From Candidatus Parcubacteria bacterium (lineage in GTDB: Bacteria; Patescibacteriota; Minisyncoccia; UBA6257; HR35): DNA of 64,000 bases. Below are positions 1 to 64,000 of the stretch, piece after piece. The stretch spans positions 144,582 to 208,581 of the forward strand of contig BPJG01000001.1 in NCBI GenBank assembly GCA_026004495.1, given 5' to 3'. A program made the translations under genes and the position numbers. The notes below the pieces were generated by a model. That model was not told where the DNA came from. It did not search any database and worked only from the letters and a program-made list of their open reading frames with translations. The number at the start of each line of letters is the position of its first letter. The stretch's first letter is position 1.

Positions 1-1017
1 GGATATAAGGCTAAAAAAAATAAAGAAGATATTATTCGTTTAATTAGCCAAGATAAAATTAAAATTTTAATTGGTACTCATTCATTATTAGAGGTAGATT
101 ATCAATATAAAAATATAGGCTTAATAATAATAGATGAGCAACAAAGATTTGGTATCGAACAAAGAAAAAAAATAATTAAAAAATCAGAACAAGAATTTAT
201 GCCTCATTTTTTATCTATGACCGCAACACCAATTCCTCGAACTTTATATTTATCCTTTTATAGTGATTTATCTTTATCAACCCTAAAAGAAAAACCATTC
301 AACCAAAAAGAAATTATTACCAAAATAATCAAAACAGAAGAAATTGATAGCGTTTGGAATTTCGTTGAAAAAGAAATTAATCATAATCATCAAGTTTTTA
401 TTATTTGCCCAAGAGTTGAATTTGATGAAAAATTAGAAATTAAAAGTGTAAAACAGGAATACGAAAAAATTAAAAAAATATTTCCCGAAGTAGAAATATC
501 TATGCTTCACGGAAAAATGAAATCAAATGAAAAAGAATTAATTCTTAAAAAACTTCAAAATAATGAAATAAAAATTTTAGTATCTTCTTCAGTTGTCGAA
601 GTTGGAATTGATTTGCCTCTATTGACAACAATAATTATTTTAGGAGCAGAAAGATTTGGATTATCTCAACTTCATCAGTTAAGAGGCAGAGTTGGTAGAT
701 CAATTCATCAAGGTTTTTGTTTTTTAATTCCTCAAAATTATTCACCCTTAGCTTACAAAAGATTAAAAATTTTAGAAGAATCACAGGATGCTTTTTATAT
801 TGCTGAAAAAGATTTAGAAATTAGAGGCCCAGGCGAGCTTTTAGGTAATAAACAGGCGGGATTTCCTGATTTAGCTATGAAATCTTTAGAAAAAATTGAA
901 TTAGTTTATTTAGCCAAAGAAATTGCTGAAGATTTAATTTCTCAAAATTATCTTTTAAAGGGCTATCCATTATTAAGAAACGAAATACAAAAACGAGGTA
1001 AGATTATTTTTGGTTAA
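1..1017 (+). CDS. recG: ATP-dependent DNA helicase RecG, C-terminal part (5' end lies outside the window)
   Basis: Frame 1 is open from nt 1. Helicase motifs are present (TATPIPRTL; the C-terminal motif VGIDLP...QLRGRVGR). The ORF track gives 199..1017, and the frame continues upstream to the window edge. Confidence 0.8.
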   Translation, partial: GYKAKKNKEDIIRLISQDKIKILIGTHSLLEVDYQYKNIGLIIIDEQQRFGIEQRKKIIKKSEQEFMPHFLSMTATPIPRTLYLSFYSDLSLSTLKEKPFNQKEIITKIIKTEEIDSVWNFVEKEINHNHQVFIICPRVEFDEKLEIKSVKQEYEKIKKIFPEVEISMLHGKMKSNEKELILKKLQNNEIKILVSSSVVEVGIDLPLLTTIIILGAERFGLSQLHQLRGRVGRSIHQGFCFLIPQNYSPLAYKRLKILEESQDAFYIAEKDLEIRGPGELLGNKQAGFPDLAMKSLEKIELVYLAKEIAEDLISQNYLLKGYPLLRNEIQKRGKIIFG

Positions 1018-1043
1018 TCAATTTTTAATTTATAATAAAAATA

Positions 1044-1676
1044 ATGTTTTTTAAAAAGAAAGAGGAATTAATAAATTATCTAATTAGAAATAATATTTTA
1101 AAAACAGAGAATATTATAAATGCTTTTTTAAAGATTGATCGTAAAGATTTTGTTAGGCCAGAAAATTTATTTGAAGCCTATGCAGATTATCCTTTACCTA
1201 TAGGAAATGGCCAAACTATTTCTCAACCTTGGACAGTTGCTTTTATGTTGGAATTACTTCAACCCCAAGAAGGAATTAAAATCTTAGATGTAGGCTTTGG
1301 TTCGGGTTGGACTACAGCTTTATTAGCTCAAATAGTTAGTGATAAAGGCAAGGTTTATGGCATCGAAATATTTCCCGAAATATTTGAATTTGGTAAAAAT
1401 AATATAGAAAAATATAACTTTTTTAAAAAAAACATAGTTAAATTAAAATTAGGTGATGGCTCAAAGGGTTGGAAAGAATATTCACCATTTGATAGAATTT
1501 TGGTTAATGCTTCAACTGATGAAATTCCGTCTAACCTAATTGAACAATTAAATACCAATGGGATTATGATAATTCCTGATAAAGAAGGTATTAATCAAAT
1601 TTTTAAAGATAATGATGGAAATATAGAAAAAAGATACTATTATGGCTTTAAATTTGTTCCTCTTCTGTCTCAGTAA
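1044..1676 (+). CDS. pcm: protein-L-isoaspartate O-methyltransferase
   Basis: SAM-methyltransferase motif ILDVGFGSGW and the PIMT-typical GQTISQP. Confidence 0.8.
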   Translation: MFFKKKEELINYLIRNNILKTENIINAFLKIDRKDFVRPENLFEAYADYPLPIGNGQTISQPWTVAFMLELLQPQEGIKILDVGFGSGWTTALLAQIVSDKGKVYGIEIFPEIFEFGKNNIEKYNFFKKNIVKLKLGDGSKGWKEYSPFDRILVNASTDEIPSNLIEQLNTNGIMIIPDKEGINQIFKDNDGNIEKRYYYGFKFVPLLSQ

Positions 1677-2151
1677 TATTTTTAATTTTTTTTCTTAATA
1701 ATTTAATTCGGCTCCTAATTTTTTTCTCTTTAATTCTCTTTTCTTCTGCCTCATATGGTTCTTGCATTAATTGAAATTTAGGTGGAGGGAAAAGTTCGTT
1801 TAAAAAATTGTAAATTTTTGCCAACAATCTTTCTGTGGCTAATTTTTTATTTTCAAATTGACTTCTTGAATCTTCAGCAATAGTAATTAAATATTTTTCT
1901 TTTTCTTTTAATAATAATTTTTGATTAGTATTCAGCTCAATGTCAAAATTTTTAAACAAAATATTTTCTAATTCTTTTAATTTAAATTTAGCTCTAATTT
2001 TATTATATTTTCTCTGCATATGTTGTCCTCCTGGTTTAGATGCAGTAGTAAAGTCGTATTGAATAAAATTTTTAACATATCTATCTAATAACCTTTTATT
2101 AATAATTTTTTTTACTTTTTTAAATAATTCTTGATAATCTATGTCTAACAT
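1648..2151 (-). CDS. hypothetical protein (K/E-rich, 167 aa)
   Basis: The ORF fills the gap between pcm and the next gene. No motif recognised. Confidence 0.4.
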   Translation of the reverse strand: MLDIDYQELFKKVKKIINKRLLDRYVKNFIQYDFTTASKPGGQHMQRKYNKIRAKFKLKELENILFKNFDIELNTNQKLLLKEKEKYLITIAEDSRSQFENKKLATERLLAKIYNFLNELFPPPKFQLMQEPYEAEEKRIKEKKIRSRIKLLRKKIKNITETEEEQI

Positions 2152-2181
2152 CTTTTATCTATTTAATTTTTCTAATTATAT

Positions 2182-4284
2182 TTATAAAAAAGGATAATAA
2201 AGTATTATACCATTTCGTGGAGGTATTAGCAAATCAATAGTTTCATTTAAAAAATCATATATATTTCCTAATTGATCTTTATAAATAATAAACGGCTCAG
2301 TAGTTGAAGATAAAATATAATTAAAATTTAAATTATCTGAAGTATTTAAAAGAACCAAACCTTTTTTATATCTTCTTCTATACAAAGCACCCTGATTGAA
2401 ATTAGAACTTGAGGCTACAATAATTTGATTAATATTATTTACTTCTTCTGGATTCCCTAAGTCAAGATATAAAGCTGGAATTTGACAAAATAATTCATTG
2501 CTACTTATATTTATACTACTTCCTGGTTGGATATCATTTAATGGCATTTCAAAAGAAATATAAACCCCATTATTATTTACTAAATAAAATGAAGAAATTA
2601 GATAATTTGTAATAGAGTTTGTTGTAGTACACCAACTTCTATTAGTATAAGACATTAATAATGAATACTTATTATTAAAATTTTCAATTACGGATTGAAT
2701 TTCATAATGAGTTTGGGTTGGTGATTTAAAAATTAAATTCCTATTTATTAAAAAGCCTTCATTCATAAATCCATCTAAGAATTTATCAATACCAATATGT
2801 ATTGATGAAGAAGTAAAATAAGCTCTATAACCGAAATTGGTAAATACCTTTTTTCCAGTAAACTTTAATTTTTCCACTATTTCTTTGTAAATATTTATTA
2901 TAGAAAAATATTTTGCCTCTTGAAATGAATTATTATAAGCATGTCTATAAGAATTACTCTCACTATAATTTATATTCGGAGAATCTAACCTAAATCCCCA
3001 AAAATAATTATTATTTTTTTCCTTTATGTAATGCTTAAAAATATATTTATTATAAAATTCGGCATATTTATAATTTTTCATACTAACAACCTTGTTATTT
3101 TCATAAAATCCATTTAAGACTCTATAATAACTAGTAACCACTTTAAGAGTATCTGAATTAAAATTACTTAATAGATAAATTTCTGGATAACCACTATTAG
3201 GGGTTAATTTAAACATTCTTTCTCCATTCCACCAACTTGTTGTTGAAATATCGTTTATTATTTGATTAGTATCATCTAAATTTATCAAGGAGCTAACTTC
3301 TATATCATTTCGTTTAAACCTAAAAGAACCTACTTCTGATTCTCTGAATTTAATTTGGGCTGGATATAAATAGTCTATAAGCTTAAAATTTTTATTATGA
3401 TAAAAAACCTTAAGCCCAACTTCTTTTAACCCAGAATCTATCATCTCAAAATTAGTATAATAATTTATCCAATCATGAGTATAAGGAAGAGCACTGTGGA
3501 AAACTTCTAGAAATTTCAATGAACTAAAATTATTTCGTTGAGGTAAAGTGAGACATTGCCAACTATTTGTTTGCGAATTAAATCTTTCAACTTCAACTTT
3601 AATATTATCTATCCAAAATATTGCTTGAGAAGAGGTATTACTATCAGGAAATTTGGCATAGATTTCAAAATAAAAAGGATAAATACCTTCGTACGCTATA
3701 TTATCTATGACAGTTGTTGAAAACACAAAATTAGTCCAATTCACAATAGATGTTGAGGTAGATAAAATATTAGAAGAAAACTCATTATTATCTCTATTAT
3801 CTTTCATTATTGATCTAATTCTAAAAAAAAGATTATTACTAAAATTATTAGTTTTTAAATCAAAACTAATTTTAAGCCTATCGCCACTTTTAGGATAATA
3901 ATTACGAAATTCAGAAATTATACCATTAGCTTCTAATGTTGGTAAAACAGATCTTCTATAAAATCTAAATGAAAAAATTCTCAAATCCCTATTAGTGGTA
4001 GTGTCTAAAATACCATTTCTCTCAATTGTTATTTTCAACGATCCTATACCATTTGTTTTATTAGTATAATCTACATCGTAATTTATTTTAAGATTATTCG
4101 AATTATATAATGAAGTTGATAAATTCAATATATTACCTAAATTATCTTTAAATTCTAAATCTCCAATTCCAGCTAGATAATTAATGCAATTATTAGCATA
4201 AATAGAAATATATGGTAATAATAAGAAAATAGGGGTTAAAATAGAGTAAATGAAATTTTTATAATATTTATAATAACTAGTCAT
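2182..4284 (-). CDS. large N-anchored secreted protein (N/Y-rich), paralog of the gene at 62190..>64000
   Basis: N-terminal hydrophobic anchor. Full-length similarity to the minus-strand ORF at the end of the window (KSGDRLKISFDLK vs KSGDQLKIKLNYRFD; LDLGNPEEVNNINQIIVA vs FINLGNPLNVNNINQMIIA; both end NGIILY/SGIILY). Function unknown; possibly a glycan-acting TIM-barrel-like enzyme, but this is not supported by any motif. Confidence 0.55.
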   Translation of the reverse strand: MTSYYKYYKNFIYSILTPIFLLLPYISIYANNCINYLAGIGDLEFKDNLGNILNLSTSLYNSNNLKINYDVDYTNKTNGIGSLKITIERNGILDTTTNRDLRIFSFRFYRRSVLPTLEANGIISEFRNYYPKSGDRLKISFDLKTNNFSNNLFFRIRSIMKDNRDNNEFSSNILSTSTSIVNWTNFVFSTTVIDNIAYEGIYPFYFEIYAKFPDSNTSSQAIFWIDNIKVEVERFNSQTNSWQCLTLPQRNNFSSLKFLEVFHSALPYTHDWINYYTNFEMIDSGLKEVGLKVFYHNKNFKLIDYLYPAQIKFRESEVGSFRFKRNDIEVSSLINLDDTNQIINDISTTSWWNGERMFKLTPNSGYPEIYLLSNFNSDTLKVVTSYYRVLNGFYENNKVVSMKNYKYAEFYNKYIFKHYIKEKNNNYFWGFRLDSPNINYSESNSYRHAYNNSFQEAKYFSIINIYKEIVEKLKFTGKKVFTNFGYRAYFTSSSIHIGIDKFLDGFMNEGFLINRNLIFKSPTQTHYEIQSVIENFNNKYSLLMSYTNRSWCTTTNSITNYLISSFYLVNNNGVYISFEMPLNDIQPGSSINISSNELFCQIPALYLDLGNPEEVNNINQIIVASSSNFNQGALYRRRYKKGLVLLNTSDNLNFNYILSSTTEPFIIYKDQLGNIYDFLNETIDLLIPPRNGIILYYPFL

Positions 4285-4330
4285 TATTTATTAATATTAA
4301 AAATTTATTATAATATTAGAATTATATAAT

Positions 4331-4642
4331 ATGAAAAAATTTAATATTATGTTAAACAAGCAACATTTAAAATATTTAATAGAGTTAGCAAAAATAAATA
4401 TAGACGACAAAGAATTAGACAAGCTTTTGATTGATTTAAATAATATTTTAAATTTTATTGATGAAATAAAAAAATTAAATCTAAATAATTTCCAACCGCT
4501 TGTTGGGGGAGTAATTCAAAAATTAGAATTAAGAGAAGATGAAATACATCAAATGGATGAAAGTACAAAAGAAAAAATAATTGAACAATTTCCCCAAAAA
4601 GAAAATAATTATTTAAAAGTACCTAAAATAATATTAAAATAA
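4331..4642 (+). CDS. gatC: Asp/Glu-tRNA amidotransferase subunit C-like
   Basis: Size of about 100 aa and a GatC-like pattern (LAKINIDDKELDKL...LREDEI...KVPKII). Confidence 0.55.
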   Translation: MKKFNIMLNKQHLKYLIELAKINIDDKELDKLLIDLNNILNFIDEIKKLNLNNFQPLVGGVIQKLELREDEIHQMDESTKEKIIEQFPQKENNYLKVPKIILK

Positions 4643-4646
4643 AAAA

Positions 4647-5549
4647 TTAAATCTTTAAATATTTTGACATAGCTACAATAGAAGCGAAAATATTCATAAA
4701 TATTATAAAAACAATTATTAAGCCATTAATTATAAAAAAATTGTTAAAGAAAAAAAACTCTGGATTTAAAACAATAAGAATTTGTTTCCAAAAATCTCTT
4801 GTCATTATCAAAAAGAAAATAAATATTCCGTTAGCAATTAAATATCCCAAAAATGAAGTAATTAAATTAAAAATAATAAAGGGAATTCTAATGAAGTAAT
4901 TAGGTGTCCCTATTAAACGAAATACTTCTATTTCTTCTCGTTGAGAATATACAGTTAAAAGAGTCAAGTTTAAAATTAAGAAAAAAACAAAAACTAAAAT
5001 TAAAATTAAGAAAATAAAAATAATAAAATTAATTTGTTTTGATACCTTAATAAATCTTTCAATAATATTTTTATTTTCCGAATAAGTTAAAAAATCTATA
5101 GTTGCACGATAAGGGGAATTTTCTAAATATTTTGATATCTCATCATAAACTTCAGGTTTTTTAGCTTTTACGACTAAGTAATCTACCAGCGGATTAACAT
5201 TTAATTCTATCAAAGATTTAATAATAATAGGATTAGAAATATATTTTTTTTGAAAATCTTCAAATGCTGACTCTTTACTAACAAAAATAACTTCACTAAC
5301 ACCATTAAAGTTTTCTAAAATATTTTTCAATTTATTTATATCCTCTCTGTCAGTTCCTTCTCGAAAATAAATAGAAAAATCTAATTTTGTTTTCAAGAAA
5401 TTTATTATTTCATTAGAAAAATAAAATAAAGTAATATTTATAAAAAAAAGAAGCGAAGTTAAAAAAGAAACAAAAATAAGGACAAAAGTTATTATTTTCT
5501 TTCTCTTAAACAATTCCCAGCCCTCTTTTATTAATCTCGCAAAAATCAT
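4647..5549 (-). CDS. ftsX: cell division permease FtsX
   Basis: Topology of TM, extracellular domain, then 3 TM. Lies immediately downstream of ftsE. Confidence 0.7.
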   Translation of the reverse strand: MIFARLIKEGWELFKRKKIITFVLIFVSFLTSLLFFINITLFYFSNEIINFLKTKLDFSIYFREGTDREDINKLKNILENFNGVSEVIFVSKESAFEDFQKKYISNPIIIKSLIELNVNPLVDYLVVKAKKPEVYDEISKYLENSPYRATIDFLTYSENKNIIERFIKVSKQINFIIFIFLILILVFVFFLILNLTLLTVYSQREEIEVFRLIGTPNYFIRIPFIIFNLITSFLGYLIANGIFIFFLIMTRDFWKQILIVLNPEFFFFNNFFIINGLIIVFIIFMNIFASIVAMSKYLKI

Positions 5550-6233
5550 TTAAATTAAAGTATATTTTCCTGGATTTTCATCTTTAACTATTCGACCTTG
5601 ATGAAGAGTTATTACTCTTTTATTTAAATAATTAACAATATCCCTATTATGAGTAGTTAAAATTACAGTTATTCCTTGATTATTAATAATTTTTAATATC
5701 TCAATAATTTCAAATGAAGAAATAGGATCAAGGTTACCAGTTGGTTCATCTGCTAATAAGATCTCGGGATTAGTAGATAATGCCCTAGCTATACATAATT
5801 TTTGCTTTTCTCCTCCAGATAAAAATTTAGCTAAAATTTCTCTGTGATTCCATAAATCCATATTTATTAATACTTCTTCTACTTTCTTTTTTATTTCCTT
5901 ACTGTTGAATTTCATTATTTCCAAAGGTAGTTTTATATTATCATAAACTGTTCTTTCAAGTAATAATTTAAAATCTTGAAAAACAATGGCAATTTTTCTT
6001 CTTAACCTTAATATTTCATTTCTTCTAACTTTAGAATAATCTAAATTTTTATAAAATATATGACCTTCGGAAACATTTTCTTCTTTTCTAATCAATTTCA
6101 AAATAGTAGTTTTACCAGCCCCAGATCTACCAACAAGAATAACAAATTCTCCTGTTTTAATTTCAAAACTTATCTTATCTAAAGCTTTAATTTTTTCATA
6201 ATAAATTTTGCTTACGCTTTTAAAAACTAACAT
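5550..6233 (-). CDS. ftsE: cell division ATP-binding protein FtsE
   Basis: Walker A GRSGAGKTT, ABC signature LSGGEKQ, Walker B LLADEPTGNLD. Confidence 0.85.
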   Translation of the reverse strand: MLVFKSVSKIYYEKIKALDKISFEIKTGEFVILVGRSGAGKTTILKLIRKEENVSEGHIFYKNLDYSKVRRNEILRLRRKIAIVFQDFKLLLERTVYDNIKLPLEIMKFNSKEIKKKVEEVLINMDLWNHREILAKFLSGGEKQKLCIARALSTNPEILLADEPTGNLDPISSFEIIEILKIINNQGITVILTTHNRDIVNYLNKRVITLHQGRIVKDENPGKYTLI

Positions 6234-6245
6234 TATAATTTTTTA

Positions 6246-7260
6246 TTAAAATATAGCACCTAAGGGATGAATTAATAATAAATTTCCATCTAAAATTTCA
6301 TCAACCTTATTTGATTCATAATTAAATTGATGATCTTTAACCAACTTATAAGGATCAAGAATATAACTTCTTTTTTGATTTCCCCAAGCAATTTCTATTT
6401 TTTTTCCCTTCAATTCTTCAATCTTTTTTAATTTTTTTTGATTCATAAAATTAATTATCTTAGATTTTAATATTTTTAAGGCAATTTCCTTATTCCTTTG
6501 TTGACTTCTTTCGCTTTGACAATTAACAATTAGATTTAATGGCTTGTATATAACCCTTACTCCTGTTTCTACTTTATTTACATTTTGACCACCCTTACCT
6601 CCAGATCTAAATGTTTCAATCTTTAAATCTTCATCTTTAATATCAAATTTAGGATCATCAATAACGGGCAAAATTTCTACATAACAAAAACTAGTATGCC
6701 TTAATTTTTTAGCTGAAAAAGGAGATATCCTGACTAAGCGATGAACTCCTTTTTCATATTTTAATAAATTGTAAACATTAGGTTTGTTTACTTTAATTTC
6801 AATATATTTTATACCCCCATATTCATTTATCTGTTCATCAATAATTGAAAAATTCCATTTAATTTTATTAAAAAACTTAGAATACATATTAAACAACATT
6901 TGGTTCCAATCTTCAGCATCTTTGCCGCCTACCCCAGAATAAATACTAATTATAACAAAATTATTATTAAATTCATCATTGACACAATAATTAAAATAAA
7001 TATCTCTTAATATATTTTTTGCTTCATTAAACTTTTCTTGATTTAACAATTCATACATTAAATTCAGCTTATTTTTTAATTCTTTTAATTTCTCCAATTT
7101 TTCTAATAATTCGAAATTCCTATCATTATCCCAAAAATTAGATTTTTTAATATTTTCTTCAATAATTTCAATATCTTTTATTTGGTCAAAAACAGCCCTC
7201 CAAAAATTGGAGGGTTCGTAACCAAATTTCGTCTTTAATTTTTAAATTATTGAAATGCAT
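6246..7260 (-). CDS. prfB: peptide chain release factor 2 with programmed +1 frameshift
   Basis: GGQ motif (SGGKGGQNVN) and RF2 core. The N-terminal 24 codons (MHFNNLKIKDEIWLRTLQFLEGCF) end at an in-frame TGA (7188..7186) within TTT TGA C, preceded by the SD-like GGAGGG. The +1 frame continues into the main ORF, which is the canonical prfB autoregulatory site. Confidence 0.8.
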
Positions 7261-7292
7261 TATAGAAAATTTTATCATAAAATTATAATTTA

Positions 7293-8504
7293 ATGATCAA
7301 TCGTTCATTTACATTAGTTGAATTTTTATTGAGTTTTGGAATTATCGTTTTGATAATTGGTATAATTTTAATTCAATTTAAACCAATTAATTATTTCCAG
7401 GATATTCGTGATACCAAGCGAATAAACGATTTAAGTAATTTAGAAATGATACTAAATTATTTATCGTTAGAAGATTCTAATTTAGAATCTGGAATTTCAA
7501 CAACGACTATTTATATATCTCTTCCTGATATCTCTTCAACTTGTTCATCTTGGATATCTCAATTACCATCTCTTCCATCATTATGGCAATATCATTGTTC
7601 CGCTAATCCTACTTTAGTTAATGGGCAAGGTTGGCTTCCTATAGATTTTACCACTTCAACTAGGTCTAAATTAGTAAAAATTGAAAATCTTCCCATTGAC
7701 CCAATCAATAAACCTCCATATTACTATTCATTTGTTGTTGGAGGAAGTTATGAGTTAACAGCAAAATTAGAAATAAGAAAAGCTAAAAATGATGGAGGAG
7801 TTTCTGATAATTATATAGAATTAGGAACAGATAAAAAATTATCTCTTCAGGTTCCTCAAATAATTGTCAGGCAAAAACCAAATGATTTATATGTATTTTT
7901 AACAGACGGTCTTATGGGTTACTGGCCCTTTGATGAAATAAGTGGAAATATTGCTAAAGATTATTCAGGAAATGTAAATAATGCGATAATTTTTAATGAT
8001 CCTCAATTGGTTGATGGTAAGGTAGGTAAAGCTTTAAGTTTTGATGGAGTTAATGATTATCTACAAATACCATCTAGCTCAAGCTTAAATCTCCCTGGCA
8101 ATAAAGAATCTATTTTTTTATGGATAAAACATAATAGTAATTATATTTTAGGACAATCATATAGATGGAATAGAAGATTATTTTCTACCAATTGGACTTT
8201 TTATGATTCAAATAACAGTATTTACTACGTTCGTAATGGTAACCCCAATGATAATCTTTATCATTTGGTCGGGTACACTGTTTTAGATACCATTGTTAAA
8301 ACATATAAAGATGGAAAATTTGTTACCTCAACTACTCGCAGTGTAAATGCCATAGGCCCTGCTTCTTCTTATTGGTGGTTAGGTCGAGTATGTTCAGGTA
8401 GTTCGTGTAATTTATATTATTCTGGCATAATAGATGAAGTCCGAATCTATAATCGTGCTTTATCAGATCAAGAAATTAAAGCATTATATGAAGCAACAAA
8501 ATAA
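7293..8504 (+). CDS. type IV pilin-like (pseudopilin) protein with LamG/concanavalin-A-like lectin domain
   Basis: N-terminal class III-like signal NRSFTLVEFLLSFGIIVLI, with E at +5 and Ser rather than Gly at -1. The C-terminal part has a Laminin_G_3-like pattern (WPFDE..G...D.SGN...LVDGKVGKALSFDG.NDYL...DEVRIYNRALSDQEI). Confidence 0.65.
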   Translation: MINRSFTLVEFLLSFGIIVLIIGIILIQFKPINYFQDIRDTKRINDLSNLEMILNYLSLEDSNLESGISTTTIYISLPDISSTCSSWISQLPSLPSLWQYHCSANPTLVNGQGWLPIDFTTSTRSKLVKIENLPIDPINKPPYYYSFVVGGSYELTAKLEIRKAKNDGGVSDNYIELGTDKKLSLQVPQIIVRQKPNDLYVFLTDGLMGYWPFDEISGNIAKDYSGNVNNAIIFNDPQLVDGKVGKALSFDGVNDYLQIPSSSSLNLPGNKESIFLWIKHNSNYILGQSYRWNRRLFSTNWTFYDSNNSIYYVRNGNPNDNLYHLVGYTVLDTIVKTYKDGKFVTSTTRSVNAIGPASSYWWLGRVCSGSSCNLYYSGIIDEVRIYNRALSDQEIKALYEATK

Positions 8505-8543
8505 TTATTACTGATAATAATATGTTATAATAGCTAATAATAA

Positions 8544-8618
8544 GGGGGAGTAGCTCCTAATTGGTAGAGCGGCGGTCTCCAAAACCGCAGGTTGTAGGTT
8601 CGAATCCTACCTCCCCCG
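8544..8618 (+). tRNA. tRNA-Trp (anticodon CCA)
   Basis: Cloverleaf by eye: acceptor GGGGGAG/CTCCCCC, anticodon loop CTCCAAA, T-loop TTCGAAT. No encoded CCA. Confidence 0.8.
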
Positions 8619-8679
8619 AAAATTGATATTTAAAAAAATATTTTTTTAATTTTTAATATTTAAAATTAGGTCAAATTAA

Positions 8680-8763
8680 GTCCGGGTGGCGAAATTGGAA
8701 GACGCGCTACCTTGAGGGGGTAGTGGGAGTAATCCCGTGTGGGTTCAAATCCCACCCCGGACA
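8680..8763 (+). tRNA. tRNA-Leu (anticodon GAG), long variable arm
   Basis: Acceptor GTCCGGG/CCCGGAC, anticodon stem CTACC/GGTAG with loop TTGAGGG, long variable arm, T-loop TTCAAAT. Confidence 0.75.
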
Positions 8764-8803
8764 AATAAATATTAATAGAAAAATTATATAAAAAATAAAT
8801 ATA

Positions 8804-8876
8804 AGCCCCCAACAGGACTCGAACCTGTAACCTTGTGGTCCGAAGCCACACGCTCTTCCAATTGAGCTATGGGGGC
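8804..8876 (-). tRNA. tRNA-Arg (anticodon TCG)
   Basis: The reverse complement folds as acceptor GCCCCCA/TGGGGGC, anticodon loop CTTCGGA, T-loop TTCGAGT. Confidence 0.7.
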
Positions 8877-8918
8877 TATTACTATTACTAGCTTTACTAA
8901 AATTTATTAAATCTAAAT

Positions 8919-8991
8919 TGGGCGGGAGAGGATTCGAACCTCTGGCCTTCTCGACGTCAACGAGACGCTCTACCAACTGAGCTACCCGCCC
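8919..8991 (-). tRNA. tRNA-Val (anticodon GAC)
   Basis: The reverse complement folds as acceptor GGGCGGG/CCCGCCC, anticodon loop TTGACGT, T-loop TTCGAAT. Confidence 0.75.
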
Positions 8992-9003
8992 TTATATAAT
9001 TAA

Positions 9004-9828
9004 TTATATCACTATTTTTTCTGCTTCTAATAATTTAAAAAAATTTTCAAATAGCTTAGCAACTAAAATTGGGCCAGTACCACCAGGAGTTGAAGTAATT
9101 AAACTTGCTTTATCTTTCAATTTTTCAAAATCAATATCACCATAAATTTTTCCATTTTCAAAACTATAACCAAAATCAATTAAAATTGCTCCCTTTTGAC
9201 AATCTTTAATTAATTTTGCCTTACCAGCGCCACTAATAATAATATCAGTATTTTTAAAATAATCTTCAATTTTTGTTTGGCTTTGAGCAATAATTACTGT
9301 TGAATTTAAATTAGCAAAATAATGAACTAATGGTTTACCGACAAGACGACCATAGCCAACAATTAAAACATTTTTACCTTTAAATTCCAAATTAAATTTT
9401 TCTCTTAAAAAATCAACAACTTCAACTGCTGTTGGACGAATAATATGGCTATCAGTATAAAATTTTCCTAACATCCTTGAAGATAAACAATCAATATCTT
9501 TTTTAGCTGGAATAGAATTTAATAAATATTGAGTTGGAAATCTTTCAGGAATTGGTAATTGAAAGATTGCACCTTTAATTGTTTTATGCTTTAAAATTTG
9601 AGAAATATATTTTCTTATTTTTCTTTTAGGCAAACCTTCATCAATTTCATAAATTCTAAATTCAATATTTAATTCTTGAGCAAATTTTTGTTTAATTTTT
9701 AAAAAACTTAGTTTTTCTTCTTCTTTGCCAATCAAAAAGGCAGCAATTTTTAATTTATCATAATTTTTTCTTCTTTCTTTTAAGTTTTCCAAAATTTCTT
9801 GTGATAATTTTTTACCATTAATAATCAT
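9004..9828 (-). CDS. folD: bifunctional methylenetetrahydrofolate dehydrogenase/cyclohydrolase
   Basis: FolD-typical N-terminus (IINGKKLSQEI) and Rossmann segment VLIVGYGRLVGKPL. Confidence 0.85.
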   Translation of the reverse strand: MIINGKKLSQEILENLKERRKNYDKLKIAAFLIGKEEEKLSFLKIKQKFAQELNIEFRIYEIDEGLPKRKIRKYISQILKHKTIKGAIFQLPIPERFPTQYLLNSIPAKKDIDCLSSRMLGKFYTDSHIIRPTAVEVVDFLREKFNLEFKGKNVLIVGYGRLVGKPLVHYFANLNSTVIIAQSQTKIEDYFKNTDIIISGAGKAKLIKDCQKGAILIDFGYSFENGKIYGDIDFEKLKDKASLITSTPGGTGPILVAKLFENFFKLLEAEKIVI

Positions 9829-9960
9829 TTATTTTATAAAAGCAGAACTATTTAAAAATTTTTTTTAAATTTTTTTCTATGGCTGTTTGCAGTAATAAAA
9901 TTTTATACTGCTATCCGAAATGTAATTTTATAATTATATTTTAATTTATAATTAAAATTA

Positions 9961-12513
9961 ATGGAAAAATTAATTGAGTTTTCTCAGAAAAGTGAAACTG
10001 AAATTTTAACCGAATTAAAAACTTCTCAAGAAGGATTAAATGAAAAAGAAGCTGAAAAAAGATTAAGAAAATTCGGTTTAAATAAAATTTCTTCTTTTAA
10101 GATTGATCTTTTAGAAATTATTAAAAGAAATTGTCTAAATTTTTTAAATATTTTTCTTTTTATTGCTGGTTTACTTTCCTTTTTAATTAAGGGTCCTGAA
10201 GTTGAAACCAATTTAATTTTTTTCTTTTTAATTCTTTCAATTTTAATTGCTATTTTTCAAGATTATCGAGTTAATAAATTAAGTGAAAAACTTTTGTCTT
10301 ATTTTAAGAATTATGCTTGGGTTAAAAGAGACGGTAAATGGCAGGAAATTGAAGCTGAATATTTAGTTCCTGGTGATTATGTTAAAGTTCAAGCTGGTTA
10401 TTTAATTCCAGCTGATATAAGAATTTTAAAAACAGAAGATGCTTTAGTTGATGAATCAATAATTACTGGTGAAAGTGAGCCAATATATAAAAACGCGGAA
10501 CTATCAGAACTTATACAGAACTTACAGAAAAATTCAGCTAGTTCAGCGTCAGTTCTGCGTAGTTCTGTTATTCCAGAAAATATTTCTCTTTTGGGTACAA
10601 CATTAATAAAAGGAGAAATTGAAGGAATTGTTTTGGTTACCGGTAAAGAAAGTTATTTTGGTTCAATTGCTAAAAAAACAATTGAAATAAGTAAAGAAAC
10701 TGCCTATGAAAAAATGATGGATCAATTCGCTAAAAATATTTCTTTCCTTGCTATTTTAATTGCTTTAATAATAATTTCTATTAATCTTTTAAAGCCAGGT
10801 TATCCAAATTTTCAAGAATTAATAATTTTTTCAATTGTTTTAGCTGTTGCCATTGTACCAGAATTTTTGCCAACAATGACTGTTTTAGCTTTAAGTTTGG
10901 CTGGAAATAGATTAGCTAAAAAAGGGTTAGTTATTAAAAGACTTTCATCAATCGAAGACTTAGGAGCAATTCAAATTTTATGTACTGATAAAACAGGGAC
11001 AATTACAACGAATGAATTAAGGTTAGAAAGAATTATAACACAAACTGGAAACGAACAACAAACAGACAAAGCTGAGATAATCAATATGAATACTATGACC
11101 GAACATTCCGCATTAAGTCCAGATAAGTCCATGTTTATAAAATATTTTTTAGCAGACTATTATTTCACTCAAGAAGCTACTCCTTATGACAAAGCAATTT
11201 TAGAAAAAATAAAAGAAATGTCTGATTACTCAAATTGGGAATTAATTGAAGATACCGATTTTGATCCAATCAAAAGAATAAGAAAAATTATTGTTAAAGT
11301 AAATGATGGAATTATCGAAATTGTTAAAGGTTCACCTGAAGAAATTGCTAAAATAACTCAAGATGATAATTGTTTAGAGATTTTTAAACGAGAAGATAAA
11401 AATGGTTTAAGAACATTAGCTTTAGCTGTAAATAATAAATTTTTAGGCATTGCTTCTTTTGTTGATCCTTTGAAAGAAAGCGCTTTTTCAGCTATTAATT
11501 TAGCTAAAAGATTAAATTTAGAAATAAAGATTTTAACAGGTGATTCATTAAATGTTGCCCGAGCTGTTGGTTTAAAACTTGGTTTAATTGAAGAAAATGA
11601 AAGGGTTGTCTTAGGAGAAGAAATAAGAAATTTAACTGGTGAAGAATTGAAAAAAATTGTCAAAGAAACAAAGATTTTTGCTCGCGTTTTACCTGAAGAT
11701 AAACTAAAAATTATCGAGGTTTTACAAAAAGAAAAATTTGTTGGTTTTTTAGGTGAAGGAATTAACGATGCTCCAGCTTTAAAAATAGTAAATGTTGCTT
11801 TAGCTGTTGATACTGCTACTGATATTGTTAAACAAGAAGCAGATATTATTTTAAAAGAAAAAGATTTGAAAACAATTATCGATGGTATTTATCAAGGCCG
11901 AAAAGTTTTAGAAAATATTGGTAAATATATTAAGCATACAATGAGTGATAATTTTGGCAATTTAACTTCAGTTGCTATTTTAACTTCAATTTTGCCTTTC
12001 GTACCAATGACACCACTTCAAGTTTTATTAACTAATTTTTTAACTGATATTCCTTTGATTGCTTTTGCTAATGATAATGTTGAAATTAAAGAAATTAAAA
12101 AGCCGGTAAAAATGTCAAGCTATCATTTAATTTTACTTCTTTTAGGTTTAGGTATTATTGCTGGAACTATTAATATTCTTGGTTATTTAATTGTCAAAAA
12201 TCAGTCAATTGAAATTATTCAAACTTATATCTTCTTTTTAACAACAATTACTGGTTTAATTGTTTCATTTCTTATCAGAACCAAAAATTGGTTCTTTTTA
12301 TCAAAACCAAGTAAATCTTTTATAATCGCTTCAATTATAGGGCTTATTTCAACTATAGTTTTTATATTTTTGCCGTCATTCAATAAAATTTTTGGATTTT
12401 CATCTTTAAATCAAAAATTAATTTTTACTTCATTAGTTTTAATCTTAGCCTTTATTTTAGGAACTGAAATTGTCAAAAAAGTCTTTTATAAAAAATTTCC
12501 AGATGTAATTTAA
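9961..12513 (+). CDS. cation-transporting P-type ATPase (P2/P3-like)
   Basis: TGES, DKTGTIT and GDGINDAP-like (GEGINDAPAL) motifs, PEFLP in TM4, about 10 TM segments. Confidence 0.85.
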   Translation: MEKLIEFSQKSETEILTELKTSQEGLNEKEAEKRLRKFGLNKISSFKIDLLEIIKRNCLNFLNIFLFIAGLLSFLIKGPEVETNLIFFFLILSILIAIFQDYRVNKLSEKLLSYFKNYAWVKRDGKWQEIEAEYLVPGDYVKVQAGYLIPADIRILKTEDALVDESIITGESEPIYKNAELSELIQNLQKNSASSASVLRSSVIPENISLLGTTLIKGEIEGIVLVTGKESYFGSIAKKTIEISKETAYEKMMDQFAKNISFLAILIALIIISINLLKPGYPNFQELIIFSIVLAVAIVPEFLPTMTVLALSLAGNRLAKKGLVIKRLSSIEDLGAIQILCTDKTGTITTNELRLERIITQTGNEQQTDKAEIINMNTMTEHSALSPDKSMFIKYFLADYYFTQEATPYDKAILEKIKEMSDYSNWELIEDTDFDPIKRIRKIIVKVNDGIIEIVKGSPEEIAKITQDDNCLEIFKREDKNGLRTLALAVNNKFLGIASFVDPLKESAFSAINLAKRLNLEIKILTGDSLNVARAVGLKLGLIEENERVVLGEEIRNLTGEELKKIVKETKIFARVLPEDKLKIIEVLQKEKFVGFLGEGINDAPALKIVNVALAVDTATDIVKQEADIILKEKDLKTIIDGIYQGRKVLENIGKYIKHTMSDNFGNLTSVAILTSILPFVPMTPLQVLLTNFLTDIPLIAFANDNVEIKEIKKPVKMSSYHLILLLLGLGIIAGTINILGYLIVKNQSIEIIQTYIFFLTTITGLIVSFLIRTKNWFFLSKPSKSFIIASIIGLISTIVFIFLPSFNKIFGFSSLNQKLIFTSLVLILAFILGTEIVKKVFYKKFPDVI

Positions 12514-12664
12514 AAACTAATGAATTTATTTGTTGCGAAGTAAAAAATATTTCTTTTTAAATCTTAAATATTAAATATAACTACTTAAAACACTACAGGA
12601 TCTTAAATGATAGTGTTATTAAAAAAAATTTATATATCAGATAAAAATTGATCAATTTATTAAT

Positions 12665-13849
12665 TTAATTATTTTCTTGATCAATATTGTTTTTTTCTTT
12701 TATATCTTTTGTTTTTAAAGTAAAAATAAAAAGTACAACTAAAACAACAACAGCAAAACCAATACCAAACCAAGGCAACCAAGAATATCGTTCGGTTATT
12801 CTATTTTCTTCTTTATCACAAATATCCCCAACACCATCATCATCTGTATCTATCTGATCTTGATTAGGATTATTAGGGCAATTATCTTGAGAATTTATTA
12901 CGCCATCTTTGTCCCAATCATCACAAGCATCTCCTAAGCCATTATTGTCAATATCTTTTTGATCTGAATTATAAACAGAAATACAATTATCATGAACATC
13001 TATTATGCCGTCGTTATCCATATCTGAAGGACGATAAGAAGAATTATTTAAGGATTTTATATTAGGAAGTATTATCAACCCTTCTGTTAATTCTAGATTG
13101 CTCGCTTCTCCAACCAAAACATTAACTGATCTATCAGGATTAAAATATATACGATAAGAGTGTTTTGGCTGGGCTAAAAATCTAATAGCATTACTTGTTA
13201 TTTTGGTAGCATTATCTTGATTTAAGCGTATTTCACTAATACGTAATGGCTGATTATAAAAAAATGTAATTTGCCATTTATCTGATTTAGTTTGTGGAAA
13301 ATAAATAGTAGTTTGAGCCATTGTTTGTTTTGCAACAATAATTTTATCTTGGCCATTAACAAAGGCACGAATTTCTATTGATGTTGGCAAGGCAACATTT
13401 TGATCAAGAACTAAATTTAACTCAGATGAAGTAATTGGAGTTTCGCTTTCTAAATTAATTTGAGCCTGACCCTGATAATTATCTGGAAGTAAAAATTCTG
13501 TATAAGTAGTTGTATCTTTATCTATCATTTTATTTGCTTCTTCATTAAATGGGATTGTGTTTATTGAAATAGGTATCTCATTAACAAATGTTTCTTGCTT
13601 AAAATAATAGGGTTCAAAAGAATTTGTCGTTTCATCAAAAACAGCAAAGTCAAATCGTTCGATAAATTCATTATCGAATGGAACTTCAACAACTGTTGGT
13701 ACCTTTAATTGAATATTTTTTATTTCTTTATAAGAACGAAAAGCGCTAATTATTGATAAAATCTTATCTTGTTGTAAATTTTGACCACTAACAGATTTAA
13801 AATAACAAAAAACAATCAGGATAAATAAAATAAAAAATTTTGATCTCAT
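12665..13849 (-). CDS. secreted protein with thrombospondin type-3-like Ca-binding repeats and C-terminal TM anchor
   Basis: Signal peptide. D-rich repeats (DNDGIIDVHDNC, DIDNNGLGDACDDWDKDGVINSQDNCPNNPNQDQIDTDDDGVGDICD). C-terminal hydrophobic helix. Confidence 0.55.
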   Translation of the reverse strand: MRSKFFILFILIVFCYFKSVSGQNLQQDKILSIISAFRSYKEIKNIQLKVPTVVEVPFDNEFIERFDFAVFDETTNSFEPYYFKQETFVNEIPISINTIPFNEEANKMIDKDTTTYTEFLLPDNYQGQAQINLESETPITSSELNLVLDQNVALPTSIEIRAFVNGQDKIIVAKQTMAQTTIYFPQTKSDKWQITFFYNQPLRISEIRLNQDNATKITSNAIRFLAQPKHSYRIYFNPDRSVNVLVGEASNLELTEGLIILPNIKSLNNSSYRPSDMDNDGIIDVHDNCISVYNSDQKDIDNNGLGDACDDWDKDGVINSQDNCPNNPNQDQIDTDDDGVGDICDKEENRITERYSWLPWFGIGFAVVVLVVLFIFTLKTKDIKEKNNIDQENN

Positions 13850-13869
13850 TTTAAATATTTTAATTTATC

Positions 13870-15640
13870 TTACCTTCGGCTTTTAATAAAAAATACAGTG
13901 CTCATAAGTAAAATGCCCACAGAAAAAAACACAACAATTCTCCATTCTAACTGCATTTTCCATACTTCAACAAGAAGCAATCTAAGAACAACAGCCCCAA
14001 TTAAAGATCCTCCATAAATATATAACCCTCTTGTTTGACTTGATGTTCCATATAAATAAGCCGTAAGGCCAATTATTGTATAAATGACCAGAGCAATACC
14101 CGTAGCAATATTATCATTGTTTATTCCGGCATGTAATGAAAGCCATAAAAGTATGTATAAATATATCGAACCGATAATCAATAGTAATACATTAATTTGT
14201 TTTGACAACTTATCTCCGCTTTCCTTAATATATCTCGAAAAAAATCTACCAAGGCCAACAGAGCTAATCCTAAAATAAGTAAAACGAAAAAATCTTTATG
14301 TATCACCCCTAATGACCATGAATAAGAATCAATACTTTTAAAAGATAAAAGAACTGGCGCAATTAAAAGTAAACTCAATCTTTGAGCAACATTGATATCC
14401 CTTAAAACTAAATAAGTTATAAGAGGAATAAGAGCACTTTCAATTGTATAGGCAATTATAAGTGTTGCCCCTTGGAGCTCTGTAGCAGTCGCTGCTGCTA
14501 ATAACATAACAGCAACTCCGGCATAAACATAAAATGGCTCTCTTTTTTTGGTAAGCCTAAATAATAAAAATGCACCAACTGCAAATATAATTGCCCAAAG
14601 AGATATTATTAAGCTTTGCCATTCTTTTAAAGCAGCAGTTATAATCCAAATAAGCAAAAATAAGCCATTACCTCCCGCCGTAAAAAGATCATAAATAATT
14701 TCATCTTCTTCTGAAACTTTGTCTTTTAATTTATAAATATTTGCTGTATTAGCCAAAAAAACAAACTAGAAAAAGCATAGGCAAATAAAAGTAGCGTTTT
14801 AATGTCGGTTAAATGTGGATTAAAAAAATGTGATAAACTATATGCAGAAACAATAATAAGGGCAATAAAGGTAAGCTCTCTATAGCCAGTTAAAATAACT
14901 ATCCATATAGCTCCAAGGGTAATAATAAATAAATAAGAAAAAAGTCTTATATAATTAGGGTTAATCTGTGGCGAATTAGTTAAGAGTGGAACAATACTGG
15001 CTAATAATAAGCTTAAAATGGCAAGCGGGCGAATTTTATACTTAACGCTTACAAAGGCAACAAATGAATTGGTTAAAAACATTACAATAAGCGAAGACAA
15101 AGGAGTAAAAAAATCATAGATGAATCTCGCAGCAAAAATTGTTAATAAAATTATTGTTGAGCCAAGAACCAGAAAAATACTGCCTTGGGTTAGGTAGTTT
15201 TGCATTCTAAACCAACCAAATAATAAAAACAATGTTCCAACGATAAGACCAAGGGTAATCCGTCCAATTGGACCAATCCAATTATGCAAAAATGCATAAG
15301 TAACAAACCACCCAAATCCAATCAACAAAAGAAGTGCTCCAAGTTTAAGTAACCAATTCTCTTTTAACCAATTAGTAAATCTATAAGATAAAGATGTTTC
15401 TGGTGGAGTAATAACGCCTATAGACGTTTGTTCAGCATCTATTTGTGTTTTAAAAGTTTCTTGACTTTCAATTTGTGATTGAAAAGAAGGCTGTTCTGTA
15501 GTTGTCTTTCTTTTTAGTAAAAAATTGTTAACAGTCTTCTCTAAATTTTGTATTCGATGATTTAATTTATTTAAGTTATTTAAAATAATTACTACTATTA
15601 TTATTAAAATAAAAATAATAATATCTATTAAATTAAACAT
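13870..15640 (-). pseudogene. DUF2339-like polytopic membrane protein split into three overlapping ORFs (14726..15640, 14178..14756, 13870..14208)
   Basis: Three same-strand ORFs, each overlapping the next by 31 nt. Together they have the N-terminal coiled-coil plus many-TM architecture and the C-terminal segment typical of DUF2339. A homopolymer (A7) sits at the 14754-14760 junction. Confidence 0.45.
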
Positions 15641-15750
15641 TTTTTTATAATAATCTATTATAAAAATAATAACACAAATTAGGATAAATTTTCAAATAGT
15701 TTTCCACAGGGTCAAACATAAAAATTAAATTAAAATTTGTATAAAAATTT

Positions 15751-16671
15751 TTATTCAATTTCTTCGACTACTATTTCATCTCCTAAAATATAGGCAATTA
15801 TAGCTTTGTTATCTTTATTGATGGTAAAATCAACTTCATCATAAGGCCCATATATTTTATCATTTATTTGAACATAGTATTTATCATCTTTTGTATAAGA
15901 CCATCCATATTTTGAGCTATCAGGAAAAAATATTTCACAATAAAAAATATCACAAGGATGGACATTATCATAAGGCCCATATATTTTATCATTTAGTTGA
16001 ACATACCATTTATCATCTTTTTTATACCTCAATCCATATTTTGAACTATCAGGAAAGAATATTTCACAATAAAAAATATCACAAGGATGGACATTATCAT
16101 AAGGCCCATATATTTTATCATTTAGTTGAAGATAGTATTTATTATCTTTTTCATAAGGTACATATACATATTTACCAGTTTCTTTTTCTAAGCCCACTCC
16201 TGTAATAGACTCTCTATCTAACAATAATTTATATTTTCTTACCCTTCCTTCTTCTTTCTTAGTTTCTTCTTTCTTAGTTTCCAATTTTATATCTTTACCT
16301 TTTATAGGAAATACTTTATTATCTTTTTTCCTTTTAAATGTTAATAATCTAAGTGTATCCTTATTTATTAATCTTCCTCTAAATTCTCCTGTATTATTAT
16401 TATTTTCATCATATTCTTTAAGGATAACAGTTTTAGTCTTAAGATTAATCTCTCCTTCTAATTTTAACCATTTTCCTACTTTATCATATTTATATCTTCA
16501 TTCTATTTTATTACTATTATCTTTTTGAGATAATTCAAGAGTAATAGGATAATTAGATATTTTTAGATTATAAGTATTAGTAATTTTATTAGTAGTTATT
16601 GTTTGAGCATTAGAAAATAAGGGAGAAAGAATAAGAGAGATAAGGATTAAAGAGATTATTAGTTTTTTCAT
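15751..16671 (-). pseudogene. lipoprotein/secreted repeat protein interrupted by in-frame TGA (signal-peptide part 16501..16671; repeat part 15751..16497)
   Basis: ATG at 16671 encodes MKKLIISLILISLILSPLFSNAQT... and stops at TGA 16500..16498. The same frame continues without any start codon into the listed ORF 15751..16284. That ORF contains three tandem ~39-aa repeats (DKxYVQLNDKIYGPYDNVHPCDIFYCEIFFPDSSKYG). Confidence 0.45.
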
Positions 16672-16783
16672 TATTATTTATTGTTTTTTTAAGTTTTTGA
16701 CTATTTATATTATTAATCTTTATTTTCAATTATTATAATCTTATTTTTAAAAAATATTAAAAGATTAAAATTGTGAAAAATTT

Positions 16784-18220
16784 TTAACCCTTAATAACTC
16801 CAATTGGTATTAATTTTACTACTTTTTTAGCAAGACCAATATTATGGACAACATCAACAACCTCAGAGACATCTTTATAAGCAATTGGCGCTTCTTCGGC
16901 TAAGCCTGACATACTGCCTGCAGCAATTGAAATTCCTCTTTCTTCTAATTCTTTTTTTAATTCACCTCCTCTTATTTTTCTTTTTGCTTCTGCTCTTGAC
17001 ATCATCCTACCTGCTCCATGAGGTGCCGAACCAAAAGAAATTTCTTTGGCTAACTTTTGTCCAATTAAGACATAACTTGATGTTCCCATTGATCCTGGAA
17101 TTAATGTTGGTTGACCAATTTGATGATATTTTTCAGGAAGCTCAGGATGACCTTGCCAAAAAGCCCTTGTTGCTCCTTTACGATGAACTAATAATTTTTT
17201 ATTATCGTATTCTTCAATTTTTACTATATTGTGAGCAACATCATAAACTTGTTTTAATTCAATTTCTTTAACAAAAACTTTTTTAAATGCTCTTCTCACT
17301 TCATAAGTAATAAGTTGTCTATTGGCAAAAGCAAAATTAGCAGATGCCTTCATTGCCGATAAGTAAGCTTGACCAAGTTCATGGCTATAAGGAAAATAAG
17401 CCAATTCTCTATCAACTAAATCAATTCCTTGTTTATCTAAATATCTTAAAGCTTCGCGAATATAGTCAGTTGCCACTTGATGACCTAAACCTCTTGAACC
17501 ACAATGAATTAAAATACAAACTTTATTTTTTTCTAAGCCTAATTTTTTAGCAATTTCTTCATCGAAAATTTCAGCTACTCTTTGAATTTCAACAAAATGA
17601 TTACCAGCACCAATTGTTCCTAATTGATCTCTGCCACGATCTTTAGCTGTTTTTGAAACTTTGTCTGCCTCAGCGCCTTCAATTTTTCCATAACTTTCAG
17701 TTGCCTCTAAATCTTCTTTATCAGCATAACCAATTTCATCAAGCCATTTTGCTCCTTCTTCTAAAACTTTTTTCATCTCATCATTATTCAACTTCCAAAA
17801 ACCACCTCTACCAACACCCGAAGGAACTTCTTTAAAAATTTGTTCTGTTAATTTTGGTATTTTCTCTTTAATCTCTTCATAATAAAAAGGAGAAACTAAA
17901 AGTCTGACCCCACAGTTAATATCATATCCACAAATTCCAGGAGAAATAATTCCTTCATTTATATCAAAAGCAGCAACCCCGCCCACCGGTGAACCGTAGC
18001 CCTCATGGATATCAGGCATTGCTAAAGAATATTTAAAAACACCAGGTAAAGTTGCCATATTAACCAATTGCCATAAGCTTTTATCTGTTAAAATATCATC
18101 TAACATTTTTTCCGAAGCAAAAATTCTGGCTGGCGCTTTCATATCTTGACGAAAACTCTGAGGAATTTCCCAAATATAATCTGAAACTTTAATTAAATCT
18201 TTTTTCTCCGGCTTTTTCAT
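16784..18220 (-). CDS. rtcB: RNA-splicing ligase RtcB
   Basis: Strong full-length RtcB pattern: the GMP-histidine loop SAPHGAGR, plus the metal-binding segments NMATLPGVF...DIHEGYGSPVGGVAAF and GYDINCGVR. Confidence 0.9.
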   Translation of the reverse strand: MKKPEKKDLIKVSDYIWEIPQSFRQDMKAPARIFASEKMLDDILTDKSLWQLVNMATLPGVFKYSLAMPDIHEGYGSPVGGVAAFDINEGIISPGICGYDINCGVRLLVSPFYYEEIKEKIPKLTEQIFKEVPSGVGRGGFWKLNNDEMKKVLEEGAKWLDEIGYADKEDLEATESYGKIEGAEADKVSKTAKDRGRDQLGTIGAGNHFVEIQRVAEIFDEEIAKKLGLEKNKVCILIHCGSRGLGHQVATDYIREALRYLDKQGIDLVDRELAYFPYSHELGQAYLSAMKASANFAFANRQLITYEVRRAFKKVFVKEIELKQVYDVAHNIVKIEEYDNKKLLVHRKGATRAFWQGHPELPEKYHQIGQPTLIPGSMGTSSYVLIGQKLAKEISFGSAPHGAGRMMSRAEAKRKIRGGELKKELEERGISIAAGSMSGLAEEAPIAYKDVSEVVDVVHNIGLAKKVVKLIPIGVIKG

Positions 18221-18423
18221 AATTTTAAAGACTTAATAAAGACTTAATTTGGATATTATATATTAAAATTAAAAATATATTAATTAATCTAATTTAATTA
18301 TTTTAAATAATTTAAATAAATTCATAAATTAAAAAATCTAAATATAAGTTTAAATATATTTTTAAGATAGACAATAATCTTATTTAAAATTAAAATTAAA
18401 ATAAAATACTTATTTATAAAACA

Positions 18424-18846
18424 ATGAAAAAAGAAACCTCAGCAGGCATAATTGTTTTTTACCAAAACAATAAAAAAAAGATAAGAGAGTATTTGCTTCT
18501 AAAATATTTAGGTGGACACTGGGATTTTCCCAAGGGACATATAGAAATTTATGAAACTCCAGAACAAACAGCAATAAGAGAATTAAAAGAAGAAACGGGT
18601 TTAGATGTTAAATTAATAAAAGGATTTAAAAAGGTAATTAATTATCATTTTAGAAATAAAGGTGAATTTATTATCAAAGATGTAATTTATTTTTTAGGAA
18701 GAAGTTATTCACAAAAAGTTATACTTTCAGAAGAACATAAGGGTTATACATGGGCTAATTATCAAGAAGCTTTAAATTTAATAACTTATAATAAAAAATT
18801 ATTAATTGAGGCTGAGAAGTTTCTAAGATTGAAAAATAGAAAATAA
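18424..18846 (+). CDS. NUDIX hydrolase
   Basis: Nudix box GHWDFPKGHIEIYETPEQTAIRELKEETGL. Confidence 0.75.
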   Translation: MKKETSAGIIVFYQNNKKKIREYLLLKYLGGHWDFPKGHIEIYETPEQTAIRELKEETGLDVKLIKGFKKVINYHFRNKGEFIIKDVIYFLGRSYSQKVILSEEHKGYTWANYQEALNLITYNKKLLIEAEKFLRLKNRK

Positions 18847-18847
18847 A

Positions 18848-20098
18848 ATGGACAAAAAATTATGGCAAATAATTAAAAAAGAAATTCAAAGACAAGAAGA
18901 AACTTTGGAGCTTATTCCTTCAGAAAATTTTGTTGATTTAGAAACTTTATTTATTGTTGGTTCACCTTTAATCAATAAATATGCTGAAGGTTATCCTGGT
19001 AAAAGATATTATCCTGGTAATAAATTTATTGATGAAATTGAAAATTTGGCTAAAGAAAGAGCTTTAAAGGCTTTTAGGTTAAATCAGGATGATTGGGCAG
19101 TCAATGTCCAGTCTTATTCAGGTTCACCAGCCAATTTAGCTGTTTATTTAGCTTTAGCTGAACCAGGAGAGACAATAATGGGATTAAATTTGTTTCATGG
19201 TGGTCATTTAACTCATGGCCATAAAGTAAGTTATACAGGCAAATTGTTTAAATCGGTTCAATATGGAATTAATCCACAAACTGAAACAATTGATTATGGC
19301 GAATTAGAAAAATTAGCTTTAGAATATAAACCAAAAATAGTTATTTCAGGAACAACTGCTTATCCAAGAATAATTGATTTTAAGGTAATTTATCAAATTG
19401 CTAAAAAAGTTAATGCCTATCATATTGCTGACATTTCTCATATTGCTGGGCTTGTTAATGCTGACCTTCATCCTTCACCTTTTTATTTTGCTGATGTTGT
19501 TACAATGACAACCCATAAAACCTTAAAAGGACCAAGAGGAGCAGTTATTTTTATGAGAAAAGAATTAGAAGAAAAAATTAATAAATCAATCTTTCCTGGA
19601 CTCCAAGGAGGACCACATATGCAAACAATCGCTGGAATTGCTTATGCTTTCGGCCGAGCTTTAAAAAAAGACTTTTACAATTATCAAAAACAAATAATCA
19701 AAAATACAAAAACTTTAGCTGAAGAACTTAAAAAAATAGGTTTTAAATTATATACTAATGGAACTGACAATCATTTAATGATTATTGATCTAAAACCATT
19801 AAATTTAGATGGAAAAACGGCTGAAAATTTACTTGAAAGAGCAAATATTATTGCTAATCGCAATTCTTTACCTTCAGATACTTCCCCATTCAATCCAACT
19901 GGTATTAGAGTAGGCACACCAGCAGTTACTAGCCGAGGAATGAAAGAAAAAGAAATGAAACTGATGGCTGAATTTTTTGAAAGAATCTTAATTAGAAAAG
20001 AAAAACCAGAAAAAATTAAAAAAGAAGTTATTAAATTAACAAAAAAATTTCCTCTAAATTACATTAAATGGATAAAAAATATTCAAAGAATATTATAA
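18848..20098 (+). CDS. glyA: serine hydroxymethyltransferase
   Basis: SHMT motifs (LIPSENF, YAEGYPGKRYY, PLP-lysine region TTHKTLKGPRG). Confidence 0.9.
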   Translation: MDKKLWQIIKKEIQRQEETLELIPSENFVDLETLFIVGSPLINKYAEGYPGKRYYPGNKFIDEIENLAKERALKAFRLNQDDWAVNVQSYSGSPANLAVYLALAEPGETIMGLNLFHGGHLTHGHKVSYTGKLFKSVQYGINPQTETIDYGELEKLALEYKPKIVISGTTAYPRIIDFKVIYQIAKKVNAYHIADISHIAGLVNADLHPSPFYFADVVTMTTHKTLKGPRGAVIFMRKELEEKINKSIFPGLQGGPHMQTIAGIAYAFGRALKKDFYNYQKQIIKNTKTLAEELKKIGFKLYTNGTDNHLMIIDLKPLNLDGKTAENLLERANIIANRNSLPSDTSPFNPTGIRVGTPAVTSRGMKEKEMKLMAEFFERILIRKEKPEKIKKEVIKLTKKFPLNYIKWIKNIQRIL

Positions 20099-20338
20099 AA
20101 AAATAATTTTAAATTTTTTATCTTAATTAATTTTAATTATTGTATCTTATATAAAGGTTGGGGAAGTTTTACTTCATCAAAAATTGAGCTCTTTGGTTTA
20201 ATAAAAAAAATATAAAAAGTTATAGTTATTATAATAATAAATATTATTTTTAATAAAAAGGCTTTCATTTTAAATAAATTTATAAAATTTAATTTAATTA
20301 ATATTTATTTATTAAAATTTTAATCTTATAATTTTAAA

Positions 20339-21529
20339 ATGCAATTAACTTATGATATTAGAGGTAAATACCCTTCTGAAGTAAATGAAAATTTAGCTAT
20401 TTTTTTGGCCAGAAAATTTATTCTTTTTTTAAATAAAAAGAAAATTAATCAAATAATAATATCTCAAGATATTAGAAAATCTTCAATCTATTTAATAAAT
20501 TCTTTTGCTGGCGAAATTTTAAAATCGAAAATTAAAATTGAATATTTAGGAATTTTACCTACACCCTTATTTTATTACTTTTGCCTTAAATTTAAAAAAG
20601 CAGGATTGATGGTTACCGCTTCCCATTTGTCATTGGCTTATAATGGCTTTAAGTTTTTTATTCCTCCTAACAAAATTTGGATACCCAAAAATATTCCACT
20701 ATTAAAAAATAAAAAAAATAATAATCCTAAAAATATATTTAAAGAAAATTTTATAAAAAATGCTTACTTAGATTATCTAAAAGAAATAAAGCAAATAATT
20801 AAATTAAAATATAATCACAATTATTATTATTCAAATAAATTAAAAAGCCCTAATATTTTATTATTTAAGTTACTGCCTAAGGTTTTTAAAAATTTAAAAA
20901 TTAAAAAAGACAGTTTTATTTCAATTTATTCCGATTACGATGGTGATAGAATTTTTATAAAATACAAACAAAAATTACTTTCTCCCGAAGAAATTCTTTT
21001 TATTGTCTTAAAAATAAATAATTATCAACGGGTTGGAATTCCAATTACTATTCACAAAAAAATTAAATTACTATTTCCGAAAACAAAATTTTTTTTAATA
21101 AAAACAGGTCATAAAAATTTTAAAAATGCTCATAAAAAATATAATTTAGATTTTGCCCTAGAGCCCTCATGTCACTATTATTTTTTTAAAGAACTTAAAA
21201 CTGAAGCTCCTATTTTGGCTGTTTTAAATGTTTTTAAATTTGAAGAAAAATATAACTTAAATGAAATAAAAAAAATAAATTTCCCTTATTTAAGATTAAA
21301 TACCCGGAATATAAAAATTATAAAAAAATTAGAAAATTATGCTAAAATAAATAATTTTAAAATTAAAAAATTCGATGAATTTTATTTCTATAAAAAAATT
21401 AATAATTATGATTATTTAGCCTATAATATTCGTCAATCTAAAACAGAAAAAAATCTTTATAAAATTTTTATTGAATCAAATAAGTTAGTTTTAATTAATA
21501 ATTTAGTTAATTTAATTAAAAATGACTGA
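20339..21529 (+). CDS. divergent phosphoglucomutase/phosphomannomutase-like protein (K/N-rich, possibly degenerate)
   Basis: N-terminal DIRGKYP (cf. PGM/PMM GTDGIRG) and VTASHLSLAYNGFKFF, resembling the phosphoserine loop TASHNP..NG.K with NP replaced by LS. The remainder is low complexity. Confidence 0.4.
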   Translation: MQLTYDIRGKYPSEVNENLAIFLARKFILFLNKKKINQIIISQDIRKSSIYLINSFAGEILKSKIKIEYLGILPTPLFYYFCLKFKKAGLMVTASHLSLAYNGFKFFIPPNKIWIPKNIPLLKNKKNNNPKNIFKENFIKNAYLDYLKEIKQIIKLKYNHNYYYSNKLKSPNILLFKLLPKVFKNLKIKKDSFISIYSDYDGDRIFIKYKQKLLSPEEILFIVLKINNYQRVGIPITIHKKIKLLFPKTKFFLIKTGHKNFKNAHKKYNLDFALEPSCHYYFFKELKTEAPILAVLNVFKFEEKYNLNEIKKINFPYLRLNTRNIKIIKKLENYAKINNFKIKKFDEFYFYKKINNYDYLAYNIRQSKTEKNLYKIFIESNKLVLINNLVNLIKND

Positions 21530-22526
21530 AGAATTAAGATTGAATAAAATAATTAAGAATTATCATCTAATTGTTTTATTTTTAATTATTATTTTTATTA
21601 TCGCTAATTCAGTATTTGAACTATTTTATCCTCTATATATACCCGAACCAGGAAAAGAAATTTATATTTCTCCAGGTACATCAATAAGAGAAATTAGCGA
21701 TAAATTAGAAAAAGAAAACGTTATTAGATCAGCATTTTTTTTAAGATTAACCTTATTGCTTTCAGGCAAGGCAAATAAAATAAAGGCTGGTTTTTATAAA
21801 TTTAGTGGCCAATTAAATACAAATGATGTTTCTAAAATACTAATTAAGGGAGGAAGAGGAATAATTATTACTTTTAACGAAGGCTTAACCTTAAAAGAGA
21901 TGAATGATATATTAAAAAAAAATAATTTAAAAGCTGATTTAAGTAAGTATAAATTAAAAGATTTCAGTAATTTAGAATTATTAAAGTATTTTCCTGAAAA
22001 TATTAACCTTGAAGGCTTTTTAATGCCTGATACTTATGAGTTTTTTTATGAAGAATCGGAAAAAATAATTATTGAAAAATTATTAAAAAATTTTATTCAA
22101 AAAGCATTACCAGAATTTTTAAAATACCCTGAAGTTAATTTTTACGAAAAATTAATTTTAGCTTCAATCTTAGAAAAGGAAGCTAAATCTTATGAAGATA
22201 TGAAAATAATTGCTGGCATTTTAGAGAAAAGATTAAAAATCAATAAAAAATTAGAAGTTGATGCAACCGTAGCTTATATAAAATGTAATAATTATCCTTG
22301 TGATTGGAAGGTAAATTCTAAAGAAATTAGAAATTATAAATCTCCATATAATACATATCTAAATAAGGGTTATCCTCCATCTCCTATTTCTAATCCAGGA
22401 TTAAATGCAATTAAAGCAGCTCTTAATCCTTTAACATCAGATTATCTATATTATCTTACTAATAAAGAAGGTGAAACTATTTTTTCAAAATCTTTCAAGG
22501 AACATCAATTAAATATTAACAAATAT

Positions 22527-22535
<9 letters not shown>
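21522..22535 (+). CDS. mltG: endolytic murein transglycosylase MltG/YceG-like
   Basis: N-terminal TM and the YceG pattern (KIKAGFYKF, LASILEKEA, YNTYLNKGYPPSPISNPG). Confidence 0.7.
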
Positions 22536-25037
<2,502 letters not shown>

Positions 25038-25053
25038 TGGAAATAATTTTCAA

Positions 25054-26565
25054 TTAATTAAACCTTTCAAAGAATTTAATTAATTCTTCCTTTAATTTAT
25101 TTTCTAATTTCTCATCTAAATCTTGTTTTTCTTTTATTTCTTCTAAAATTTGAGATGTATTGAGCTCAAAATAATCAAATAGTTCTTCTTTAATTTTTTT
25201 AATTTGATAAATTTCAAAATTATCAAAAAATCCATTATTAGCAGCATAAATTAAAATAGCTAATTTTTCAAAAGTTATTGGTTTAAGATTTTCTTGTTTT
25301 AAGATTTCTATTAAAATTCTTCCTCTAATTAATTTTTCTTTTAATTCTTTAGGCAAATCAGTACTAATTTGAGCAAATTCTTCTAATTCTCTATATTGCG
25401 CCAAATCTAATTTTAGCTTACCAGCAATTTTTTTAATTATTTTGGTCTGTGCCTTTGATCCAACCCTTGAAACCGAAAGACCAATATTTATTGCCGGTTT
25501 AAAATTGCTCCTAAATAAATCAGCTTCTAAATATATCTGTCCATCAGTGATGGAAATTAAATTAGTAGGAATATAACTTGAGATATCACCTAACTGAGTT
25601 TCACAAATAGGTAAGGCAGTTAAGCTACCTTTATTTTTTAAATTAGCAGCTCTTTCCAATAATTTAGAGTGGATATAAAAAATATCTCCGGGATAAGCCT
25701 CTCTTCCAACGGGTCTTTTTAATAATAAAGAAATTTCTCTCCAAGACCAGGCATGTTTAGTTAGATCATCATAAATAACAACAGCATCCCTACCTTGATC
25801 CATGAAATATTCTCCAATTGCACAACCAACATAGGGAGCTAAATATAATAAAATTGGATAATCATCAGGAGTTGTTGCTATTATTATTGAATAATCTAGG
25901 GCTTCTTTTTCTCTCAAAATTTCATAAATTCTTTTAATTTTAGACATTTTTTGACCAATAGCAACATAAATACAAACGGGCGTAGGATAAACATCATTCT
26001 TTTGATTAAGAATAACATCTAAAGCAATACTCGTCTTGCCAGTCTGCCTATCTCCTAAAATTAATTGTCTTTGTCCTCTACCAATAGGAATTAAGGCATC
26101 AATAATTTTTATTCCTGTATGGAGAGGAGTATTAACAGGTTGTCTCTCGATAACACCAGGAGCCTTTTTCTCAACCCTATAAAAAGTTTCTGAGGTTATT
26201 TCCGGTAAATTATCTAACGGCTTAATTAAAGGATTAAACACTCTACCTAACATTTCATTACTAACAGGAATACTCAAAATTCTTTTTGTTCTATAAACGA
26301 TATCCTTAGAATTAATTTTATCAAAATCATTCAAACAAACAGCTCCTAAAATTCCTTCTTCTAAATTCATTGCTAGTAATAAAATTTCTTTATCTTCTTT
26401 TTCTATCTTCAAAATTTCCATCATCTGGCAATCATTTAATCCTTCTATCCAAACTATACCATCGTTAATTGATATAACTCTACCGATTTCCTTAAACTCT
26501 AATTCTACTTCAATATTTTCTATAGTATTTTTTAATTTTTCTATTAAAAATTTAATATCCTCCAT
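25054..26565 (-). CDS. atpA: F-type ATP synthase subunit alpha
   Basis: P-loop GDRQTGKTSIA. Confidence 0.95.
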   Translation of the reverse strand: MEDIKFLIEKLKNTIENIEVELEFKEIGRVISINDGIVWIEGLNDCQMMEILKIEKEDKEILLLAMNLEEGILGAVCLNDFDKINSKDIVYRTKRILSIPVSNEMLGRVFNPLIKPLDNLPEITSETFYRVEKKAPGVIERQPVNTPLHTGIKIIDALIPIGRGQRQLILGDRQTGKTSIALDVILNQKNDVYPTPVCIYVAIGQKMSKIKRIYEILREKEALDYSIIIATTPDDYPILLYLAPYVGCAIGEYFMDQGRDAVVIYDDLTKHAWSWREISLLLKRPVGREAYPGDIFYIHSKLLERAANLKNKGSLTALPICETQLGDISSYIPTNLISITDGQIYLEADLFRSNFKPAINIGLSVSRVGSKAQTKIIKKIAGKLKLDLAQYRELEEFAQISTDLPKELKEKLIRGRILIEILKQENLKPITFEKLAILIYAANNGFFDNFEIYQIKKIKEELFDYFELNTSQILEEIKEKQDLDEKLENKLKEELIKFFERFN

Positions 26566-26577
26566 GTATTGTTGAAA

Positions 26578-26934
26578 TTATTTTTTAATAATATTTTCCA
26601 AATTAAAGTTGATTTCTCTATCATTCAATCTTAGAATAAAACCTAAAATAATATTTTTATTAATTCTAACTTTTTCTATTATTAAATTTCTAACAATTTG
26701 ATTAAGTTTATTTCTTATTAAATTTTCATTTTCTAAAAAGACTAATTCTAATTCACCTAATTGAAAACCATTTTCTAAATACAAATCTCTTTTTAGTGAA
26801 AGAAAATTTTTCTTTAATTTTGCTAATTTGCCTTCTTTTCTTAATCTCAAAATGAATTCATTAAGTAAATTAAAATCTTTTTTCTTAAGATAGTTTAAAA
26901 TAATTTTTTTAATAACTATTTCCTCTCTATCCAT
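26578..26934 (-). CDS. atpH: F-type ATP synthase subunit delta (short form)
   Basis: Position between atpF and atpA. Only about 118 aa, corresponding to the OSCP C-terminal part. Confidence 0.55.
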   Translation of the reverse strand: MDREEIVIKKIILNYLKKKDFNLLNEFILRLRKEGKLAKLKKNFLSLKRDLYLENGFQLGELELVFLENENLIRNKLNQIVRNLIIEKVRINKNIILGFILRLNDREINFNLENIIKK

Positions 26935-27406
26935 TTAATTTTTTAATAAATTCTTGATCAAAATCTGATTTATTAAAAATTTTTCGCGCTAAATCAATAA
27001 ACAATTCTCGACTATATTTTTGCATTTCAGATATTAATTTCTCTTTCATAAGATTTTCTTCAATTTTTAACTGTTTATATATTTCATTTTTCTTTAGGTT
27101 AATCTCCTCTCTAGTTTTCAATAAAAGATTTTCTTTTTCTTCTTGGGCTTGTTTTAATATATTAATTCTTTCATTCTCTGCTTCCTCAATTATTTTTTCC
27201 CTTAATAATCTAACTTCTTGAATAAGCTTTTCAACTTCTTCTCTTTTTTTCAATCCTTCTTCAATTTTTTGTTTGCGTTCTTCAATAATCTTACTAATTG
27301 GCTTAGAAAAAAAATAATAAATAACAAAAAACAATAAAGCGAAGTTGATTATTTGTAAAATTAAAATCTTATAGTCTATTCCTAAAGAAAGCTGCAAGCT
27401 ATTCAT
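26927..27406 (-). CDS. atpF: F-type ATP synthase subunit b
   Basis: Single N-terminal TM plus a long charged helix. Position in the operon. Confidence 0.65.
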   Translation of the reverse strand: MNSLQLSLGIDYKILILQIINFALLFFVIYYFFSKPISKIIEERKQKIEEGLKKREEVEKLIQEVRLLREKIIEEAENERINILKQAQEEKENLLLKTREEINLKKNEIYKQLKIEENLMKEKLISEMQKYSRELFIDLARKIFNKSDFDQEFIKKLNG

Positions 27407-27437
27407 AATAATTTTTTTAATTTAGATTTTAAATCAA

Positions 27438-27701
27438 CTACTTTACAAATCTTATAATTAATGCAATAGCTAAGACATAAATAGCTAATGCTTCAGCAAA
27501 AGCAATTGATAAAATGGCCATAGTTTGAATTTTAGAGCTTGCTTCTGGATTTCTGCCTATTGATTTTACTGCTTCACCTCCAATTTTAGCAATTGCCAAA
27601 GCAGGCCCAAGAACACCAATAGTTATAGAAATACCTGTAATAATTAATCTTATTGTTTCGATATCCATATATAAATTAAAAAATTTTAATTTAATGTTCA
27701 A
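27438..27701 (-). CDS. atpE: F-type ATP synthase subunit c
   Basis: Hairpin proteolipid with conserved carboxylate (AFAEALAIY). Confidence 0.85.
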   Translation of the reverse strand: MNIKLKFFNLYMDIETIRLIITGISITIGVLGPALAIAKIGGEAVKSIGRNPEASSKIQTMAILSIAFAEALAIYVLAIALIIRFVK

Positions 27702-28371
27702 AAGCGACCTTAATAAAAACGCTTGTTAAAACAAAAAAAATAAATGCTTGAATTATTCCTACAAAAATTTCTAAGCCAATAAAAATAGAGGGTACTATTA
27801 AGGAAATCAAAAAACTTATAATCATTAACAGAACCTTGCCACTAAAAATATTCCCAAATAATCTAAAACTAAAGGAAATAATTTTAGCAAATTCAGAAAT
27901 TAATTCAAGTATTCCTAAGGGAGATATAAATCTTTTAATAAACCCTACACCTAACTTTAAGAAACCTAAAATATTAGTTATTATCACCGAAATTAAAGAT
28001 AGAGCTAGGGTCATATTGATATCAGAAAAAACTGATCTAAATAAATGAATATGATGGCCATCCTTACTTAAATAAAATGCTTCAAAGGGAGGAAATAAAA
28101 TTATTAAATTAGCAACACTAATATAAATAAGGAAAGTTAAGCAAAATGTAAAAATTTTTAGATTAGTTAAATGTGTTATTCCATGCCAAAAATTATAAAC
28201 AGATTCATAGAATACTTCTAATATAATTTGAATTTTAGTAGGATTTAACTTATACCTTAAACTAAATAGAAAAACAAATATAATTAATATAACTAAATAA
28301 GAGGTTAAAAGAGTATTAGTTATATTTAGATCATATATGGAAATTAATTTTTCTGCTTTTAAATCTATCAT
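27691..28371 (-). CDS. atpB: F-type ATP synthase subunit a
   Basis: Polytopic membrane protein, first gene of the operon, with conserved Arg in the penultimate helix region. Confidence 0.75.
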   Translation of the reverse strand: MIDLKAEKLISIYDLNITNTLLTSYLVILIIFVFLFSLRYKLNPTKIQIILEVFYESVYNFWHGITHLTNLKIFTFCLTFLIYISVANLIILFPPFEAFYLSKDGHHIHLFRSVFSDINMTLALSLISVIITNILGFLKLGVGFIKRFISPLGILELISEFAKIISFSFRLFGNIFSGKVLLMIISFLISLIVPSIFIGLEIFVGIIQAFIFFVLTSVFIKVAFEH

Positions 28372-28372
28372 C

Positions 28373-29596
28373 TTAAAATTCAGAATAAATTAATCCTAAA
28401 TTGCGATTAATACCCTGAAACAAAATAACTATTTTGTCAGCTAAGTTATCGAAATAATTATCAAGATAATTAAAATTAGTAAAATATTTATTTACTAAAA
28501 TTTCATTATGAAAAATATTTATTTTAAAAAAAATGCTTCTATAGCGATTATCTAAAATAAGATTAATATTCCCACCAAAAACCTCGGGTTCTGAAACTTT
28601 AATTTCTCTTATATCGAAATAATTATTCAATCTTAAGTTAAATAATAAATTATTAGGAAAATAATTCAAAAATTTAATTTGCAAATTATTATTATAATAA
28701 TATATAAGCAAAAGATCATTAATGTCTCCCTCGATATATTTACAACTTATTCTATCGTCTATTTTAATATTTCTTTCAAGTTCATAACCTAAACTCAAAT
28801 TATAAGAATTAAACGTTATTAAATAGAAATTATTATCAGAATTTAAGCCACATAAATAATAAATTCCACCAATATTGCTGACTTCAGAAAATCTAAAATT
28901 ACTATCTAAACTAGTTGAATAAATTAGATTTAATAGAGAGTCCAAAAGATACAATTTGTAAAAATAATTACTTTCATCTTTAGTTATCAATAAGATATCA
29001 AAATTATTATTTATTAATTTAATAAATTTTTCTTTAGGATGGATGTTAAATGTAGTTTCGCTAGAAAGATTATTATTAAGATCAAATTTAAATATTTTTA
29101 ATAAATCTAAGTTTTTAAAAATTAAAATTATGCTTCCTTGGCTATCTAAATATTCCCAATTTATAAATTGGTATTCTACTAATCGACTTAAATTAATTTC
29201 CTGATTAATATCTAAGCTATTATTCAAAAATATAATTTTAAAGTCATTTAAATTTTTATTTAAAACAACAATAAGCAAAGCATCGCCAATTTCTATAAAT
29301 TTAACATCTATAATTTCACCGTCGAAATTTTTAGAAAAGTTATTCACTAAAATATTATTTTCATAAATTCTTAATCTAAGATAATTATTGTATTTACTAA
29401 GAATATAAACTAAATTTTCCCAATAATAAACTTTCAATAGTCTTTCATTTTTATTAATTGGTACTGTAATATATTCTGCGTAGCCTAAATTTGATAAAAA
29501 TATTAAGAAAATAAAGTTTAAATAAAATATCAAAATATATTTTCTCATGTTTAAAAATTTTATCCTTAAAAAATTATTAAAACCCTTATAGAGCAA
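28373..29596 (-). CDS. hypothetical secreted protein (N/Y/L-rich, 407 aa), apparently co-transcribed with atp operon
   Basis: Signal peptide. Overlaps the GGDEF gene by 11 nt and ends 2 nt before atpB. Confidence 0.5.
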   Translation of the reverse strand: MLYKGFNNFLRIKFLNMRKYILIFYLNFIFLIFLSNLGYAEYITVPINKNERLLKVYYWENLVYILSKYNNYLRLRIYENNILVNNFSKNFDGEIIDVKFIEIGDALLIVVLNKNLNDFKIIFLNNSLDINQEINLSRLVEYQFINWEYLDSQGSIILIFKNLDLLKIFKFDLNNNLSSETTFNIHPKEKFIKLINNNFDILLITKDESNYFYKLYLLDSLLNLIYSTSLDSNFRFSEVSNIGGIYYLCGLNSDNNFYLITFNSYNLSLGYELERNIKIDDRISCKYIEGDINDLLLIYYYNNNLQIKFLNYFPNNLLFNLRLNNYFDIREIKVSEPEVFGGNINLILDNRYRSIFFKINIFHNEILVNKYFTNFNYLDNYFDNLADKIVILFQGINRNLGLIYSEF

Positions 29597-30161
29597 CTAC
29601 TCTGTTCTTACCACTTTTTTTAGCTTTATACATTGCTTTATCTGCTTTATCAATTAATTCCTTAAAATTTCTTTCTTTATTGTATTCTACAACTCCCAAG
29701 CTAGCGGTAATATTAAGATAACCTTTTTTAGTTTTAATTTTTATTCTTTCAATTATTTGTCTTAAATCTTCAGCAATTTTTTGAGCCGAATTCAAATCAC
29801 AACCAATTAAAGTAACAACAAACTCTTCACCACCTAAACGTCCAATAATATCGTAATCTCTTAATCTTCCCTTAATAACCTGAGCAACTTTCTCTAAAAC
29901 CCGATCTCCAATTTTATGACCATAGATATCATTTATTTTCTTAAAATTATCTATATCTAAAAATATCACCGCTAATGGTATCCTATATTTTATTCTTCTT
30001 TCCAATTCCCTTCTTTTATAGGCAACAGCCTGAAATATTTTTTGAGAATTTTCTAAAAAACCTCGTCGATTTAAAACTTTAGTCAATTCATCATAATAGG
30101 CCAAAAAATTTAATTTTTTAATTTCAGCTAAAAGTTTTTTTATATTATATTTTTTTTTCAT
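29586..30161 (-). CDS. GGDEF-domain diguanylate cyclase (stand-alone)
   Basis: RxGGEEF active-site motif (IGRLGGEEFVV), upstream FLDIDNFKKIND. Confidence 0.8.
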   Translation of the reverse strand: MKKKYNIKKLLAEIKKLNFLAYYDELTKVLNRRGFLENSQKIFQAVAYKRRELERRIKYRIPLAVIFLDIDNFKKINDIYGHKIGDRVLEKVAQVIKGRLRDYDIIGRLGGEEFVVTLIGCDLNSAQKIAEDLRQIIERIKIKTKKGYLNITASLGVVEYNKERNFKELIDKADKAMYKAKKSGKNRVVAL

Positions 30162-30237
30162 CCTTAAAGAAACAGAAATAAATTATAAACTAAACTTTTT
30201 AGAAACTAATATAATTTTTAATATCTTGATTTAAAAA

Positions 30238-31677
30238 TTATTTAAATAAATCTTCAATATTCTTAATATTCTTTTCTAATATTTTTTCTATGTAATTTAA
30301 ATGTTTTTTAAGGTGTTCAATTTGTTCTTCTTCTTCCTTAACTAATTCTCTTTTCTTTTTAATTGATTCTAATATTTTTAATTGTTTTTCTAAATCGAAC
30401 CTTAACTGGTTAAAAGAATGATGCGAAAATTTTTCTATTTCAGAAATTTTATCCTCAATTTTTTTCTTTATTTTTTTATTTCTCAAGTATAAAATTATTA
30501 AAATTAAAATTAATACTAAAATCAAAATAGTTAAAATTGAAATGATTATGAGTAAATATATTAGATTAATTTTTATATTTTCTAATCTTTTTTCTGTAAG
30601 AATATCGCGAGAGCCAATTTCAAAATTTAAACTACTATAACCAATATTTGAAGCAAAATCGATAGCTTTTACGGTTAAATTATGCTTACCAGGTTTAATA
30701 TTAAAATCTTCTAGTGAAATAATTTTTTCTTTGGTTAGAGTTGCTAAGGTATTATCTAAATAAACTTCAAAATAATTAATACCTGATAAATTATCTTCAG
30801 CTAAAATTTCAAATTTAGGTAATTCATGAGCAAATTTTCTTAAAATTTCTTTTATTTCAACTGAAGGTGGGGTAGTATCAATCATAACTTTATAACTACT
30901 AATTTCACTTGAAGACTCGTTGTCTTCAAATTGTAACCTAAAGTAATAAATACCATCAGCAAGATTTTCTATCTTTCTATAATTTATAGGTGGCTCATAA
31001 ATAATAGTAGGTGGTTGATTAATACTTGTTGTTAAAATTAACTTCACCCTTTTAACATTATTAATTAATTCCCATTCTACTTCTAAATCTTTGATATTAT
31101 ACCATTTATCTTGATCTGGATGAGTTCTAGAAATAATTATAGGTTTAGGTAGATTAATCTTTTTAGAAATAGATAATTGAGTTTGATCATTTTCTAGTTT
31201 TCTTTTATATATTTTAATTTTTGCTTCTGTCGCATTTTTAAAAATATCTGTTCCTTCTCCATCAGCCGCTAAAATTTGAACATTATTAAAATTTATTTTA
31301 GTTACATCAGTCTCCTTTAATCCCCTAAATTCAATGTCGATAATTTTACCTTTTTTACCCTTAAATGCTTTATTTAAAACTACCCCCTCAAAAGTTATTT
31401 CACCATTATTATTATCAAAAACCGGTTTTACTGCCCAAAAATTAATTATTGAATCACTATCAGAAATCTTGATCACTCTTAAATATTTGTTATCAAATTT
31501 TATTCTAACACCAACAGCATTAATCTCTTGATCAGAATCAACATAAGCTGATAATTTAAAATTTTTATTAATTTCAAATTCACCCTCTAATGGTGAAAAA
31601 TATATAGTAGCTGAAAAAATTAAATTAGGCACTAAAAGAATAAAAAAAAAGATAAATAACTTAAAATAAATTTTCAT
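30238..31677 (-). CDS. membrane-anchored cohesin-like domain protein with C-terminal TM and cytoplasmic coiled coil
   Basis: Signal peptide. N-terminal ~140 aa has a cohesin-like pattern (IKFDNKYLRVIKISD...GEITFEGVVL...GKIIDIEFRGLK...INFNNVQILAADGEGTDI). Then a beta-rich region, a TM helix, and a K/E-rich tail. Confidence 0.5.
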   Translation of the reverse strand: MKIYFKLFIFFFILLVPNLIFSATIYFSPLEGEFEINKNFKLSAYVDSDQEINAVGVRIKFDNKYLRVIKISDSDSIINFWAVKPVFDNNNGEITFEGVVLNKAFKGKKGKIIDIEFRGLKETDVTKINFNNVQILAADGEGTDIFKNATEAKIKIYKRKLENDQTQLSISKKINLPKPIIISRTHPDQDKWYNIKDLEVEWELINNVKRVKLILTTSINQPPTIIYEPPINYRKIENLADGIYYFRLQFEDNESSSEISSYKVMIDTTPPSVEIKEILRKFAHELPKFEILAEDNLSGINYFEVYLDNTLATLTKEKIISLEDFNIKPGKHNLTVKAIDFASNIGYSSLNFEIGSRDILTEKRLENIKINLIYLLIIISILTILILVLILILIILYLRNKKIKKKIEDKISEIEKFSHHSFNQLRFDLEKQLKILESIKKKRELVKEEEEQIEHLKKHLNYIEKILEKNIKNIEDLFK

Positions 31678-33020
31678 TTATTTTTAAAAACTAAAATAAT
31701 ATCAGAAATATTAATTGGCAACCTTCCTGTAATTATACCTTCTTTAATCTTGCTAAAAAATTTAAAACTATTATTATTTTCTAGAAATTTATTAATACTT
31801 AAATTATTATTTTTAGCTTTTTCTAAACTTAAATAATCGCCAATAGCTCCAGCAAAGGGAGTATTGTCCCAACCATCAGAATTAATGGCTATAATTCCAA
31901 GATTATTGTTTTTAGAATTAGAAAGATATTTTAAAAACCATAAAACTAATTCTTGATTTCTTCCTCCTTTACCTTTAATATTTTTTACCTTAACATTTGT
32001 TTCTCCTCCAATCAATAAAACATCATACTTAGACTTTATTATTTTATTAAATAAAAACTTAGCTACATTTTTAACTTCATCCTTAAGTTTAGAGGTTAAT
32101 ATCTTTGATTTTAAACCTAAATATTTTGCTTTTTTATTCATAATTTTTAAAGTTAAACTATTATTAACAATTAACATATTAAAAACATTTCTAAAATACT
32201 TTTTTTTCTTAGCTGTATCTATTAGATCATATCTAGAAAGATTATTAATTTTAAATTTCTTAACCAATCTCCAGGCATCGCTAATTGTAGATTTATCTTT
32301 AACTGTTGGCCCAGAGGCAATAATTGAAATATCATTACCTGGAACATCAGAAATTATCAAACTAATTATTGTCGCTGGATATAGTAATTTTGCTAATCCT
32401 CCACCCTTTAAACTATCTATATGTTTTCTAATTATATTCATTTCATAAATATTAGCACCAGATTTTAATAGTTGTTGATTAATATTTATATACTTAGATA
32501 AATAATTTTTATAATTTTTTTTTGATATTTTTTGATTTAAGGTTTCAAAAGATATAAATGGTAAATTTAACATAGCCGAACCACCACCACAAATTATAAT
32601 AATAAACAAATCTCTGTCTTTAGTTTTTCCATAAAACCTTTTAACTATAAACTTAGAAAAATTTAAATTTTTTATCGACGGTAAAGGATGGGTTCCTTTA
32701 AAAAATTTAACTTTAGATTTATCTTTATTTTTTTTAATATTTACATCTATGACATATCCCTCGTTAATTTTTTTAATTTTTCTAAATAATTCTAGGGACA
32801 GAAAATAACTTCCCTTCCCGATACCTAATAAATAAATATTTTCAAACTTTGATAAATCAAACTTTTTATTTTTTACTATTAGCAAATTATTTTTTAAACT
32901 TACACAATTATTAATAATACTTTTAGGATTTAATGCATCTAAGCCGGTTTCGATAATTGAAAGATATTTTTCCCTTTCAATATTATCTTTTATTAAATCA
33001 TTAAAATTTTTGATAGCCAT
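31674..33020 (-). CDS. glycerate kinase, MOFRL family (GckA/TtuD-like)
   Basis: LLGIGKGSYFLSLEL (GKAA-like), GGETNVKVKNIKGKGGRNQELVL, C-terminal SDGWDNTPFAGAIGD. Confidence 0.7.
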   Translation of the reverse strand: MAIKNFNDLIKDNIEREKYLSIIETGLDALNPKSIINNCVSLKNNLLIVKNKKFDLSKFENIYLLGIGKGSYFLSLELFRKIKKINEGYVIDVNIKKNKDKSKVKFFKGTHPLPSIKNLNFSKFIVKRFYGKTKDRDLFIIIICGGGSAMLNLPFISFETLNQKISKKNYKNYLSKYININQQLLKSGANIYEMNIIRKHIDSLKGGGLAKLLYPATIISLIISDVPGNDISIIASGPTVKDKSTISDAWRLVKKFKINNLSRYDLIDTAKKKKYFRNVFNMLIVNNSLTLKIMNKKAKYLGLKSKILTSKLKDEVKNVAKFLFNKIIKSKYDVLLIGGETNVKVKNIKGKGGRNQELVLWFLKYLSNSKNNNLGIIAINSDGWDNTPFAGAIGDYLSLEKAKNNNLSINKFLENNNSFKFFSKIKEGIITGRLPINISDIILVFKNK

Positions 33021-33109
33021 CTAAAAAATTTTAACAATAAAATTGATATAATTATAATTAGTGTAATTATATTCATATTCAAATTATTAATCGTAAATAA
33101 ATAAACAAT

Positions 33110-34924
33110 ATGAAAATAAAAGAAATAACAAAAAAAGTAATAATTATAATTTTGTTTTTAGCTATTATTTCATCAAATTTTATATTTAAAAAAAACTTAC
33201 TGGCAAATTTAATTTATTTTTATCCCCAAAATTGTTTAGGTAGTTTTATTAATCCTGAAAAAGCCCAAGGAAAACCTGAAGTTGATAGTCCAGATTTAAT
33301 AAATGAATCAAATTCTGCTGTTTATTTAGGTGGTTTTAAAGAAATTTATTGTGGAAATTTTCAAGGACCAGAGGCTAAAGGAGACATTAAAAAAATAACA
33401 TTACATTTTAATTGGATTATCACTAAAGAAAAAAATGGGGATTCGATAATTAAACCAACCTCAACAGAATCAAATATTTTAGAAAAAATAATTCCTTCAA
33501 AAACAATAGAGTTTGAATTTAATACTTCTCCAACTCCAACACCAGAAACAACCTCAACAATTGAATCAACATCAAGCCCAGAAATAAATTTTTTATTCAA
33601 CAAAGATCAACTTCTGCGTAGTTCTGCATTATCTTCTGTTAGTTCTGCGTCAGTTCTGCGTAGTTCTGCGTTTGATCTGCGTGAGTCTGCTTTAATAAAA
33701 TTTGTCTTTGCTCAAGAAACAACAACATCGCTTGAAACAACACCAGCTACAGAATCAAACTCAGAATCAACCACTATTAATACCCAAACCGAAACAGCAA
33801 CCCAAACTATAAATGAAACTCAACAATCTTTACCAGAAAATCAATCAGCAGAGCTATCAACAACTTCTACTTCAACAAATAATCAAATAGAAAATATCAC
33901 TTCTTCTACGACTACTCAAACATTAACCACCGCTTCACCAGCTGAAAATCAAAATGAAACTAATACAACGACAACAATTTTAGAAACAACCACAACACCA
34001 ATTTTAATACCTCCTAAAACTTTATTTGAAATTCACTATACCTTAGATGGTCAAAATTGGAATTATTTAGGTAATATAAATGAAAATAATTGGCAAAATA
34101 TTTCTTTTGAAATTCCAGTAAATAATTGGCTTGATATATCAAAAATTCAAATTAAGATAAATTCTTTACCAGAAACTGATTATTATCTTTATTTAGAATC
34201 AATGTGGTTTGAGATTGAATATGAAGAAAAAAACGAAGAAGATGAAGTTTTTGATATTTTAGGGAATTATAAGACAAATATCATTGTTTCTAAAGAGAGT
34301 TTCGAGCTTGATGAAATTCCTTACTTTGAATTTAAGATTTCTAAAAACAATAATGAAAATGAAATTGACATTTCTGAAATTAAATCAATTAATATAAAAG
34401 TTTTTAATTCCAATAAGGAGCTAATTTTCCAAACCAATAAGCTGGATTTTGATTATGATTCCAAAAATTTTTCTTTTAAATTAGATAATTTTCTAAAATT
34501 ATATCCAAATAGTTATAGATTAAAAATTTATTTAAATAAATATTTAGCCGGAGAATATGATTTCAATTGGGGAGGAAATATTGTTAAAGAAGAAAAAATT
34601 GACTCAGATAAAGAATTAATATTTATTGATTTTAATAATAAAAATCAAATATGGAATTTAACAAAAAGTGATATAAATAGTTTTGAAAAGATTTGGGAAG
34701 GCAAAGAATTTCCAAATTATAAAATTATTGATAGCTATCTAATTTTAAATTTTTCAGAAACAATTTTAGGCTATGACTTATTAAGTAAAACATCTTTTAC
34801 TTATACCTTTGAAAAATCAACTTCAACAATAATTAATATCAACAATAAAAAATATTCAATTTCACCAAATTTTGATTTTTTAGAAATTAATGAATCTCCA
34901 GAAAATGAAAATCAAGTTTTCTAA
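33110..34924 (+). CDS. secreted S/T-rich surface protein (604 aa)
   Basis: Signal peptide, a long T/S/N-rich linker that is probably glycosylated, and a C-terminal globular region. Overlaps the start of the giant gene by 35 nt. Confidence 0.55.
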   Translation: MKIKEITKKVIIIILFLAIISSNFIFKKNLLANLIYFYPQNCLGSFINPEKAQGKPEVDSPDLINESNSAVYLGGFKEIYCGNFQGPEAKGDIKKITLHFNWIITKEKNGDSIIKPTSTESNILEKIIPSKTIEFEFNTSPTPTPETTSTIESTSSPEINFLFNKDQLLRSSALSSVSSASVLRSSAFDLRESALIKFVFAQETTTSLETTPATESNSESTTINTQTETATQTINETQQSLPENQSAELSTTSTSTNNQIENITSSTTTQTLTTASPAENQNETNTTTTILETTTTPILIPPKTLFEIHYTLDGQNWNYLGNINENNWQNISFEIPVNNWLDISKIQIKINSLPETDYYLYLESMWFEIEYEEKNEEDEVFDILGNYKTNIIVSKESFELDEIPYFEFKISKNNNENEIDISEIKSINIKVFNSNKELIFQTNKLDFDYDSKNFSFKLDNFLKLYPNSYRLKIYLNKYLAGEYDFNWGGNIVKEEKIDSDKELIFIDFNNKNQIWNLTKSDINSFEKIWEGKEFPNYKIIDSYLILNFSETILGYDLLSKTSFTYTFEKSTSTIININNKKYSISPNFDFLEINESPENENQVF

Positions 34925-37900
34925 AAAAGCCTTTGTAAAGGTAAGCAACTTAATTTTAACTCTAATTCTATTAATTTCGCTAAATTTTTCTTATTTTATT
35001 TTAAGTAGTTTTAAATTATCAAAACAAAAATTTAAAGATAAACTTGTTAAAGAAGCGCAGGCAGTTTCTTTTTTCCATCCCACTAATGGCATCTTAGTTA
35101 CTGGTTCAGAAACAGCTTTAAGTAATTCTAATGTTGGCTCATGGCGAGGTTTATTAGGTAATGACTCAAATTATTGGCAAGTAGCCAGAGTTAATCCTGG
35201 AGGTTTAAATCTTTTAATTTATTTTGATGGAGTTGAACTTTATGGAGCTAATAAAATGATTATTACAATTGAAGATTCAAATATTATTACTGGTGATGCT
35301 TATATTCATCAAATTTGTGATTGGGTTGATTCAACTGGAGTTGATAATCCTGCTGATACTGATTGTACTGGTGGTGGTTGGCGAACATTAAATCCAAGAA
35401 AAACAACCTATACTAATATTGCTGATACTATTAGATCTTATGAAATATATAATGGTTATTTTTCAACCAGAGCAGCCTCTCCAGGAACGGTAATTAATAC
35501 TCCTTTATCTAATTTTATTGAACCAACAAATAAAAGAGTCTTAATAAGAGTGTATTCAACTGTCAATTCAACAACTAATTTAAGAATTGATTGGGCGCAA
35601 ATTGAAGTCGCTATTGATCCCTTTTATCAAAATGCTGGTATAACCTTAACTTCAGCTGGAGCAACAACTAACTTTATCTCTGACCTAATTGGTGCTCCTT
35701 ATCCTGGACCCAATAGTTCTGATAATGTTAAATTAACAATTCCTATGCCAGCAGCTAATCAACCAATTGATTTCTATTTCTCTTTTAAAAATGTCAAAAC
35801 TTATACTGGAATGAATACTATTTTAGTTGTTCCTGAAATTTGTGTTTCTAATACAGCTCTAACTTTTGATGTTTATTTGTGGAATTTTACTACTAATTCT
35901 TGGACTAAAAGACCAGGAACAGCTATTACTGGAACTGCTTGTACTACTGATACTGAATATGGTTTTGCTTTTAATCAATATACTATATCTGGTTTTAATT
36001 TAGATGATTATATTTCTAATGGTGAAATTAGAGTTAGGTTTTTAACCAATAATCCAGCTACTGTTTATAATATCCAACTTGATAGAATTTATATCTTTTT
36101 AGGTTCAGTTAATACTAATTCCTCAGCCTGTGAAATATCTTGGGGAACAGGAACAGCTTCAGATTGTGTTAATACCAGAGATATGAACGAAGGTTTAACT
36201 GCTAATCCAACAACTCTTACTTGGCAAACAGGAGCAGTAATTGAATATCCTGCTGGCTATCATCCCTTAGATAACGATGATGATATTACTAATGGTGAAT
36301 ATGCTTTTTCTTCTAATTTAGATTTTCCAGTAACTTTATCTTCTAATATGTCAGTAACTGCTATTCATTATGCTGGCAAATATAGATCAAATGCAACTTC
36401 AATTACCGTTAAACCATCAATTAGAGTTTATGGAGGTTTACCTGGTATTTATAGGAAAGCAGCAGGTTCTGGTTGGCGTGATACTCCCGGATCTGGTACT
36501 AATGCAGCTACTACTTATTCTTATTTTGATACCTTTAGAGTTCCTGAACTTCAAGTTGATGCACCAGATCATATTGATACAGTTAATAATCGAATGAATA
36601 TGAGATTAAGAACTTCAGCTTCAACTAATACTGCTGGTGGTGTAACTAGAGATTGGGATTTTGCAATGATGAGTATTAGATGGGTGGAAGAACCAAATAG
36701 AGTAACAATTACTAAAAATTTCCACCCCACTAACGGTATTTTAGTTACTGGTTCAGAAACAGCTTTAAGTAATTCTAATGTTGGCTCATGGCGAGGTTTA
36801 TTAGGTAATGACTCAAATTATTGGCAAGTAGCCAGAGTTAATCCTGGAGGTTTAAATCTTTTAATTTATTTTGATGGAGTTGAACTTTATGGAGCTAATA
36901 AAATGATTATTACAATTGAAGATTCAAATATTATTACTGGTGATGCTTATATTCATCAAATTTGTGATTGGGTTGATTCAACTGGAGTTGATAATCCTGC
37001 TGATACTGATTGTACTGGTGGTGGTTGGCGAACATTAAATCCAAGAAAAACAACCTATACTAATATTGCTGATACTATTAGATCTTATGAAATATATAAT
37101 GGTTATTTTTCAACCAGAGCAGCCTCTCCAGGAACGGTAATTAATACTCCTTTATCTAATTTTATTGAACCAACAAATAAAAGAGTCTTAATAAGAGTGT
37201 ATTCAACTGTCAATTCAACAACTAATTTAAGAATTGATTGGGCGCAAATTGAAGTCGCTATTGATCCCTTTTATCAAAATGCTGGTATAACCTTAACTTC
37301 AGCTGGAGCAACAACTAACTTTATCTCTGACCTAATTGGTGCTCCTTATCCTGGACCCAATAGTTCTGATAATGTTAAATTAACAATTCCTATGCCAGCA
37401 GCTAATCAACCAATTGATTTCTATTTCTCTTTTAAAAATGTCAAAACTTATACTGGAATGAATACTATTTTAGTTGTTCCTGAAATTTGTGTTTCTAATA
37501 CAGCTCTAACTTTTGATGTTTATTTGTGGAATTTTACTACTAATTCTTGGACTAAAAGACCAGGAACAGCTATTACTGGAACTGCTTGTACTACTGATAC
37601 TGAATATGGTTTTGCTTTTAATCAATATACTATATCTGGTTTTAATTTAGATGATTATATTTCTAATGGTGAAATTAGAGTTAGGTTTTTAACCAATAAT
37701 CCAGCTACTGTTTATAATATCCAACTTGATAGAATTTATATCTTTTTAGGTTCAGTTAATACTAATTCCTCAGCCTGTGAAATATCTTGGGGAACAGGAA
37801 CAGCTTCAGATTGTGTTAATACCAGAGATATGAACGAAGGTTTAACTGCTAATCCAACAACTCTTACTTGGCAAACAGGAGCAGTAATTGAATATCCTGC

Positions 37901-38828
37901 TGGCTATCATCCCTTAGATAACGATGATGATATTACTAATGGTGAATATGCTTTTTCTTCTAATTTAGATTTTCCAGTAACTTTATCTTCTAATATGTCA
38001 GTAACTGCTATTCATTATGCTGGCAAATATAGATCAAATGCAACTTCAATTACCGTTAAACCATCAATTAGAGTTTATGGAGGTTTACCTGGTATTTATA
38101 GGAAAGCAGCAGGTTCTGGTTGGCGTGATACTCCCGGATCTGATACTAATGCAGCTACTACTTATTCTTATTTTGATACCTTTAGAGTTCCTGAACTTCA
38201 AGTTGATGCACCAGATCATATTGATACAGTTAATAATCGAATGAATATGAGATTAAGAACTTCAGCTTCAACTAATACTGCTGGTGGTGTAACTAGAGAT
38301 TGGGATTTTGCAATGATGAGTATTAGATGGGTGGAAAGACCATTTGCACCACCAACAATTACTTGCTCTTTTTCAGCAACTTCAACTTCTTTTTCAAGTT
38401 TATCTCCTTCAGCTGTTTCTACTTCTTCACCTGATATAACAATTACCGTTACCTCTTCTGCTGGTTTTATAATTTCTGTTAATAATGCTGGAGATGGAAC
38501 TAACCCAGGTCTTTATAAATCAACTGCGCCAACATATTTAATTCCTTCACCCGATTCTTCATTTTCTGCAACTGCAACTTTATTTGCTGGCACAGATGGG
38601 TATGGTATTCAAGCAACAACGACTAATTCAAATATAAATATTAATGTAAGGTATAATGTTAGTGGATATACTGTTGGAGGTTTGACAACAACAACCATTA
38701 CTTTGGCAAGCTCTTCAGCTTCTGTTTCTTCGGCTCAAATTACTATTAAACACAAAGCATCTATTTCAGCCTTAGCACCAATAGGAAATTATCAGGATAC
38801 AATAACATATAGTTGCACAAGCCCGTAG
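34890..38828 (+). CDS. giant surface protein (1312 aa) with internal 549-aa tandem duplication and C-terminal SCPU/CsuA-B-like beta-sandwich domain
   Basis: N-terminal TM/signal. Two near-identical 549-aa units. The C-terminal ~160 aa resemble the stand-alone protein at 39426..40085 and pilin-like SCPU domains (see findings). Confidence 0.7.
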   Translation: MNLQKMKIKFSKKAFVKVSNLILTLILLISLNFSYFILSSFKLSKQKFKDKLVKEAQAVSFFHPTNGILVTGSETALSNSNVGSWRGLLGNDSNYWQVARVNPGGLNLLIYFDGVELYGANKMIITIEDSNIITGDAYIHQICDWVDSTGVDNPADTDCTGGGWRTLNPRKTTYTNIADTIRSYEIYNGYFSTRAASPGTVINTPLSNFIEPTNKRVLIRVYSTVNSTTNLRIDWAQIEVAIDPFYQNAGITLTSAGATTNFISDLIGAPYPGPNSSDNVKLTIPMPAANQPIDFYFSFKNVKTYTGMNTILVVPEICVSNTALTFDVYLWNFTTNSWTKRPGTAITGTACTTDTEYGFAFNQYTISGFNLDDYISNGEIRVRFLTNNPATVYNIQLDRIYIFLGSVNTNSSACEISWGTGTASDCVNTRDMNEGLTANPTTLTWQTGAVIEYPAGYHPLDNDDDITNGEYAFSSNLDFPVTLSSNMSVTAIHYAGKYRSNATSITVKPSIRVYGGLPGIYRKAAGSGWRDTPGSGTNAATTYSYFDTFRVPELQVDAPDHIDTVNNRMNMRLRTSASTNTAGGVTRDWDFAMMSIRWVEEPNRVTITKNFHPTNGILVTGSETALSNSNVGSWRGLLGNDSNYWQVARVNPGGLNLLIYFDGVELYGANKMIITIEDSNIITGDAYIHQICDWVDSTGVDNPADTDCTGGGWRTLNPRKTTYTNIADTIRSYEIYNGYFSTRAASPGTVINTPLSNFIEPTNKRVLIRVYSTVNSTTNLRIDWAQIEVAIDPFYQNAGITLTSAGATTNFISDLIGAPYPGPNSSDNVKLTIPMPAANQPIDFYFSFKNVKTYTGMNTILVVPEICVSNTALTFDVYLWNFTTNSWTKRPGTAITGTACTTDTEYGFAFNQYTISGFNLDDYISNGEIRVRFLTNNPATVYNIQLDRIYIFLGSVNTNSSACEISWGTGTASDCVNTRDMNEGLTANPTTLTWQTGAVIEYPAGYHPLDNDDDITNGEYAFSSNLDFPVTLSSNMSVTAIHYAGKYRSNATSITVKPSIRVYGGLPGIYRKAAGSGWRDTPGSDTNAATTYSYFDTFRVPELQVDAPDHIDTVNNRMNMRLRTSASTNTAGGVTRDWDFAMMSIRWVERPFAPPTITCSFSATSTSFSSLSPSAVSTSSPDITITVTSSAGFIISVNNAGDGTNPGLYKSTAPTYLIPSPDSSFSATATLFAGTDGYGIQATTTNSNININVRYNVSGYTVGGLTTTTITLASSSASVSSAQITIKHKASISALAPIGNYQDTITYSCTSP
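35075..38368. repeat. direct tandem duplication, 2 x 1647 bp, near-identical, inside the giant gene
   Basis: The landmark GTTACTGGTTCAGAAACAGC occurs at 35097 and 36744, an offset of 1647. The translated copies differ at only a few residues, e.g. SGTNAAT vs SDTNAAT. Confidence 0.9.
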
Positions 38829-38880
38829 TTAGTAGCTAGTATCTAGTAGCTAGTAAGTAGTAGCTAAAATCTAGTAGTTA
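38826..38880. repeat. TAG/CTAG-rich repeat R1 (TAGTAGCTAGTATCTAGTAGCTAGTAAGTAGTAGCT)
   Basis: Lies directly after the stop of the giant gene. Related copies are at 39255..39333 (inverted) and 40083..40130 (direct). Confidence 0.7.
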
Positions 38881-38886
38881 AATAAA

Positions 38887-39135
38887 ATGAAAACAAAATC
38901 TTTTAAGGAATTAATAGTTTGGCAAAGAGCAAAAGAATTAACAATAGAAGCTTATAAATTAACATCAAAATTTCCAAAATCAGAACTTTTTGGCTTAACA
39001 AGTCAAATGAGAAGATCGGCAATTTCTATTTCTTCAAATATTGCTGAAAGTTATAATCGATTTCATTCAAAAGAGAAAAAACAATTTTTAGCTGTTGCTT
39101 TTAGCTCCGGAGCAGAATTAGAAAGTCAGATTTAA
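38887..39135 (+). pseudogene. four-helix-bundle protein of the 23S rRNA intervening-sequence / Avd-like family, truncated by in-frame TAA
   Basis: Family pattern WQRAKEL...FPK.E.FGLTSQMRRSAISI.SNIAE...R....E...FL..A.SS..ELE.Q stops at ELESQI-TAA. The same frame continues IAKSL..., which is where family members continue (LIIAK.LGY...). Confidence 0.6.
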
Positions 39136-39254
39136 ATTGCTAAATCATTAATTTCCAGATTTAGATTATTCAAAAGTAGAAACTCTTATTATGGATATTA
39201 TGAAAATGTTAAATAAAAATTATTAATAAAAAATAAAAAAAATCAAAAAACAAC

Positions 39255-39333
39255 CTACTATTAGATTCTATTTACTAATTTCTAAATTCTATCCTGTATC
39301 TACTAGATCCTACTTACTAGCTTCTAGATTCTG
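39255..39333. repeat. TAG-rich repeat R2, inverted relative to R1/R3 (..CTACTAGATCCTACTTACTAGCTTCTAGATTCTG)
   Basis: Its reverse complement contains GCTAGTAAGTAG and CTAGTAG, as in R1. Confidence 0.65.
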
Positions 39334-39425
39334 TTCAATATTGTGGGAAAAATTTTTTGATGAAATATGATATAATTAAAAAATGAGTTTTCCTGTAGTG
39401 AAACTATAGTTTTTGCTACGGGGGA

Positions 39426-40085
39426 TTGGTCGAAATTAATAAAAAAAATAAAATGAAAAAAGTAAATACATTTCAAAGCTTGATCATTTTGATAAGCATA
39501 TTTTTAGCTATTTATTTTATTTCTGAGTTGTTTATTATACCATCGTCTATTTTAAAGGCTCAAACTAATGTTACTGTTTCAGCAACTGTGACAACAAGTG
39601 TTACTTGTAATTTTTCAACAACAACTACTAATTTTGGTACTATCGATACAAGTGCCGTCTATACTTCTTTGCCTAATGTAACAGCAACTGTTTCTTGTAA
39701 TCCAGCTGCAGGATGTAAGGTAGAAATTAACGATCAAGGATCTGGATCTCAGCCAGGTTTATGGAATTCAACAGCTTCTCATTTAATTCCTTCACCAGAT
39801 TCTGCATTCTCAGCAACTGCAAATTTAGTGGCTGGAACAGAAGGTTATGGAATTCAAGCAGCAACAACTTCAGCTGGATCTGGCGCAACTCTTTCTTTAA
39901 ATTCGAGATATATCCAAACTGGAAATACCGTTGGAGGATTAACAACAACAACTATTCAATTAGCCTCTTCGACATCACCAATATCAAACAGAGAAATTGT
40001 TGTTACTCATAAAGCAGCTGTTTCAAGTTTAACTCCAGCAGGTAATTATCAAGATACAATAACTTATAGTTGTTCATCGAATTAG
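39426..40085 (+). CDS. secreted SCPU/CsuA-B-like beta-sandwich protein (pilin-like), paralog of the giant protein C-terminus
   Basis: Signal peptide. NVTVSATVTTSVTCNF...NFGTID (cf. SCPU TFQVSATVxASCxV...FGTYD) and C-terminal AGNYQDTITYSCSS (cf. AGSYSDTVTVTVTY). Aligns with giant-protein residues ~1150-1312 (GL..STA..LIPSPDS.FSATA.L.AGT.GYGIQA.TT...GGLTTTTI.LASS...KA..S.L.P.GNYQDTITYSC). Confidence 0.55.
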   Translation: MVEINKKNKMKKVNTFQSLIILISIFLAIYFISELFIIPSSILKAQTNVTVSATVTTSVTCNFSTTTTNFGTIDTSAVYTSLPNVTATVSCNPAAGCKVEINDQGSGSQPGLWNSTASHLIPSPDSAFSATANLVAGTEGYGIQAATTSAGSGATLSLNSRYIQTGNTVGGLTTTTIQLASSTSPISNREIVVTHKAAVSSLTPAGNYQDTITYSCSSN

Positions 40086-40130
40086 TAGCTAATAGTTAGA
40101 AGCTAGTATCTAGAAGCTAGTATCTAGTAA
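40083..40130. repeat. TAG-rich repeat R3 (TAGTAGCTAATAGTTAGAAGCTAGTATCTAGAAGCTAGTATCTAGTAA)
   Basis: Same orientation and motif family as R1. Lies immediately after the stop of the SCPU-like gene. Confidence 0.65.
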
Positions 40131-40160
40131 TTAAAAACAATTTTTATAAAATTTAAAACA

Positions 40161-41075
40161 ATGAAAAATTATAAAAATAATTCAATAATTTACTTTCTTT
40201 TAGTTTCTATTTTCTATTTACTAGCTACTAATTTATTGGCTACTAATTTTGTTTTTGCCTTAACTGTTGGGCCAGCGAAATTAGAATTTATAACCGATCC
40301 AGGCCAAACTTTAGAATTTAGTTTATTTGTGAGAAACGATAGCGATTACGATAATAAATATCAAATTATTGTTGAAGGATTTACTGAAGAAGGAGGCGAA
40401 AGAAAATATATTGAAAATCCACCAGAAGTAACTTGGGTTGAAACACCAAAAGATATTTTTCTCAAAGCCAAAGAAGATAAAAATGTTCCAATAAAAATTA
40501 ATGTTCCTAAAGATGCTCCACCAGGAGGTCATTTTTTAGTTTTATGGGTAAGCACAAAGCCTGAAGGAGGTCAAGTAGCAATTGTCTCAAGAGTTGGCTC
40601 TTTAGTTTTTATTAATGTTTCAGGAAATGCAATTTATAAAGCTTATATCAGTGAATTAAAAGCTCCAAAATTTGCTTGGAATTTTCCAGTAAAATTTTCT
40701 TATGTAATTAAAAATGAAGGTAACACTTATATCACACCAAAAGGAGATATTGAAATTAAAAATATTTTTGGCAGATTAATTGCTGATTTACCAATAAATC
40801 CAAGAGAGCTTCAAGTTTTACCTAATACTTCAAAAAATTTTGAGCAAGAATGGAAAGCAAATTTTGCTCTTGGTATTTATAAAGCTATTTTTAATTTAGA
40901 ATATGCTAATTCAAGAGATTCTTTAACTCATTGGCTTATTTTTATTGATCTCAAAGCCCTGATAATAATTTTACTTATTCTTATTTTTGCAATCTTCTTC
41001 TTACCAAGATTGATTAAAAAATATAATGAATGGATAATTAAAAAGTATACGCAAAATAAAAATATAAATGAATGA
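40161..41075 (+). CDS. secreted beta-sandwich (Ig/CARDB/DUF916-like) protein with C-terminal TM anchor
   Basis: Signal peptide, about 250 aa predicted all-beta (TVGPAKLEFITDPGQTLEFSLFVRNDS...), C-terminal hydrophobic helix plus a basic tail. The family assignment is tentative. Confidence 0.45.
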   Translation: MKNYKNNSIIYFLLVSIFYLLATNLLATNFVFALTVGPAKLEFITDPGQTLEFSLFVRNDSDYDNKYQIIVEGFTEEGGERKYIENPPEVTWVETPKDIFLKAKEDKNVPIKINVPKDAPPGGHFLVLWVSTKPEGGQVAIVSRVGSLVFINVSGNAIYKAYISELKAPKFAWNFPVKFSYVIKNEGNTYITPKGDIEIKNIFGRLIADLPINPRELQVLPNTSKNFEQEWKANFALGIYKAIFNLEYANSRDSLTHWLIFIDLKALIIILLILIFAIFFLPRLIKKYNEWIIKKYTQNKNINE

Positions 41076-42124
41076 ATTTAAGAATAATTTCAATAATTTT
41101 TTTAATATTTGTTTCTATATTTATATTATTTTATTCTTTTACTTATCTTAAATCTGCTTCGATAAATATTAAAGCTTTTGTGCCTGGTATTTGTGGAAAT
41201 AATTTTAAAGAACCAGGAGAAGAATGTGATGGCCCTGATTTAGGAGGTCAAAGTTGTGTTTCTTTAGGTTATTCAGGCGGAACCTTATCTTGTAATTCTA
41301 ATTGTACTTTTAATACTTCTCAATGTACCATTTCTCCGCCAAGTAGTGGAGGAGGTGGGGGAGGCAGTGGATCGTACATTCCCTCTTATGGAACAGTTAT
41401 TCTTTCAGGAAGGGCTCAACCGAATAGTGATGTTACTTTAATGTCTGATGGTCAAATTAAAGCTGTTATCAAGGTTGATGCTGATGGAAAATTTAGATTT
41501 ACTATTTCAAATTTAACTCCAGGAAATTACATATTTACCTTATATGCTGAAGATATTGAAGGAAGAAGAACAAGTTTGCATTCAATTCCAACAGTAGTTA
41601 CTGCAGGACTGACAATTGAAATAGGCAGTATTTTTCTTTCACCAACAATTGACATTGATAAAACTCAAGTTAGGCGAGGAGAGATCTTAAGAATTTTTGG
41701 CCAAACAGCTCCTGAATCTAATGTTTTAATTGTTGTTTCTTCCGAAAAAGAGTTATATTTTCAAACTCAAGCAGAAAAAGATGGAAGTTATTTATATGCT
41801 TTCAATACTATTGACTTAGATTATGGCCAACATTTAACAAAATCAAGATCAATTTTAGCTAATCAATTAGTTAGTCCTTTTTCAAGATCTTTAAACTTTC
41901 AAGTCTCGACAAGTTCAATAGCTAAAAAACCAACAAAATGTCCATTAAAAGGAGATTTAAATAATGATTGTCGAGTAAATTTAATTGATTTTTCAATTGC
42001 CGCTTATTGGTATAAAAGAAAATTAAGTCCAAGTTTTACTAAAATTGAAAAAGAAAATTTAAATGGAGATGGAAAGGTCGATTTAGTCGATTTTAGTATT
42101 ATGGCTTATTGGTGGACGGGGTAA
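41072..42124 (+). CDS. dockerin-domain protein with N-terminal anchor, Cys-rich module, Gly linker and Ig-like domains
   Basis: The C-terminus has two canonical dockerin Ca-binding repeats: GDLNNDCRVNLIDFSIAAYWYKRK and NLNGDGKVDLVDFSIMAYWW. The N-terminal region carries 8 Cys (CGNNFKEPGEECDG...SCVS...SCNSNCTF..SQC) followed by GGGGGGSG. Confidence 0.7.
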   Translation: MNLRIISIIFLIFVSIFILFYSFTYLKSASINIKAFVPGICGNNFKEPGEECDGPDLGGQSCVSLGYSGGTLSCNSNCTFNTSQCTISPPSSGGGGGGSGSYIPSYGTVILSGRAQPNSDVTLMSDGQIKAVIKVDADGKFRFTISNLTPGNYIFTLYAEDIEGRRTSLHSIPTVVTAGLTIEIGSIFLSPTIDIDKTQVRRGEILRIFGQTAPESNVLIVVSSEKELYFQTQAEKDGSYLYAFNTIDLDYGQHLTKSRSILANQLVSPFSRSLNFQVSTSSIAKKPTKCPLKGDLNNDCRVNLIDFSIAAYWYKRKLSPSFTKIEKENLNGDGKVDLVDFSIMAYWWTG

Positions 42125-42127
42125 TAG

Positions 42128-42224
42128 CCACACGAATGCCAACGAATCAAATAAGCACACGAATGGCAACGAATTATATAATATTTGTGTGCAATTCGTG
42201 TTAATACACGAATGGCGATGAATT
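42128..42224. repeat. repeat family 2, left copy: tandem CACACGAATGGCAACGAAT units plus an internal inverted copy
   Basis: CACACGAATGCCAACGAAT, CACACGAATGGCAACGAAT, and GTGTGCAATTCGTGTTAATACACGAATGGCGATGAAT. Confidence 0.7.
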
Positions 42225-42275
42225 AAAATATAGAATTAGTAACAATTTGTGTAATTATGTACGAATAATAAAAAA

Positions 42276-42641
42276 ATGAACGTAAATATTAATAAAAACC
42301 AGAGTAGAAATATTTTGTATAAAGAGCTTTCTTGCAAGCTACAAGATATCTTTTTTAAAATAAGAAATGAGTTGGGTAGTGGTCATAAAGAATCAATTTA
42401 TCAAAATGCCCTGGCTAAAGAATTAGAAAAGAATAAAATAAACTTTCAAAGAGAATATCCGGTGAAAATATATTCAAAAGAAGGTTATTTCTTAGGATTA
42501 TATAAACCTGATTTTGTAATAGATAATAAGATAATAATAGAAGTTAAAGCGAAAAGTTTTTTGTCAAAGCAAGAAAGGATAATTATTTATGATTATTTAA
42601 AAAATAGCGAGTTTGAAGTCGCTTATATTGTAAATTTTTAA
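42276..42641 (+). CDS. GxxExxY protein (PD-(D/E)XK nuclease-like small protein)
   Basis: The motif GHKESIY (G-x-x-E-x-x-Y) is followed by L(G/Y)KPDFVIDNKIIIEVKA, a D...E.K core. Size 121 aa. Confidence 0.65.
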   Translation: MNVNINKNQSRNILYKELSCKLQDIFFKIRNELGSGHKESIYQNALAKELEKNKINFQREYPVKIYSKEGYFLGLYKPDFVIDNKIIIEVKAKSFLSKQERIIIYDYLKNSEFEVAYIVNF

Positions 42642-42713
42642 TCTAAAAAATTATTTTTCAAAAGATATATTTTTACAAACAATAGAAAGCCATGGTTAAA
42701 AAATATAAAATAA

Positions 42714-42766
42714 AATTCGTGTGCCATTCGTGTAATATTATTATATATTCGTACCATTCGTGTAGT
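42714..42766. repeat. repeat family 2, right copy, inverted (ATTCGTGTGCCATTCGTGTA ... ATTCGTACCATTCGTGTAG)
   Basis: Reverse complement of the CACGAATGG(C/T)ACACGAAT units found upstream of the gene. Confidence 0.7.
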
Positions 42767-42773
42767 TATAAAA

Positions 42774-43646
42774 ATGTCTAGGATTTATATACAAAGTGAT
42801 AAAAAAATGAATACTGATAAAATTATTATACCTATCTATCTTGACACTGAGGGAGAATCAATTAATGCTTTTGAAGTTAAAATTAAAATCTCTGACAATT
42901 TAATTTTTAGAGATTATTTAGAGAAAGATTCAATTATTAGTTATTGGATTGAAAGACCCCATGTAGTAGAGCGGAGCTCACTACCTGGCAAACCCAATGT
43001 AGTAGAAAAAAGTTCACCACAAGGTTCTACTACTGAGAACTTGTCTCGTAGTGAACCACAAGGTTCTACTACCGAGATAAATTTTTCTGGAATTACTCCG
43101 GGAGGTTATATTGGTAAAAAAGCTTTATTAGTAAATTTAATTTTTGAAGCTAAACAAAGTGGTTCAGCTTTCATTGAAATCTTGCCTTCGTCCAATGTTT
43201 TGTTAAATGATAGCTTAGGAACAAAAGCAAAATTAATAACTGAGAAATATAGTTTTATTTTAAACCGAACTCAGGAGAAGAAAATAATAATTCAAGATAA
43301 TTACCCACCCGAGCCATTTAAGGTTTATCTTCAAAAAGATAAAGAAATTTTTAATAATAAATATTATCTTGTTTTTTATGCCCAAGACAAACAATCAGGA
43401 ATATCTTATTATGAAGTTAAAGAAGGTGATTATGATTTTGAAAAAGCTTCATCACCATATCTTTTAAAAGATCAATCTTTAAGAAGTTATGTCTATATTA
43501 AAGCAGTTGATCGAGCAGGAAATGAACGAATTGAGATTTTTAAACCTCGAAAATTATTTTTGTTAGAGGAAATTTTATCCTTGATTTTTTTTATTGTTAT
43601 AATATTCTTAATATTTCTAATTTTCAATAAAAAATTTAAGAAATAA
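42774..43646 (+). CDS. membrane-anchored cohesin-like domain protein (second copy) with in-frame repeat insertion
   Basis: The N-terminal beta domain resembles the 30238..31677 protein (IIIPIYLDTEGESINAFEVKIKISDNLIF...EINFSGITPGGYIGKKALLVNLIFEAK...AFIEIL). There is a C-terminal Ig-like region plus a TM anchor. An inserted segment RPHVVERSSLPGKPNVVEKSSPQGSTTENLSRSEPQGSTTE is encoded by short direct and inverted repeats. Confidence 0.5.
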   Translation: MSRIYIQSDKKMNTDKIIIPIYLDTEGESINAFEVKIKISDNLIFRDYLEKDSIISYWIERPHVVERSSLPGKPNVVEKSSPQGSTTENLSRSEPQGSTTEINFSGITPGGYIGKKALLVNLIFEAKQSGSAFIEILPSSNVLLNDSLGTKAKLITEKYSFILNRTQEKKIIIQDNYPPEPFKVYLQKDKEIFNNKYYLVFYAQDKQSGISYYEVKEGDYDFEKASSPYLLKDQSLRSYVYIKAVDRAGNERIEIFKPRKLFLLEEILSLIFFIVIIFLIFLIFNKKFKK

Positions 43647-43712
43647 TTAAATCTCAAAATTAATTAAAGATAATTAATCAATTGATAAGATTGTCTAAAT
43701 AAATATAAAAAA

Positions 43713-44360
43713 ATGAAAACAGAAATTGTTCCTGCAATTAATGCTCAAAATTTTGAAGAAATAAAAGAAAAAATAAACTTATTAAAAAGTTTAACCCATC
43801 ATTTTCATTTAGATGTAGCAAGTAAAGAAGCAACAAATTTTGAAACCTGGAATAACTCATCAGAATTAAAAAAAATTCCAATTGATATTGAAATAGATAT
43901 TCACTTAATGATTTATCTTAAACCAAATGATGTTTATAAGTGGAATAACGAAAACATAAAAAGATTCATTATTCATCCAGAATTTTGTTTTAACCTTGAT
44001 GCAATTTTAAAACAAATAAAAAGAATTAAAAAAGAAATTTATCTTTCTTGGTCACCTAATTTTGAATTTGAATTTATAGAAAAATATTTAAGTCATATTA
44101 ATGGTGTTTTAATTTTAGGCGTTAAGCCAGGAAAATCAGGACAAAAATTTTTAGAATCTACTTATGAAAGGATTGAAAAATTTAATCGTCTAAAGCAATC
44201 TAAAGCTTTAAAATTAATGATTGATGGAGGAATTAATAGAGAAAATTTTTTAAAAATTTATCATTATAAACCTAACTTTATAATAATAGCAAGTTCTATT
44301 TACTCTTCAGCTAATCCAATTGAGGCTTATAATGGATTTAAAAATTTATTAAGACAATAA
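43713..44360 (+). CDS. rpe: ribulose-phosphate 3-epimerase-like protein
   Basis: FHLDV, IDIHLMI, VLILGVKPGKSGQKF, MIDGGI correspond to the Rpe metal/substrate motifs, although they are divergent. Confidence 0.55.
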   Translation: MKTEIVPAINAQNFEEIKEKINLLKSLTHHFHLDVASKEATNFETWNNSSELKKIPIDIEIDIHLMIYLKPNDVYKWNNENIKRFIIHPEFCFNLDAILKQIKRIKKEIYLSWSPNFEFEFIEKYLSHINGVLILGVKPGKSGQKFLESTYERIEKFNRLKQSKALKLMIDGGINRENFLKIYHYKPNFIIIASSIYSSANPIEAYNGFKNLLRQ

Positions 44361-44804
44361 TTGATTTATTTTTTCAATAATTTTATTTAGGTCATCAGTT
44401 TTTCTAAAAAAAGCGGAAGCTCCTATTTGCTTAGCATAATATTCATCAATTTCTTTGCCAATCAAAGGATTATCTTCTCCGTAATTAGTGAAAAAGATAA
44501 ATTTAGCATTACTATTAATTTTCATTATTTCTAAAGCTGTTTCAATTCCATCCATTTCCGGCATCATTACATCTAAAATAATCAAATCATAATTATTAAA
44601 TTTAATCTTTTCTATTGCTTCTTTGCCATTATTAGCAGTATCAACCATAAAACCATTTTGTTCTAATTTAATTTTTACTATTTCTAAAATTTCTGGGGTA
44701 TCGTCAACTAATAAAATTTTTTTATTATTCATTTTAAATAAAATTATTTTAACAAAAAATTTATTGTTTTTCTGCCTCTTTAATAATTTTAATATCTTCT
44801 TCAA
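44349..44804 (-). CDS. stand-alone response-regulator receiver (CheY-like) protein
   Basis: LLVDDTPE...DLIILDVMMPEMDG...K with conserved Asp/Lys positions. Confidence 0.75.
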   Translation of the reverse strand: MKKILKLLKRQKNNKFFVKIILFKMNNKKILLVDDTPEILEIVKIKLEQNGFMVDTANNGKEAIEKIKFNNYDLIILDVMMPEMDGIETALEIMKINSNAKFIFFTNYGEDNPLIGKEIDEYYAKQIGASAFFRKTDDLNKIIEKINQLLS

Positions 44805-46242
44805 TTTTTTGCGCTAAAGACATTACAGAATTACCATAAAAACTATAAGATGGATTATTCCAATTGCTTCCAGCAAAATAAATCATAGCCGCTTTCCATT
44901 CTGCTTGATATGTTTTCTGGCTAGCCCCAGCTTCGGATAATTTTACTGCAGCAGCTATAAAAGAATGATAAATATTCCAAGGATTAGGGTTCTCTCCTAA
45001 AATTTTTGCTATTTTATCTTTATAAGCCTTCCAAGTAGAAGGAATAAACTGAGCTGGACCCATTGCCCCACCCCAACCAAAGCTTAGGGGACAAGATACT
45101 GGAACCTTAGTATAATCTAGTCCTAATTCTTTTGTGATCTCTATAAAAATTGGAACATCTCTTTTTGGATTCATAACTCTATCTCTAAATCTTCCTGAGG
45201 TATCAACGCCATCACCAGTATTAATATTAGTTACATAACATTGTCCAACATTAAGACCTAAATTACTTTCTTGTTTTAAAATAGCTAATAAAAATGCTGG
45301 TCTTATGCCAGTTAATTGATTTGCTAATTCGGCATATTCTAAAGCTTTTTCAAAAGATATTGGACCTGAACCACCTGCTAGTTTAAATAACTCTTGTCTA
45401 ATTTGAGCTGCTCGTTTTTGTAAATCACTAACATAACCTCGGTATTCTACTTCTTTTCCTCGGGTTATTTGAAGAAGATCATTTTTTTGATTTTGTAATT
45501 CATTTAATTCTTGTTTTTTTAGTTGTGAAATTTGTAAAAGATTTTGTTGTTCTTGCAAATCTTCTTCTAATTTATTTTTTTGATAATTTAATTCTCTATT
45601 TAATTTATTTAAGTATTCAATTTGTTCATTAATAGATTCTTGCAATTTATTAAGAAAAACAATATTGCTAAAATAATCAGATATATTAGCTTCAGCTAAA
45701 ACAACCTCAACGAAAGATTTTTGCGATGCCTGATAATACATTCTGGCTGTATTTTTAAAATTATCTTTAGAAACTTTAATTTTATCTTGCATCAAAGCAA
45801 TAGATTTTTTAGTATCTACTATTCTTTTATTTAAATAACCAATTTGAGAAGTAATATATTTAATTTCTAATTCTACCTTTTTTATTTGTGTATCTAAATA
45901 TTTTATTTCACCTTGCAAACTTCTTTTTTGTTTAGAAAGATTATAAATTTCTTTATTATATTCTTTAATTTGTTCTAATATAGACTTTAATTCATTTTCC
46001 AATTCTTTTTTTCTTTGAATTAAATCTTGATTATTATTCTGAGCTAAAAGATTTTTATTTATAGAAACAATAGGCCAATTATAACCAGGTGCAGCTACCA
46101 TTGAATTAGATAAATAAAATGTTGATAGCAAAAACAATAAAAATAAAACGTAAATGATTAAATCATGTTTTAGGTAAAAACTATTTTCTTTTTTAGGATA
46201 TTTATATTCAAATTTTTTAATATCTTTAATAATTTTAGACAT
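44761..46242 (-). CDS. membrane-anchored coiled-coil protein with C-terminal lytic transglycosylase-like domain
   Basis: N-terminal TM, about 250 aa of coiled coil. The C-terminus has ILKQESNLG...GPAQFIPSTW, an MltB/Slt-like catalytic region with Glu plus the GPMQF-type motif. Confidence 0.6.
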   Translation of the reverse strand: MSKIIKDIKKFEYKYPKKENSFYLKHDLIIYVLFLLFLLSTFYLSNSMVAAPGYNWPIVSINKNLLAQNNNQDLIQRKKELENELKSILEQIKEYNKEIYNLSKQKRSLQGEIKYLDTQIKKVELEIKYITSQIGYLNKRIVDTKKSIALMQDKIKVSKDNFKNTARMYYQASQKSFVEVVLAEANISDYFSNIVFLNKLQESINEQIEYLNKLNRELNYQKNKLEEDLQEQQNLLQISQLKKQELNELQNQKNDLLQITRGKEVEYRGYVSDLQKRAAQIRQELFKLAGGSGPISFEKALEYAELANQLTGIRPAFLLAILKQESNLGLNVGQCYVTNINTGDGVDTSGRFRDRVMNPKRDVPIFIEITKELGLDYTKVPVSCPLSFGWGGAMGPAQFIPSTWKAYKDKIAKILGENPNPWNIYHSFIAAAVKLSEAGASQKTYQAEWKAAMIYFAGSNWNNPSYSFYGNSVMSLAQKIEEDIKIIKEAEKQ

Positions 46243-46307
46243 TTAATTTTATCTTTAATGATAGTTTCAAATATATAATTTATATAATTTTAGTTATTAT
46301 CATTAGC

Positions 46308-46895
46308 TTATTCTTGGTTTTTTATTGCTTCTTTTTCACTTTCTAATTCTGTGCTACCTAATTCTTCTTCTAATTTTTGCTCAATAACCGAAGCAATAGG
46401 AATTTCGGGATCTAATAAAATTTTTACATTTGGAATTTTTATATCCTTAACATATATAGAATCACCTAATTTTAAATTTAAAACATCTAATTCTATCTTG
46501 TCTATTAAATCTTTTAATAACCCTTCAATTTCTAATTCAGTTAAAGATTTGTTTAAATACCATCCATTTTTTAAAATTTCTTCTTCTCCCCTAAAGACAA
46601 TAGGAATAGTGGTAGTTATAGCTTCAGTTAAATTTGGTATATATATATCGAAATGAGATATCTCTAAAGTAATTGGATCTTTTTGAATTTCCTGTAAGAT
46701 ACCTATATATTTTTGACCATTAAACATAATAGAAAATCTTTGGTGAGTAAATCTAAAACTATTATTAGCAATTTTTGCTTCGATAAAAATAGGTGTTGAA
46801 TCCATATTAGGTCCATATAGAATGCCTGGAATTAATCCTTCTTTTCTGTAAGCTTTAGCTGATTTTTTTATATCTCTTAATTTAAATTCTATCAT
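46308..46895 (-). CDS. rplY: 50S ribosomal protein L25 (Ctc-type)
   Basis: N-terminal R..GK..AK.LRKEG.IPGILYG plus a C-terminal Ctc extension. Confidence 0.75.
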   Translation of the reverse strand: MIEFKLRDIKKSAKAYRKEGLIPGILYGPNMDSTPIFIEAKIANNSFRFTHQRFSIMFNGQKYIGILQEIQKDPITLEISHFDIYIPNLTEAITTTIPIVFRGEEEILKNGWYLNKSLTELEIEGLLKDLIDKIELDVLNLKLGDSIYVKDIKIPNVKILLDPEIPIASVIEQKLEEELGSTELESEKEAIKNQE

Positions 46896-46904
46896 TTTTA
46901 AATA

Positions 46905-47867
46905 TTATAAACTAAAAATTTTTATTTTTAATTTCTCATTTTTGTATTTTTCCAATTTATTTAAGGGAATAATTCCTGTTTGAGCACCTATTTTTGATAA
47001 ATTAAAGGCTGTATTTATAGTTGCATATTTTAAGTATAATTTTAGCTTATTTTCTGAATTATCAAAATTATTTTTAACCAAAAGACCCAAAAAGGTACTT
47101 CCAAAGCAATCACCGGCACCAGTTGTATCGACAATTTTTAATTTTTTATAAGTCTCACAATGGTAAATTTTATCTTGAGTTAATAACCAAGAGCCATTTT
47201 TATCTTCAGTTATTAGGATATATTTTATCCAATTTAATTTTCTTCTAAAAGTTCTTAAAAAATTCAATTTATTTTCATTTGTAACTCTATATTTAATCAT
47301 TAAATTTGCTTCATAAAAATTTATATTTAAAAAATCTATAAAATCAAAATATTTTAAGCCTCTCAAATTAAATAAAAAATTCTTTGACGGATTAACGCCA
47401 ATAAAATTTTTGTTTTGCTTTAAAAGATGAAAAACTTTAAGCCATTTTTGAGGTGAAGTTTGGCCAGTTGAAACATAATAAACATTATTTTGGGTAATAG
47501 GTATTTCTTTTAATTTAAATATTTCATCTCCCCGATGGGTAAAAATGTATTTATTGCCTAATTTATCTAAAAAAATAAAAGATAGCGATGAATTACCTCT
47601 AGTATAAATAATATGAGATTTTATTTTTTTTTCTTCAATTACTTTTTTAATAAATTTTGAAATAAAATCATTACCTAATTTTATAATAGCTGTTGAATCT
47701 AAATTCAATTTCAAAAAATTATAAGCAAAATTTAAACCTCCACCGCCAATATCAGCAAAATATTCCTTAACATCATTCTTTTCTGAAATATTTTTAAAAT
47801 AAAACCTTAAATCATCAAAAATAAAATATATATCAAGAGTAGCTGTACCAATTGAATAAATTTTCAT
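46905..47867 (-). CDS. PfkB-family carbohydrate kinase
   Basis: C-terminal DTTGAGDCFGSTFL (PfkB signature 2) and an N-terminal GG motif. Confidence 0.75.
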   Translation of the reverse strand: MKIYSIGTATLDIYFIFDDLRFYFKNISEKNDVKEYFADIGGGGLNFAYNFLKLNLDSTAIIKLGNDFISKFIKKVIEEKKIKSHIIYTRGNSSLSFIFLDKLGNKYIFTHRGDEIFKLKEIPITQNNVYYVSTGQTSPQKWLKVFHLLKQNKNFIGVNPSKNFLFNLRGLKYFDFIDFLNINFYEANLMIKYRVTNENKLNFLRTFRRKLNWIKYILITEDKNGSWLLTQDKIYHCETYKKLKIVDTTGAGDCFGSTFLGLLVKNNFDNSENKLKLYLKYATINTAFNLSKIGAQTGIIPLNKLEKYKNEKLKIKIFSL

Positions 47868-48021
47868 TATTAGCTAAAATCTTATTCTTATTAAAATTAA
47901 AATCAAACTAAAAAATTTTCTTTTCAATAAATATTATAACTTACTCTATTTATTTTTTTAAAAATTATGTTAAAATTTGTTATGAATTCTAAATTTGTCG
48001 AAAATTAATTAGATTTCTAAA

Positions 48022-48288
48022 ATGAGTGGAAAAGTTGAAGAAATCAAATCAAGAATAAAAAAGTTATTCTCTTTATGGGTCGATGAAAATAAAATTAACC
48101 AATTAGAAATTGATGCTAAATTAGATGAAAGGGGTGTTTTAGTAGAGGTTAATGGTCCTCAAGAAATTCTATCATTGATAATTGGTAAAAGAGGGCAAAC
48201 AGTTAACGCTGTAAGACAGATACTTAAAAGCATAGGTGGTGCCTTAGGAGCAGCAATTTCCTTAAAAGTTCAAACAAAAAATAAATAA
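48022..48288 (+). CDS. KH-domain RNA-binding protein (KhpA-like)
   Basis: About 88 aa with the KH GXXG loop LIIGKRGQTVNAVR. Confidence 0.5.
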   Translation: MSGKVEEIKSRIKKLFSLWVDENKINQLEIDAKLDERGVLVEVNGPQEILSLIIGKRGQTVNAVRQILKSIGGALGAAISLKVQTKNK

Positions 48289-48298
48289 AAAATTAAAT

Positions 48299-48676
48299 CT
48301 AAATTAATTTTTTAAGATCTTTAATTTTTGTTAAATATCTCTCTTTTTTAGAAGAAGGGAATATTTTAATTTGATTATTAAAATTTTCTATTAGAAGGAT
48401 TATTATTGATTTGTTTTTAAAGTTATTAGCTCTTAACCAAAAATTTCTAAACTCTTTTGAAGAAATTTTTTTACTTTTTATTTGCCAAAAAATATATTTT
48501 CTCTTTGATTTAATAAAGGTTAAACCATCAAATAAACTCCAAAAATCTTTTTTAAGATTAATAATTCTTGGCTTAATTTCAGTTTCAGCTGAAAGGAAAA
48601 CTGATTTTATCTTGAGAGCAAATTCTTTTTCAATTTTTTTACCCTTTTTAGATTTATTTTTTAATTTTCTCATCAA
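48299..48676 (-). CDS. hypothetical basic protein (125 aa)
   Basis: ORF only. K-rich. Confidence 0.3.
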   Translation of the reverse strand: MMRKLKNKSKKGKKIEKEFALKIKSVFLSAETEIKPRIINLKKDFWSLFDGLTFIKSKRKYIFWQIKSKKISSKEFRNFWLRANNFKNKSIIILLIENFNNQIKIFPSSKKERYLTKIKDLKKLI

Positions 48677-49030
48677 TTAAAAATTATACAACAAGTAAAA
48701 TATAGACGTAAAAAAATTATTTAAGTTTTATTTTTAAAATTTTAATAAATTCTAATTTAATAAAAAATGTCCGAAAACAAAGATTATTTATGATTATTTT
48801 CACAATTAAATAAAAGGTAGCTAAATAAAGAAATTAGAGTTGTTAATATGTTATTACCCAAAAATTATATATAGAACTTAGGTAATTATTATAAATAAAT
48901 ATTTAAAGATTTAAAAATTAATTTTTATGGCTTTATAGCAACAATAAATATTTAAGATTTAATTAAGAAATTTTATAAATAAAAAAAATAAAATAAAAAA
49001 AATCTTAAATTAAAAAATATAAAATAAAAA

Positions 49031-49114
49031 GTCCCCTGAGGGTGAAAGGAGTCAAGCCCCCCCCAGGGGCATACGGGCATAACCCGGCGCAGTCGCACAT
49101 CAAGGAGGTGTCTG
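49031..49114. ncRNA. isolated GC-rich structured element (candidate small RNA / cis-regulatory leader) ending in AAGGAGGTG
   Basis: About 85 nt at >60% GC inside a ~770-nt intergenic region that is under 20% GC. Nested helices are possible (CCCCTG/CAGGGG; CGGGCATAACCCG). No family recognised. Confidence 0.3.
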
Positions 49115-49446
49115 TTTAAAATTATAATATGTTTAAAATATATTTACAATATTTAAATTCTTATTTTCTTTATCTAAGAATAATAAAAAAATATCTTAAA
49201 ATAATGATTTTTTATAAGAATTAAATAATTTATCCACATATTTCAATTAATTTTAATAGTTGTGAGTTGAAATTATGATATTTGTGGTTAAAGCCTAAAT
49301 TTCATCTAAGCCTTTGTAATATTAAGAATTAAAAAATAATAATTGCAAAAAAATAATTGACTAAATAAGATTAAAAAGTTAATTTAAAAATTTATTTTTT
49401 AACTTAAGTATTTGAAATTATCAATTTAAATCTTTAAAATATTTTA

Positions 49447-50331
49447 ATGTTAGAAATTTTTCTCTTATTAGAATTTTTAAAAAATATTTTTAATAATAAT
49501 TATGCAAATTTGAATCTTAATTTAAATAATTCGATTAAAGCTATATCTTATGAAGAATTTAATGAAGAAAAAGAAAAAAAAGAAATAAATATTGATTTAA
49601 CTAATATTTCGGCAAAAAATATTTTAGTTAAAGAAATCAAAGGACAAACTTTAATTGAAAAAAACTCACAAGAAATAAAGCCAATTGCTTCGTTAACAAA
49701 ATTAATTACTGCTGTTATTGCTCTAAAAAATTATAGTTTTGATGATGAATTTATTATTAAAAAAGAATTCTTAACTAATAATGATGCTGAAAAGAATACT
49801 AAACTCAGAGAAGGTGAAAAATTTAACCTTAAAGAAATTTTAAATATTATGTTAATTTCATCTTCAAATATTTCTGCTTGGACCTTAGCTGATAAAATGG
49901 GAAATGACAAATTTTTAAATCTAATGATTAATTTTGTCAAAGATGCTGGAGCCTTAGAAACTCAAGTAAAAGAAGCAAGTGGAATTTCTGATGATAATCG
50001 TTCTTCGTTGAATGATTTATTTTTAATTATACAGAAAATACTTAAAGAATATCCTGAAATATTTGAGATCTCCATTAAACCTGATTATTTTATTATTAAA
50101 AATGGTAATAATAGACTAATTTATAATACTAACTATTTACTAGCAGAAAAAAAATACCGGAATATAATTTTAGGCTCTAAAACAGGTTTTACTTCTAAGG
50201 CTGGGGAGTGTTTAATTCTCCTAGTTAAATATCCTACATCACCATTAATTTTTATTGGTTTATTAGATTCGAGAGATAGACTTAAGGATGCTGAATATAT
50301 CTTGGAAAAATTATCAAGATTTTATGAATAA
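49447..50331 (+). CDS. dacA: D-alanyl-D-alanine carboxypeptidase (S11, PBP5/6-like)
   Basis: SxxK (IASLTK), SxN (SSSNIS), and KTG (GSKTGFT) motifs in order. Confidence 0.7.
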   Translation: MLEIFLLLEFLKNIFNNNYANLNLNLNNSIKAISYEEFNEEKEKKEINIDLTNISAKNILVKEIKGQTLIEKNSQEIKPIASLTKLITAVIALKNYSFDDEFIIKKEFLTNNDAEKNTKLREGEKFNLKEILNIMLISSSNISAWTLADKMGNDKFLNLMINFVKDAGALETQVKEASGISDDNRSSLNDLFLIIQKILKEYPEIFEISIKPDYFIIKNGNNRLIYNTNYLLAEKKYRNIILGSKTGFTSKAGECLILLVKYPTSPLIFIGLLDSRDRLKDAEYILEKLSRFYE

Positions 50332-50333
50332 AA

Positions 50334-51374
50334 ATGGATAACTTATTAATTATTCTAAAAATTTGTTTCTGGGGAATTATTAGTTTTTGTTTATCAATTT
50401 TAATTTTTCCCTTAATAATTAAATTTATCGAACTAATAAATGCTCGTAAAAAAAATTTAAAATTAAATGCTCCTATTTTCCAAGCATTGCATAGTAAAAA
50501 AAGCGGTACTCCAACAATGGGAGGTATTCTATTTTGGTTTGTGCCCATTATTTCAATTTTAATTATTAATTTATTGAATTATATTAATTCTGACTTTGCT
50601 AATTGGTTAAATTTTTTATCACGAAGAGAAACTTATTTGCCTCTAGGTTTTTTGGTTTTCGGTGGCTTAATTGGACTTATTGATGATATAATTGGACTTT
50701 TTTTTCTAAAAAAAAATGGGCTATCTATTAAAGAAAAATTAATTGTTTATTTTGCTTTTTCGATAATAATTACTTGGTGGATTGTGGTTAAGCTGGGTAT
50801 AAGATATTTATATATTCCCTTCATTGGTAGAATTTATGTTAATATTTTTATTTTTTCTCTTTTTCTTATTTTTTATTTTATTGCTGTTAGCTTTTCAGCT
50901 AACGAAACAGATGGCTTAGATGGACTCTTAGGAGGTATTGCTATAATAATCATAGGTACCCTAACGGTAATTTCTTTTATAAATGGTAATTATAATTTGG
51001 TTATTACTTCAATTATTATTATTAGCAGCTTGTTATTATTTTTATGGTTTAATGTCTATCCAGCAAAAATTTTTATGGGGGATACAGGCTCAATGGCTAT
51101 TGGAAGTTATATTGCTGTTGTCTCCTTATTAGAAGGAGTTTATTTTCTTCTACCACTTTTAGCTTTTATTTTTGTTTTAGAATCTTATTCTGTTATCATC
51201 CAAACTATATCAAAAAAAATTTTTAAAAAGAAAGTTTTTATTTCTACCCCCATTCATCATCATTTTGAAGCCCTCAATATTCCTGAACCTAATATTGTTT
51301 TTAAGTTTTGGCTAATTAATCTGATAGGAGCTTTAATAGCTTTTATAATTTTTATTTTAGATAAATTAGTTTAA
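50334..51374 (+). CDS. mraY: phospho-N-acetylmuramoyl-pentapeptide transferase
   Basis: GTPTMGGILF and MGDTGSMAIG motifs, polytopic. Confidence 0.85.
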   Translation: MDNLLIILKICFWGIISFCLSILIFPLIIKFIELINARKKNLKLNAPIFQALHSKKSGTPTMGGILFWFVPIISILIINLLNYINSDFANWLNFLSRRETYLPLGFLVFGGLIGLIDDIIGLFFLKKNGLSIKEKLIVYFAFSIIITWWIVVKLGIRYLYIPFIGRIYVNIFIFSLFLIFYFIAVSFSANETDGLDGLLGGIAIIIIGTLTVISFINGNYNLVITSIIIISSLLLFLWFNVYPAKIFMGDTGSMAIGSYIAVVSLLEGVYFLLPLLAFIFVLESYSVIIQTISKKIFKKKVFISTPIHHHFEALNIPEPNIVFKFWLINLIGALIAFIIFILDKLV

Positions 51375-51390
51375 GGTTAAATAAATTAGT

Positions 51391-52647
51391 ATGGAAAAAA
51401 TAATTATTCAAGGGGGTAAAAAACTAGAAGGAAAGATAAAAATATCTGGATCAAAAAATGCCTCTTTACCCATCATAGCTGCAAGTATTTTAATAGAAGG
51501 TAGAATTATCTTAAAAAATATTCCTAAAATTAAGGATGTTGAAGTAATGTTGAAAATTTTAGAATATTTAGGGGCTGAAGTAGAGCATAACGACAATGAA
51601 TTAATAATTAATTCAAAAAATATTTCTTACAAAGACTTACTTATTGATGAGGTAAAAAAATTAAGAGCTTCAATATTGTTTCTAGGACCAATGTTGGCTA
51701 AATTTAAAAAAATTAAAATATTTTTTCCTGGTGGAGATTTGATTGGAGCAAGATCTATTGATCCCCATTTAAAAGCATTAGAAAGTTTAGGTTGTAAATT
51801 TAATATTTATAATCAAACTATTGAAGGTTATTTTGATAAATTAATTAATCAAGTTGTTATGCTCAAAGAAATTAGCGTAACTGCATCAGAAAATTTAATT
51901 ATGGCTTCTGTTTTATTTAAAAAACCTATAAATTTAAGATTGATTGCCTTAGAACCTCATGTTCAAACATTATGTTCTTTTTTAAGGCTGGCTGGTTATA
52001 ATATTAAAGGTACGGGAAGCCATTTCTTAACTGTTAAAAAAGGTGAAAGATTAAAAAAAGAGATTAGCTTTAAAATACCTCCGGATGAAATTGAAACAGC
52101 TACTTTTTTAAGCTTAGGCTTAGCTACAAAAAGTAATATAACAATCACCAATAATAAAATTAGTAATTTAGATGCCCTTATAATTACACTTAAAGAAATG
52201 GGAGCTAATTTTGAAATCAAAAGAAATGATATCATAACTAAACCCTCTAAACTCAAGGGCACTAAAATTCAAACTGGACTTTACCCCAAATTACTTTCAG
52301 ATTTTCATCCTCCTTTGGGGGTTTTAGCTACCCAAGCAGAAGGCTTCACCTTAATTCATGAATGGCTTTATGAAAATAGATTTGGTTATTTACGAGAATT
52401 AGAAATAATGGGAGCTAATGTTGATATTTTAGATCCCCATCGAGCAATTATTAGTGGTCCTACACCCTTATTAGGTAAAGAAATAAAAGCTTTAGATATT
52501 AGAAGTGGCGCTGCTTTAATTATTGCTGGTGCAATTGCCAATGGTACTTCAGTTATCTATGAAGCTCAAGTTATTGATCGAGGCTATGAAAATATTGTAG
52601 AAAGATTAAAAAAAATAGGTTTAGATATTAAAAAAATATCTAATTAA
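51391..52647 (+). CDS. murA: UDP-N-acetylglucosamine 1-carboxyvinyltransferase
   Basis: N-terminal I.GG.KL.G...ISGSKNA.LPI.AA.IL and full-length EPSP-fold pattern. Confidence 0.9.
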   Translation: MEKIIIQGGKKLEGKIKISGSKNASLPIIAASILIEGRIILKNIPKIKDVEVMLKILEYLGAEVEHNDNELIINSKNISYKDLLIDEVKKLRASILFLGPMLAKFKKIKIFFPGGDLIGARSIDPHLKALESLGCKFNIYNQTIEGYFDKLINQVVMLKEISVTASENLIMASVLFKKPINLRLIALEPHVQTLCSFLRLAGYNIKGTGSHFLTVKKGERLKKEISFKIPPDEIETATFLSLGLATKSNITITNNKISNLDALIITLKEMGANFEIKRNDIITKPSKLKGTKIQTGLYPKLLSDFHPPLGVLATQAEGFTLIHEWLYENRFGYLRELEIMGANVDILDPHRAIISGPTPLLGKEIKALDIRSGAALIIAGAIANGTSVIYEAQVIDRGYENIVERLKKIGLDIKKISN

Positions 52648-52734
52648 CACCCTTGATTTTAGGGTGATAAATGATTATAATTATAATATAATTATTTTTA
52701 GGCGGTCGTAATTAATTAATATTAAACAAAAAAA

Positions 52735-53157
52735 ATGAACAGATTAATTAAATGGGACCCATTTGAAGAAATAAAAAAATTTTTTTCTGAGGAAGATTTT
52801 CTTCCTACACTCTTACCAGCTGTAAGAATGCCGACTATACCGATAGATATTTATGAAAAAAATAACAAACTTTATGTTGAAGTAGGGCTACCAGGTTTAT
52901 CAAAAGATGATATTAAAGTTAGAGTAGATAAAGATTTATTAACTATTGAAGTAAATAAGGAAGAAAAAAAGGAAGAAAAGGAAGAAAATTATTATCGCAA
53001 AGAAATCAGAAGAGGATCTTTTAAAAGAGTAATTAGATTGCCCTATGAAGTAGATTATAAAGAAGCAAAGGCTGAATTTCATAATGGCATACTCCTAATA
53101 TCTTTTTCCCTTCCTAAGCCTGAAACTAAAGAAGATAATGAAATAAAAATAGAATAA
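52735..53157 (+). CDS. small heat shock protein (Hsp20/alpha-crystallin)
   Basis: Alpha-crystallin domain (DIYEK...LYVEV.LPG..KDDIKV.V....L.I...). Confidence 0.85.
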   Translation: MNRLIKWDPFEEIKKFFSEEDFLPTLLPAVRMPTIPIDIYEKNNKLYVEVGLPGLSKDDIKVRVDKDLLTIEVNKEEKKEEKEENYYRKEIRRGSFKRVIRLPYEVDYKEAKAEFHNGILLISFSLPKPETKEDNEIKIE

Positions 53158-53187
53158 TTAATAAATTGAGAGTTAATAAGAAAATAT

Positions 53188-53853
53188 ATGATTAATTTGA
53201 AAGAAAGGGTTTTTAATATCTTGATAAAAGATTATTTGAAAAGAGGGAGACCTGTTGGTTCAAAATATCTTCATAAATTTTATCTCAAAAATATTTCTCA
53301 TTCTACTATAAGATGGTATCTTAGAAAATTAACAAAAGAAGAATTATTAATTAATTCTAAAAAAAATGATGGGAGAATTCCCACAGATAAAGGTTGGAGA
53401 TTTTATTTTGAAAGAAATTTAAATAATAAATTTAGATCAACACAATTTAAATTGCTTAAAAAAAATAATGAAAATGAGATATTTGATAGTCTTTTGAAAA
53501 GATTTAATCTTTATGGTATAATTTTTTATAATAGTACATATTTTATAGAAAGTGGTTTAGATTATATAATCAGAAATATAGAATTTAACAACAAGATATA
53601 TTTTGTTGGTTTAGCATATTTAATAAAGAATATAAAAATTAATAATAAAATAAATATTAAAAACAATGATGATATTTCCATTTTAATAGGCAAAGAAATT
53701 GGTCTATTGAGATGTGAAAATTTTTCAGTTTTCACTTGGCAAAATTTTAACAAAAGATATTTTTTATTATCGGTCAAAAGAATTAATTATCCTCAAGTTT
53801 ATAATTTAATAAAAATTAATTTTAAAAATGGAAGAAGAAAAATTACCATCTGA
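53188..53853 (+). CDS. hrcA: heat-inducible transcription repressor HrcA (short form)
   Basis: N-terminal winged-helix pattern: RGRPVGSKYL, SHSTIRWYLRKL, DGRIPTDKGWRFY. Only 221 aa. Confidence 0.65.
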   Translation: MINLKERVFNILIKDYLKRGRPVGSKYLHKFYLKNISHSTIRWYLRKLTKEELLINSKKNDGRIPTDKGWRFYFERNLNNKFRSTQFKLLKKNNENEIFDSLLKRFNLYGIIFYNSTYFIESGLDYIIRNIEFNNKIYFVGLAYLIKNIKINNKINIKNNDDISILIGKEIGLLRCENFSVFTWQNFNKRYFLLSVKRINYPQVYNLIKINFKNGRRKITI

Positions 53854-54343
53854 ATTAGAAACAATAAAAGAATTACAAGAAACTATTGCCAGGCTAGAAA
53901 AAGAAAAGGAAGAATATTTGAGTGGTTGGAAGAGGGCAAAATCTGATTTTATAAATTATCAAAAAGAAATGGAAGAAAAAATAAAAAATATTATAAATTT
54001 TGCTAATTCTAATTTAATTTTAGACTTAACAACAGTTTTAGATAGTCTTGACTTGGCAATTAATTCCTTAACTGAAGAAGATAAAAAAAGAAATTTAGGT
54101 AAAGGCTATATTTTAATTCAGAATCAAATATTAGATATACTTAAAAAATATGGCTTAGAAATTATTGAACCTAAAAATGAAACCTTTAATCCTGAATTTC
54201 ATGAGGCTATTTCAACTAAAAAATGTGAAAAAGAAAACTGCGACAAATCTGATGATAATTTAATAATTGAAGTTTATTCTAAGGGTTATTTTCTTAATGG
54301 AAAATTAATAAGACCAGCAAAAGTAAAAGTCATTATTCATTAA
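53828..54343 (+). CDS. grpE: nucleotide exchange factor GrpE
   Basis: Coiled-coil N-terminus, LDSLDLAI, C-terminal beta domain. Position between hrcA and dnaK. Confidence 0.8.
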
Positions 54344-54365
54344 AATTAAGAATTTCTTAATAAAA

Positions 54366-56186
54366 ATGGGAAAGATTTTAGGAATAGACCTAGGAACAAC
54401 TAATTCTGTAGCTGCCATTGTTGAAGCTGGTAATCCTCGTGTAATTGAAAATCAAGAAGGAGCAAGAATTACTCCTTCCGTTGTTGCTATTTCTAAAAAT
54501 GGTGAGAGGTTGGTTGGAATTTTAGCTAAAAGACAAGCTATTACTAATCCTCAAAATACCATTTTTTCTATAAAAAGATTAATAGGTAGAAGATTCACCG
54601 ATTCTGAAGTAGAAAAAGCAAAAAAAATTTTACCTTATGAAATAAGAGAGTCTCAAAATGGTGGTGTTGAAGTAAAAATGGGAGATAGATGGTATCGCCC
54701 CGAAGAAATTTCTGCTATGATTCTTCAAAAAATTAAGATGGATGTCGAAAATAAATTAGGTGAAAAAATAACCGAAGTAGTTATCACAGTTCCTGCCTAC
54801 TTTGATGATTCTCAAAGATCAGCAACTAAAGCAGCTGGAGAAATTGCTGGCCTAAATGTTAAAAGAATTCTTCCTGAACCAACCGCAGCAGCCTTAGCTT
54901 ATGGTTTAGATAAAAATGTAAATCAAAAAATTTTAGTTTATGACTTTGGAGGAGGAACTTTTGATGTTTCAATTTTAGAAATTGGCGATAATGTAATTGA
55001 AACTAAGGGTATAGGCGGAGATACTCTTTTGGGAGGAGATGATTTTGATCAAAGAATAATTCATTATATTATTGAAGAATATAATAAACAAGAGGGTATT
55101 GACTTATCTAAAGATCCCCTAGCTCTTCAAAGATTAAAAGAGGCTGCTGAAAAAGCAAAACAAGAGCTTTCAACTTTATTAGAAACAGAAATAAATTTAC
55201 CCTTCATCTCTGCTGAAGGTGGCAATCCTAAGCATCTTTATTTAAAATTAACCAGAAGTCAATTGGAAAATTTAACTCGCGATTTAGTTGATAAATCAAT
55301 AGAAATTGTAGATAAAACATTAAAAGAAGTTAATCTTTCACCTAATGATATTGACGAAATTATCCTTGTAGGAGGACAAACTCGTATGCCTCTTATACAG
55401 CAAAAAATTAGAGAATATTTCAACAAAGAGCCAAGAAAAGATATTAATCCTGATGAAGTCGTGGCTATTGGAGCAGCAATTCAAGCAGGTATTTTACAAG
55501 GAGATGTAAGAGAAATTCTTCTTTTAGATGTAACCCCCCTAACATTAGCTATTGAAACCTTAGGTGGAATCGCTCACCCAATGATTCCTAAAAATACTCC
55601 AATTCCTTATTCTAAAACAGAAGTATTTACTACTGCTGAAGATAATCAAACTGCTGTTGAAATTCATGTAGTTCAGGGAGAAAGACCTATGGCTAGAGAT
55701 AACAAAACTTTAGCAAGATTTATTTTAGATGGTATCCCTCCAGCCCCAAGAGGTATTCCTCAAATAGAAGTTGTTTTTGATATTGACGTTAATGGCATCT
55801 TAACAGTGACTGCTAAAGATAAGGCAACTAATAAAACCCAATCAGTTAAAATAGAATCTTCAACTAATCTTTCGAAAGAAGATATTGAAAAACTAAAAAG
55901 GGAAGCTGAAATATATGCTGAAGAAGATACCAAAAGAAGAAAATTAGCTGAAACTAAAAATCAGGCAGAAAATTTAATTTATCAAGCAAGAAAAATTTTA
56001 ACTGATTATAGGGATAAAATTAATGAAGAAATAAAAGTTGATATTGAAAATAAAATTAGAGAATTAGAGGAAGCTAAAAATTCTGACAATATTGAATTAA
56101 TAGAAACTAAAATTAAAGAATTGACTAATTCATTATCAAAAATAGGTCAACAATTTTATAATCAAAACCCTGACCAAAATATTTGA
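54366..56186 (+). CDS. dnaK: molecular chaperone DnaK (Hsp70)
   Basis: [17 protein letters not shown], and other Hsp70 signatures. Confidence 0.95.
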
Positions 56187-56229
56187 TAGATGTCTCTAAT
56201 AAAATATGTAATAATTCATATTATATTTA

Positions 56230-57165
56230 ATGAATATTTATGAAAAAATATTAAATAATAAAGAGCGAAATAATAGTTTATTTTATTATTTAATCTTGTT
56301 AATAATCAATTTAGGTTCATTATATTTTTTTCTTAATTTAAATATTAAATATATTTTTCAATTAGAACCATTAATTTATCTTTATATTTTGTTAGCCTTA
56401 GCGATATTTAATTTTTCATTGGTTATAATTGCTATAATTTATGATTTAGATAGGTTTATAATCAGCAATGTTTTTTTAATTATTTTAATATTTATATTTA
56501 CCAATAAATTATTTCAGGAAAATTATATTCAACTATTTATTTTATCAGGAGTTTTTCTTATTTTTAATTTATTAAATTATTCGATTATAAATAGAAATTA
56601 CAAATCAAATCTAATTATTAATTGGCCATATTTATTTAGAATTTCGTGGAATTTCTTAATAATATCATTTTTTATTTTTATTTTTAACTTTTTAACTTTT
56701 TTACCTTCATTTGAAAAATTAACTTTTGAAAATATTTATCTAACCTTAAATAAATTTGACAATTTAAATTGGATTTCTTTGGATACTAAAATAGTCGACA
56801 TTTTAAATAAAAATATCGATAAAAATTTACCTAACGACATTAGAAAGCAAGCTATTATTAATAGCATCAAGGACTTAAATAATAAATTTAATTTAAATCT
56901 TGAAACAAAATCAACCCTTAAGGATGCCATTTCTCAATATTTAACTAAACAAATAGAAACGATAAAAGATAGCCAAGAAAAAATCTATATAATAAAATCA
57001 ATAATAGCTGCTATCCTTATTGCCACAATTCAACCAATTTTTTATATTATTGGATTTATAGTTGGTTATCTTTCTTATTTTATGATGAAAATTTTAATAG
57101 CCTTAAAAATTTTTAAAATATCTTATAATCAAGCTTTAAAAGAAAATATTGAAATATCAAAATAA
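56230..57165 (+). CDS. hypothetical polytopic membrane protein between dnaK and dnaJ
   Basis: At least 6 predicted TM helices. No motif recognised. Confidence 0.45.
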   Translation: MNIYEKILNNKERNNSLFYYLILLIINLGSLYFFLNLNIKYIFQLEPLIYLYILLALAIFNFSLVIIAIIYDLDRFIISNVFLIILIFIFTNKLFQENYIQLFILSGVFLIFNLLNYSIINRNYKSNLIINWPYLFRISWNFLIISFFIFIFNFLTFLPSFEKLTFENIYLTLNKFDNLNWISLDTKIVDILNKNIDKNLPNDIRKQAIINSIKDLNNKFNLNLETKSTLKDAISQYLTKQIETIKDSQEKIYIIKSIIAAILIATIQPIFYIIGFIVGYLSYFMMKILIALKIFKISYNQALKENIEISK

Positions 57166-57167
57166 AA

Positions 57168-58196
57168 ATGGAAGACTATTACAAAATTTTAGGAATACCA
57201 GAAAACGCTTCAGAGGAAGAAATAAAAAAGAAATTTAGAGAATTAGCTAAAAAACATCATCCAGATTTTGGTGGCGATCCAGAAAAATTTAAGAAAATTT
57301 TAGAGGCTTACAGAGTTCTATCGAATAAAAAATTAAGGCAAGAATATGATCAACGAAGGAAAATGAAAGATTTTAATTTTGATTTTGGTGGTTTTAATTT
57401 TAATGATATTTTTCAGGGTTCATCAATTAATGATTTAATCGGAGATCTCTTTGAAGATTTCTTTTCTTCAGATATTCGTCACCACTTTGAGGCACGAGAT
57501 ATAATTTTAGATCTAGAAATCACCTTAGAAGAATTAATTAAGGGGACAACTAAAAATATTTCTTATAAAAGAAAAGTAATATGCAGTAAATGTGATGGCA
57601 CTGGAAGTGAAAATAAAAATTTTATTAGATGCAATATTTGTAATGGAACGGGTAAGGTAAAATCAAGGAGTAGTTTCTTTACTGGTTTTATTTTCGAAAC
57701 AAGTAAAATTTGTCAAAACTGTAAGGGAAAGGGCAAAATCCCCGAAAAAATATGTCAAAATTGTCAGGGTAGGGGTTATGTTGCGAAAAATGAATTAATT
57801 ACAATAAATCTTCCACCAAATACTAATCTTAAGGAAATTATAAGAATTGCTAATTTTGGGGATCAAGATCCTTATTTAAAAAAGAGTGGCGACTTGTTAT
57901 TAAGAATAATTATTAAACCGCATCCTAAATTTAACATCAAAGGTAACGACCTAATAGCAGAAATTGAATTAACGCCAATTGATTTAGTCTTGGGGAAAAA
58001 ATTAATTGTTGATTATTTCGGAGAAAAAATAGAAATTAATATACCTCAAGGATTTAATGATAATTTTATTAAAATAAATAATAAAGGAATTAATGGAGGT
58101 AGTTTAATTTTGAAAATTAAATTAAAGCCCATAAAAAAATTATCAAAAAGAGCAAAAGATTTATTAGAAGAACTTAAGAAAGAAATTTATGAATAA
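57168..58196 (+). CDS. dnaJ: molecular chaperone DnaJ
   Basis: J-domain with HPD (KKHHPDFGGD). Four CxxCxGxG zinc-finger repeats. Confidence 0.85.
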   Translation: MEDYYKILGIPENASEEEIKKKFRELAKKHHPDFGGDPEKFKKILEAYRVLSNKKLRQEYDQRRKMKDFNFDFGGFNFNDIFQGSSINDLIGDLFEDFFSSDIRHHFEARDIILDLEITLEELIKGTTKNISYKRKVICSKCDGTGSENKNFIRCNICNGTGKVKSRSSFFTGFIFETSKICQNCKGKGKIPEKICQNCQGRGYVAKNELITINLPPNTNLKEIIRIANFGDQDPYLKKSGDLLLRIIIKPHPKFNIKGNDLIAEIELTPIDLVLGKKLIVDYFGEKIEINIPQGFNDNFIKINNKGINGGSLILKIKLKPIKKLSKRAKDLLEELKKEIYE

Positions 58197-58211
58197 TACC
58201 TTCCTTTCTCT

Positions 58212-58742
58212 TTAATATGTTGGGTTATCTTCTTTTAATTTCTTTTGGCAGACCTCTTTGAGAGCTAAAGCATAAAAATAACTTGATAATCTATTAAGAT
58301 AAATCAAAATTTCAGGCATTAGATTTCTTTTTTTTGAAACTCTAACGGCCTTTCTTTCAGCTCTACGGACTACTGTCCTTAAATAATGAAGCCAGGAAGA
58401 ATTAATTTCTTTACCTGGAATGACAAAACTAGTTGGTAATTTGATTTTATTTTCTATTTTAGAAATTTCTATTTCCAAAAATTCAATTTTGTTTTTAGTT
58501 AGTTTTGGAGGTGCAAACTTAGAATATATTAAATTAGCCACATTGGCCTGAATAATGAAAATATCATTTTGAATATTAGTAAATTTTTTATAATATTTTT
58601 TTATGTAATTTTTAACAATTCCAATTAAACTGTTTAATTCATCTAGTTCGCCTAATAAATCAATAACTAAATTATCTTTAGATATTTTTTTATTCCCTAT
58701 TACACTTTTACCTCTATCTCCCTTTCGACTAAATAAATACAT
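58212..58742 (-). CDS. ATP:cob(I)alamin adenosyltransferase, PduO-type
   Basis: N-terminal FSRKGDRGKS...GELDELNSLIG pattern (cf. YTRTGDKGET..G.LDEL) and size. Confidence 0.7.
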   Translation of the reverse strand: MYLFSRKGDRGKSVIGNKKISKDNLVIDLLGELDELNSLIGIVKNYIKKYYKKFTNIQNDIFIIQANVANLIYSKFAPPKLTKNKIEFLEIEISKIENKIKLPTSFVIPGKEINSSWLHYLRTVVRRAERKAVRVSKKRNLMPEILIYLNRLSSYFYALALKEVCQKKLKEDNPTY

Positions 58743-58767
58743 TAAAATTTAAATTTTCTAAATTTAA

Positions 58768-61440
58768 CTAACTACAACCCCCAGAGGTTTCTCCACATTC
58801 CATACAAGTATAACATGATCCTGTTTTAGTTGTCATACCACCACAATATTTACATGGAGGACCACTAAGATCATATTTCTTGTTAAAATTTGAATTATAT
58901 TTTTTATTAAATAATTGGGGGTGTTCTTTTAAATAATTTTCATCCTTAGAAGCTAAACCTAATTTAAAAAGATCTTCTTTAGATAAAAATCTATAAGCTA
59001 AATATTTAAATATATAATCAGTTATGGAAGTTGCAAATTTAATATCTGGATTATTAGTAATTCCCATTGGCTCAAATCTCATTTGAACAAATTTTTTAGC
59101 TAAATCCTTAAGTGGGACATTGTATTGAAGTGCTATGGAAACGGCTATAGCAAAAGCATCTAATAATCCAGCTAAAGTACTTCCCTGTTTCGACATTTTA
59201 ATAAATATTTCTCCTAAAGTTCCGTCATCAAACATTCCATAAATTAAATAACCTTCATGCCCAGCAATTGAAAATTTATGTGTCTCTGATTTTCTAATGG
59301 TTGGTAATTTTTTTCTTTCAATCTTTTCGTTAGTTTTTTTATTTTTCTTTTCAGTATATAAAGCTTGAGTTGCTTTTGAACCATCACGATAAACAGCAAA
59401 ACATTTTATTCCTAATTTCCAAGCAGTAAAATAGGCATCATAAATTTCCTGAATTGTTGTTTCATTAGGCATATTAAATGTCTTACTTATACCCCCCGAA
59501 ATAAAAGGTTGAATTGCGGCAACCATTTTTACGTGTCCCAACCAATGAATATATCTTTTTCCTCCAGGTGGCTTAATGGCACAATCAAAAACAGGTAAAT
59601 GCTCCAATTTAATGTGTGGCGCTGTTTCAATGTTTTGAGTTTCTTCTAAATGTTTAACAATATCTTCAATTTCTTTTTCAGAATAACCAAGTCTTCTTAA
59701 AGATAAAGGAACTATTCTATTTACAATCTTCATATAGCCACCACCAACAAGCTGCTTTATTTTAACTAAAGCAAAATCAGGTTCAACCCCAGTAGTGTCA
59801 GCATCCATCATAAAGCTTATTGTTCCAGTAGGTGCGATAACTGTTGATTGAGCATTACGAAAGCCATATTTCTTACCATTTTCAATTACTTCATCCCAAA
59901 CTTCTTTTGCTTTTTTAAAAATTTCTTTATTAAATTCATTTTCATTAATATTTCTTAATGATTTGTGATGCATCTCCATTACTTCTAATATCGATTCTTT
60001 ATTTTTTTCATATTCAGGAAATGAACCAAGTTTGGCTGAAATTTCCGTTGAAAGTCTATAAGCTTCACCAGTCATTAAGGCAGTAATACTACTAGCTAAA
60101 TTTCTGGCTTCATCAGAATCATATGATAGACCTAATGCCATAATTAAAGAACCCAAGTTTGTATAGCCTAAGCCGATAGTTCTATATTTTTTAGTTTCTT
60201 CAGCAATTTTTGGATGAGGATAATCGGCCTTAGAAATCATAATATCTTGGGCTAAAAACATTATTTTGACAGTATGAAGAAAGGCAGGAATATCAAATTT
60301 ACCATCTTCTTTAAGAAACTTCAAGAGATTAATTGATGACAAATTACAGCTTGTCCAATTAAGAAATATATATTCAGCACAAGGATTAGTTGCTTCAATT
60401 ATTCCTGAATTTTTGCAAGTATGCCATTTTTGAATCGTATCATCAAATTGAACTCCTGGGTCACCGCATTCCCAAGCAGCCTTAGCGATTTCCCATAAAA
60501 TATCTTTAGCTTTATAAACTTGAGCTACCTTGCCTGAAGTTCGATAATAAGTCTGCCATTTTTCATCTTTCATTGCTGCCTCCATTAAAGCATCAGAAAT
60601 TCTAACTGAATTATTTGCATTTTGAAAGAAAATATTTTGCCATAAGGGATTGTTTAAATCAGTCATATCATAACCTGCTTCCATTAAGGCTCTAACTTTA
60701 TTTTCTTCTTCAGCCTTAACTCGAACATAATCTATAATTTCAGGATGGTCAGCATTTAAAATTATCATTTTTGCTGCCCTACGCGTCGTACCTCCAGATT
60801 TTATACTTCCAGCAACAGCATCAGCTGCTTTCATGAAGGAAATAACTCCTGAAGAAACACCACCGCTGGAAAGTGATTCTCCTTTCGCTCTTAATTTTGA
60901 TAAATTAATTCCTGAGCCTGAACCTCCTTTAAAAATCATTCCTTCGGTTTTAATCCAATCTAAAATTGATTCCATGTTATCTTCAACATCTAAAATAAAA
61001 CAGGCGGCACCTTGTTGAGTCCTGCCTTCAACGCCAAAATTGAACCAAACTGGAGAATTAAAGGCAGCGTATTGATGAAGTAAGATATAAATTAACTCGG
61101 CCTCAAAAATTTCTGATTCCTTTTCATCAAAATAACCTTGTTCTAATCCCCATTTTTTAAATGTTTTAGTAACTCGATCAATTAGCTCCTTTAAACTTTT
61201 TTCTTGCTTGCCTTTATTTACTTTAAAATACTTAGAGGCAATAATATTAATTGCATTTTGGCTATAGAAATCGGGAAATTCTACATCCTCCATTCTGAAA
61301 TTAGAACCAGGAATTTCGGCTATTGTTTTTATCCAATTTACAGTTTCATAAGGATGGATATTCTTATCAGTAAAAAATCTTTTAATCCTTAAGGGAGTTG
61401 AATATTCCAAAATACTATTAGATATATTTCTTTTTTTCAT
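58768..61440 (-). CDS. nrdJ: adenosylcobalamin-dependent ribonucleotide reductase (class II, NrdJ-like) with C-terminal Zn-ribbon
   Basis: Active-site region NPCAEYIFLNWTSCNLSSINL. C-terminal CKYCGG...CYTCMECGETSGGC. Confidence 0.9.
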   Translation of the reverse strand: MKKRNISNSILEYSTPLRIKRFFTDKNIHPYETVNWIKTIAEIPGSNFRMEDVEFPDFYSQNAINIIASKYFKVNKGKQEKSLKELIDRVTKTFKKWGLEQGYFDEKESEIFEAELIYILLHQYAAFNSPVWFNFGVEGRTQQGAACFILDVEDNMESILDWIKTEGMIFKGGSGSGINLSKLRAKGESLSSGGVSSGVISFMKAADAVAGSIKSGGTTRRAAKMIILNADHPEIIDYVRVKAEEENKVRALMEAGYDMTDLNNPLWQNIFFQNANNSVRISDALMEAAMKDEKWQTYYRTSGKVAQVYKAKDILWEIAKAAWECGDPGVQFDDTIQKWHTCKNSGIIEATNPCAEYIFLNWTSCNLSSINLLKFLKEDGKFDIPAFLHTVKIMFLAQDIMISKADYPHPKIAEETKKYRTIGLGYTNLGSLIMALGLSYDSDEARNLASSITALMTGEAYRLSTEISAKLGSFPEYEKNKESILEVMEMHHKSLRNINENEFNKEIFKKAKEVWDEVIENGKKYGFRNAQSTVIAPTGTISFMMDADTTGVEPDFALVKIKQLVGGGYMKIVNRIVPLSLRRLGYSEKEIEDIVKHLEETQNIETAPHIKLEHLPVFDCAIKPPGGKRYIHWLGHVKMVAAIQPFISGGISKTFNMPNETTIQEIYDAYFTAWKLGIKCFAVYRDGSKATQALYTEKKNKKTNEKIERKKLPTIRKSETHKFSIAGHEGYLIYGMFDDGTLGEIFIKMSKQGSTLAGLLDAFAIAVSIALQYNVPLKDLAKKFVQMRFEPMGITNNPDIKFATSITDYIFKYLAYRFLSKEDLFKLGLASKDENYLKEHPQLFNKKYNSNFNKKYDLSGPPCKYCGGMTTKTGSCYTCMECGETSGGCS

Positions 61441-61586
61441 AAAAAATTTTTTAAATTTTTTTAATATTAATTAAATAAAGTTCGACCTTATAGAATTTAA
61501 ATTTTATAGTTTAAGAAATTGATTATGTCAAGTTTTTAAATTGTGGATAAGAATATTTTGCTAATTAGCTTAAAATTTTCTACAAA

Positions 61587-62189
61587 ATGATTAGTTGCTT
61601 AATACCAGCTTATAATGAAGAAAAATATATAAAAAATACCATTGAATCGCTGAAAAATACTAATTTAATAGATGAAATTATCGTTATTGATGATGCTTCT
61701 ACCGATAAAACCTTTGAAATTATAAAAAAAATAAAGGGTATAAAAATAATTAAAAATTACAAGAATTTAGGCAAAACTAAATGTATATTAAGAGGATTAA
61801 AATCAAGCAGTGGAAATACTATTTTATTAGTTGATGCAGATTTGCAAGGGCTAAATTATTTTGATTTATCGAATTTAATAAAACCAGTAGAAAATAATGA
61901 ATTAGATATTACCATTGCTTATGGTATTCCTTTTGTTTTAAAGAAATTTTCAGGTTTAAGATGTTTAAAAAGAGAAATTTTTAATTTATTAAATGAAAGA
62001 AAATTAAAAACTGCTAATTATGGTCTAGAAAAAATAATTAATAAGGCTATTAAAAAACATAATTTGAAGTTTAAATATATAAAAATGCAAAAAATCAGAA
62101 ATATTCATAAAATTAAAAAGTATGGTCTTATTAAGGGTTTAAAATTAACAATTAAAATGTATTTAGAAATAATAATAAATCTATTTTAA
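61587..62189 (+). CDS. family 2 glycosyltransferase (short, DPM/GtrB-like)
   Basis: LIPAYNEE...IIVIDDASTD...LVDADLQ (DxD). Confidence 0.7.
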   Translation: MISCLIPAYNEEKYIKNTIESLKNTNLIDEIIVIDDASTDKTFEIIKKIKGIKIIKNYKNLGKTKCILRGLKSSSGNTILLVDADLQGLNYFDLSNLIKPVENNELDITIAYGIPFVLKKFSGLRCLKREIFNLLNERKLKTANYGLEKIINKAIKKHNLKFKYIKMQKIRNIHKIKKYGLIKGLKLTIKMYLEIIINLF

Positions 62190-64000
62190 TCAGGGAGTTA
62201 AAATTAGAGGATTATAATCATTATATAAAATTATGCCTGATTTAGCCGGAATAGTAATCGTGGCATTGGTTGATGATGCTGTATAAGTATTACCACTAAA
62301 GTATTCTCTATAAAAATTAAAGGGTTCCTCTTCCCAATTTATTATATAACTAAATGGAGTATTAGGAGAAGAATTAAAAATAATCTTACCTCTTTCATAT
62401 TTTCTTTCATATACATACCAACCATCGGAATTTGTAGCAATAATCATTTGATTGATATTATTTACATTTAATGGATTGCCAAGATTAATAAACATCGAAT
62501 CTGGATAGCATTGAGGTACGCCATATTTATTTGCATCATAGCCATCGATTGTTCCTGCTGGTACTAAAGATACATAAACATTAGGATTATTCACTAAATA
62601 GAATGATGAAACAATAGATCTAATAATTGGTTGAGTATCAGTACAATTTCTTGCTGGACCGCTCGAAGTACCACCAATATTATAATGAGGATAACCTGCT
62701 ACTAAAAATATTAAACCCAATTTTTGATTTTCAACAACGTTTCTAAAGAGAGAATGCAAACTACTTGAATTACCTGGATAATTGAAATATTCAGGATTAT
62801 ATAACCAACCTTCATTCATATAACCTCCCAGATTAAATTTTAAATATGGACTACTAGGACTTAGTGAACCATAGCCAACATTTACAAAATAATTTTTAAG
62901 AGGATATAAATTTGTTGCTATATTTTTAAAATAATTATAGAGATTAATTGATTTTAAATCAGAACGTGCGCTTCCTTGAGAGCCAAAATTATCTATAAAT
63001 AAAAAATCTGGATATAAATAAGAAGTAACGCCAAAAGATATACTAAATCTATAAAAGAATTTTTTAATAAGATCTTGAAAGTTATCTTTATAATGAGTAA
63101 CGGAAACCACATAATTAGTACCACCATAAGGATAATCATAATAATTAACTAAACTATCTCTTAACGATAAATAGTCAGGATTTTTCGAATTTGGATGTAT
63201 TCTATAAGTTATATGATCCAGATGTACATTAGTATTAGTAGCAATCTGAATATCATCAAATAAATTAATTATCTCAGCAATGCCTTGAGGTGCTCTATAT
63301 TTATCAAAAGTACTTGAATTATATTTACGATATCTATGAAATGTTGAGGGTGAAATATAAAAAGAGTATTTAAAATTAACAGGATTAATTTCTTTAATTG
63401 TTAGATAAGTATGCCTGTAGCTATTAGTAAGCTTAATATTATCTTTATAAAATTTTATAAAATCATAATCCCCTACTAACCCCCAATCTGGAACATAGGT
63501 AAAAACTTCAGCAAAATTTAATGACGAAGATCTTTGAAGTGGTAGTTCTACACAATCATTATTTCTTAAGGCATAAATTTCTAAATCATCTAACCATAAT
63601 TTTAATTTTTTAAGCGAACTATTGTTGCTAATGATGAATTGAAATTCTATAACTAATCTTTCTAAATATCTAACATCATTGTGGATTTCATATCCGTAAG
63701 GAATGCTACCTGTTATTATTTCAATATTAGTGAAAGATCCTCTAGTCGTAGTTGGTATATAGTAATTAATAATATCTCTACTTATTGTTGTTTGACCACT
63801 ACTAGTATTAATAGCCCATCTTCCGTAAACTCTTAATTTTACATCAATATTTTGAATTTCATCAAATCTATAATTTAGTTTAATTTTTAATTGATCACCA
63901 CTCTTAATATAATAATCTCTGGTTTCAGTAGTTATCCTATCAGGAGAAAGCCAAATTGAATTATATAAAACATAATTAGTAAAGGTTGAAGTTGTTTCAG
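62190..64000 (-). CDS. large secreted protein, paralog of 2182..4284; N-terminus lies beyond the window end
   Basis: My own translation of the minus strand shows the frame is open from 63110 all the way to nt 64000 (…KSGDQLKIKLNYRFDE…GGTNY-VSVTHYKDNF…). The ORF track starts at an internal GTG. Collinear similarity to the 700-aa protein at the start of the window. Confidence 0.6.
   Translation of the reverse strand, partial: ETTSTFTNYVLYNSIWLSPDRITTETRDYYIKSGDQLKIKLNYRFDEIQNIDVKLRVYGRWAINTSSGQTTISRDIINYYIPTTTRGSFTNIEIITGSIPYGYEIHNDVRYLERLVIEFQFIISNNSSLKKLKLWLDDLEIYALRNNDCVELPLQRSSSLNFAEVFTYVPDWGLVGDYDFIKFYKDNIKLTNSYRHTYLTIKEINPVNFKYSFYISPSTFHRYRKYNSSTFDKYRAPQGIAEIINLFDDIQIATNTNVHLDHITYRIHPNSKNPDYLSLRDSLVNYYDYPYGGTNYVVSVTHYKDNFQDLIKKFFYRFSISFGVTSYLYPDFLFIDNFGSQGSARSDLKSINLYNYFKNIATNLYPLKNYFVNVGYGSLSPSSPYLKFNLGGYMNEGWLYNPEYFNYPGNSSSLHSLFRNVVENQKLGLIFLVAGYPHYNIGGTSSGPARNCTDTQPIIRSIVSSFYLVNNPNVYVSLVPAGTIDGYDANKYGVPQCYPDSMFINLGNPLNVNNINQMIIATNSDGWYVYERKYERGKIIFNSSPNTPFSYIINWEEEPFNFYREYFSGNTYTASSTNATITIPAKSGIILYNDYNPLILTP

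Follow-up and report, generated by a model that had tools for sequence, protein, structure and literature searches.

Cohesin and dockerin modules are, as Peer et al. 2009 reportedly found, widespread outside cellulosomes. Among such non-cellulosomal pairs, those of the Clostridium perfringens GH84C cohesin (2w1n, 2jh2) and of Archaeoglobus fulgidus (2xdh) are similar to the present locus in that one cohesin and one dockerin are carried by different proteins, in a setting unrelated to cellulose breakdown. Cellulosomal type I systems of Clostridium thermocellum and its relatives share with it a dockerin built of two repeats, each with a canonical Ca loop, and the jelly-roll cohesin; positions 10-11 of the cellulosomal type I dockerin loop are a Ser-Thr pair.

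Two surface-fibre systems also bear on the locus. The Pam pilus system of CPR bacteria (Troman et al., bioRxiv 10.64898/2026.03.03.709456) has pilins found mainly in Saccharimonadia and Microgenomatia and a proposed membrane-anchored terminator, PamR, which is a single protein; neither dockerin nor cohesin is mentioned in that paper. WxL/Csc clusters of Firmicutes encode a WxLIP protein of DUF916-DUF3324-TM architecture (PMC10599100; PDB 9i25/9i1y, EfmWxLIP1), and cohesin or dockerin genes are not described in the WxL clusters of PMC10599100. A literature search returned no paper linking dockerins or cohesins with Patescibacteria surface structures. The essential "dockerin" protein of Southlakia epibionticum, SEML1_0315 (927 aa), was considered and set aside, as it lies in an unrelated context and outside the family described here.

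The stretch analysed (the window) comprises 64 kb of a 634-kb contig from a Parcubacteria MAG, and all coordinates are window positions (Table 1). It encodes one dockerin protein (doc350) and two cohesin proteins (coh290, coh479), the only ones in the window. The locus differs from the known non-cellulosomal pairs in that a small, non-enzymatic Ig stalk carries the dockerin, the cohesins belong to two paralogues with C-terminal membrane helices, and the three genes (the trio) recur as a fixed module in hundreds of Patescibacteria, beside pilus genes. Unlike a cellulosome, the locus has one cohesin per protein and a dockerin protein devoid of an enzyme domain. Domain searches retrieved no CAZyme, CBM, SLH domain, glycoside hydrolase or multi-cohesin scaffoldin in the window, which agrees with the non-cellulosomal setting proposed by an earlier, sequence-only reading of this DNA.

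Table 1. Features of the locus, in window positions
Feature	Position	Strand	Description
ATP synthase genes	22768-28371		
coh479	30238..31677	-	479 aa; signal peptide, cohesin, extra domain, Big_13/FN3-like domain, TM helix, ~75-aa cytoplasmic coiled-coil tail
604-aa secreted protein	33110..34924	+	opens the cluster; kept upstream in several related loci
1312-aa protein	34890..38828	+	large N-terminal region and pilin-type C-terminal domain
pil219	39426..40085	+	minimal Pam-type pilin (NF058581 match, syntenic homologues); signal peptide, strand NVTVSATVTTSVT, one pilin C-terminal domain
chap304	40161..41075	+	two Ig-like domains and C-terminal TM helix; WxLIP (DUF916-DUF3324)-like
doc350	41072..42124	+	350 aa; secreted stalk protein bearing the dockerin
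doc350 signal peptide	41072..41161	+	residues 1-30; sequence and alignments
doc350 N-terminal strand	41162..41191	+	mature, alternating β-strand INIKAFVPGI; family consensus S-V-N-V-T-A-I-V-P-G
doc350 six-Cys module	41192..41326	+	C41, C52, C62, C74, C78, C85 invariant; CGN..E.GE.CD type
doc350 tandem Ig/FN3-like domains	41384..41911	+	~residues 105-185 and 186-280; Pfam Big_6, AF2
doc350 dockerin module	41939..42121	+	residues 290-350; PF00404, profiles, loop conservation
doc350 Ca loop 1	41954-41989	+	D295-D306; D295, N297, D299, N303, D306 at 1/3/5/9/12
doc350 Ca loop 2	42056-42091	+	N329-D340; N329, N331, D333, D337, D340 at 1/3/5/9/12
coh290	42774..43646	+	290 aa; cohesin (residues 1-165), FN3-like domain (180-258), C-terminal TM helix (264-289), basic tail
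coh290 insert	42972-43070	+	residues 67-99; low-complexity, in frame

The dockerin-bearing stalk protein

The open reading frame of doc350 was recovered exactly as the sequence-only reading had placed it, and both peptides quoted there as repeats are present (residues 295-317 and 329-348). Their description as two 22-residue Ca-binding repeats holds for the fit to the dockerin consensus and fails for the length, each being a 12-residue loop plus helix and not a strict 22-mer. Both repeats follow the type I pattern of D/N at positions 1, 3, 5 and 9 and D at position 12, followed by a helix, and 12 of 20 positions are identical between them, a high internal symmetry shared with cellulosomal type I dockerins; unlike in those dockerins, hydrophobic pairs (L-I and L-V) occupy positions 10-11 of the loops. 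Searched against Pfam, doc350 passes marginally for Dockerin_1 (PF00404; 23.1 bits, gathering cut-off 22.9; E=8.7e-5, residues 293-344), and as a single sequence it weakly matches type I dockerins of solved structure (2y3n_B, E=0.007). The profile of its 39-member family reaches solved type I dockerins at E=1.5e-6, each of the 39 members has a Dockerin_1 match at E<=0.01, the best at 4.6e-9, and eight of them also match EF-hand_7.

The dockerin is the best-conserved stretch of the family, with extremely conserved helices, and this near-invariance suggests a basic envelope function. Among 112 unique family members, D/N/D/N/D occupies positions 1/3/5/9/12 of loop 1 in 108-112, positions 3/5/9/12 of loop 2 are conserved as strongly, and the C-terminal end always falls 10 residues past loop 2. 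Position 1 of loop 2, N in doc350, is variable across the family (D 45, R 26, K 20), which differs from cellulosomal type I. A conserved cysteine pair, C290/C300, probably forms a disulfide. The AF2 model covers residues 290-350 at pLDDT 43-69 and lacks the canonical helices, so that the assignment rests on sequence and not on predicted fold; judged on that footing, doc350 ends in a genuine dockerin, type-I-like and C-terminal as previously claimed.

Ahead of the dockerin, the description as a Cys-rich, Ig-domain protein is well founded. The signal peptide is likely cleaved by signal peptidase I after S-A-S, homologues carrying AXA-type sites at the matching position in alignments. The mature N-terminal strand that follows (AF2 pLDDT <50) resembles a pilin donor strand, a function it could perhaps serve. 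The six-Cys module recurs in giant proteins as arrays of 8-31 copies, and in one family member it matches Pfam DUF4215. A Gly linker joins it to the two Ig domains, which are modelled at pLDDT >90; the Ig region scores 29 bits against Big_6, and Foldseek with the AF2 model of doc350 gave generic tandem Ig/FN3 (adhesin-stalk) matches only. Throughout the family, the Ig-Ig-dockerin part is constant and the heads vary (Cys-rich module, "SSNF"+FN3 region, larger inserts). By its signal peptide and conserved cysteines, doc350 is predicted to be an extracellular, Sec-exported, non-enzymatic stalk protein.

Two membrane-anchored cohesin proteins

Two membrane-anchored cohesin candidates had been proposed in the window, and both are upheld: coh290 by structure comparison, coh479 by paralogy, and each carries a C-terminal transmembrane helix. 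The AF2 model of coh290 (pLDDT 85) has as its top Foldseek match the C. perfringens GH84C cohesin+FN3 construct 2w1n (E=1.6e-10); 2jh2, the non-cellulosomal A. fulgidus cohesin 2xdh and dozens of cohesins from cellulosomes rank next, so that its best fold matches are the non-cellulosomal proteins introduced above. Nearly all of the top 50 matches are cohesins and not generic Ig folds, the alternative that the earlier reading had allowed for, and this specific match to solved cohesins places the model with their nine-stranded β jelly-roll. The coh290 family profile also gives weak matches to R. flavefaciens cohesins.

Single-sequence searches failed on both candidates, and profiles and structure alone resolved their identity. 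Alone, coh290 had no Pfam match at E<=1, PF00963 included; coh479 alone had no PF00963 match at E<=0.01, and its phmmer search against the PDB gave nothing relevant. Of the HMM searches proposed in the earlier reading, that for the dockerin (PF00404) succeeded with doc350 itself, and the cohesin model PF00963 is matched by relatives only, namely 3 of 40 coh290 family members and ~20 of 62 coh479 homologues. Neither of the two computational outcomes named there as refuting was obtained. By hhalign, coh479 and coh290 are paralogues (probability 100%, E=1.5e-44), and coh479 is identified as a cohesin protein through this homology and its PF00963-bearing homologues.

In this lineage the adjacent coh290 lacks a signal peptide, a point that had escaped the sequence-only reading, and coh479 may consequently be the only usable dockerin partner in this genome. 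Stop-codon read-through from doc350 into coh290 was considered as a route of export and rejected, because neither spacing nor frame is constant among relatives and 650 nt are inserted between the two genes here. Per-strand conservation of the cohesin singled out no binding face, being evenly spread, with the FN3-like domain best conserved.

The Pam-pilus/WxL-like cluster around the trio

The setting of the trio, also missed previously, is newly noticed here: doc350, coh290 and coh479 are embedded in a Pam-pilus/WxL-like surface-fibre cluster, of which the trio forms the distal part in this genome and most others. Pilin membership was judged by the curated NCBIfam models NF058581 and NF058579. 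By itself, pil219 scores 22 bits against NF058581, below the cut-off of 55, and its family profile had no match in the PDB; NF058581 is matched by 25 of 29 syntenic homologues (best 5.8e-46), and the PamT model at 1.4e-36. Its sequence pattern would fit a donor strand followed by a truncated, Ig-like domain at the C-terminus. The C-terminal 160 aa of the 1312-aa protein share 55% identity with the pilin domain of pil219 and lack the N-terminal strand, which makes this protein, in its predicted role, tip-adhesin-like; its N-terminal region contains a 1647-nt tandem duplication.

The membrane-anchored partner chap304, with its transmembrane helix read from sequence, has the architecture of the chaperones PamC/PamD. 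Its family profile aligns to both domains of the EfmWxLIP1 structure (E=8.5e-5), and 11 of 34 family members match WxLIP_PGBD; no NCBIfam Pam chaperone model was matched by the family. The cluster therefore resembles the Pam pilus in its pilins, related to PamA/B/T by NCBIfam models, in a membrane-anchored two-Ig-domain partner, in a putative tip-like subunit without donor strand and in the ATP synthase genes nearby, and differs in that pil219 is a minimal single-domain pilin that remains under the NCBIfam cut-off. With WxL clusters it shares a three-part logic, namely a small protein consisting of the C-terminal domain only, a large protein ending in that domain and a DUF916-DUF3324-TM protein; unlike them, pil219 by inspection carries no WxL motif.

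In species-representative genomes, a cohesin gene lies directly 3' of the doc350 gene in 74/74 loci and two cohesin genes do so in 60/62, an order that supports a functional link between the dockerin gene and the cohesin genes. A chap304-like gene is found directly 5' in 49/67 loci, and in the present genome the doc350 ATG overlaps the chap304 stop by 4 nt (ATGA). In most genomes coh479 directly follows coh290; here it is displaced to ~10 kb upstream of doc350 on the opposite strand. A scan of the AT-rich locus for promoters and terminators gave matches at chance level only. The module of doc350 family and cohesins occurs in at least 580 species-representative Patescibacteria genomes, and the doc350 family amounts to ~1,075 clusters at 50% identity (E<=1e-30).

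Probable anchoring of the stalk and its bearing on Patescibacteria

We consider it likely that the doc350 stalk is held at the cell surface, within this fibre-cluster context, by binding of its dockerin to membrane cohesins. Exported by Sec, doc350 would bind through its dockerin, in a Ca-dependent manner, the cohesin of coh290, of coh479 or of both. These would in turn be held in the cytoplasmic membrane by their C-terminal helices, and the stalk would be fastened non-covalently to the cell surface. As the trio is the distal part of a Pam-pilus/WxL-like cluster, it would act together with the neighbouring fibre in surface or host attachment, and it may anchor the fibre too. The domain identities, the paralogy of the cohesin proteins, their membrane helices and the gene order are shown by the data; the binding, its Ca dependence, the topology and any contact with the fibre are inferred from them. 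Against binding count the low model confidence on the dockerin, the failure of both window cohesins to match PF00963, the missing signal peptide of coh290 and the fact that position 1 of loop 2 is not a conserved Ca ligand family-wide.

The trio could instead be self-standing and present its variable head as an adhesin, with adjacency to the pilus genes reflecting shared regulation for attachment, and we regard this as a real possibility, if short of an even chance. The constant Ig-Ig-dockerin part with changing heads speaks for it, as do ~18 loci in which the trio is kept without pilin or chap304 genes. The translational coupling to chap304 in this genome, the frequent direct adjacency of the two genes and the pilin-like N-terminal strand of doc350 speak against it.

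A narrower form of the anchoring reading, which we advance tentatively, treats doc350 as the terminating subunit of a Pam-type fibre. By donor-strand complementation, its free N-terminal β-strand would fill the open groove of the terminal pilin while the dockerin plugs into the membrane cohesins, so that doc350 and a cohesin-TM protein would share between them the role proposed for the single PamR in Ca. Mycosynbacter amalyticus. The mature N-terminus is consistent with this, being a conserved alternating strand left unstructured by AF2, and the proteins of the cluster form a series: domain without strand in the 1312-aa protein, strand and domain in pil219, strand without pilin domain in doc350. 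The gene overlap with the WxLIP/PamC-like chap304 points the same way. The motif [VI].[VI][STN][AG].[VI] occurs in 21 of 60 doc350 N-termini and 25 of 38 pilins against a background of 1.1e-4 per residue in the remaining ORFs of these loci; however, it was defined after both sets had been viewed and the sequences are phylogenetically related, which leaves the enrichment no more than suggestive. The strand might also be part of the Cys-rich module's own fold. Moreover, a doc350 subfamily with another head keeps both cohesin genes and has no pilin or chap304 gene upstream, which counts against the fibre link and indicates that it is not obligatory.

It is improbable that cohesin binding is absent altogether, with the dockerin-like module serving as an EF-hand-type Ca-binding structural element or binding peptidoglycan or host, and the cohesin-like proteins having unrelated ligands: the EF-hand_7 matches, the poorly modelled dockerin, the PF00963 failures and the lack of a coh290 export signal favour it, while the co-occurrence of dockerin and cohesin genes in every one of the 74 loci, the conserved dockerin helices and the cohesin-specific fold of coh290 argue against it.

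Overall, the anchoring reading suggests that a "plug and socket" of cellulosome type has been put to new use, holding a surface structure on the cell membrane. It is conceivable, if rather doubtful, that in many Patescibacteria a cohesin-dockerin joint secures a fibre of the donor-strand-exchange (Pam) type to the cytoplasmic membrane; the doc350 strand would then cap the last pilin, the symmetric dockerin would plug into one or both cohesins and the coiled coil of coh479 could couple the base to the cell interior. If true, this would be the first cohesin-dockerin pair acting as a pilus anchor and would explain the easy detachment of Pam pili. The same cluster was found in the enrichment-cultured Ca. 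Microsyncoccus archaeolyticus PMX.50, which makes experiments feasible. Attachment organelles are central to the lifestyle of the ultra-small, host-dependent Patescibacteria, in which the building and holding of surface structures are poorly known. The module offers a concrete, testable anchoring mechanism and connects cohesin-dockerin pairs outside cellulosomes, the recently solved Pam pili and the WxL clusters of Firmicutes, which have so far been described separately.

Dockerin of the stalk protein and its candidate cohesin partners

The window has a G+C content of about 25%, and exact protein matches assign it to a 634-kb contig of the MAG "Candidatus Parcubacteria bacterium KatS3mg094" (locus tags _172, _179 and _181). 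The stalk protein doc350 starts with a signal peptide, probably cleaved after S-A-S (residues 28-30). There follow, in order, a short β-strand of alternating pattern, a six-cysteine module (all six invariant), a poly-Gly linker, two Ig-like domains (Big_6, 29 bits in Pfam) and a C-terminal dockerin. The sequence-only reading had quoted two dockerin repeat peptides at this C-terminus; both are present in the ORF, and the assignment was upheld by Pfam, where Dockerin_1 (PF00404) scores 23.1 bits (cut-off 22.9) and is matched in 39/39 family members. Solved type I dockerins were matched weakly by the single sequence and at E=1.5e-6 by the profile of these 39 members. In a set of 112 unique relatives, loop 1 has essentially invariant Ca ligands; in loop 2 the same holds for positions 3, 5, 9 and 12, with variation at position 1, and the C-terminus always lies 10 residues past loop 2. 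In the family alignment no other stretch of the protein is as conserved as the dockerin. Because AlphaFold2, working from a shallow alignment of highly similar sequences, gave pLDDT >90 for the Ig domains and only 43-69 for the dockerin, the dockerin assignment rests on sequence. A 394-aa membrane-anchored protein with Asp-rich, thrombospondin type 3-like Ca-binding repeats (DNDGIIDVHDNC...DTDDDGVGDICD) is not a dockerin, and no further cohesin or dockerin was found in all 64 kb.

Two membrane-anchored cohesin partners had likewise been proposed, and the paralogues coh290 and coh479 agree with this through the fold of the former, the homology of the latter and a C-terminal transmembrane helix in both. 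The coh290 single sequence has no Pfam match; PF00963 is matched by 3/40 of its relatives and carried by about 20/62 coh479 homologues. The AlphaFold2 model of coh290 (pLDDT 85) matches cohesins almost exclusively, led by the C. perfringens GH84C cohesin+FN3 double module 2w1n (E=1.6e-10); next come 2xdh, a non-cellulosomal cohesin of A. fulgidus, and numerous cohesins from cellulosomes. The coh290 family profile matches Ruminococcus flavefaciens cohesins weakly (E=0.007). In coh290 the cohesin precedes an FN3-like domain and the membrane helix with a basic tail, while coh479 consists of a signal peptide, cohesin, extra domain, Big_13/FN3-like domain, transmembrane helix and ~75-aa cytoplasmic coiled-coil tail. 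Homology between the two families is clear from hhalign (probability 100%, E=1.5e-44), and a 56%-identical coh479 homologue is named "cohesin domain-containing protein" by NCBI.

In the clade of the window (window genome, HR35, KatS3mg095, SKYB and related MAGs) coh290 is without a signal peptide, its first residues being those of the mature domain; a classical signal peptide is present in most relatives. From the charges on either side of the coh290 membrane helix, the N-terminus is predicted to lie outside. About 260 residues would have to be translocated, and coh479 may be the only competent doc350 partner in this genome. The signal-less clade (the window gene, P0064-P0068, P0075-P0087, L001, L004, L005, L008 and L010) still keeps the helix and strong conservation. 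At locus L024, one 866-aa ORF spans both cohesin gene positions; the two genes are fused there, or a stop codon was missed.

Positions of the features discussed (window, or locus where stated)
Feature	Position	Strand	Length	Remark
doc350	41072-42124	+	350 aa	dockerin stalk protein
coh290	42774-43646	+	290 aa	cohesin
coh290 insert	42972-43070
coh479	30238-31677	-	479 aa	cohesin
chap304	40161-41075		304 aa	C-terminal membrane helix
pil219	39426-40085		219 aa	weak NCBIfam NF058581 match
Giant protein	34890-38828		1312 aa	tip-like
Tandem duplication	35072-38365			in giant gene
23S_rRNA_IVP gene	38887-39135			in operon spacer 38820-39332
PDDEXK_3 gene	42276-42641			in operon spacer 42123-42775
Third repeat patch	40083-40138			no gene inside
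ATP synthase genes	22768-28371
Protein with thrombospondin type 3-like repeats	12665-13849	-	394 aa
Other insert-bearing regions	33110-34924; 9961-12513
Spacer small genes elsewhere	L002/L012 5949-6191; L003 5914-6186; L023 11040-12353; L072 10206-11480
Single cohesin ORF	L024 ~6870-9470		866 aa
Different pilin-like family	L046 8843-9343; L057 8814-9332; L002 3425-3952 and similar		150-180 aa

Spread of the family and gene order

The doc350 family matches at least 1,730 90%-identity clusters in a word-indexed search, 1,075 50%-identity representatives at E<=1e-30 in an exhaustive search, and at least 580 species-representative genomes. Record titles cover Paceibacteria/Parcubacteria, Wolfe-, Campbell-, Nomura-, Komeili-, Magasanik-, Veblen-, Portnoy- and Torokbacteria and Minisyncoccia, and the enrichment-cultured Ca. 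Microsyncoccus archaeolyticus PMX.50 (L036) is included; some titles, "Gammaproteobacteria" and "Aenigmatarchaeota" among them, are probably binning or labelling errors.

Gene order was surveyed by calling ORFs in 80 loci and labelling them by HMMs iterated from the window proteins, with loci having enough flank as denominators. A cohesin gene lies immediately downstream of the dockerin gene in 74/74 loci, and two, coh290-type then coh479-type, in 60/62. Immediately upstream a chap304-like gene is found in 49/67, and a Pam-type pilin lies upstream in 26/58. In the window lineage the coh479 gene has moved ~10 kb off, overlapping a glycerate-kinase-like gene by 4 nt.

Fibre cluster and its inserts

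The small pilin pil219 scores 22 bits against NF058581 "CPR_Pam_pilin_C" (cut-off 55); when its syntenic homologues are aligned, this model is found in 25/29 (best 5.8e-46) and the PamT model in 12. Long homologues have the PamA/B architecture of N-terminal domain, linker strand and C-terminal domain, which in pil219 is reduced to a minimum, the strand NVTVSATVTTSVT and the C-terminal domain only. The C-terminal domain of the 1312-aa protein is 55% identical to that of pil219 and is without the preceding strand, as would be expected for a tip subunit. Within its gene, 1647 nt are duplicated in tandem at ~99% identity, repeating 549 aa; this may be a real recent event or an assembly artefact. 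The chap304 stop overlaps the doc350 start (ATGA), and the chap304 family profile aligns, across its two Ig-like domains, with the solved WxL-interacting protein EfmWxLIP1 of Enterococcus faecium (E=8.5e-5), Pfam WxLIP_PGBD being found in 11/34 relatives. Loci with a short chap304-like gene (~200 aa, one Ig domain) carry a different pilin-like family (N-terminus ..TATVTATVTVQNIS..), which the pilin HMM did not pick up and whose C-terminal domain is found in larger proteins there.

The two spacer genes each lie between inverted sets of short iterated repeats, with a separate repeat for each gene (TAGTAGCTAGTATC for 23S_rRNA_IVP, ACACGAATGGCAACGAAT for PDDEXK_3); CACGAATKSC is found 5 times where 0.07 would be expected. 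The repeats could form long stems, which might be sites of RNase III-type processing or else mobile cassettes. Equivalent spacers of unrelated genomes hold small genes of the same kinds (23S_rRNA_IVP, GIY-YIG, PDDEXK_3-like), in L023 and L072 reading as a single ORF with the coh290 gene, and the spacers look like a recurrent insertion hot spot. In-frame low-complexity inserts of higher G+C, such as VVERSSLPGKPNVVEKSSPQGSTTENLSRSEPQGSTTE, occur in coh290, at a loop where several homologues have related inserts, and in two other regions. The peptide SASVLRSS is inserted in both a 604-aa protein and a P-type ATPase, which suggests that short repeat elements insert in frame into coding regions.

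Comparison with known systems and a proposed anchoring model

Dockerin and cohesin domains are known outside cellulosomes, and some of the present homologues are already named by the NCBI pipeline. WxL clusters, which combine a small WxL protein with a large one that ends in a WxL domain and with a WxLIP of DUF916-DUF3324-TM (PMC10599100), have the same three-part architecture as pil219, the 1312-aa protein and chap304. The Pam operon likewise has the architecture of the window cluster and ATP synthase genes nearby; its chaperones PamC/D have a C-terminal membrane helix, and PamR, the anchor proposed for it, would end the fibre by means of an N-terminal strand, with neither dockerin nor cohesin mentioned (bioRxiv 10.64898/2026.03.03.709456). 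The trio of one dockerin stalk and two membrane cohesins fixed across Patescibacteria, its terminal position in a Pam/WxL-like fibre cluster and the anchoring model following from this placement are undescribed in the searchable literature.

The mature N-terminus of doc350 bears a conserved alternating strand (consensus S-V-N-V-T-A-I-V) that resembles the pilin strand and is unstructured in the AlphaFold model, which would fit the idea of doc350 as terminator and anchor of the fibre. The motif common to both strands occurs about a thousand times less often in the other ORFs of these loci, an enrichment that is suggestive only, because the motif was chosen post hoc and the sequences are related. 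An obligatory fibre link is opposed by a subfamily in which the Cys-rich head is exchanged for an "SSNF"-motif region and FN3, and which keeps both cohesin genes with the upstream chap304 and pilin genes absent, as well as by the many head variants on one constant Ig-Ig-dockerin body in the exhaustive search.

Overall, the best-supported reading, of which the terminator would be a more specific version, has four parts: doc350 would be exported, its dockerin would bind the cohesin of coh479 and/or coh290, this binding would tether the Ig stalk and head to the membrane, and the trio would work jointly with the fibre cluster. The dockerin repeats share 60% identity, from which we infer that a dual binding mode, or both paralogous cohesins bound at once, would fit.

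Follow-up and report, generated by a model that had tools for sequence, protein, structure and literature searches.

A small gene cassette lies between two surface-protein genes in the window, by which we mean the whole stretch of 64,000 nucleotides analyzed from a Candidatus Parcubacteria bacterium. It consists of a gene of the GxxExxY (PDDEXK_3) family enclosed by inverted arrays of short repeat units. The model that best accounts for it, argued by analogy and to which we would give an even chance, is that of a selfish palindromic element similar to the RAYT/REPIN systems, which carries a nuclease of the PD-(D/E)XK fold. The same anatomy and periodicity recur across the subfamily, empty sites exist at related loci, the cassette has been retained vertically with its gene under purifying selection, other copies are found in frame within conserved genes, and matching repeat units are dispersed beyond the cassettes. 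The original prediction, in reading the gene as an inserted selfish cassette, was largely right; its further notion of a private stem dependent on RNA processing is not supported.

Structure of the Cassette

Table 1. Features of the cassette, its host genes and the neighboring second repeat family, with positions in the window.
Feature	Position	Strand	Remarks
Second cassette	38826-39335	+	CTAGNAG array, Avd/23S_rRNA_IVP ORF, inverted array
Second cassette, forward CTAGNAG heptamer array	38826-38880	+	
Second cassette, Avd/23S_rRNA_IVP ORF	38887-39135	+	Premature stop and frameshift
Second cassette, inverted CTAGNAG array	39255-39335		
ORF-less palindrome, CTAGNAG family	40082-40246	.	
Upstream host gene, Big_6/dockerin-type surface protein	41072-42124	+	Pfam; stop codon is the left cassette boundary
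Forward unit F1 (ACACGAATGCCAACGAAT)	42130-42147	+	Two ACGAAT hexamers 10 nt apart
Forward unit F2 (ACACGAATGGCAACGAAT)	42157-42174	+	
Internal inverted unit R1	42183-42201	-	Local hairpin possible with F2 or F3
Forward unit F3 (ACACGAATGGCGATGAAT)	42206-42223	+	
Degenerate unit remnants (ATTTGTGTAATT / GTACGAAT)	42245-42266	.	Just 5' of the start codon; read from sequence
GxxExxY/PDDEXK_3 nuclease-fold ORF	42276-42641	+	121 aa, catalytic motifs intact
C-terminal coding remnant SKKLFFKRYIFTNNRKPWLKNIK, ending in a stop	42642-42713	+	In frame past the premature stop; read-through completes the profile
Inverted unit R2 (reverse complement ACACGAATGGCACACGAAT)	42715-42733	-	
Inverted unit R3 (reverse complement ACACGAATGGTACGAAT)	42747-42763	-	Partner of the F1 region in the predicted long stem
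Downstream host gene, surface protein	42774-43646	+	C-terminal TM segment

The gene lies between inverted copies of the repeat, as originally described, with three forward units and a single inverted one preceding the gene and two more inverted units following it (Table 1). The 10-nt core ACACGAATGG, allowing at most one mismatch, is present in six copies in the 64-kb window, all of them at this locus; the expectation from shuffled sequence is 0.7, and none of 100 shuffles attained six. No dispersed units of the CACGAAT type were found in the window outside the cassette. The arrangement of gene and repeats is confirmed as real and non-random. Chance similarity of low-complexity sequence, or an assembly artifact, in an AT-rich MAG would be the trivial explanation, and in such a genome many weak inverted repeats are indeed listed by chance. 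Against it stand the core count, which the shuffles never reached, and the occurrence of the same architecture in dozens of independent assemblies; with the arm test on 65 loci described below, it is refuted and keeps virtually no probability.

When the segment 42110-42790 is folded as RNA, the predicted MFE structure and the centroid agree in joining the 5' arm to the 3' arm, which closes the ORF in the loop (z = -5.8, with none of 20 shuffles equally stable), and the 3' arm alone does not fold (z = +0.7) but needs the 5' arm. To this extent the proposal that the gene sits in the loop of a long stem stands. Such a stem would suit an RNA-level element like the 23S rRNA IVS, in which transcription of the operon would run through the cassette, the arms would pair, RNase III would cut, and the RNA of the cassette would be separated from the mRNAs of the surface genes, setting their stability or translation. 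ORF-bearing IVSs are excised by RNase III at the stem formed by their ends (PMC4990558; PMC11270868). They share with the cassette a small ORF in the loop of a stem made from inverted ends, and the neighboring second cassette encodes a protein of the IVS family PF05635 (23S_rRNA_IVP). IVS ORFs tend to decay, as reported for the Coxiella S23p (PMC4990558), and the cassette ORFs do likewise. The cassette differs in lying within an mRNA operon or a protein-coding gene rather than in rRNA helix 25 or 45, in encoding a protein of the family PF13366, and in having arms composed of phased units. An Rfam scan of the 64-kb window returned only tRNAs and no rRNA, which speaks against an element of this kind, and all 80 related loci considered below are in protein-coding contexts. 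For the statement that rRNA intervening sequences are a known location of GxxExxY proteins, the literature found gives no confirmation: its studies of CPR rRNA insertions report only the 23S_rRNA_IVP family there, as uncharacterized (PMC11270868). A consensus promoter and terminator scan was uninformative, with 11 sites versus 7.7 expected.

The Encoded Protein

The product of the ORF matches both PF13366 PDDEXK_3 (E = 9e-25, 87.7 bits, cut-off 22) and TIGR04256 GxxExxY (E = 3e-24, 85.7 bits, cut-off 35). Its GxxExxY (GHKESIY), PD (KPDF) and ExK (IEVK) motifs fall in catalytic-motif columns that are invariant or near-invariant in both family alignments. It does not contain a full-length PDDEXK_3 domain, as the profile match stops at position 105 of 116 owing to a premature TAA (42639-42641) at a place where all relatives have Gly. 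Reading through this TAA extends the match to profile positions 3-116 of 116, the added peptide (SKKLFFKRYIF at its beginning) completing the family profile, and the homolog P0003, of 145 aa, has an intact equivalent of the part that was lost. In the AF2 model of an intact homolog with 88% identity, which has a pLDDT of 89 and adopts the PD-(D/E)XK fold, the stop would delete the strand 127-132, a confidently modeled β-strand. The sister genome KatS3mg095 (L001) carries another lesion at the same C-terminal spot, in this case a 1-nt deletion, and the lesions in the two genomes are independent. Over the first 120 codons of the gene dN/dS is 0.08-0.13, compared with 0.18-0.32 for the neighboring genes; judged by these substitution ratios, the nuclease gene is under purifying selection.

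The only sequence match to a protein of solved structure is T7 endonuclease I. This enzyme and the related junction-resolving PD-(D/E)XK nucleases are likewise small and have the Y-x-P-D-F ... E-x-K core, and a structure-specific nuclease would suit arms that form hairpins or cruciforms, but the match is weak (E = 0.023) and no functional inference from it is safe. T7 endonuclease I was not among the fold-search matches of the GxxExxY model, which were generic PD-(D/E)XK nucleases. PADLOC gave no defense-system match, and PHROGs gave one weak match described as “endonuclease” and nothing else. Both “GxxExxY” and PF13366 are nearly absent from the searchable literature, where the function is given as unknown.

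Inverted Arms across the Subfamily

The arms are a general property of the subfamily. From 80 metagenomic relatives, 41-65% identical in sequence, 65 had enough flanking sequence for an arm test, in which 230 nt around the start of the gene were aligned to the reverse complement of 230 nt around its end (Smith-Waterman). The GxxExxY loci (n = 65) reached a median score of 35 and a median z of 8.0, with z > 4 in 86%, versus a median score of 18, a median z of 0.2 and z > 4 in 0% for displaced mock genes (n = 102; Mann-Whitney p = 6e-27). The original prediction had made its case depend on finding the repeats at other copies of the family, and this is where they were found. Inverted arms are also seen in cassettes of Syntrophorhabdus, Amesbacteria and Bacteroidota (z 7.6-10.7), the last of these being met by chance in a fetched locus and built from CACAAAG-TGG-CACAAAG (z 8.6). 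Nine distant phage-encoded relatives are without inverted arms, so the architecture is not universal for PF13366.

On average an arm has 3.5 units upstream of the gene and 3.2 downstream. The distance between successive units is exactly 10 nt in 95 of 265 cases, with smaller peaks at 11-12 and 21-22 nt. Unit types vary by lineage (CACTAAT, CACGAAT, CACGAAA, CACGGAT, CACAGAT, CGCAGAT, GCGGAT and others) around a consensus of roughly C-R-C-N-R-A-T, and within each cassette both arms match, at the orthologous locus as well as inside RecG. With a spacing of one helical turn, the units have the look of an array of protein-binding sites. For an element that works by cleavage of an RNA stem this is a difficulty, as discrete units phased at 10 nt suit protein-binding sites better than a plain helix. 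The mismatches in the arms show no wobble bias either, with 127 of the G.U type versus 123 of the A.C type (p = 0.85).

Insertion and Retention at the Surface-Protein Locus

A dockerin-type gene is located upstream of the GxxExxY gene in 26 of the 80 metagenomic loci, and a homolog of the gene at 42774-43646 is located downstream in 23 of them. The flanking proteins of these relatives are merely 26-56% identical to those of the window, from which it follows that the arrangement is old, and the cassette has been retained at this site in at least 25 loci. Insertion between the structural genes of the surface locus, for which a comparison with empty sites in related genomes had been suggested, is borne out by that comparison, with the repeat-bearing cassette present in some loci and absent in others. 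In the empty site L212/L213, the TAA of the dockerin gene abuts the ATG of the downstream gene, whose product there has an ordinary signal peptide; L130 provides another empty site. In the occupied loci L214-L216 the same flanks enclose about 1 kb of hairpin arrays together with the gene, and the downstream protein of L214 shares 75% identity with that of L212. Since empty sites exist, the cassette is an insertion; the ordinary signal peptides in every distant homolog of the downstream protein mark the empty state as the ancestral one. In occupied loci the signal-peptide segment is replaced by the cassette, not cleanly interrupted by it, and in the lineage of the window the downstream protein starts at its mature domain, without a signal peptide. 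Of the two hallmarks of an IS/MITE transposon, inverted ends are present, and a target-site duplication cannot be seen at the junctions compared, L212/L214 and L125/L130.

At eight loci the GxxExxY ORF is free of stop codons and continues into the downstream gene, and in these fusions the inverted units code for a run of hydrophobic residues, for example FVAISxxFVAIS. The idea of a reading frame shared at every locus by cassette and downstream gene was considered and rejected, as the three frames are represented 9/7/9 times over 25 orthologous loci (a set that takes in the window, L001 and L002). The eight metagenomic loci in frame 0 are all stop-free fusions, and the ninth is the window itself, with two stops in that frame. 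The position of the cassette also varies, with some relatives having it before a WxL-like gene or after the downstream gene.

The cassette of the window is an ancient, fixed and partly decayed copy, inherited vertically since its insertion. The earlier suggestion of a small mobile or selfish cassette stands insofar as the many unrelated contexts in which such cassettes occur fit selfish spread; it fails for recent movement of the window copy, given the age of the site and the purifying selection on the gene. The same applies more widely: gene-bearing copies give no sign of recent mobility, because those at this locus and in RecG are old and co-diverge with their hosts.

In-Frame Copies in Conserved Genes

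Cassettes are also found inside conserved protein-coding genes. RecG carries one in frame between helicase motifs II and III, GatB has an in-frame cassette and also, in L201, an in-frame palindrome without ORF, and the C-terminal subunit of transketolase contains an in-frame cassette in L001 and L216. In all three proteins the junction peptides of the insert are encoded by the repeat arms. The insert in RecG is conserved like RecG itself (0.90 versus 0.91-0.93 identity, and 0.53-0.56 versus 0.53-0.60), and its arms have changed in concert, with GCAGAT/ATCTGC in L188 and GCGGAA/TTCCGC in L199. In the transketolase insert, short arms are visible by eye but were missed by the alignment score (z = 0.5).

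A search with the subfamily profile against 1.84 billion cluster representatives (50%-identity clusters) gave 20,495 clusters at E ≤ 1e-3. Among the best 150 of these 20,495, the architecture is stand-alone in 53, an N-terminal fusion in 34, a tandem of two domains in 30, an internal insertion in 25, a C-terminal fusion in seven and something else in one. Hosts of the internal and C-terminal copies among the best 150 are RecG, EF-Tu-type GTPases (LepA among them), GT1/GT4 glycosyltransferases and GatB, and further Wzy, RtcB, asparagine synthase and DHFR. Inteins were considered and rejected: the inserts in RecG, GatB and transketolase match PDDEXK_3 only, with no Hint/splicing domain, and their junctions are repeat-encoded peptides.

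The long-lived, in-frame copies in the essential RecG, GatB and transketolase weigh against the idea of an RNA-processing-dependent element, as these genes could not tolerate obligatory cleavage of the transcript and are evidently read through. Together with the even balance of mismatch types in the arms, they turn the RNase III scenario outlined above into a decidedly unlikely one, and the corresponding part of the original prediction is not supported. The fixed positions in RecG, GatB, EF-type GTPases and RtcB have a different resonance, in that they resemble the host range of inteins and homing endonucleases. Homing endonucleases of the PD-(D/E)XK type exist, for example I-Ssp6803I, and the GxxExxY gene might be a free-standing homing-endonuclease gene without intron or intein, whose product would cut empty alleles at conserved sites and which would be copied in by repair, with the repeats as a by-product of repair or recombination. 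We consider this very unlikely, given the high order and phasing of the arms and their universal presence in the subfamily, and given that hairpins of the same units exist alone without an ORF, and that the RecG insert co-diverges with its host instead of indicating horizontal transfer.

Dispersed Hairpins of the Same Units

Repeat units of the cassette type are not confined to the nuclease gene. In the sister genome L001, CACGAAT-type units precede two antitoxin-PIN modules, which form a 1.7-kb insertion that is absent in the window, where the flanking genes overlap by 4 nt. An exact 16-mer was scanned against a contig collection of 596 Gb; a 16-mer is short and most of the matches listed are due to chance, but among the matches listed are many contigs of several Patescibacteria genomes, the hosts being Azambacteria, two Paceibacterota MAGs, and Nomura-, Moran- and Paceibacter-type MAGs. 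A typical ORF-less hairpin has the form ACGAAT-N4-ACGAAT-N5-7-ACGAAT-N4-ACGAAT, followed by a loop and the inverted copy. In Patescibacteria these hairpins (-33 to -44 kcal/mol, z -6 to -9.5) typically fit precisely between the stop codon of one gene and the start codon of the following one, ribosomal-protein operons included. GxxExxY genes of an Amesbacteria MAG and of a Syntrophorhabdus MAG with a higher GC content are likewise bordered by hexamers of the ACGAAT type.

Remote copies of a locus' own unit type were found, with at least two matches, in 10 of 33 loci. When units were swapped between repeat types, the mean was 2.5 loci and the maximum 8.2, none of 5000 permutations reaching 10, so that the enrichment of own units is significant by this cluster-based permutation test; the comparison of own versus foreign units per kb was not significant (Wilcoxon p = 0.11). 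The CACGAAT-type repeat is a dispersed hairpin family, not specific to the nuclease gene, and the part of the original proposal that made the stem private to this gene does not hold.

Hairpins placed so precisely in the short spacers of ribosomal-protein operons raise the question of a benefit to the host. The components might all be domesticated, with REP-like hairpins serving as mRNA stabilizers, insulators or a source of signal peptides, with a host GxxExxY gene, engaged for example in branched-DNA processing, merely among them, and with no ongoing selfish spread. Long retention and strong purifying selection would fit a host-beneficial role as well, as would retention at the same site across deep divergence, a dN/dS below that of the neighboring genes, a RecG insert that evolves at the rate of RecG itself, and inverted arms whose translation gives signal or TM segments of functional appearance; domestication is also the accepted view of RAYTs. 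Full domestication is nevertheless unlikely in our estimate, if worth keeping in view. Both the presence of the cassette and its position in the locus vary among relatives, the number of units differs strongly between close ones (about six around the gene in the window, more than 20 around that of L002), the C-terminus has been damaged independently in the window and its sister genome, and the cassette occurs in many unrelated host genes.

Comparison with Known Systems and Proposed Model

The selfish palindromic element favored here has its closest parallel in the REP/REPIN-RAYT systems. In both, cognate short palindromic repeats stand in inverted orientation on either side of one gene, which is vertically inherited under purifying selection, and the repeat type varies between lineages. 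REPINs are also dispersed in intergenic spacers as ORF-less hairpin doublets; for the cassette, remote units of its own type were seen in the sister genome and at 10 of 33 related loci, and none in the 64-kb window. A passage in the REP literature mentions that some REPs are located inside genes, notably replication and repair genes (PMC3733652). The differences are nonetheless substantial: the cassette protein has a PD-(D/E)XK fold and is not an HUH/Y1 (IS200-like) transposase, the units are without GTAG or CGTC tags, the arms consist of three to four phased units and not of one REP hairpin, and the gene is often fused or inserted in frame. A second parallel is provided by the Rickettsia palindromic elements (RPEs), which occur within conserved protein-coding genes without breaking the reading frame and seem to be tolerated there as an extra peptide. 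The ORF-less palindrome in GatB is like these and other MITE-like repeats; many copies of the cassette, unlike RPEs, carry the nuclease gene, and RPEs are not known to encode a protein or to have a partner enzyme. Integron gene cassettes were also considered and rejected, as the units on both sides are CACGAAT/ATTCGTG, without the GTTRRRY core of attC (RYYYAAC ... GTTRRRY).

According to the model we propose, the element would be a small GxxExxY gene between two arrays, with about three CACGAAT-type units per side at a spacing of 10-12 nt and the downstream array as the reverse complement of the upstream one. It would have entered the genome of an ancestor of this Parcubacteria clade at a precise point, with the stop codon of the dockerin-type gene on one side and the signal-peptide region of the following gene on the other, and then been inherited vertically, the window copy later losing its last β-strand to the premature stop. 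The arms may form hairpins where the nucleic acid is single-stranded, or be extruded as cruciforms, and in the folded state would offer helically phased sites to the encoded nuclease, which in turn could promote the copying or spread of units, whether or not the gene goes with them. That the protein is an active nuclease, that the arms are its substrate and that the element moves by this route is what we infer. Spread of units without the gene would, as proposed, leave ORF-less hairpins of that unit type at other places in the genome. The units are free of stops in their sense frames, with the forward arm coding for a hydrophilic and the inverted arm for a hydrophobic peptide, and an element that lands in a gene can therefore be read through. 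This ability would explain the in-frame copies in RecG, GatB, transketolase and the GTPases, as well as the arms that appear as signal-peptide or TM segments.

More broadly, and with somewhat less than an even chance of being correct, we suggest that GxxExxY genes with phased arms are the autonomous form of an undescribed class of mobile elements, a PD-(D/E)XK counterpart of RAYT/REPIN. This class would populate Patescibacteria and other phyla, seed hairpins in operon spacers, and insert in frame in housekeeping genes (RecG, GatB, transketolase, translational GTPases, RtcB), with its hydrophobic-coding arm repeatedly co-opted for signal-peptide or TM segments of surface proteins. A literature search found no description of this class of palindrome-flanked cassettes, which is apparently both large and undescribed. 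If the proposal is right, it provides a concrete hypothesis for PF13366/GxxExxY, namely a structure-specific nuclease acting on its own arms, and a possible partner enzyme for the REP-like hairpins of the genome-reduced Patescibacteria. It would also explain why essential CPR proteins contain odd additional segments and why some signal peptides are encoded by repeats. For annotation it carries a warning, as read-through of the element would lie behind many of the “fusion proteins” and unusual N-termini of these genomes.

A Second Repeat Family at the Locus

The original prediction had also pointed to an Avd/IVS-family gene upstream, bracketed by a different family of inverted repeats, and both are real, the repeats being CTAGNAG heptamers (Table 1). 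The ORF matches TIGR02436 and PF05635, and at 20-22 bits it is below the equivalog cut-off of 80 for NF033474, the profile of the DGR accessory protein Avd. Between this second cassette and the dockerin-type gene, the CTAGNAG family also occurs as a palindrome without ORF. Its forward array comes after the stop codon of the gene at 39426-40085, and its inverted array is contained in the 5' end of the gene at 40161-41075, for which it encodes the core of the signal peptide.

In-frame GxxExxY domains and translated palindromes

The GxxExxY domain is also found in frame within other proteins. In the transketolase C-terminal subunit it lies between the Transket_pyr and Transketolase_C domains (13778-15265 in L001, the corresponding locus of the sister genome KatS3mg095; from about 6054 in L216, a relative with an occupied cassette site), where it is bordered by short inverted repeats of the CGCGAAC / GTTCGCG type and has been kept in at least two related genomes. 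RecG carries in-frame GxxExxY cassettes between helicase motifs II and III in the relative loci L188, L190, L196 and L199, and GatB of L201 carries one such cassette as well as a second element, an ORF-less palindrome that is translated in frame (TETRIDADNKNRG...SASVIIGDDQRENPRESAS). Of the 150 best representatives among 20,495 cluster matches to the subfamily profile, 30 are proteins of ~265 aa that carry two GxxExxY domains in tandem (homologous proteins P0037, P0058, P0064 and others).

Palindromes also serve as signal-peptide code. In the window, the inverted CTAGNAG arm encodes the hydrophobic core of the signal peptide of the 40161-41075 product (YFLLVSIFYLLATNLLATN), and in some relatives an ORF-less palindrome codes for the entire signal peptide of the downstream protein (P0215, P0225, P0264 and others; 2500-2650 in L214, a second relative with an occupied site), with the basic n-region (HEKTRKGKVNRHENTRK) derived from forward CACGAAA units and the h-region (FVLFSVVVILFFVLFSV) from inverted units.

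Further elements at the locus and their coordinates
Feature	Location	Remark
1.7-kb insertion with two antitoxin-PIN modules	L001 7140-8840	no counterpart at window 41072-41075
Avd/23S_rRNA_IVP ORF, pseudogene	window 38887-39335	in-frame TAA, then +1 frameshift
ORF-less palindrome, CTAGNAG heptamers	window 40082-40246	inverted arm within gene 40161-41075

Differences between the sister genomes

ACGAAT-type hairpin arrays stand ahead of each antitoxin-PIN module in L001. The PIN of the first module is disrupted. A direct duplication of about 28 bp (AAAAATATTAAAATAAATTTATGAATTT) delimits the second module and takes in the dockerin-type gene's start codon. Once repaired, the Avd/23S_rRNA_IVP ORF of the window matches positions 1-103 of the 109 in TIGR02436. 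In the sister genome the orthologous ORF (L001 2745-3101) is intact, and the arms around it are built from other heptamers (GAATCTA/GAAAATA against TAGATTC) than the window's CTAGNAG.

In the GxxExxY gene, one and the same codon carries different lesions in the two sister genomes: a change of GGx to TAA requiring 2-3 substitutions in the window (42639-42641), and the loss of 1 nt in an A-run in L001 (about 10363-10375). Despite both lesions, dN/dS between the two copies is 0.13. The twin lesions could reflect a tolerated or selected truncation, or a sequencing error in the A-run.

Surface-protein genes

The protein encoded downstream of the cassette (42774-43646) has a C-terminal TM segment and lacks an N-terminal signal peptide in the window lineage; its dN/dS of 0.32 is the highest within the locus. 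In functional terms, the cassette may have cut off this protein's N-terminus. In the 1312-aa surface protein (34890-38828), a segment of ~550 aa is present twice. The copies are nearly identical, and the spurious internal ORFs of the gene are likewise doubled (36370-36597 and 38017-38244), which suggests either that a large tandem duplication took place very recently or that the assembly was collapsed or expanded here.
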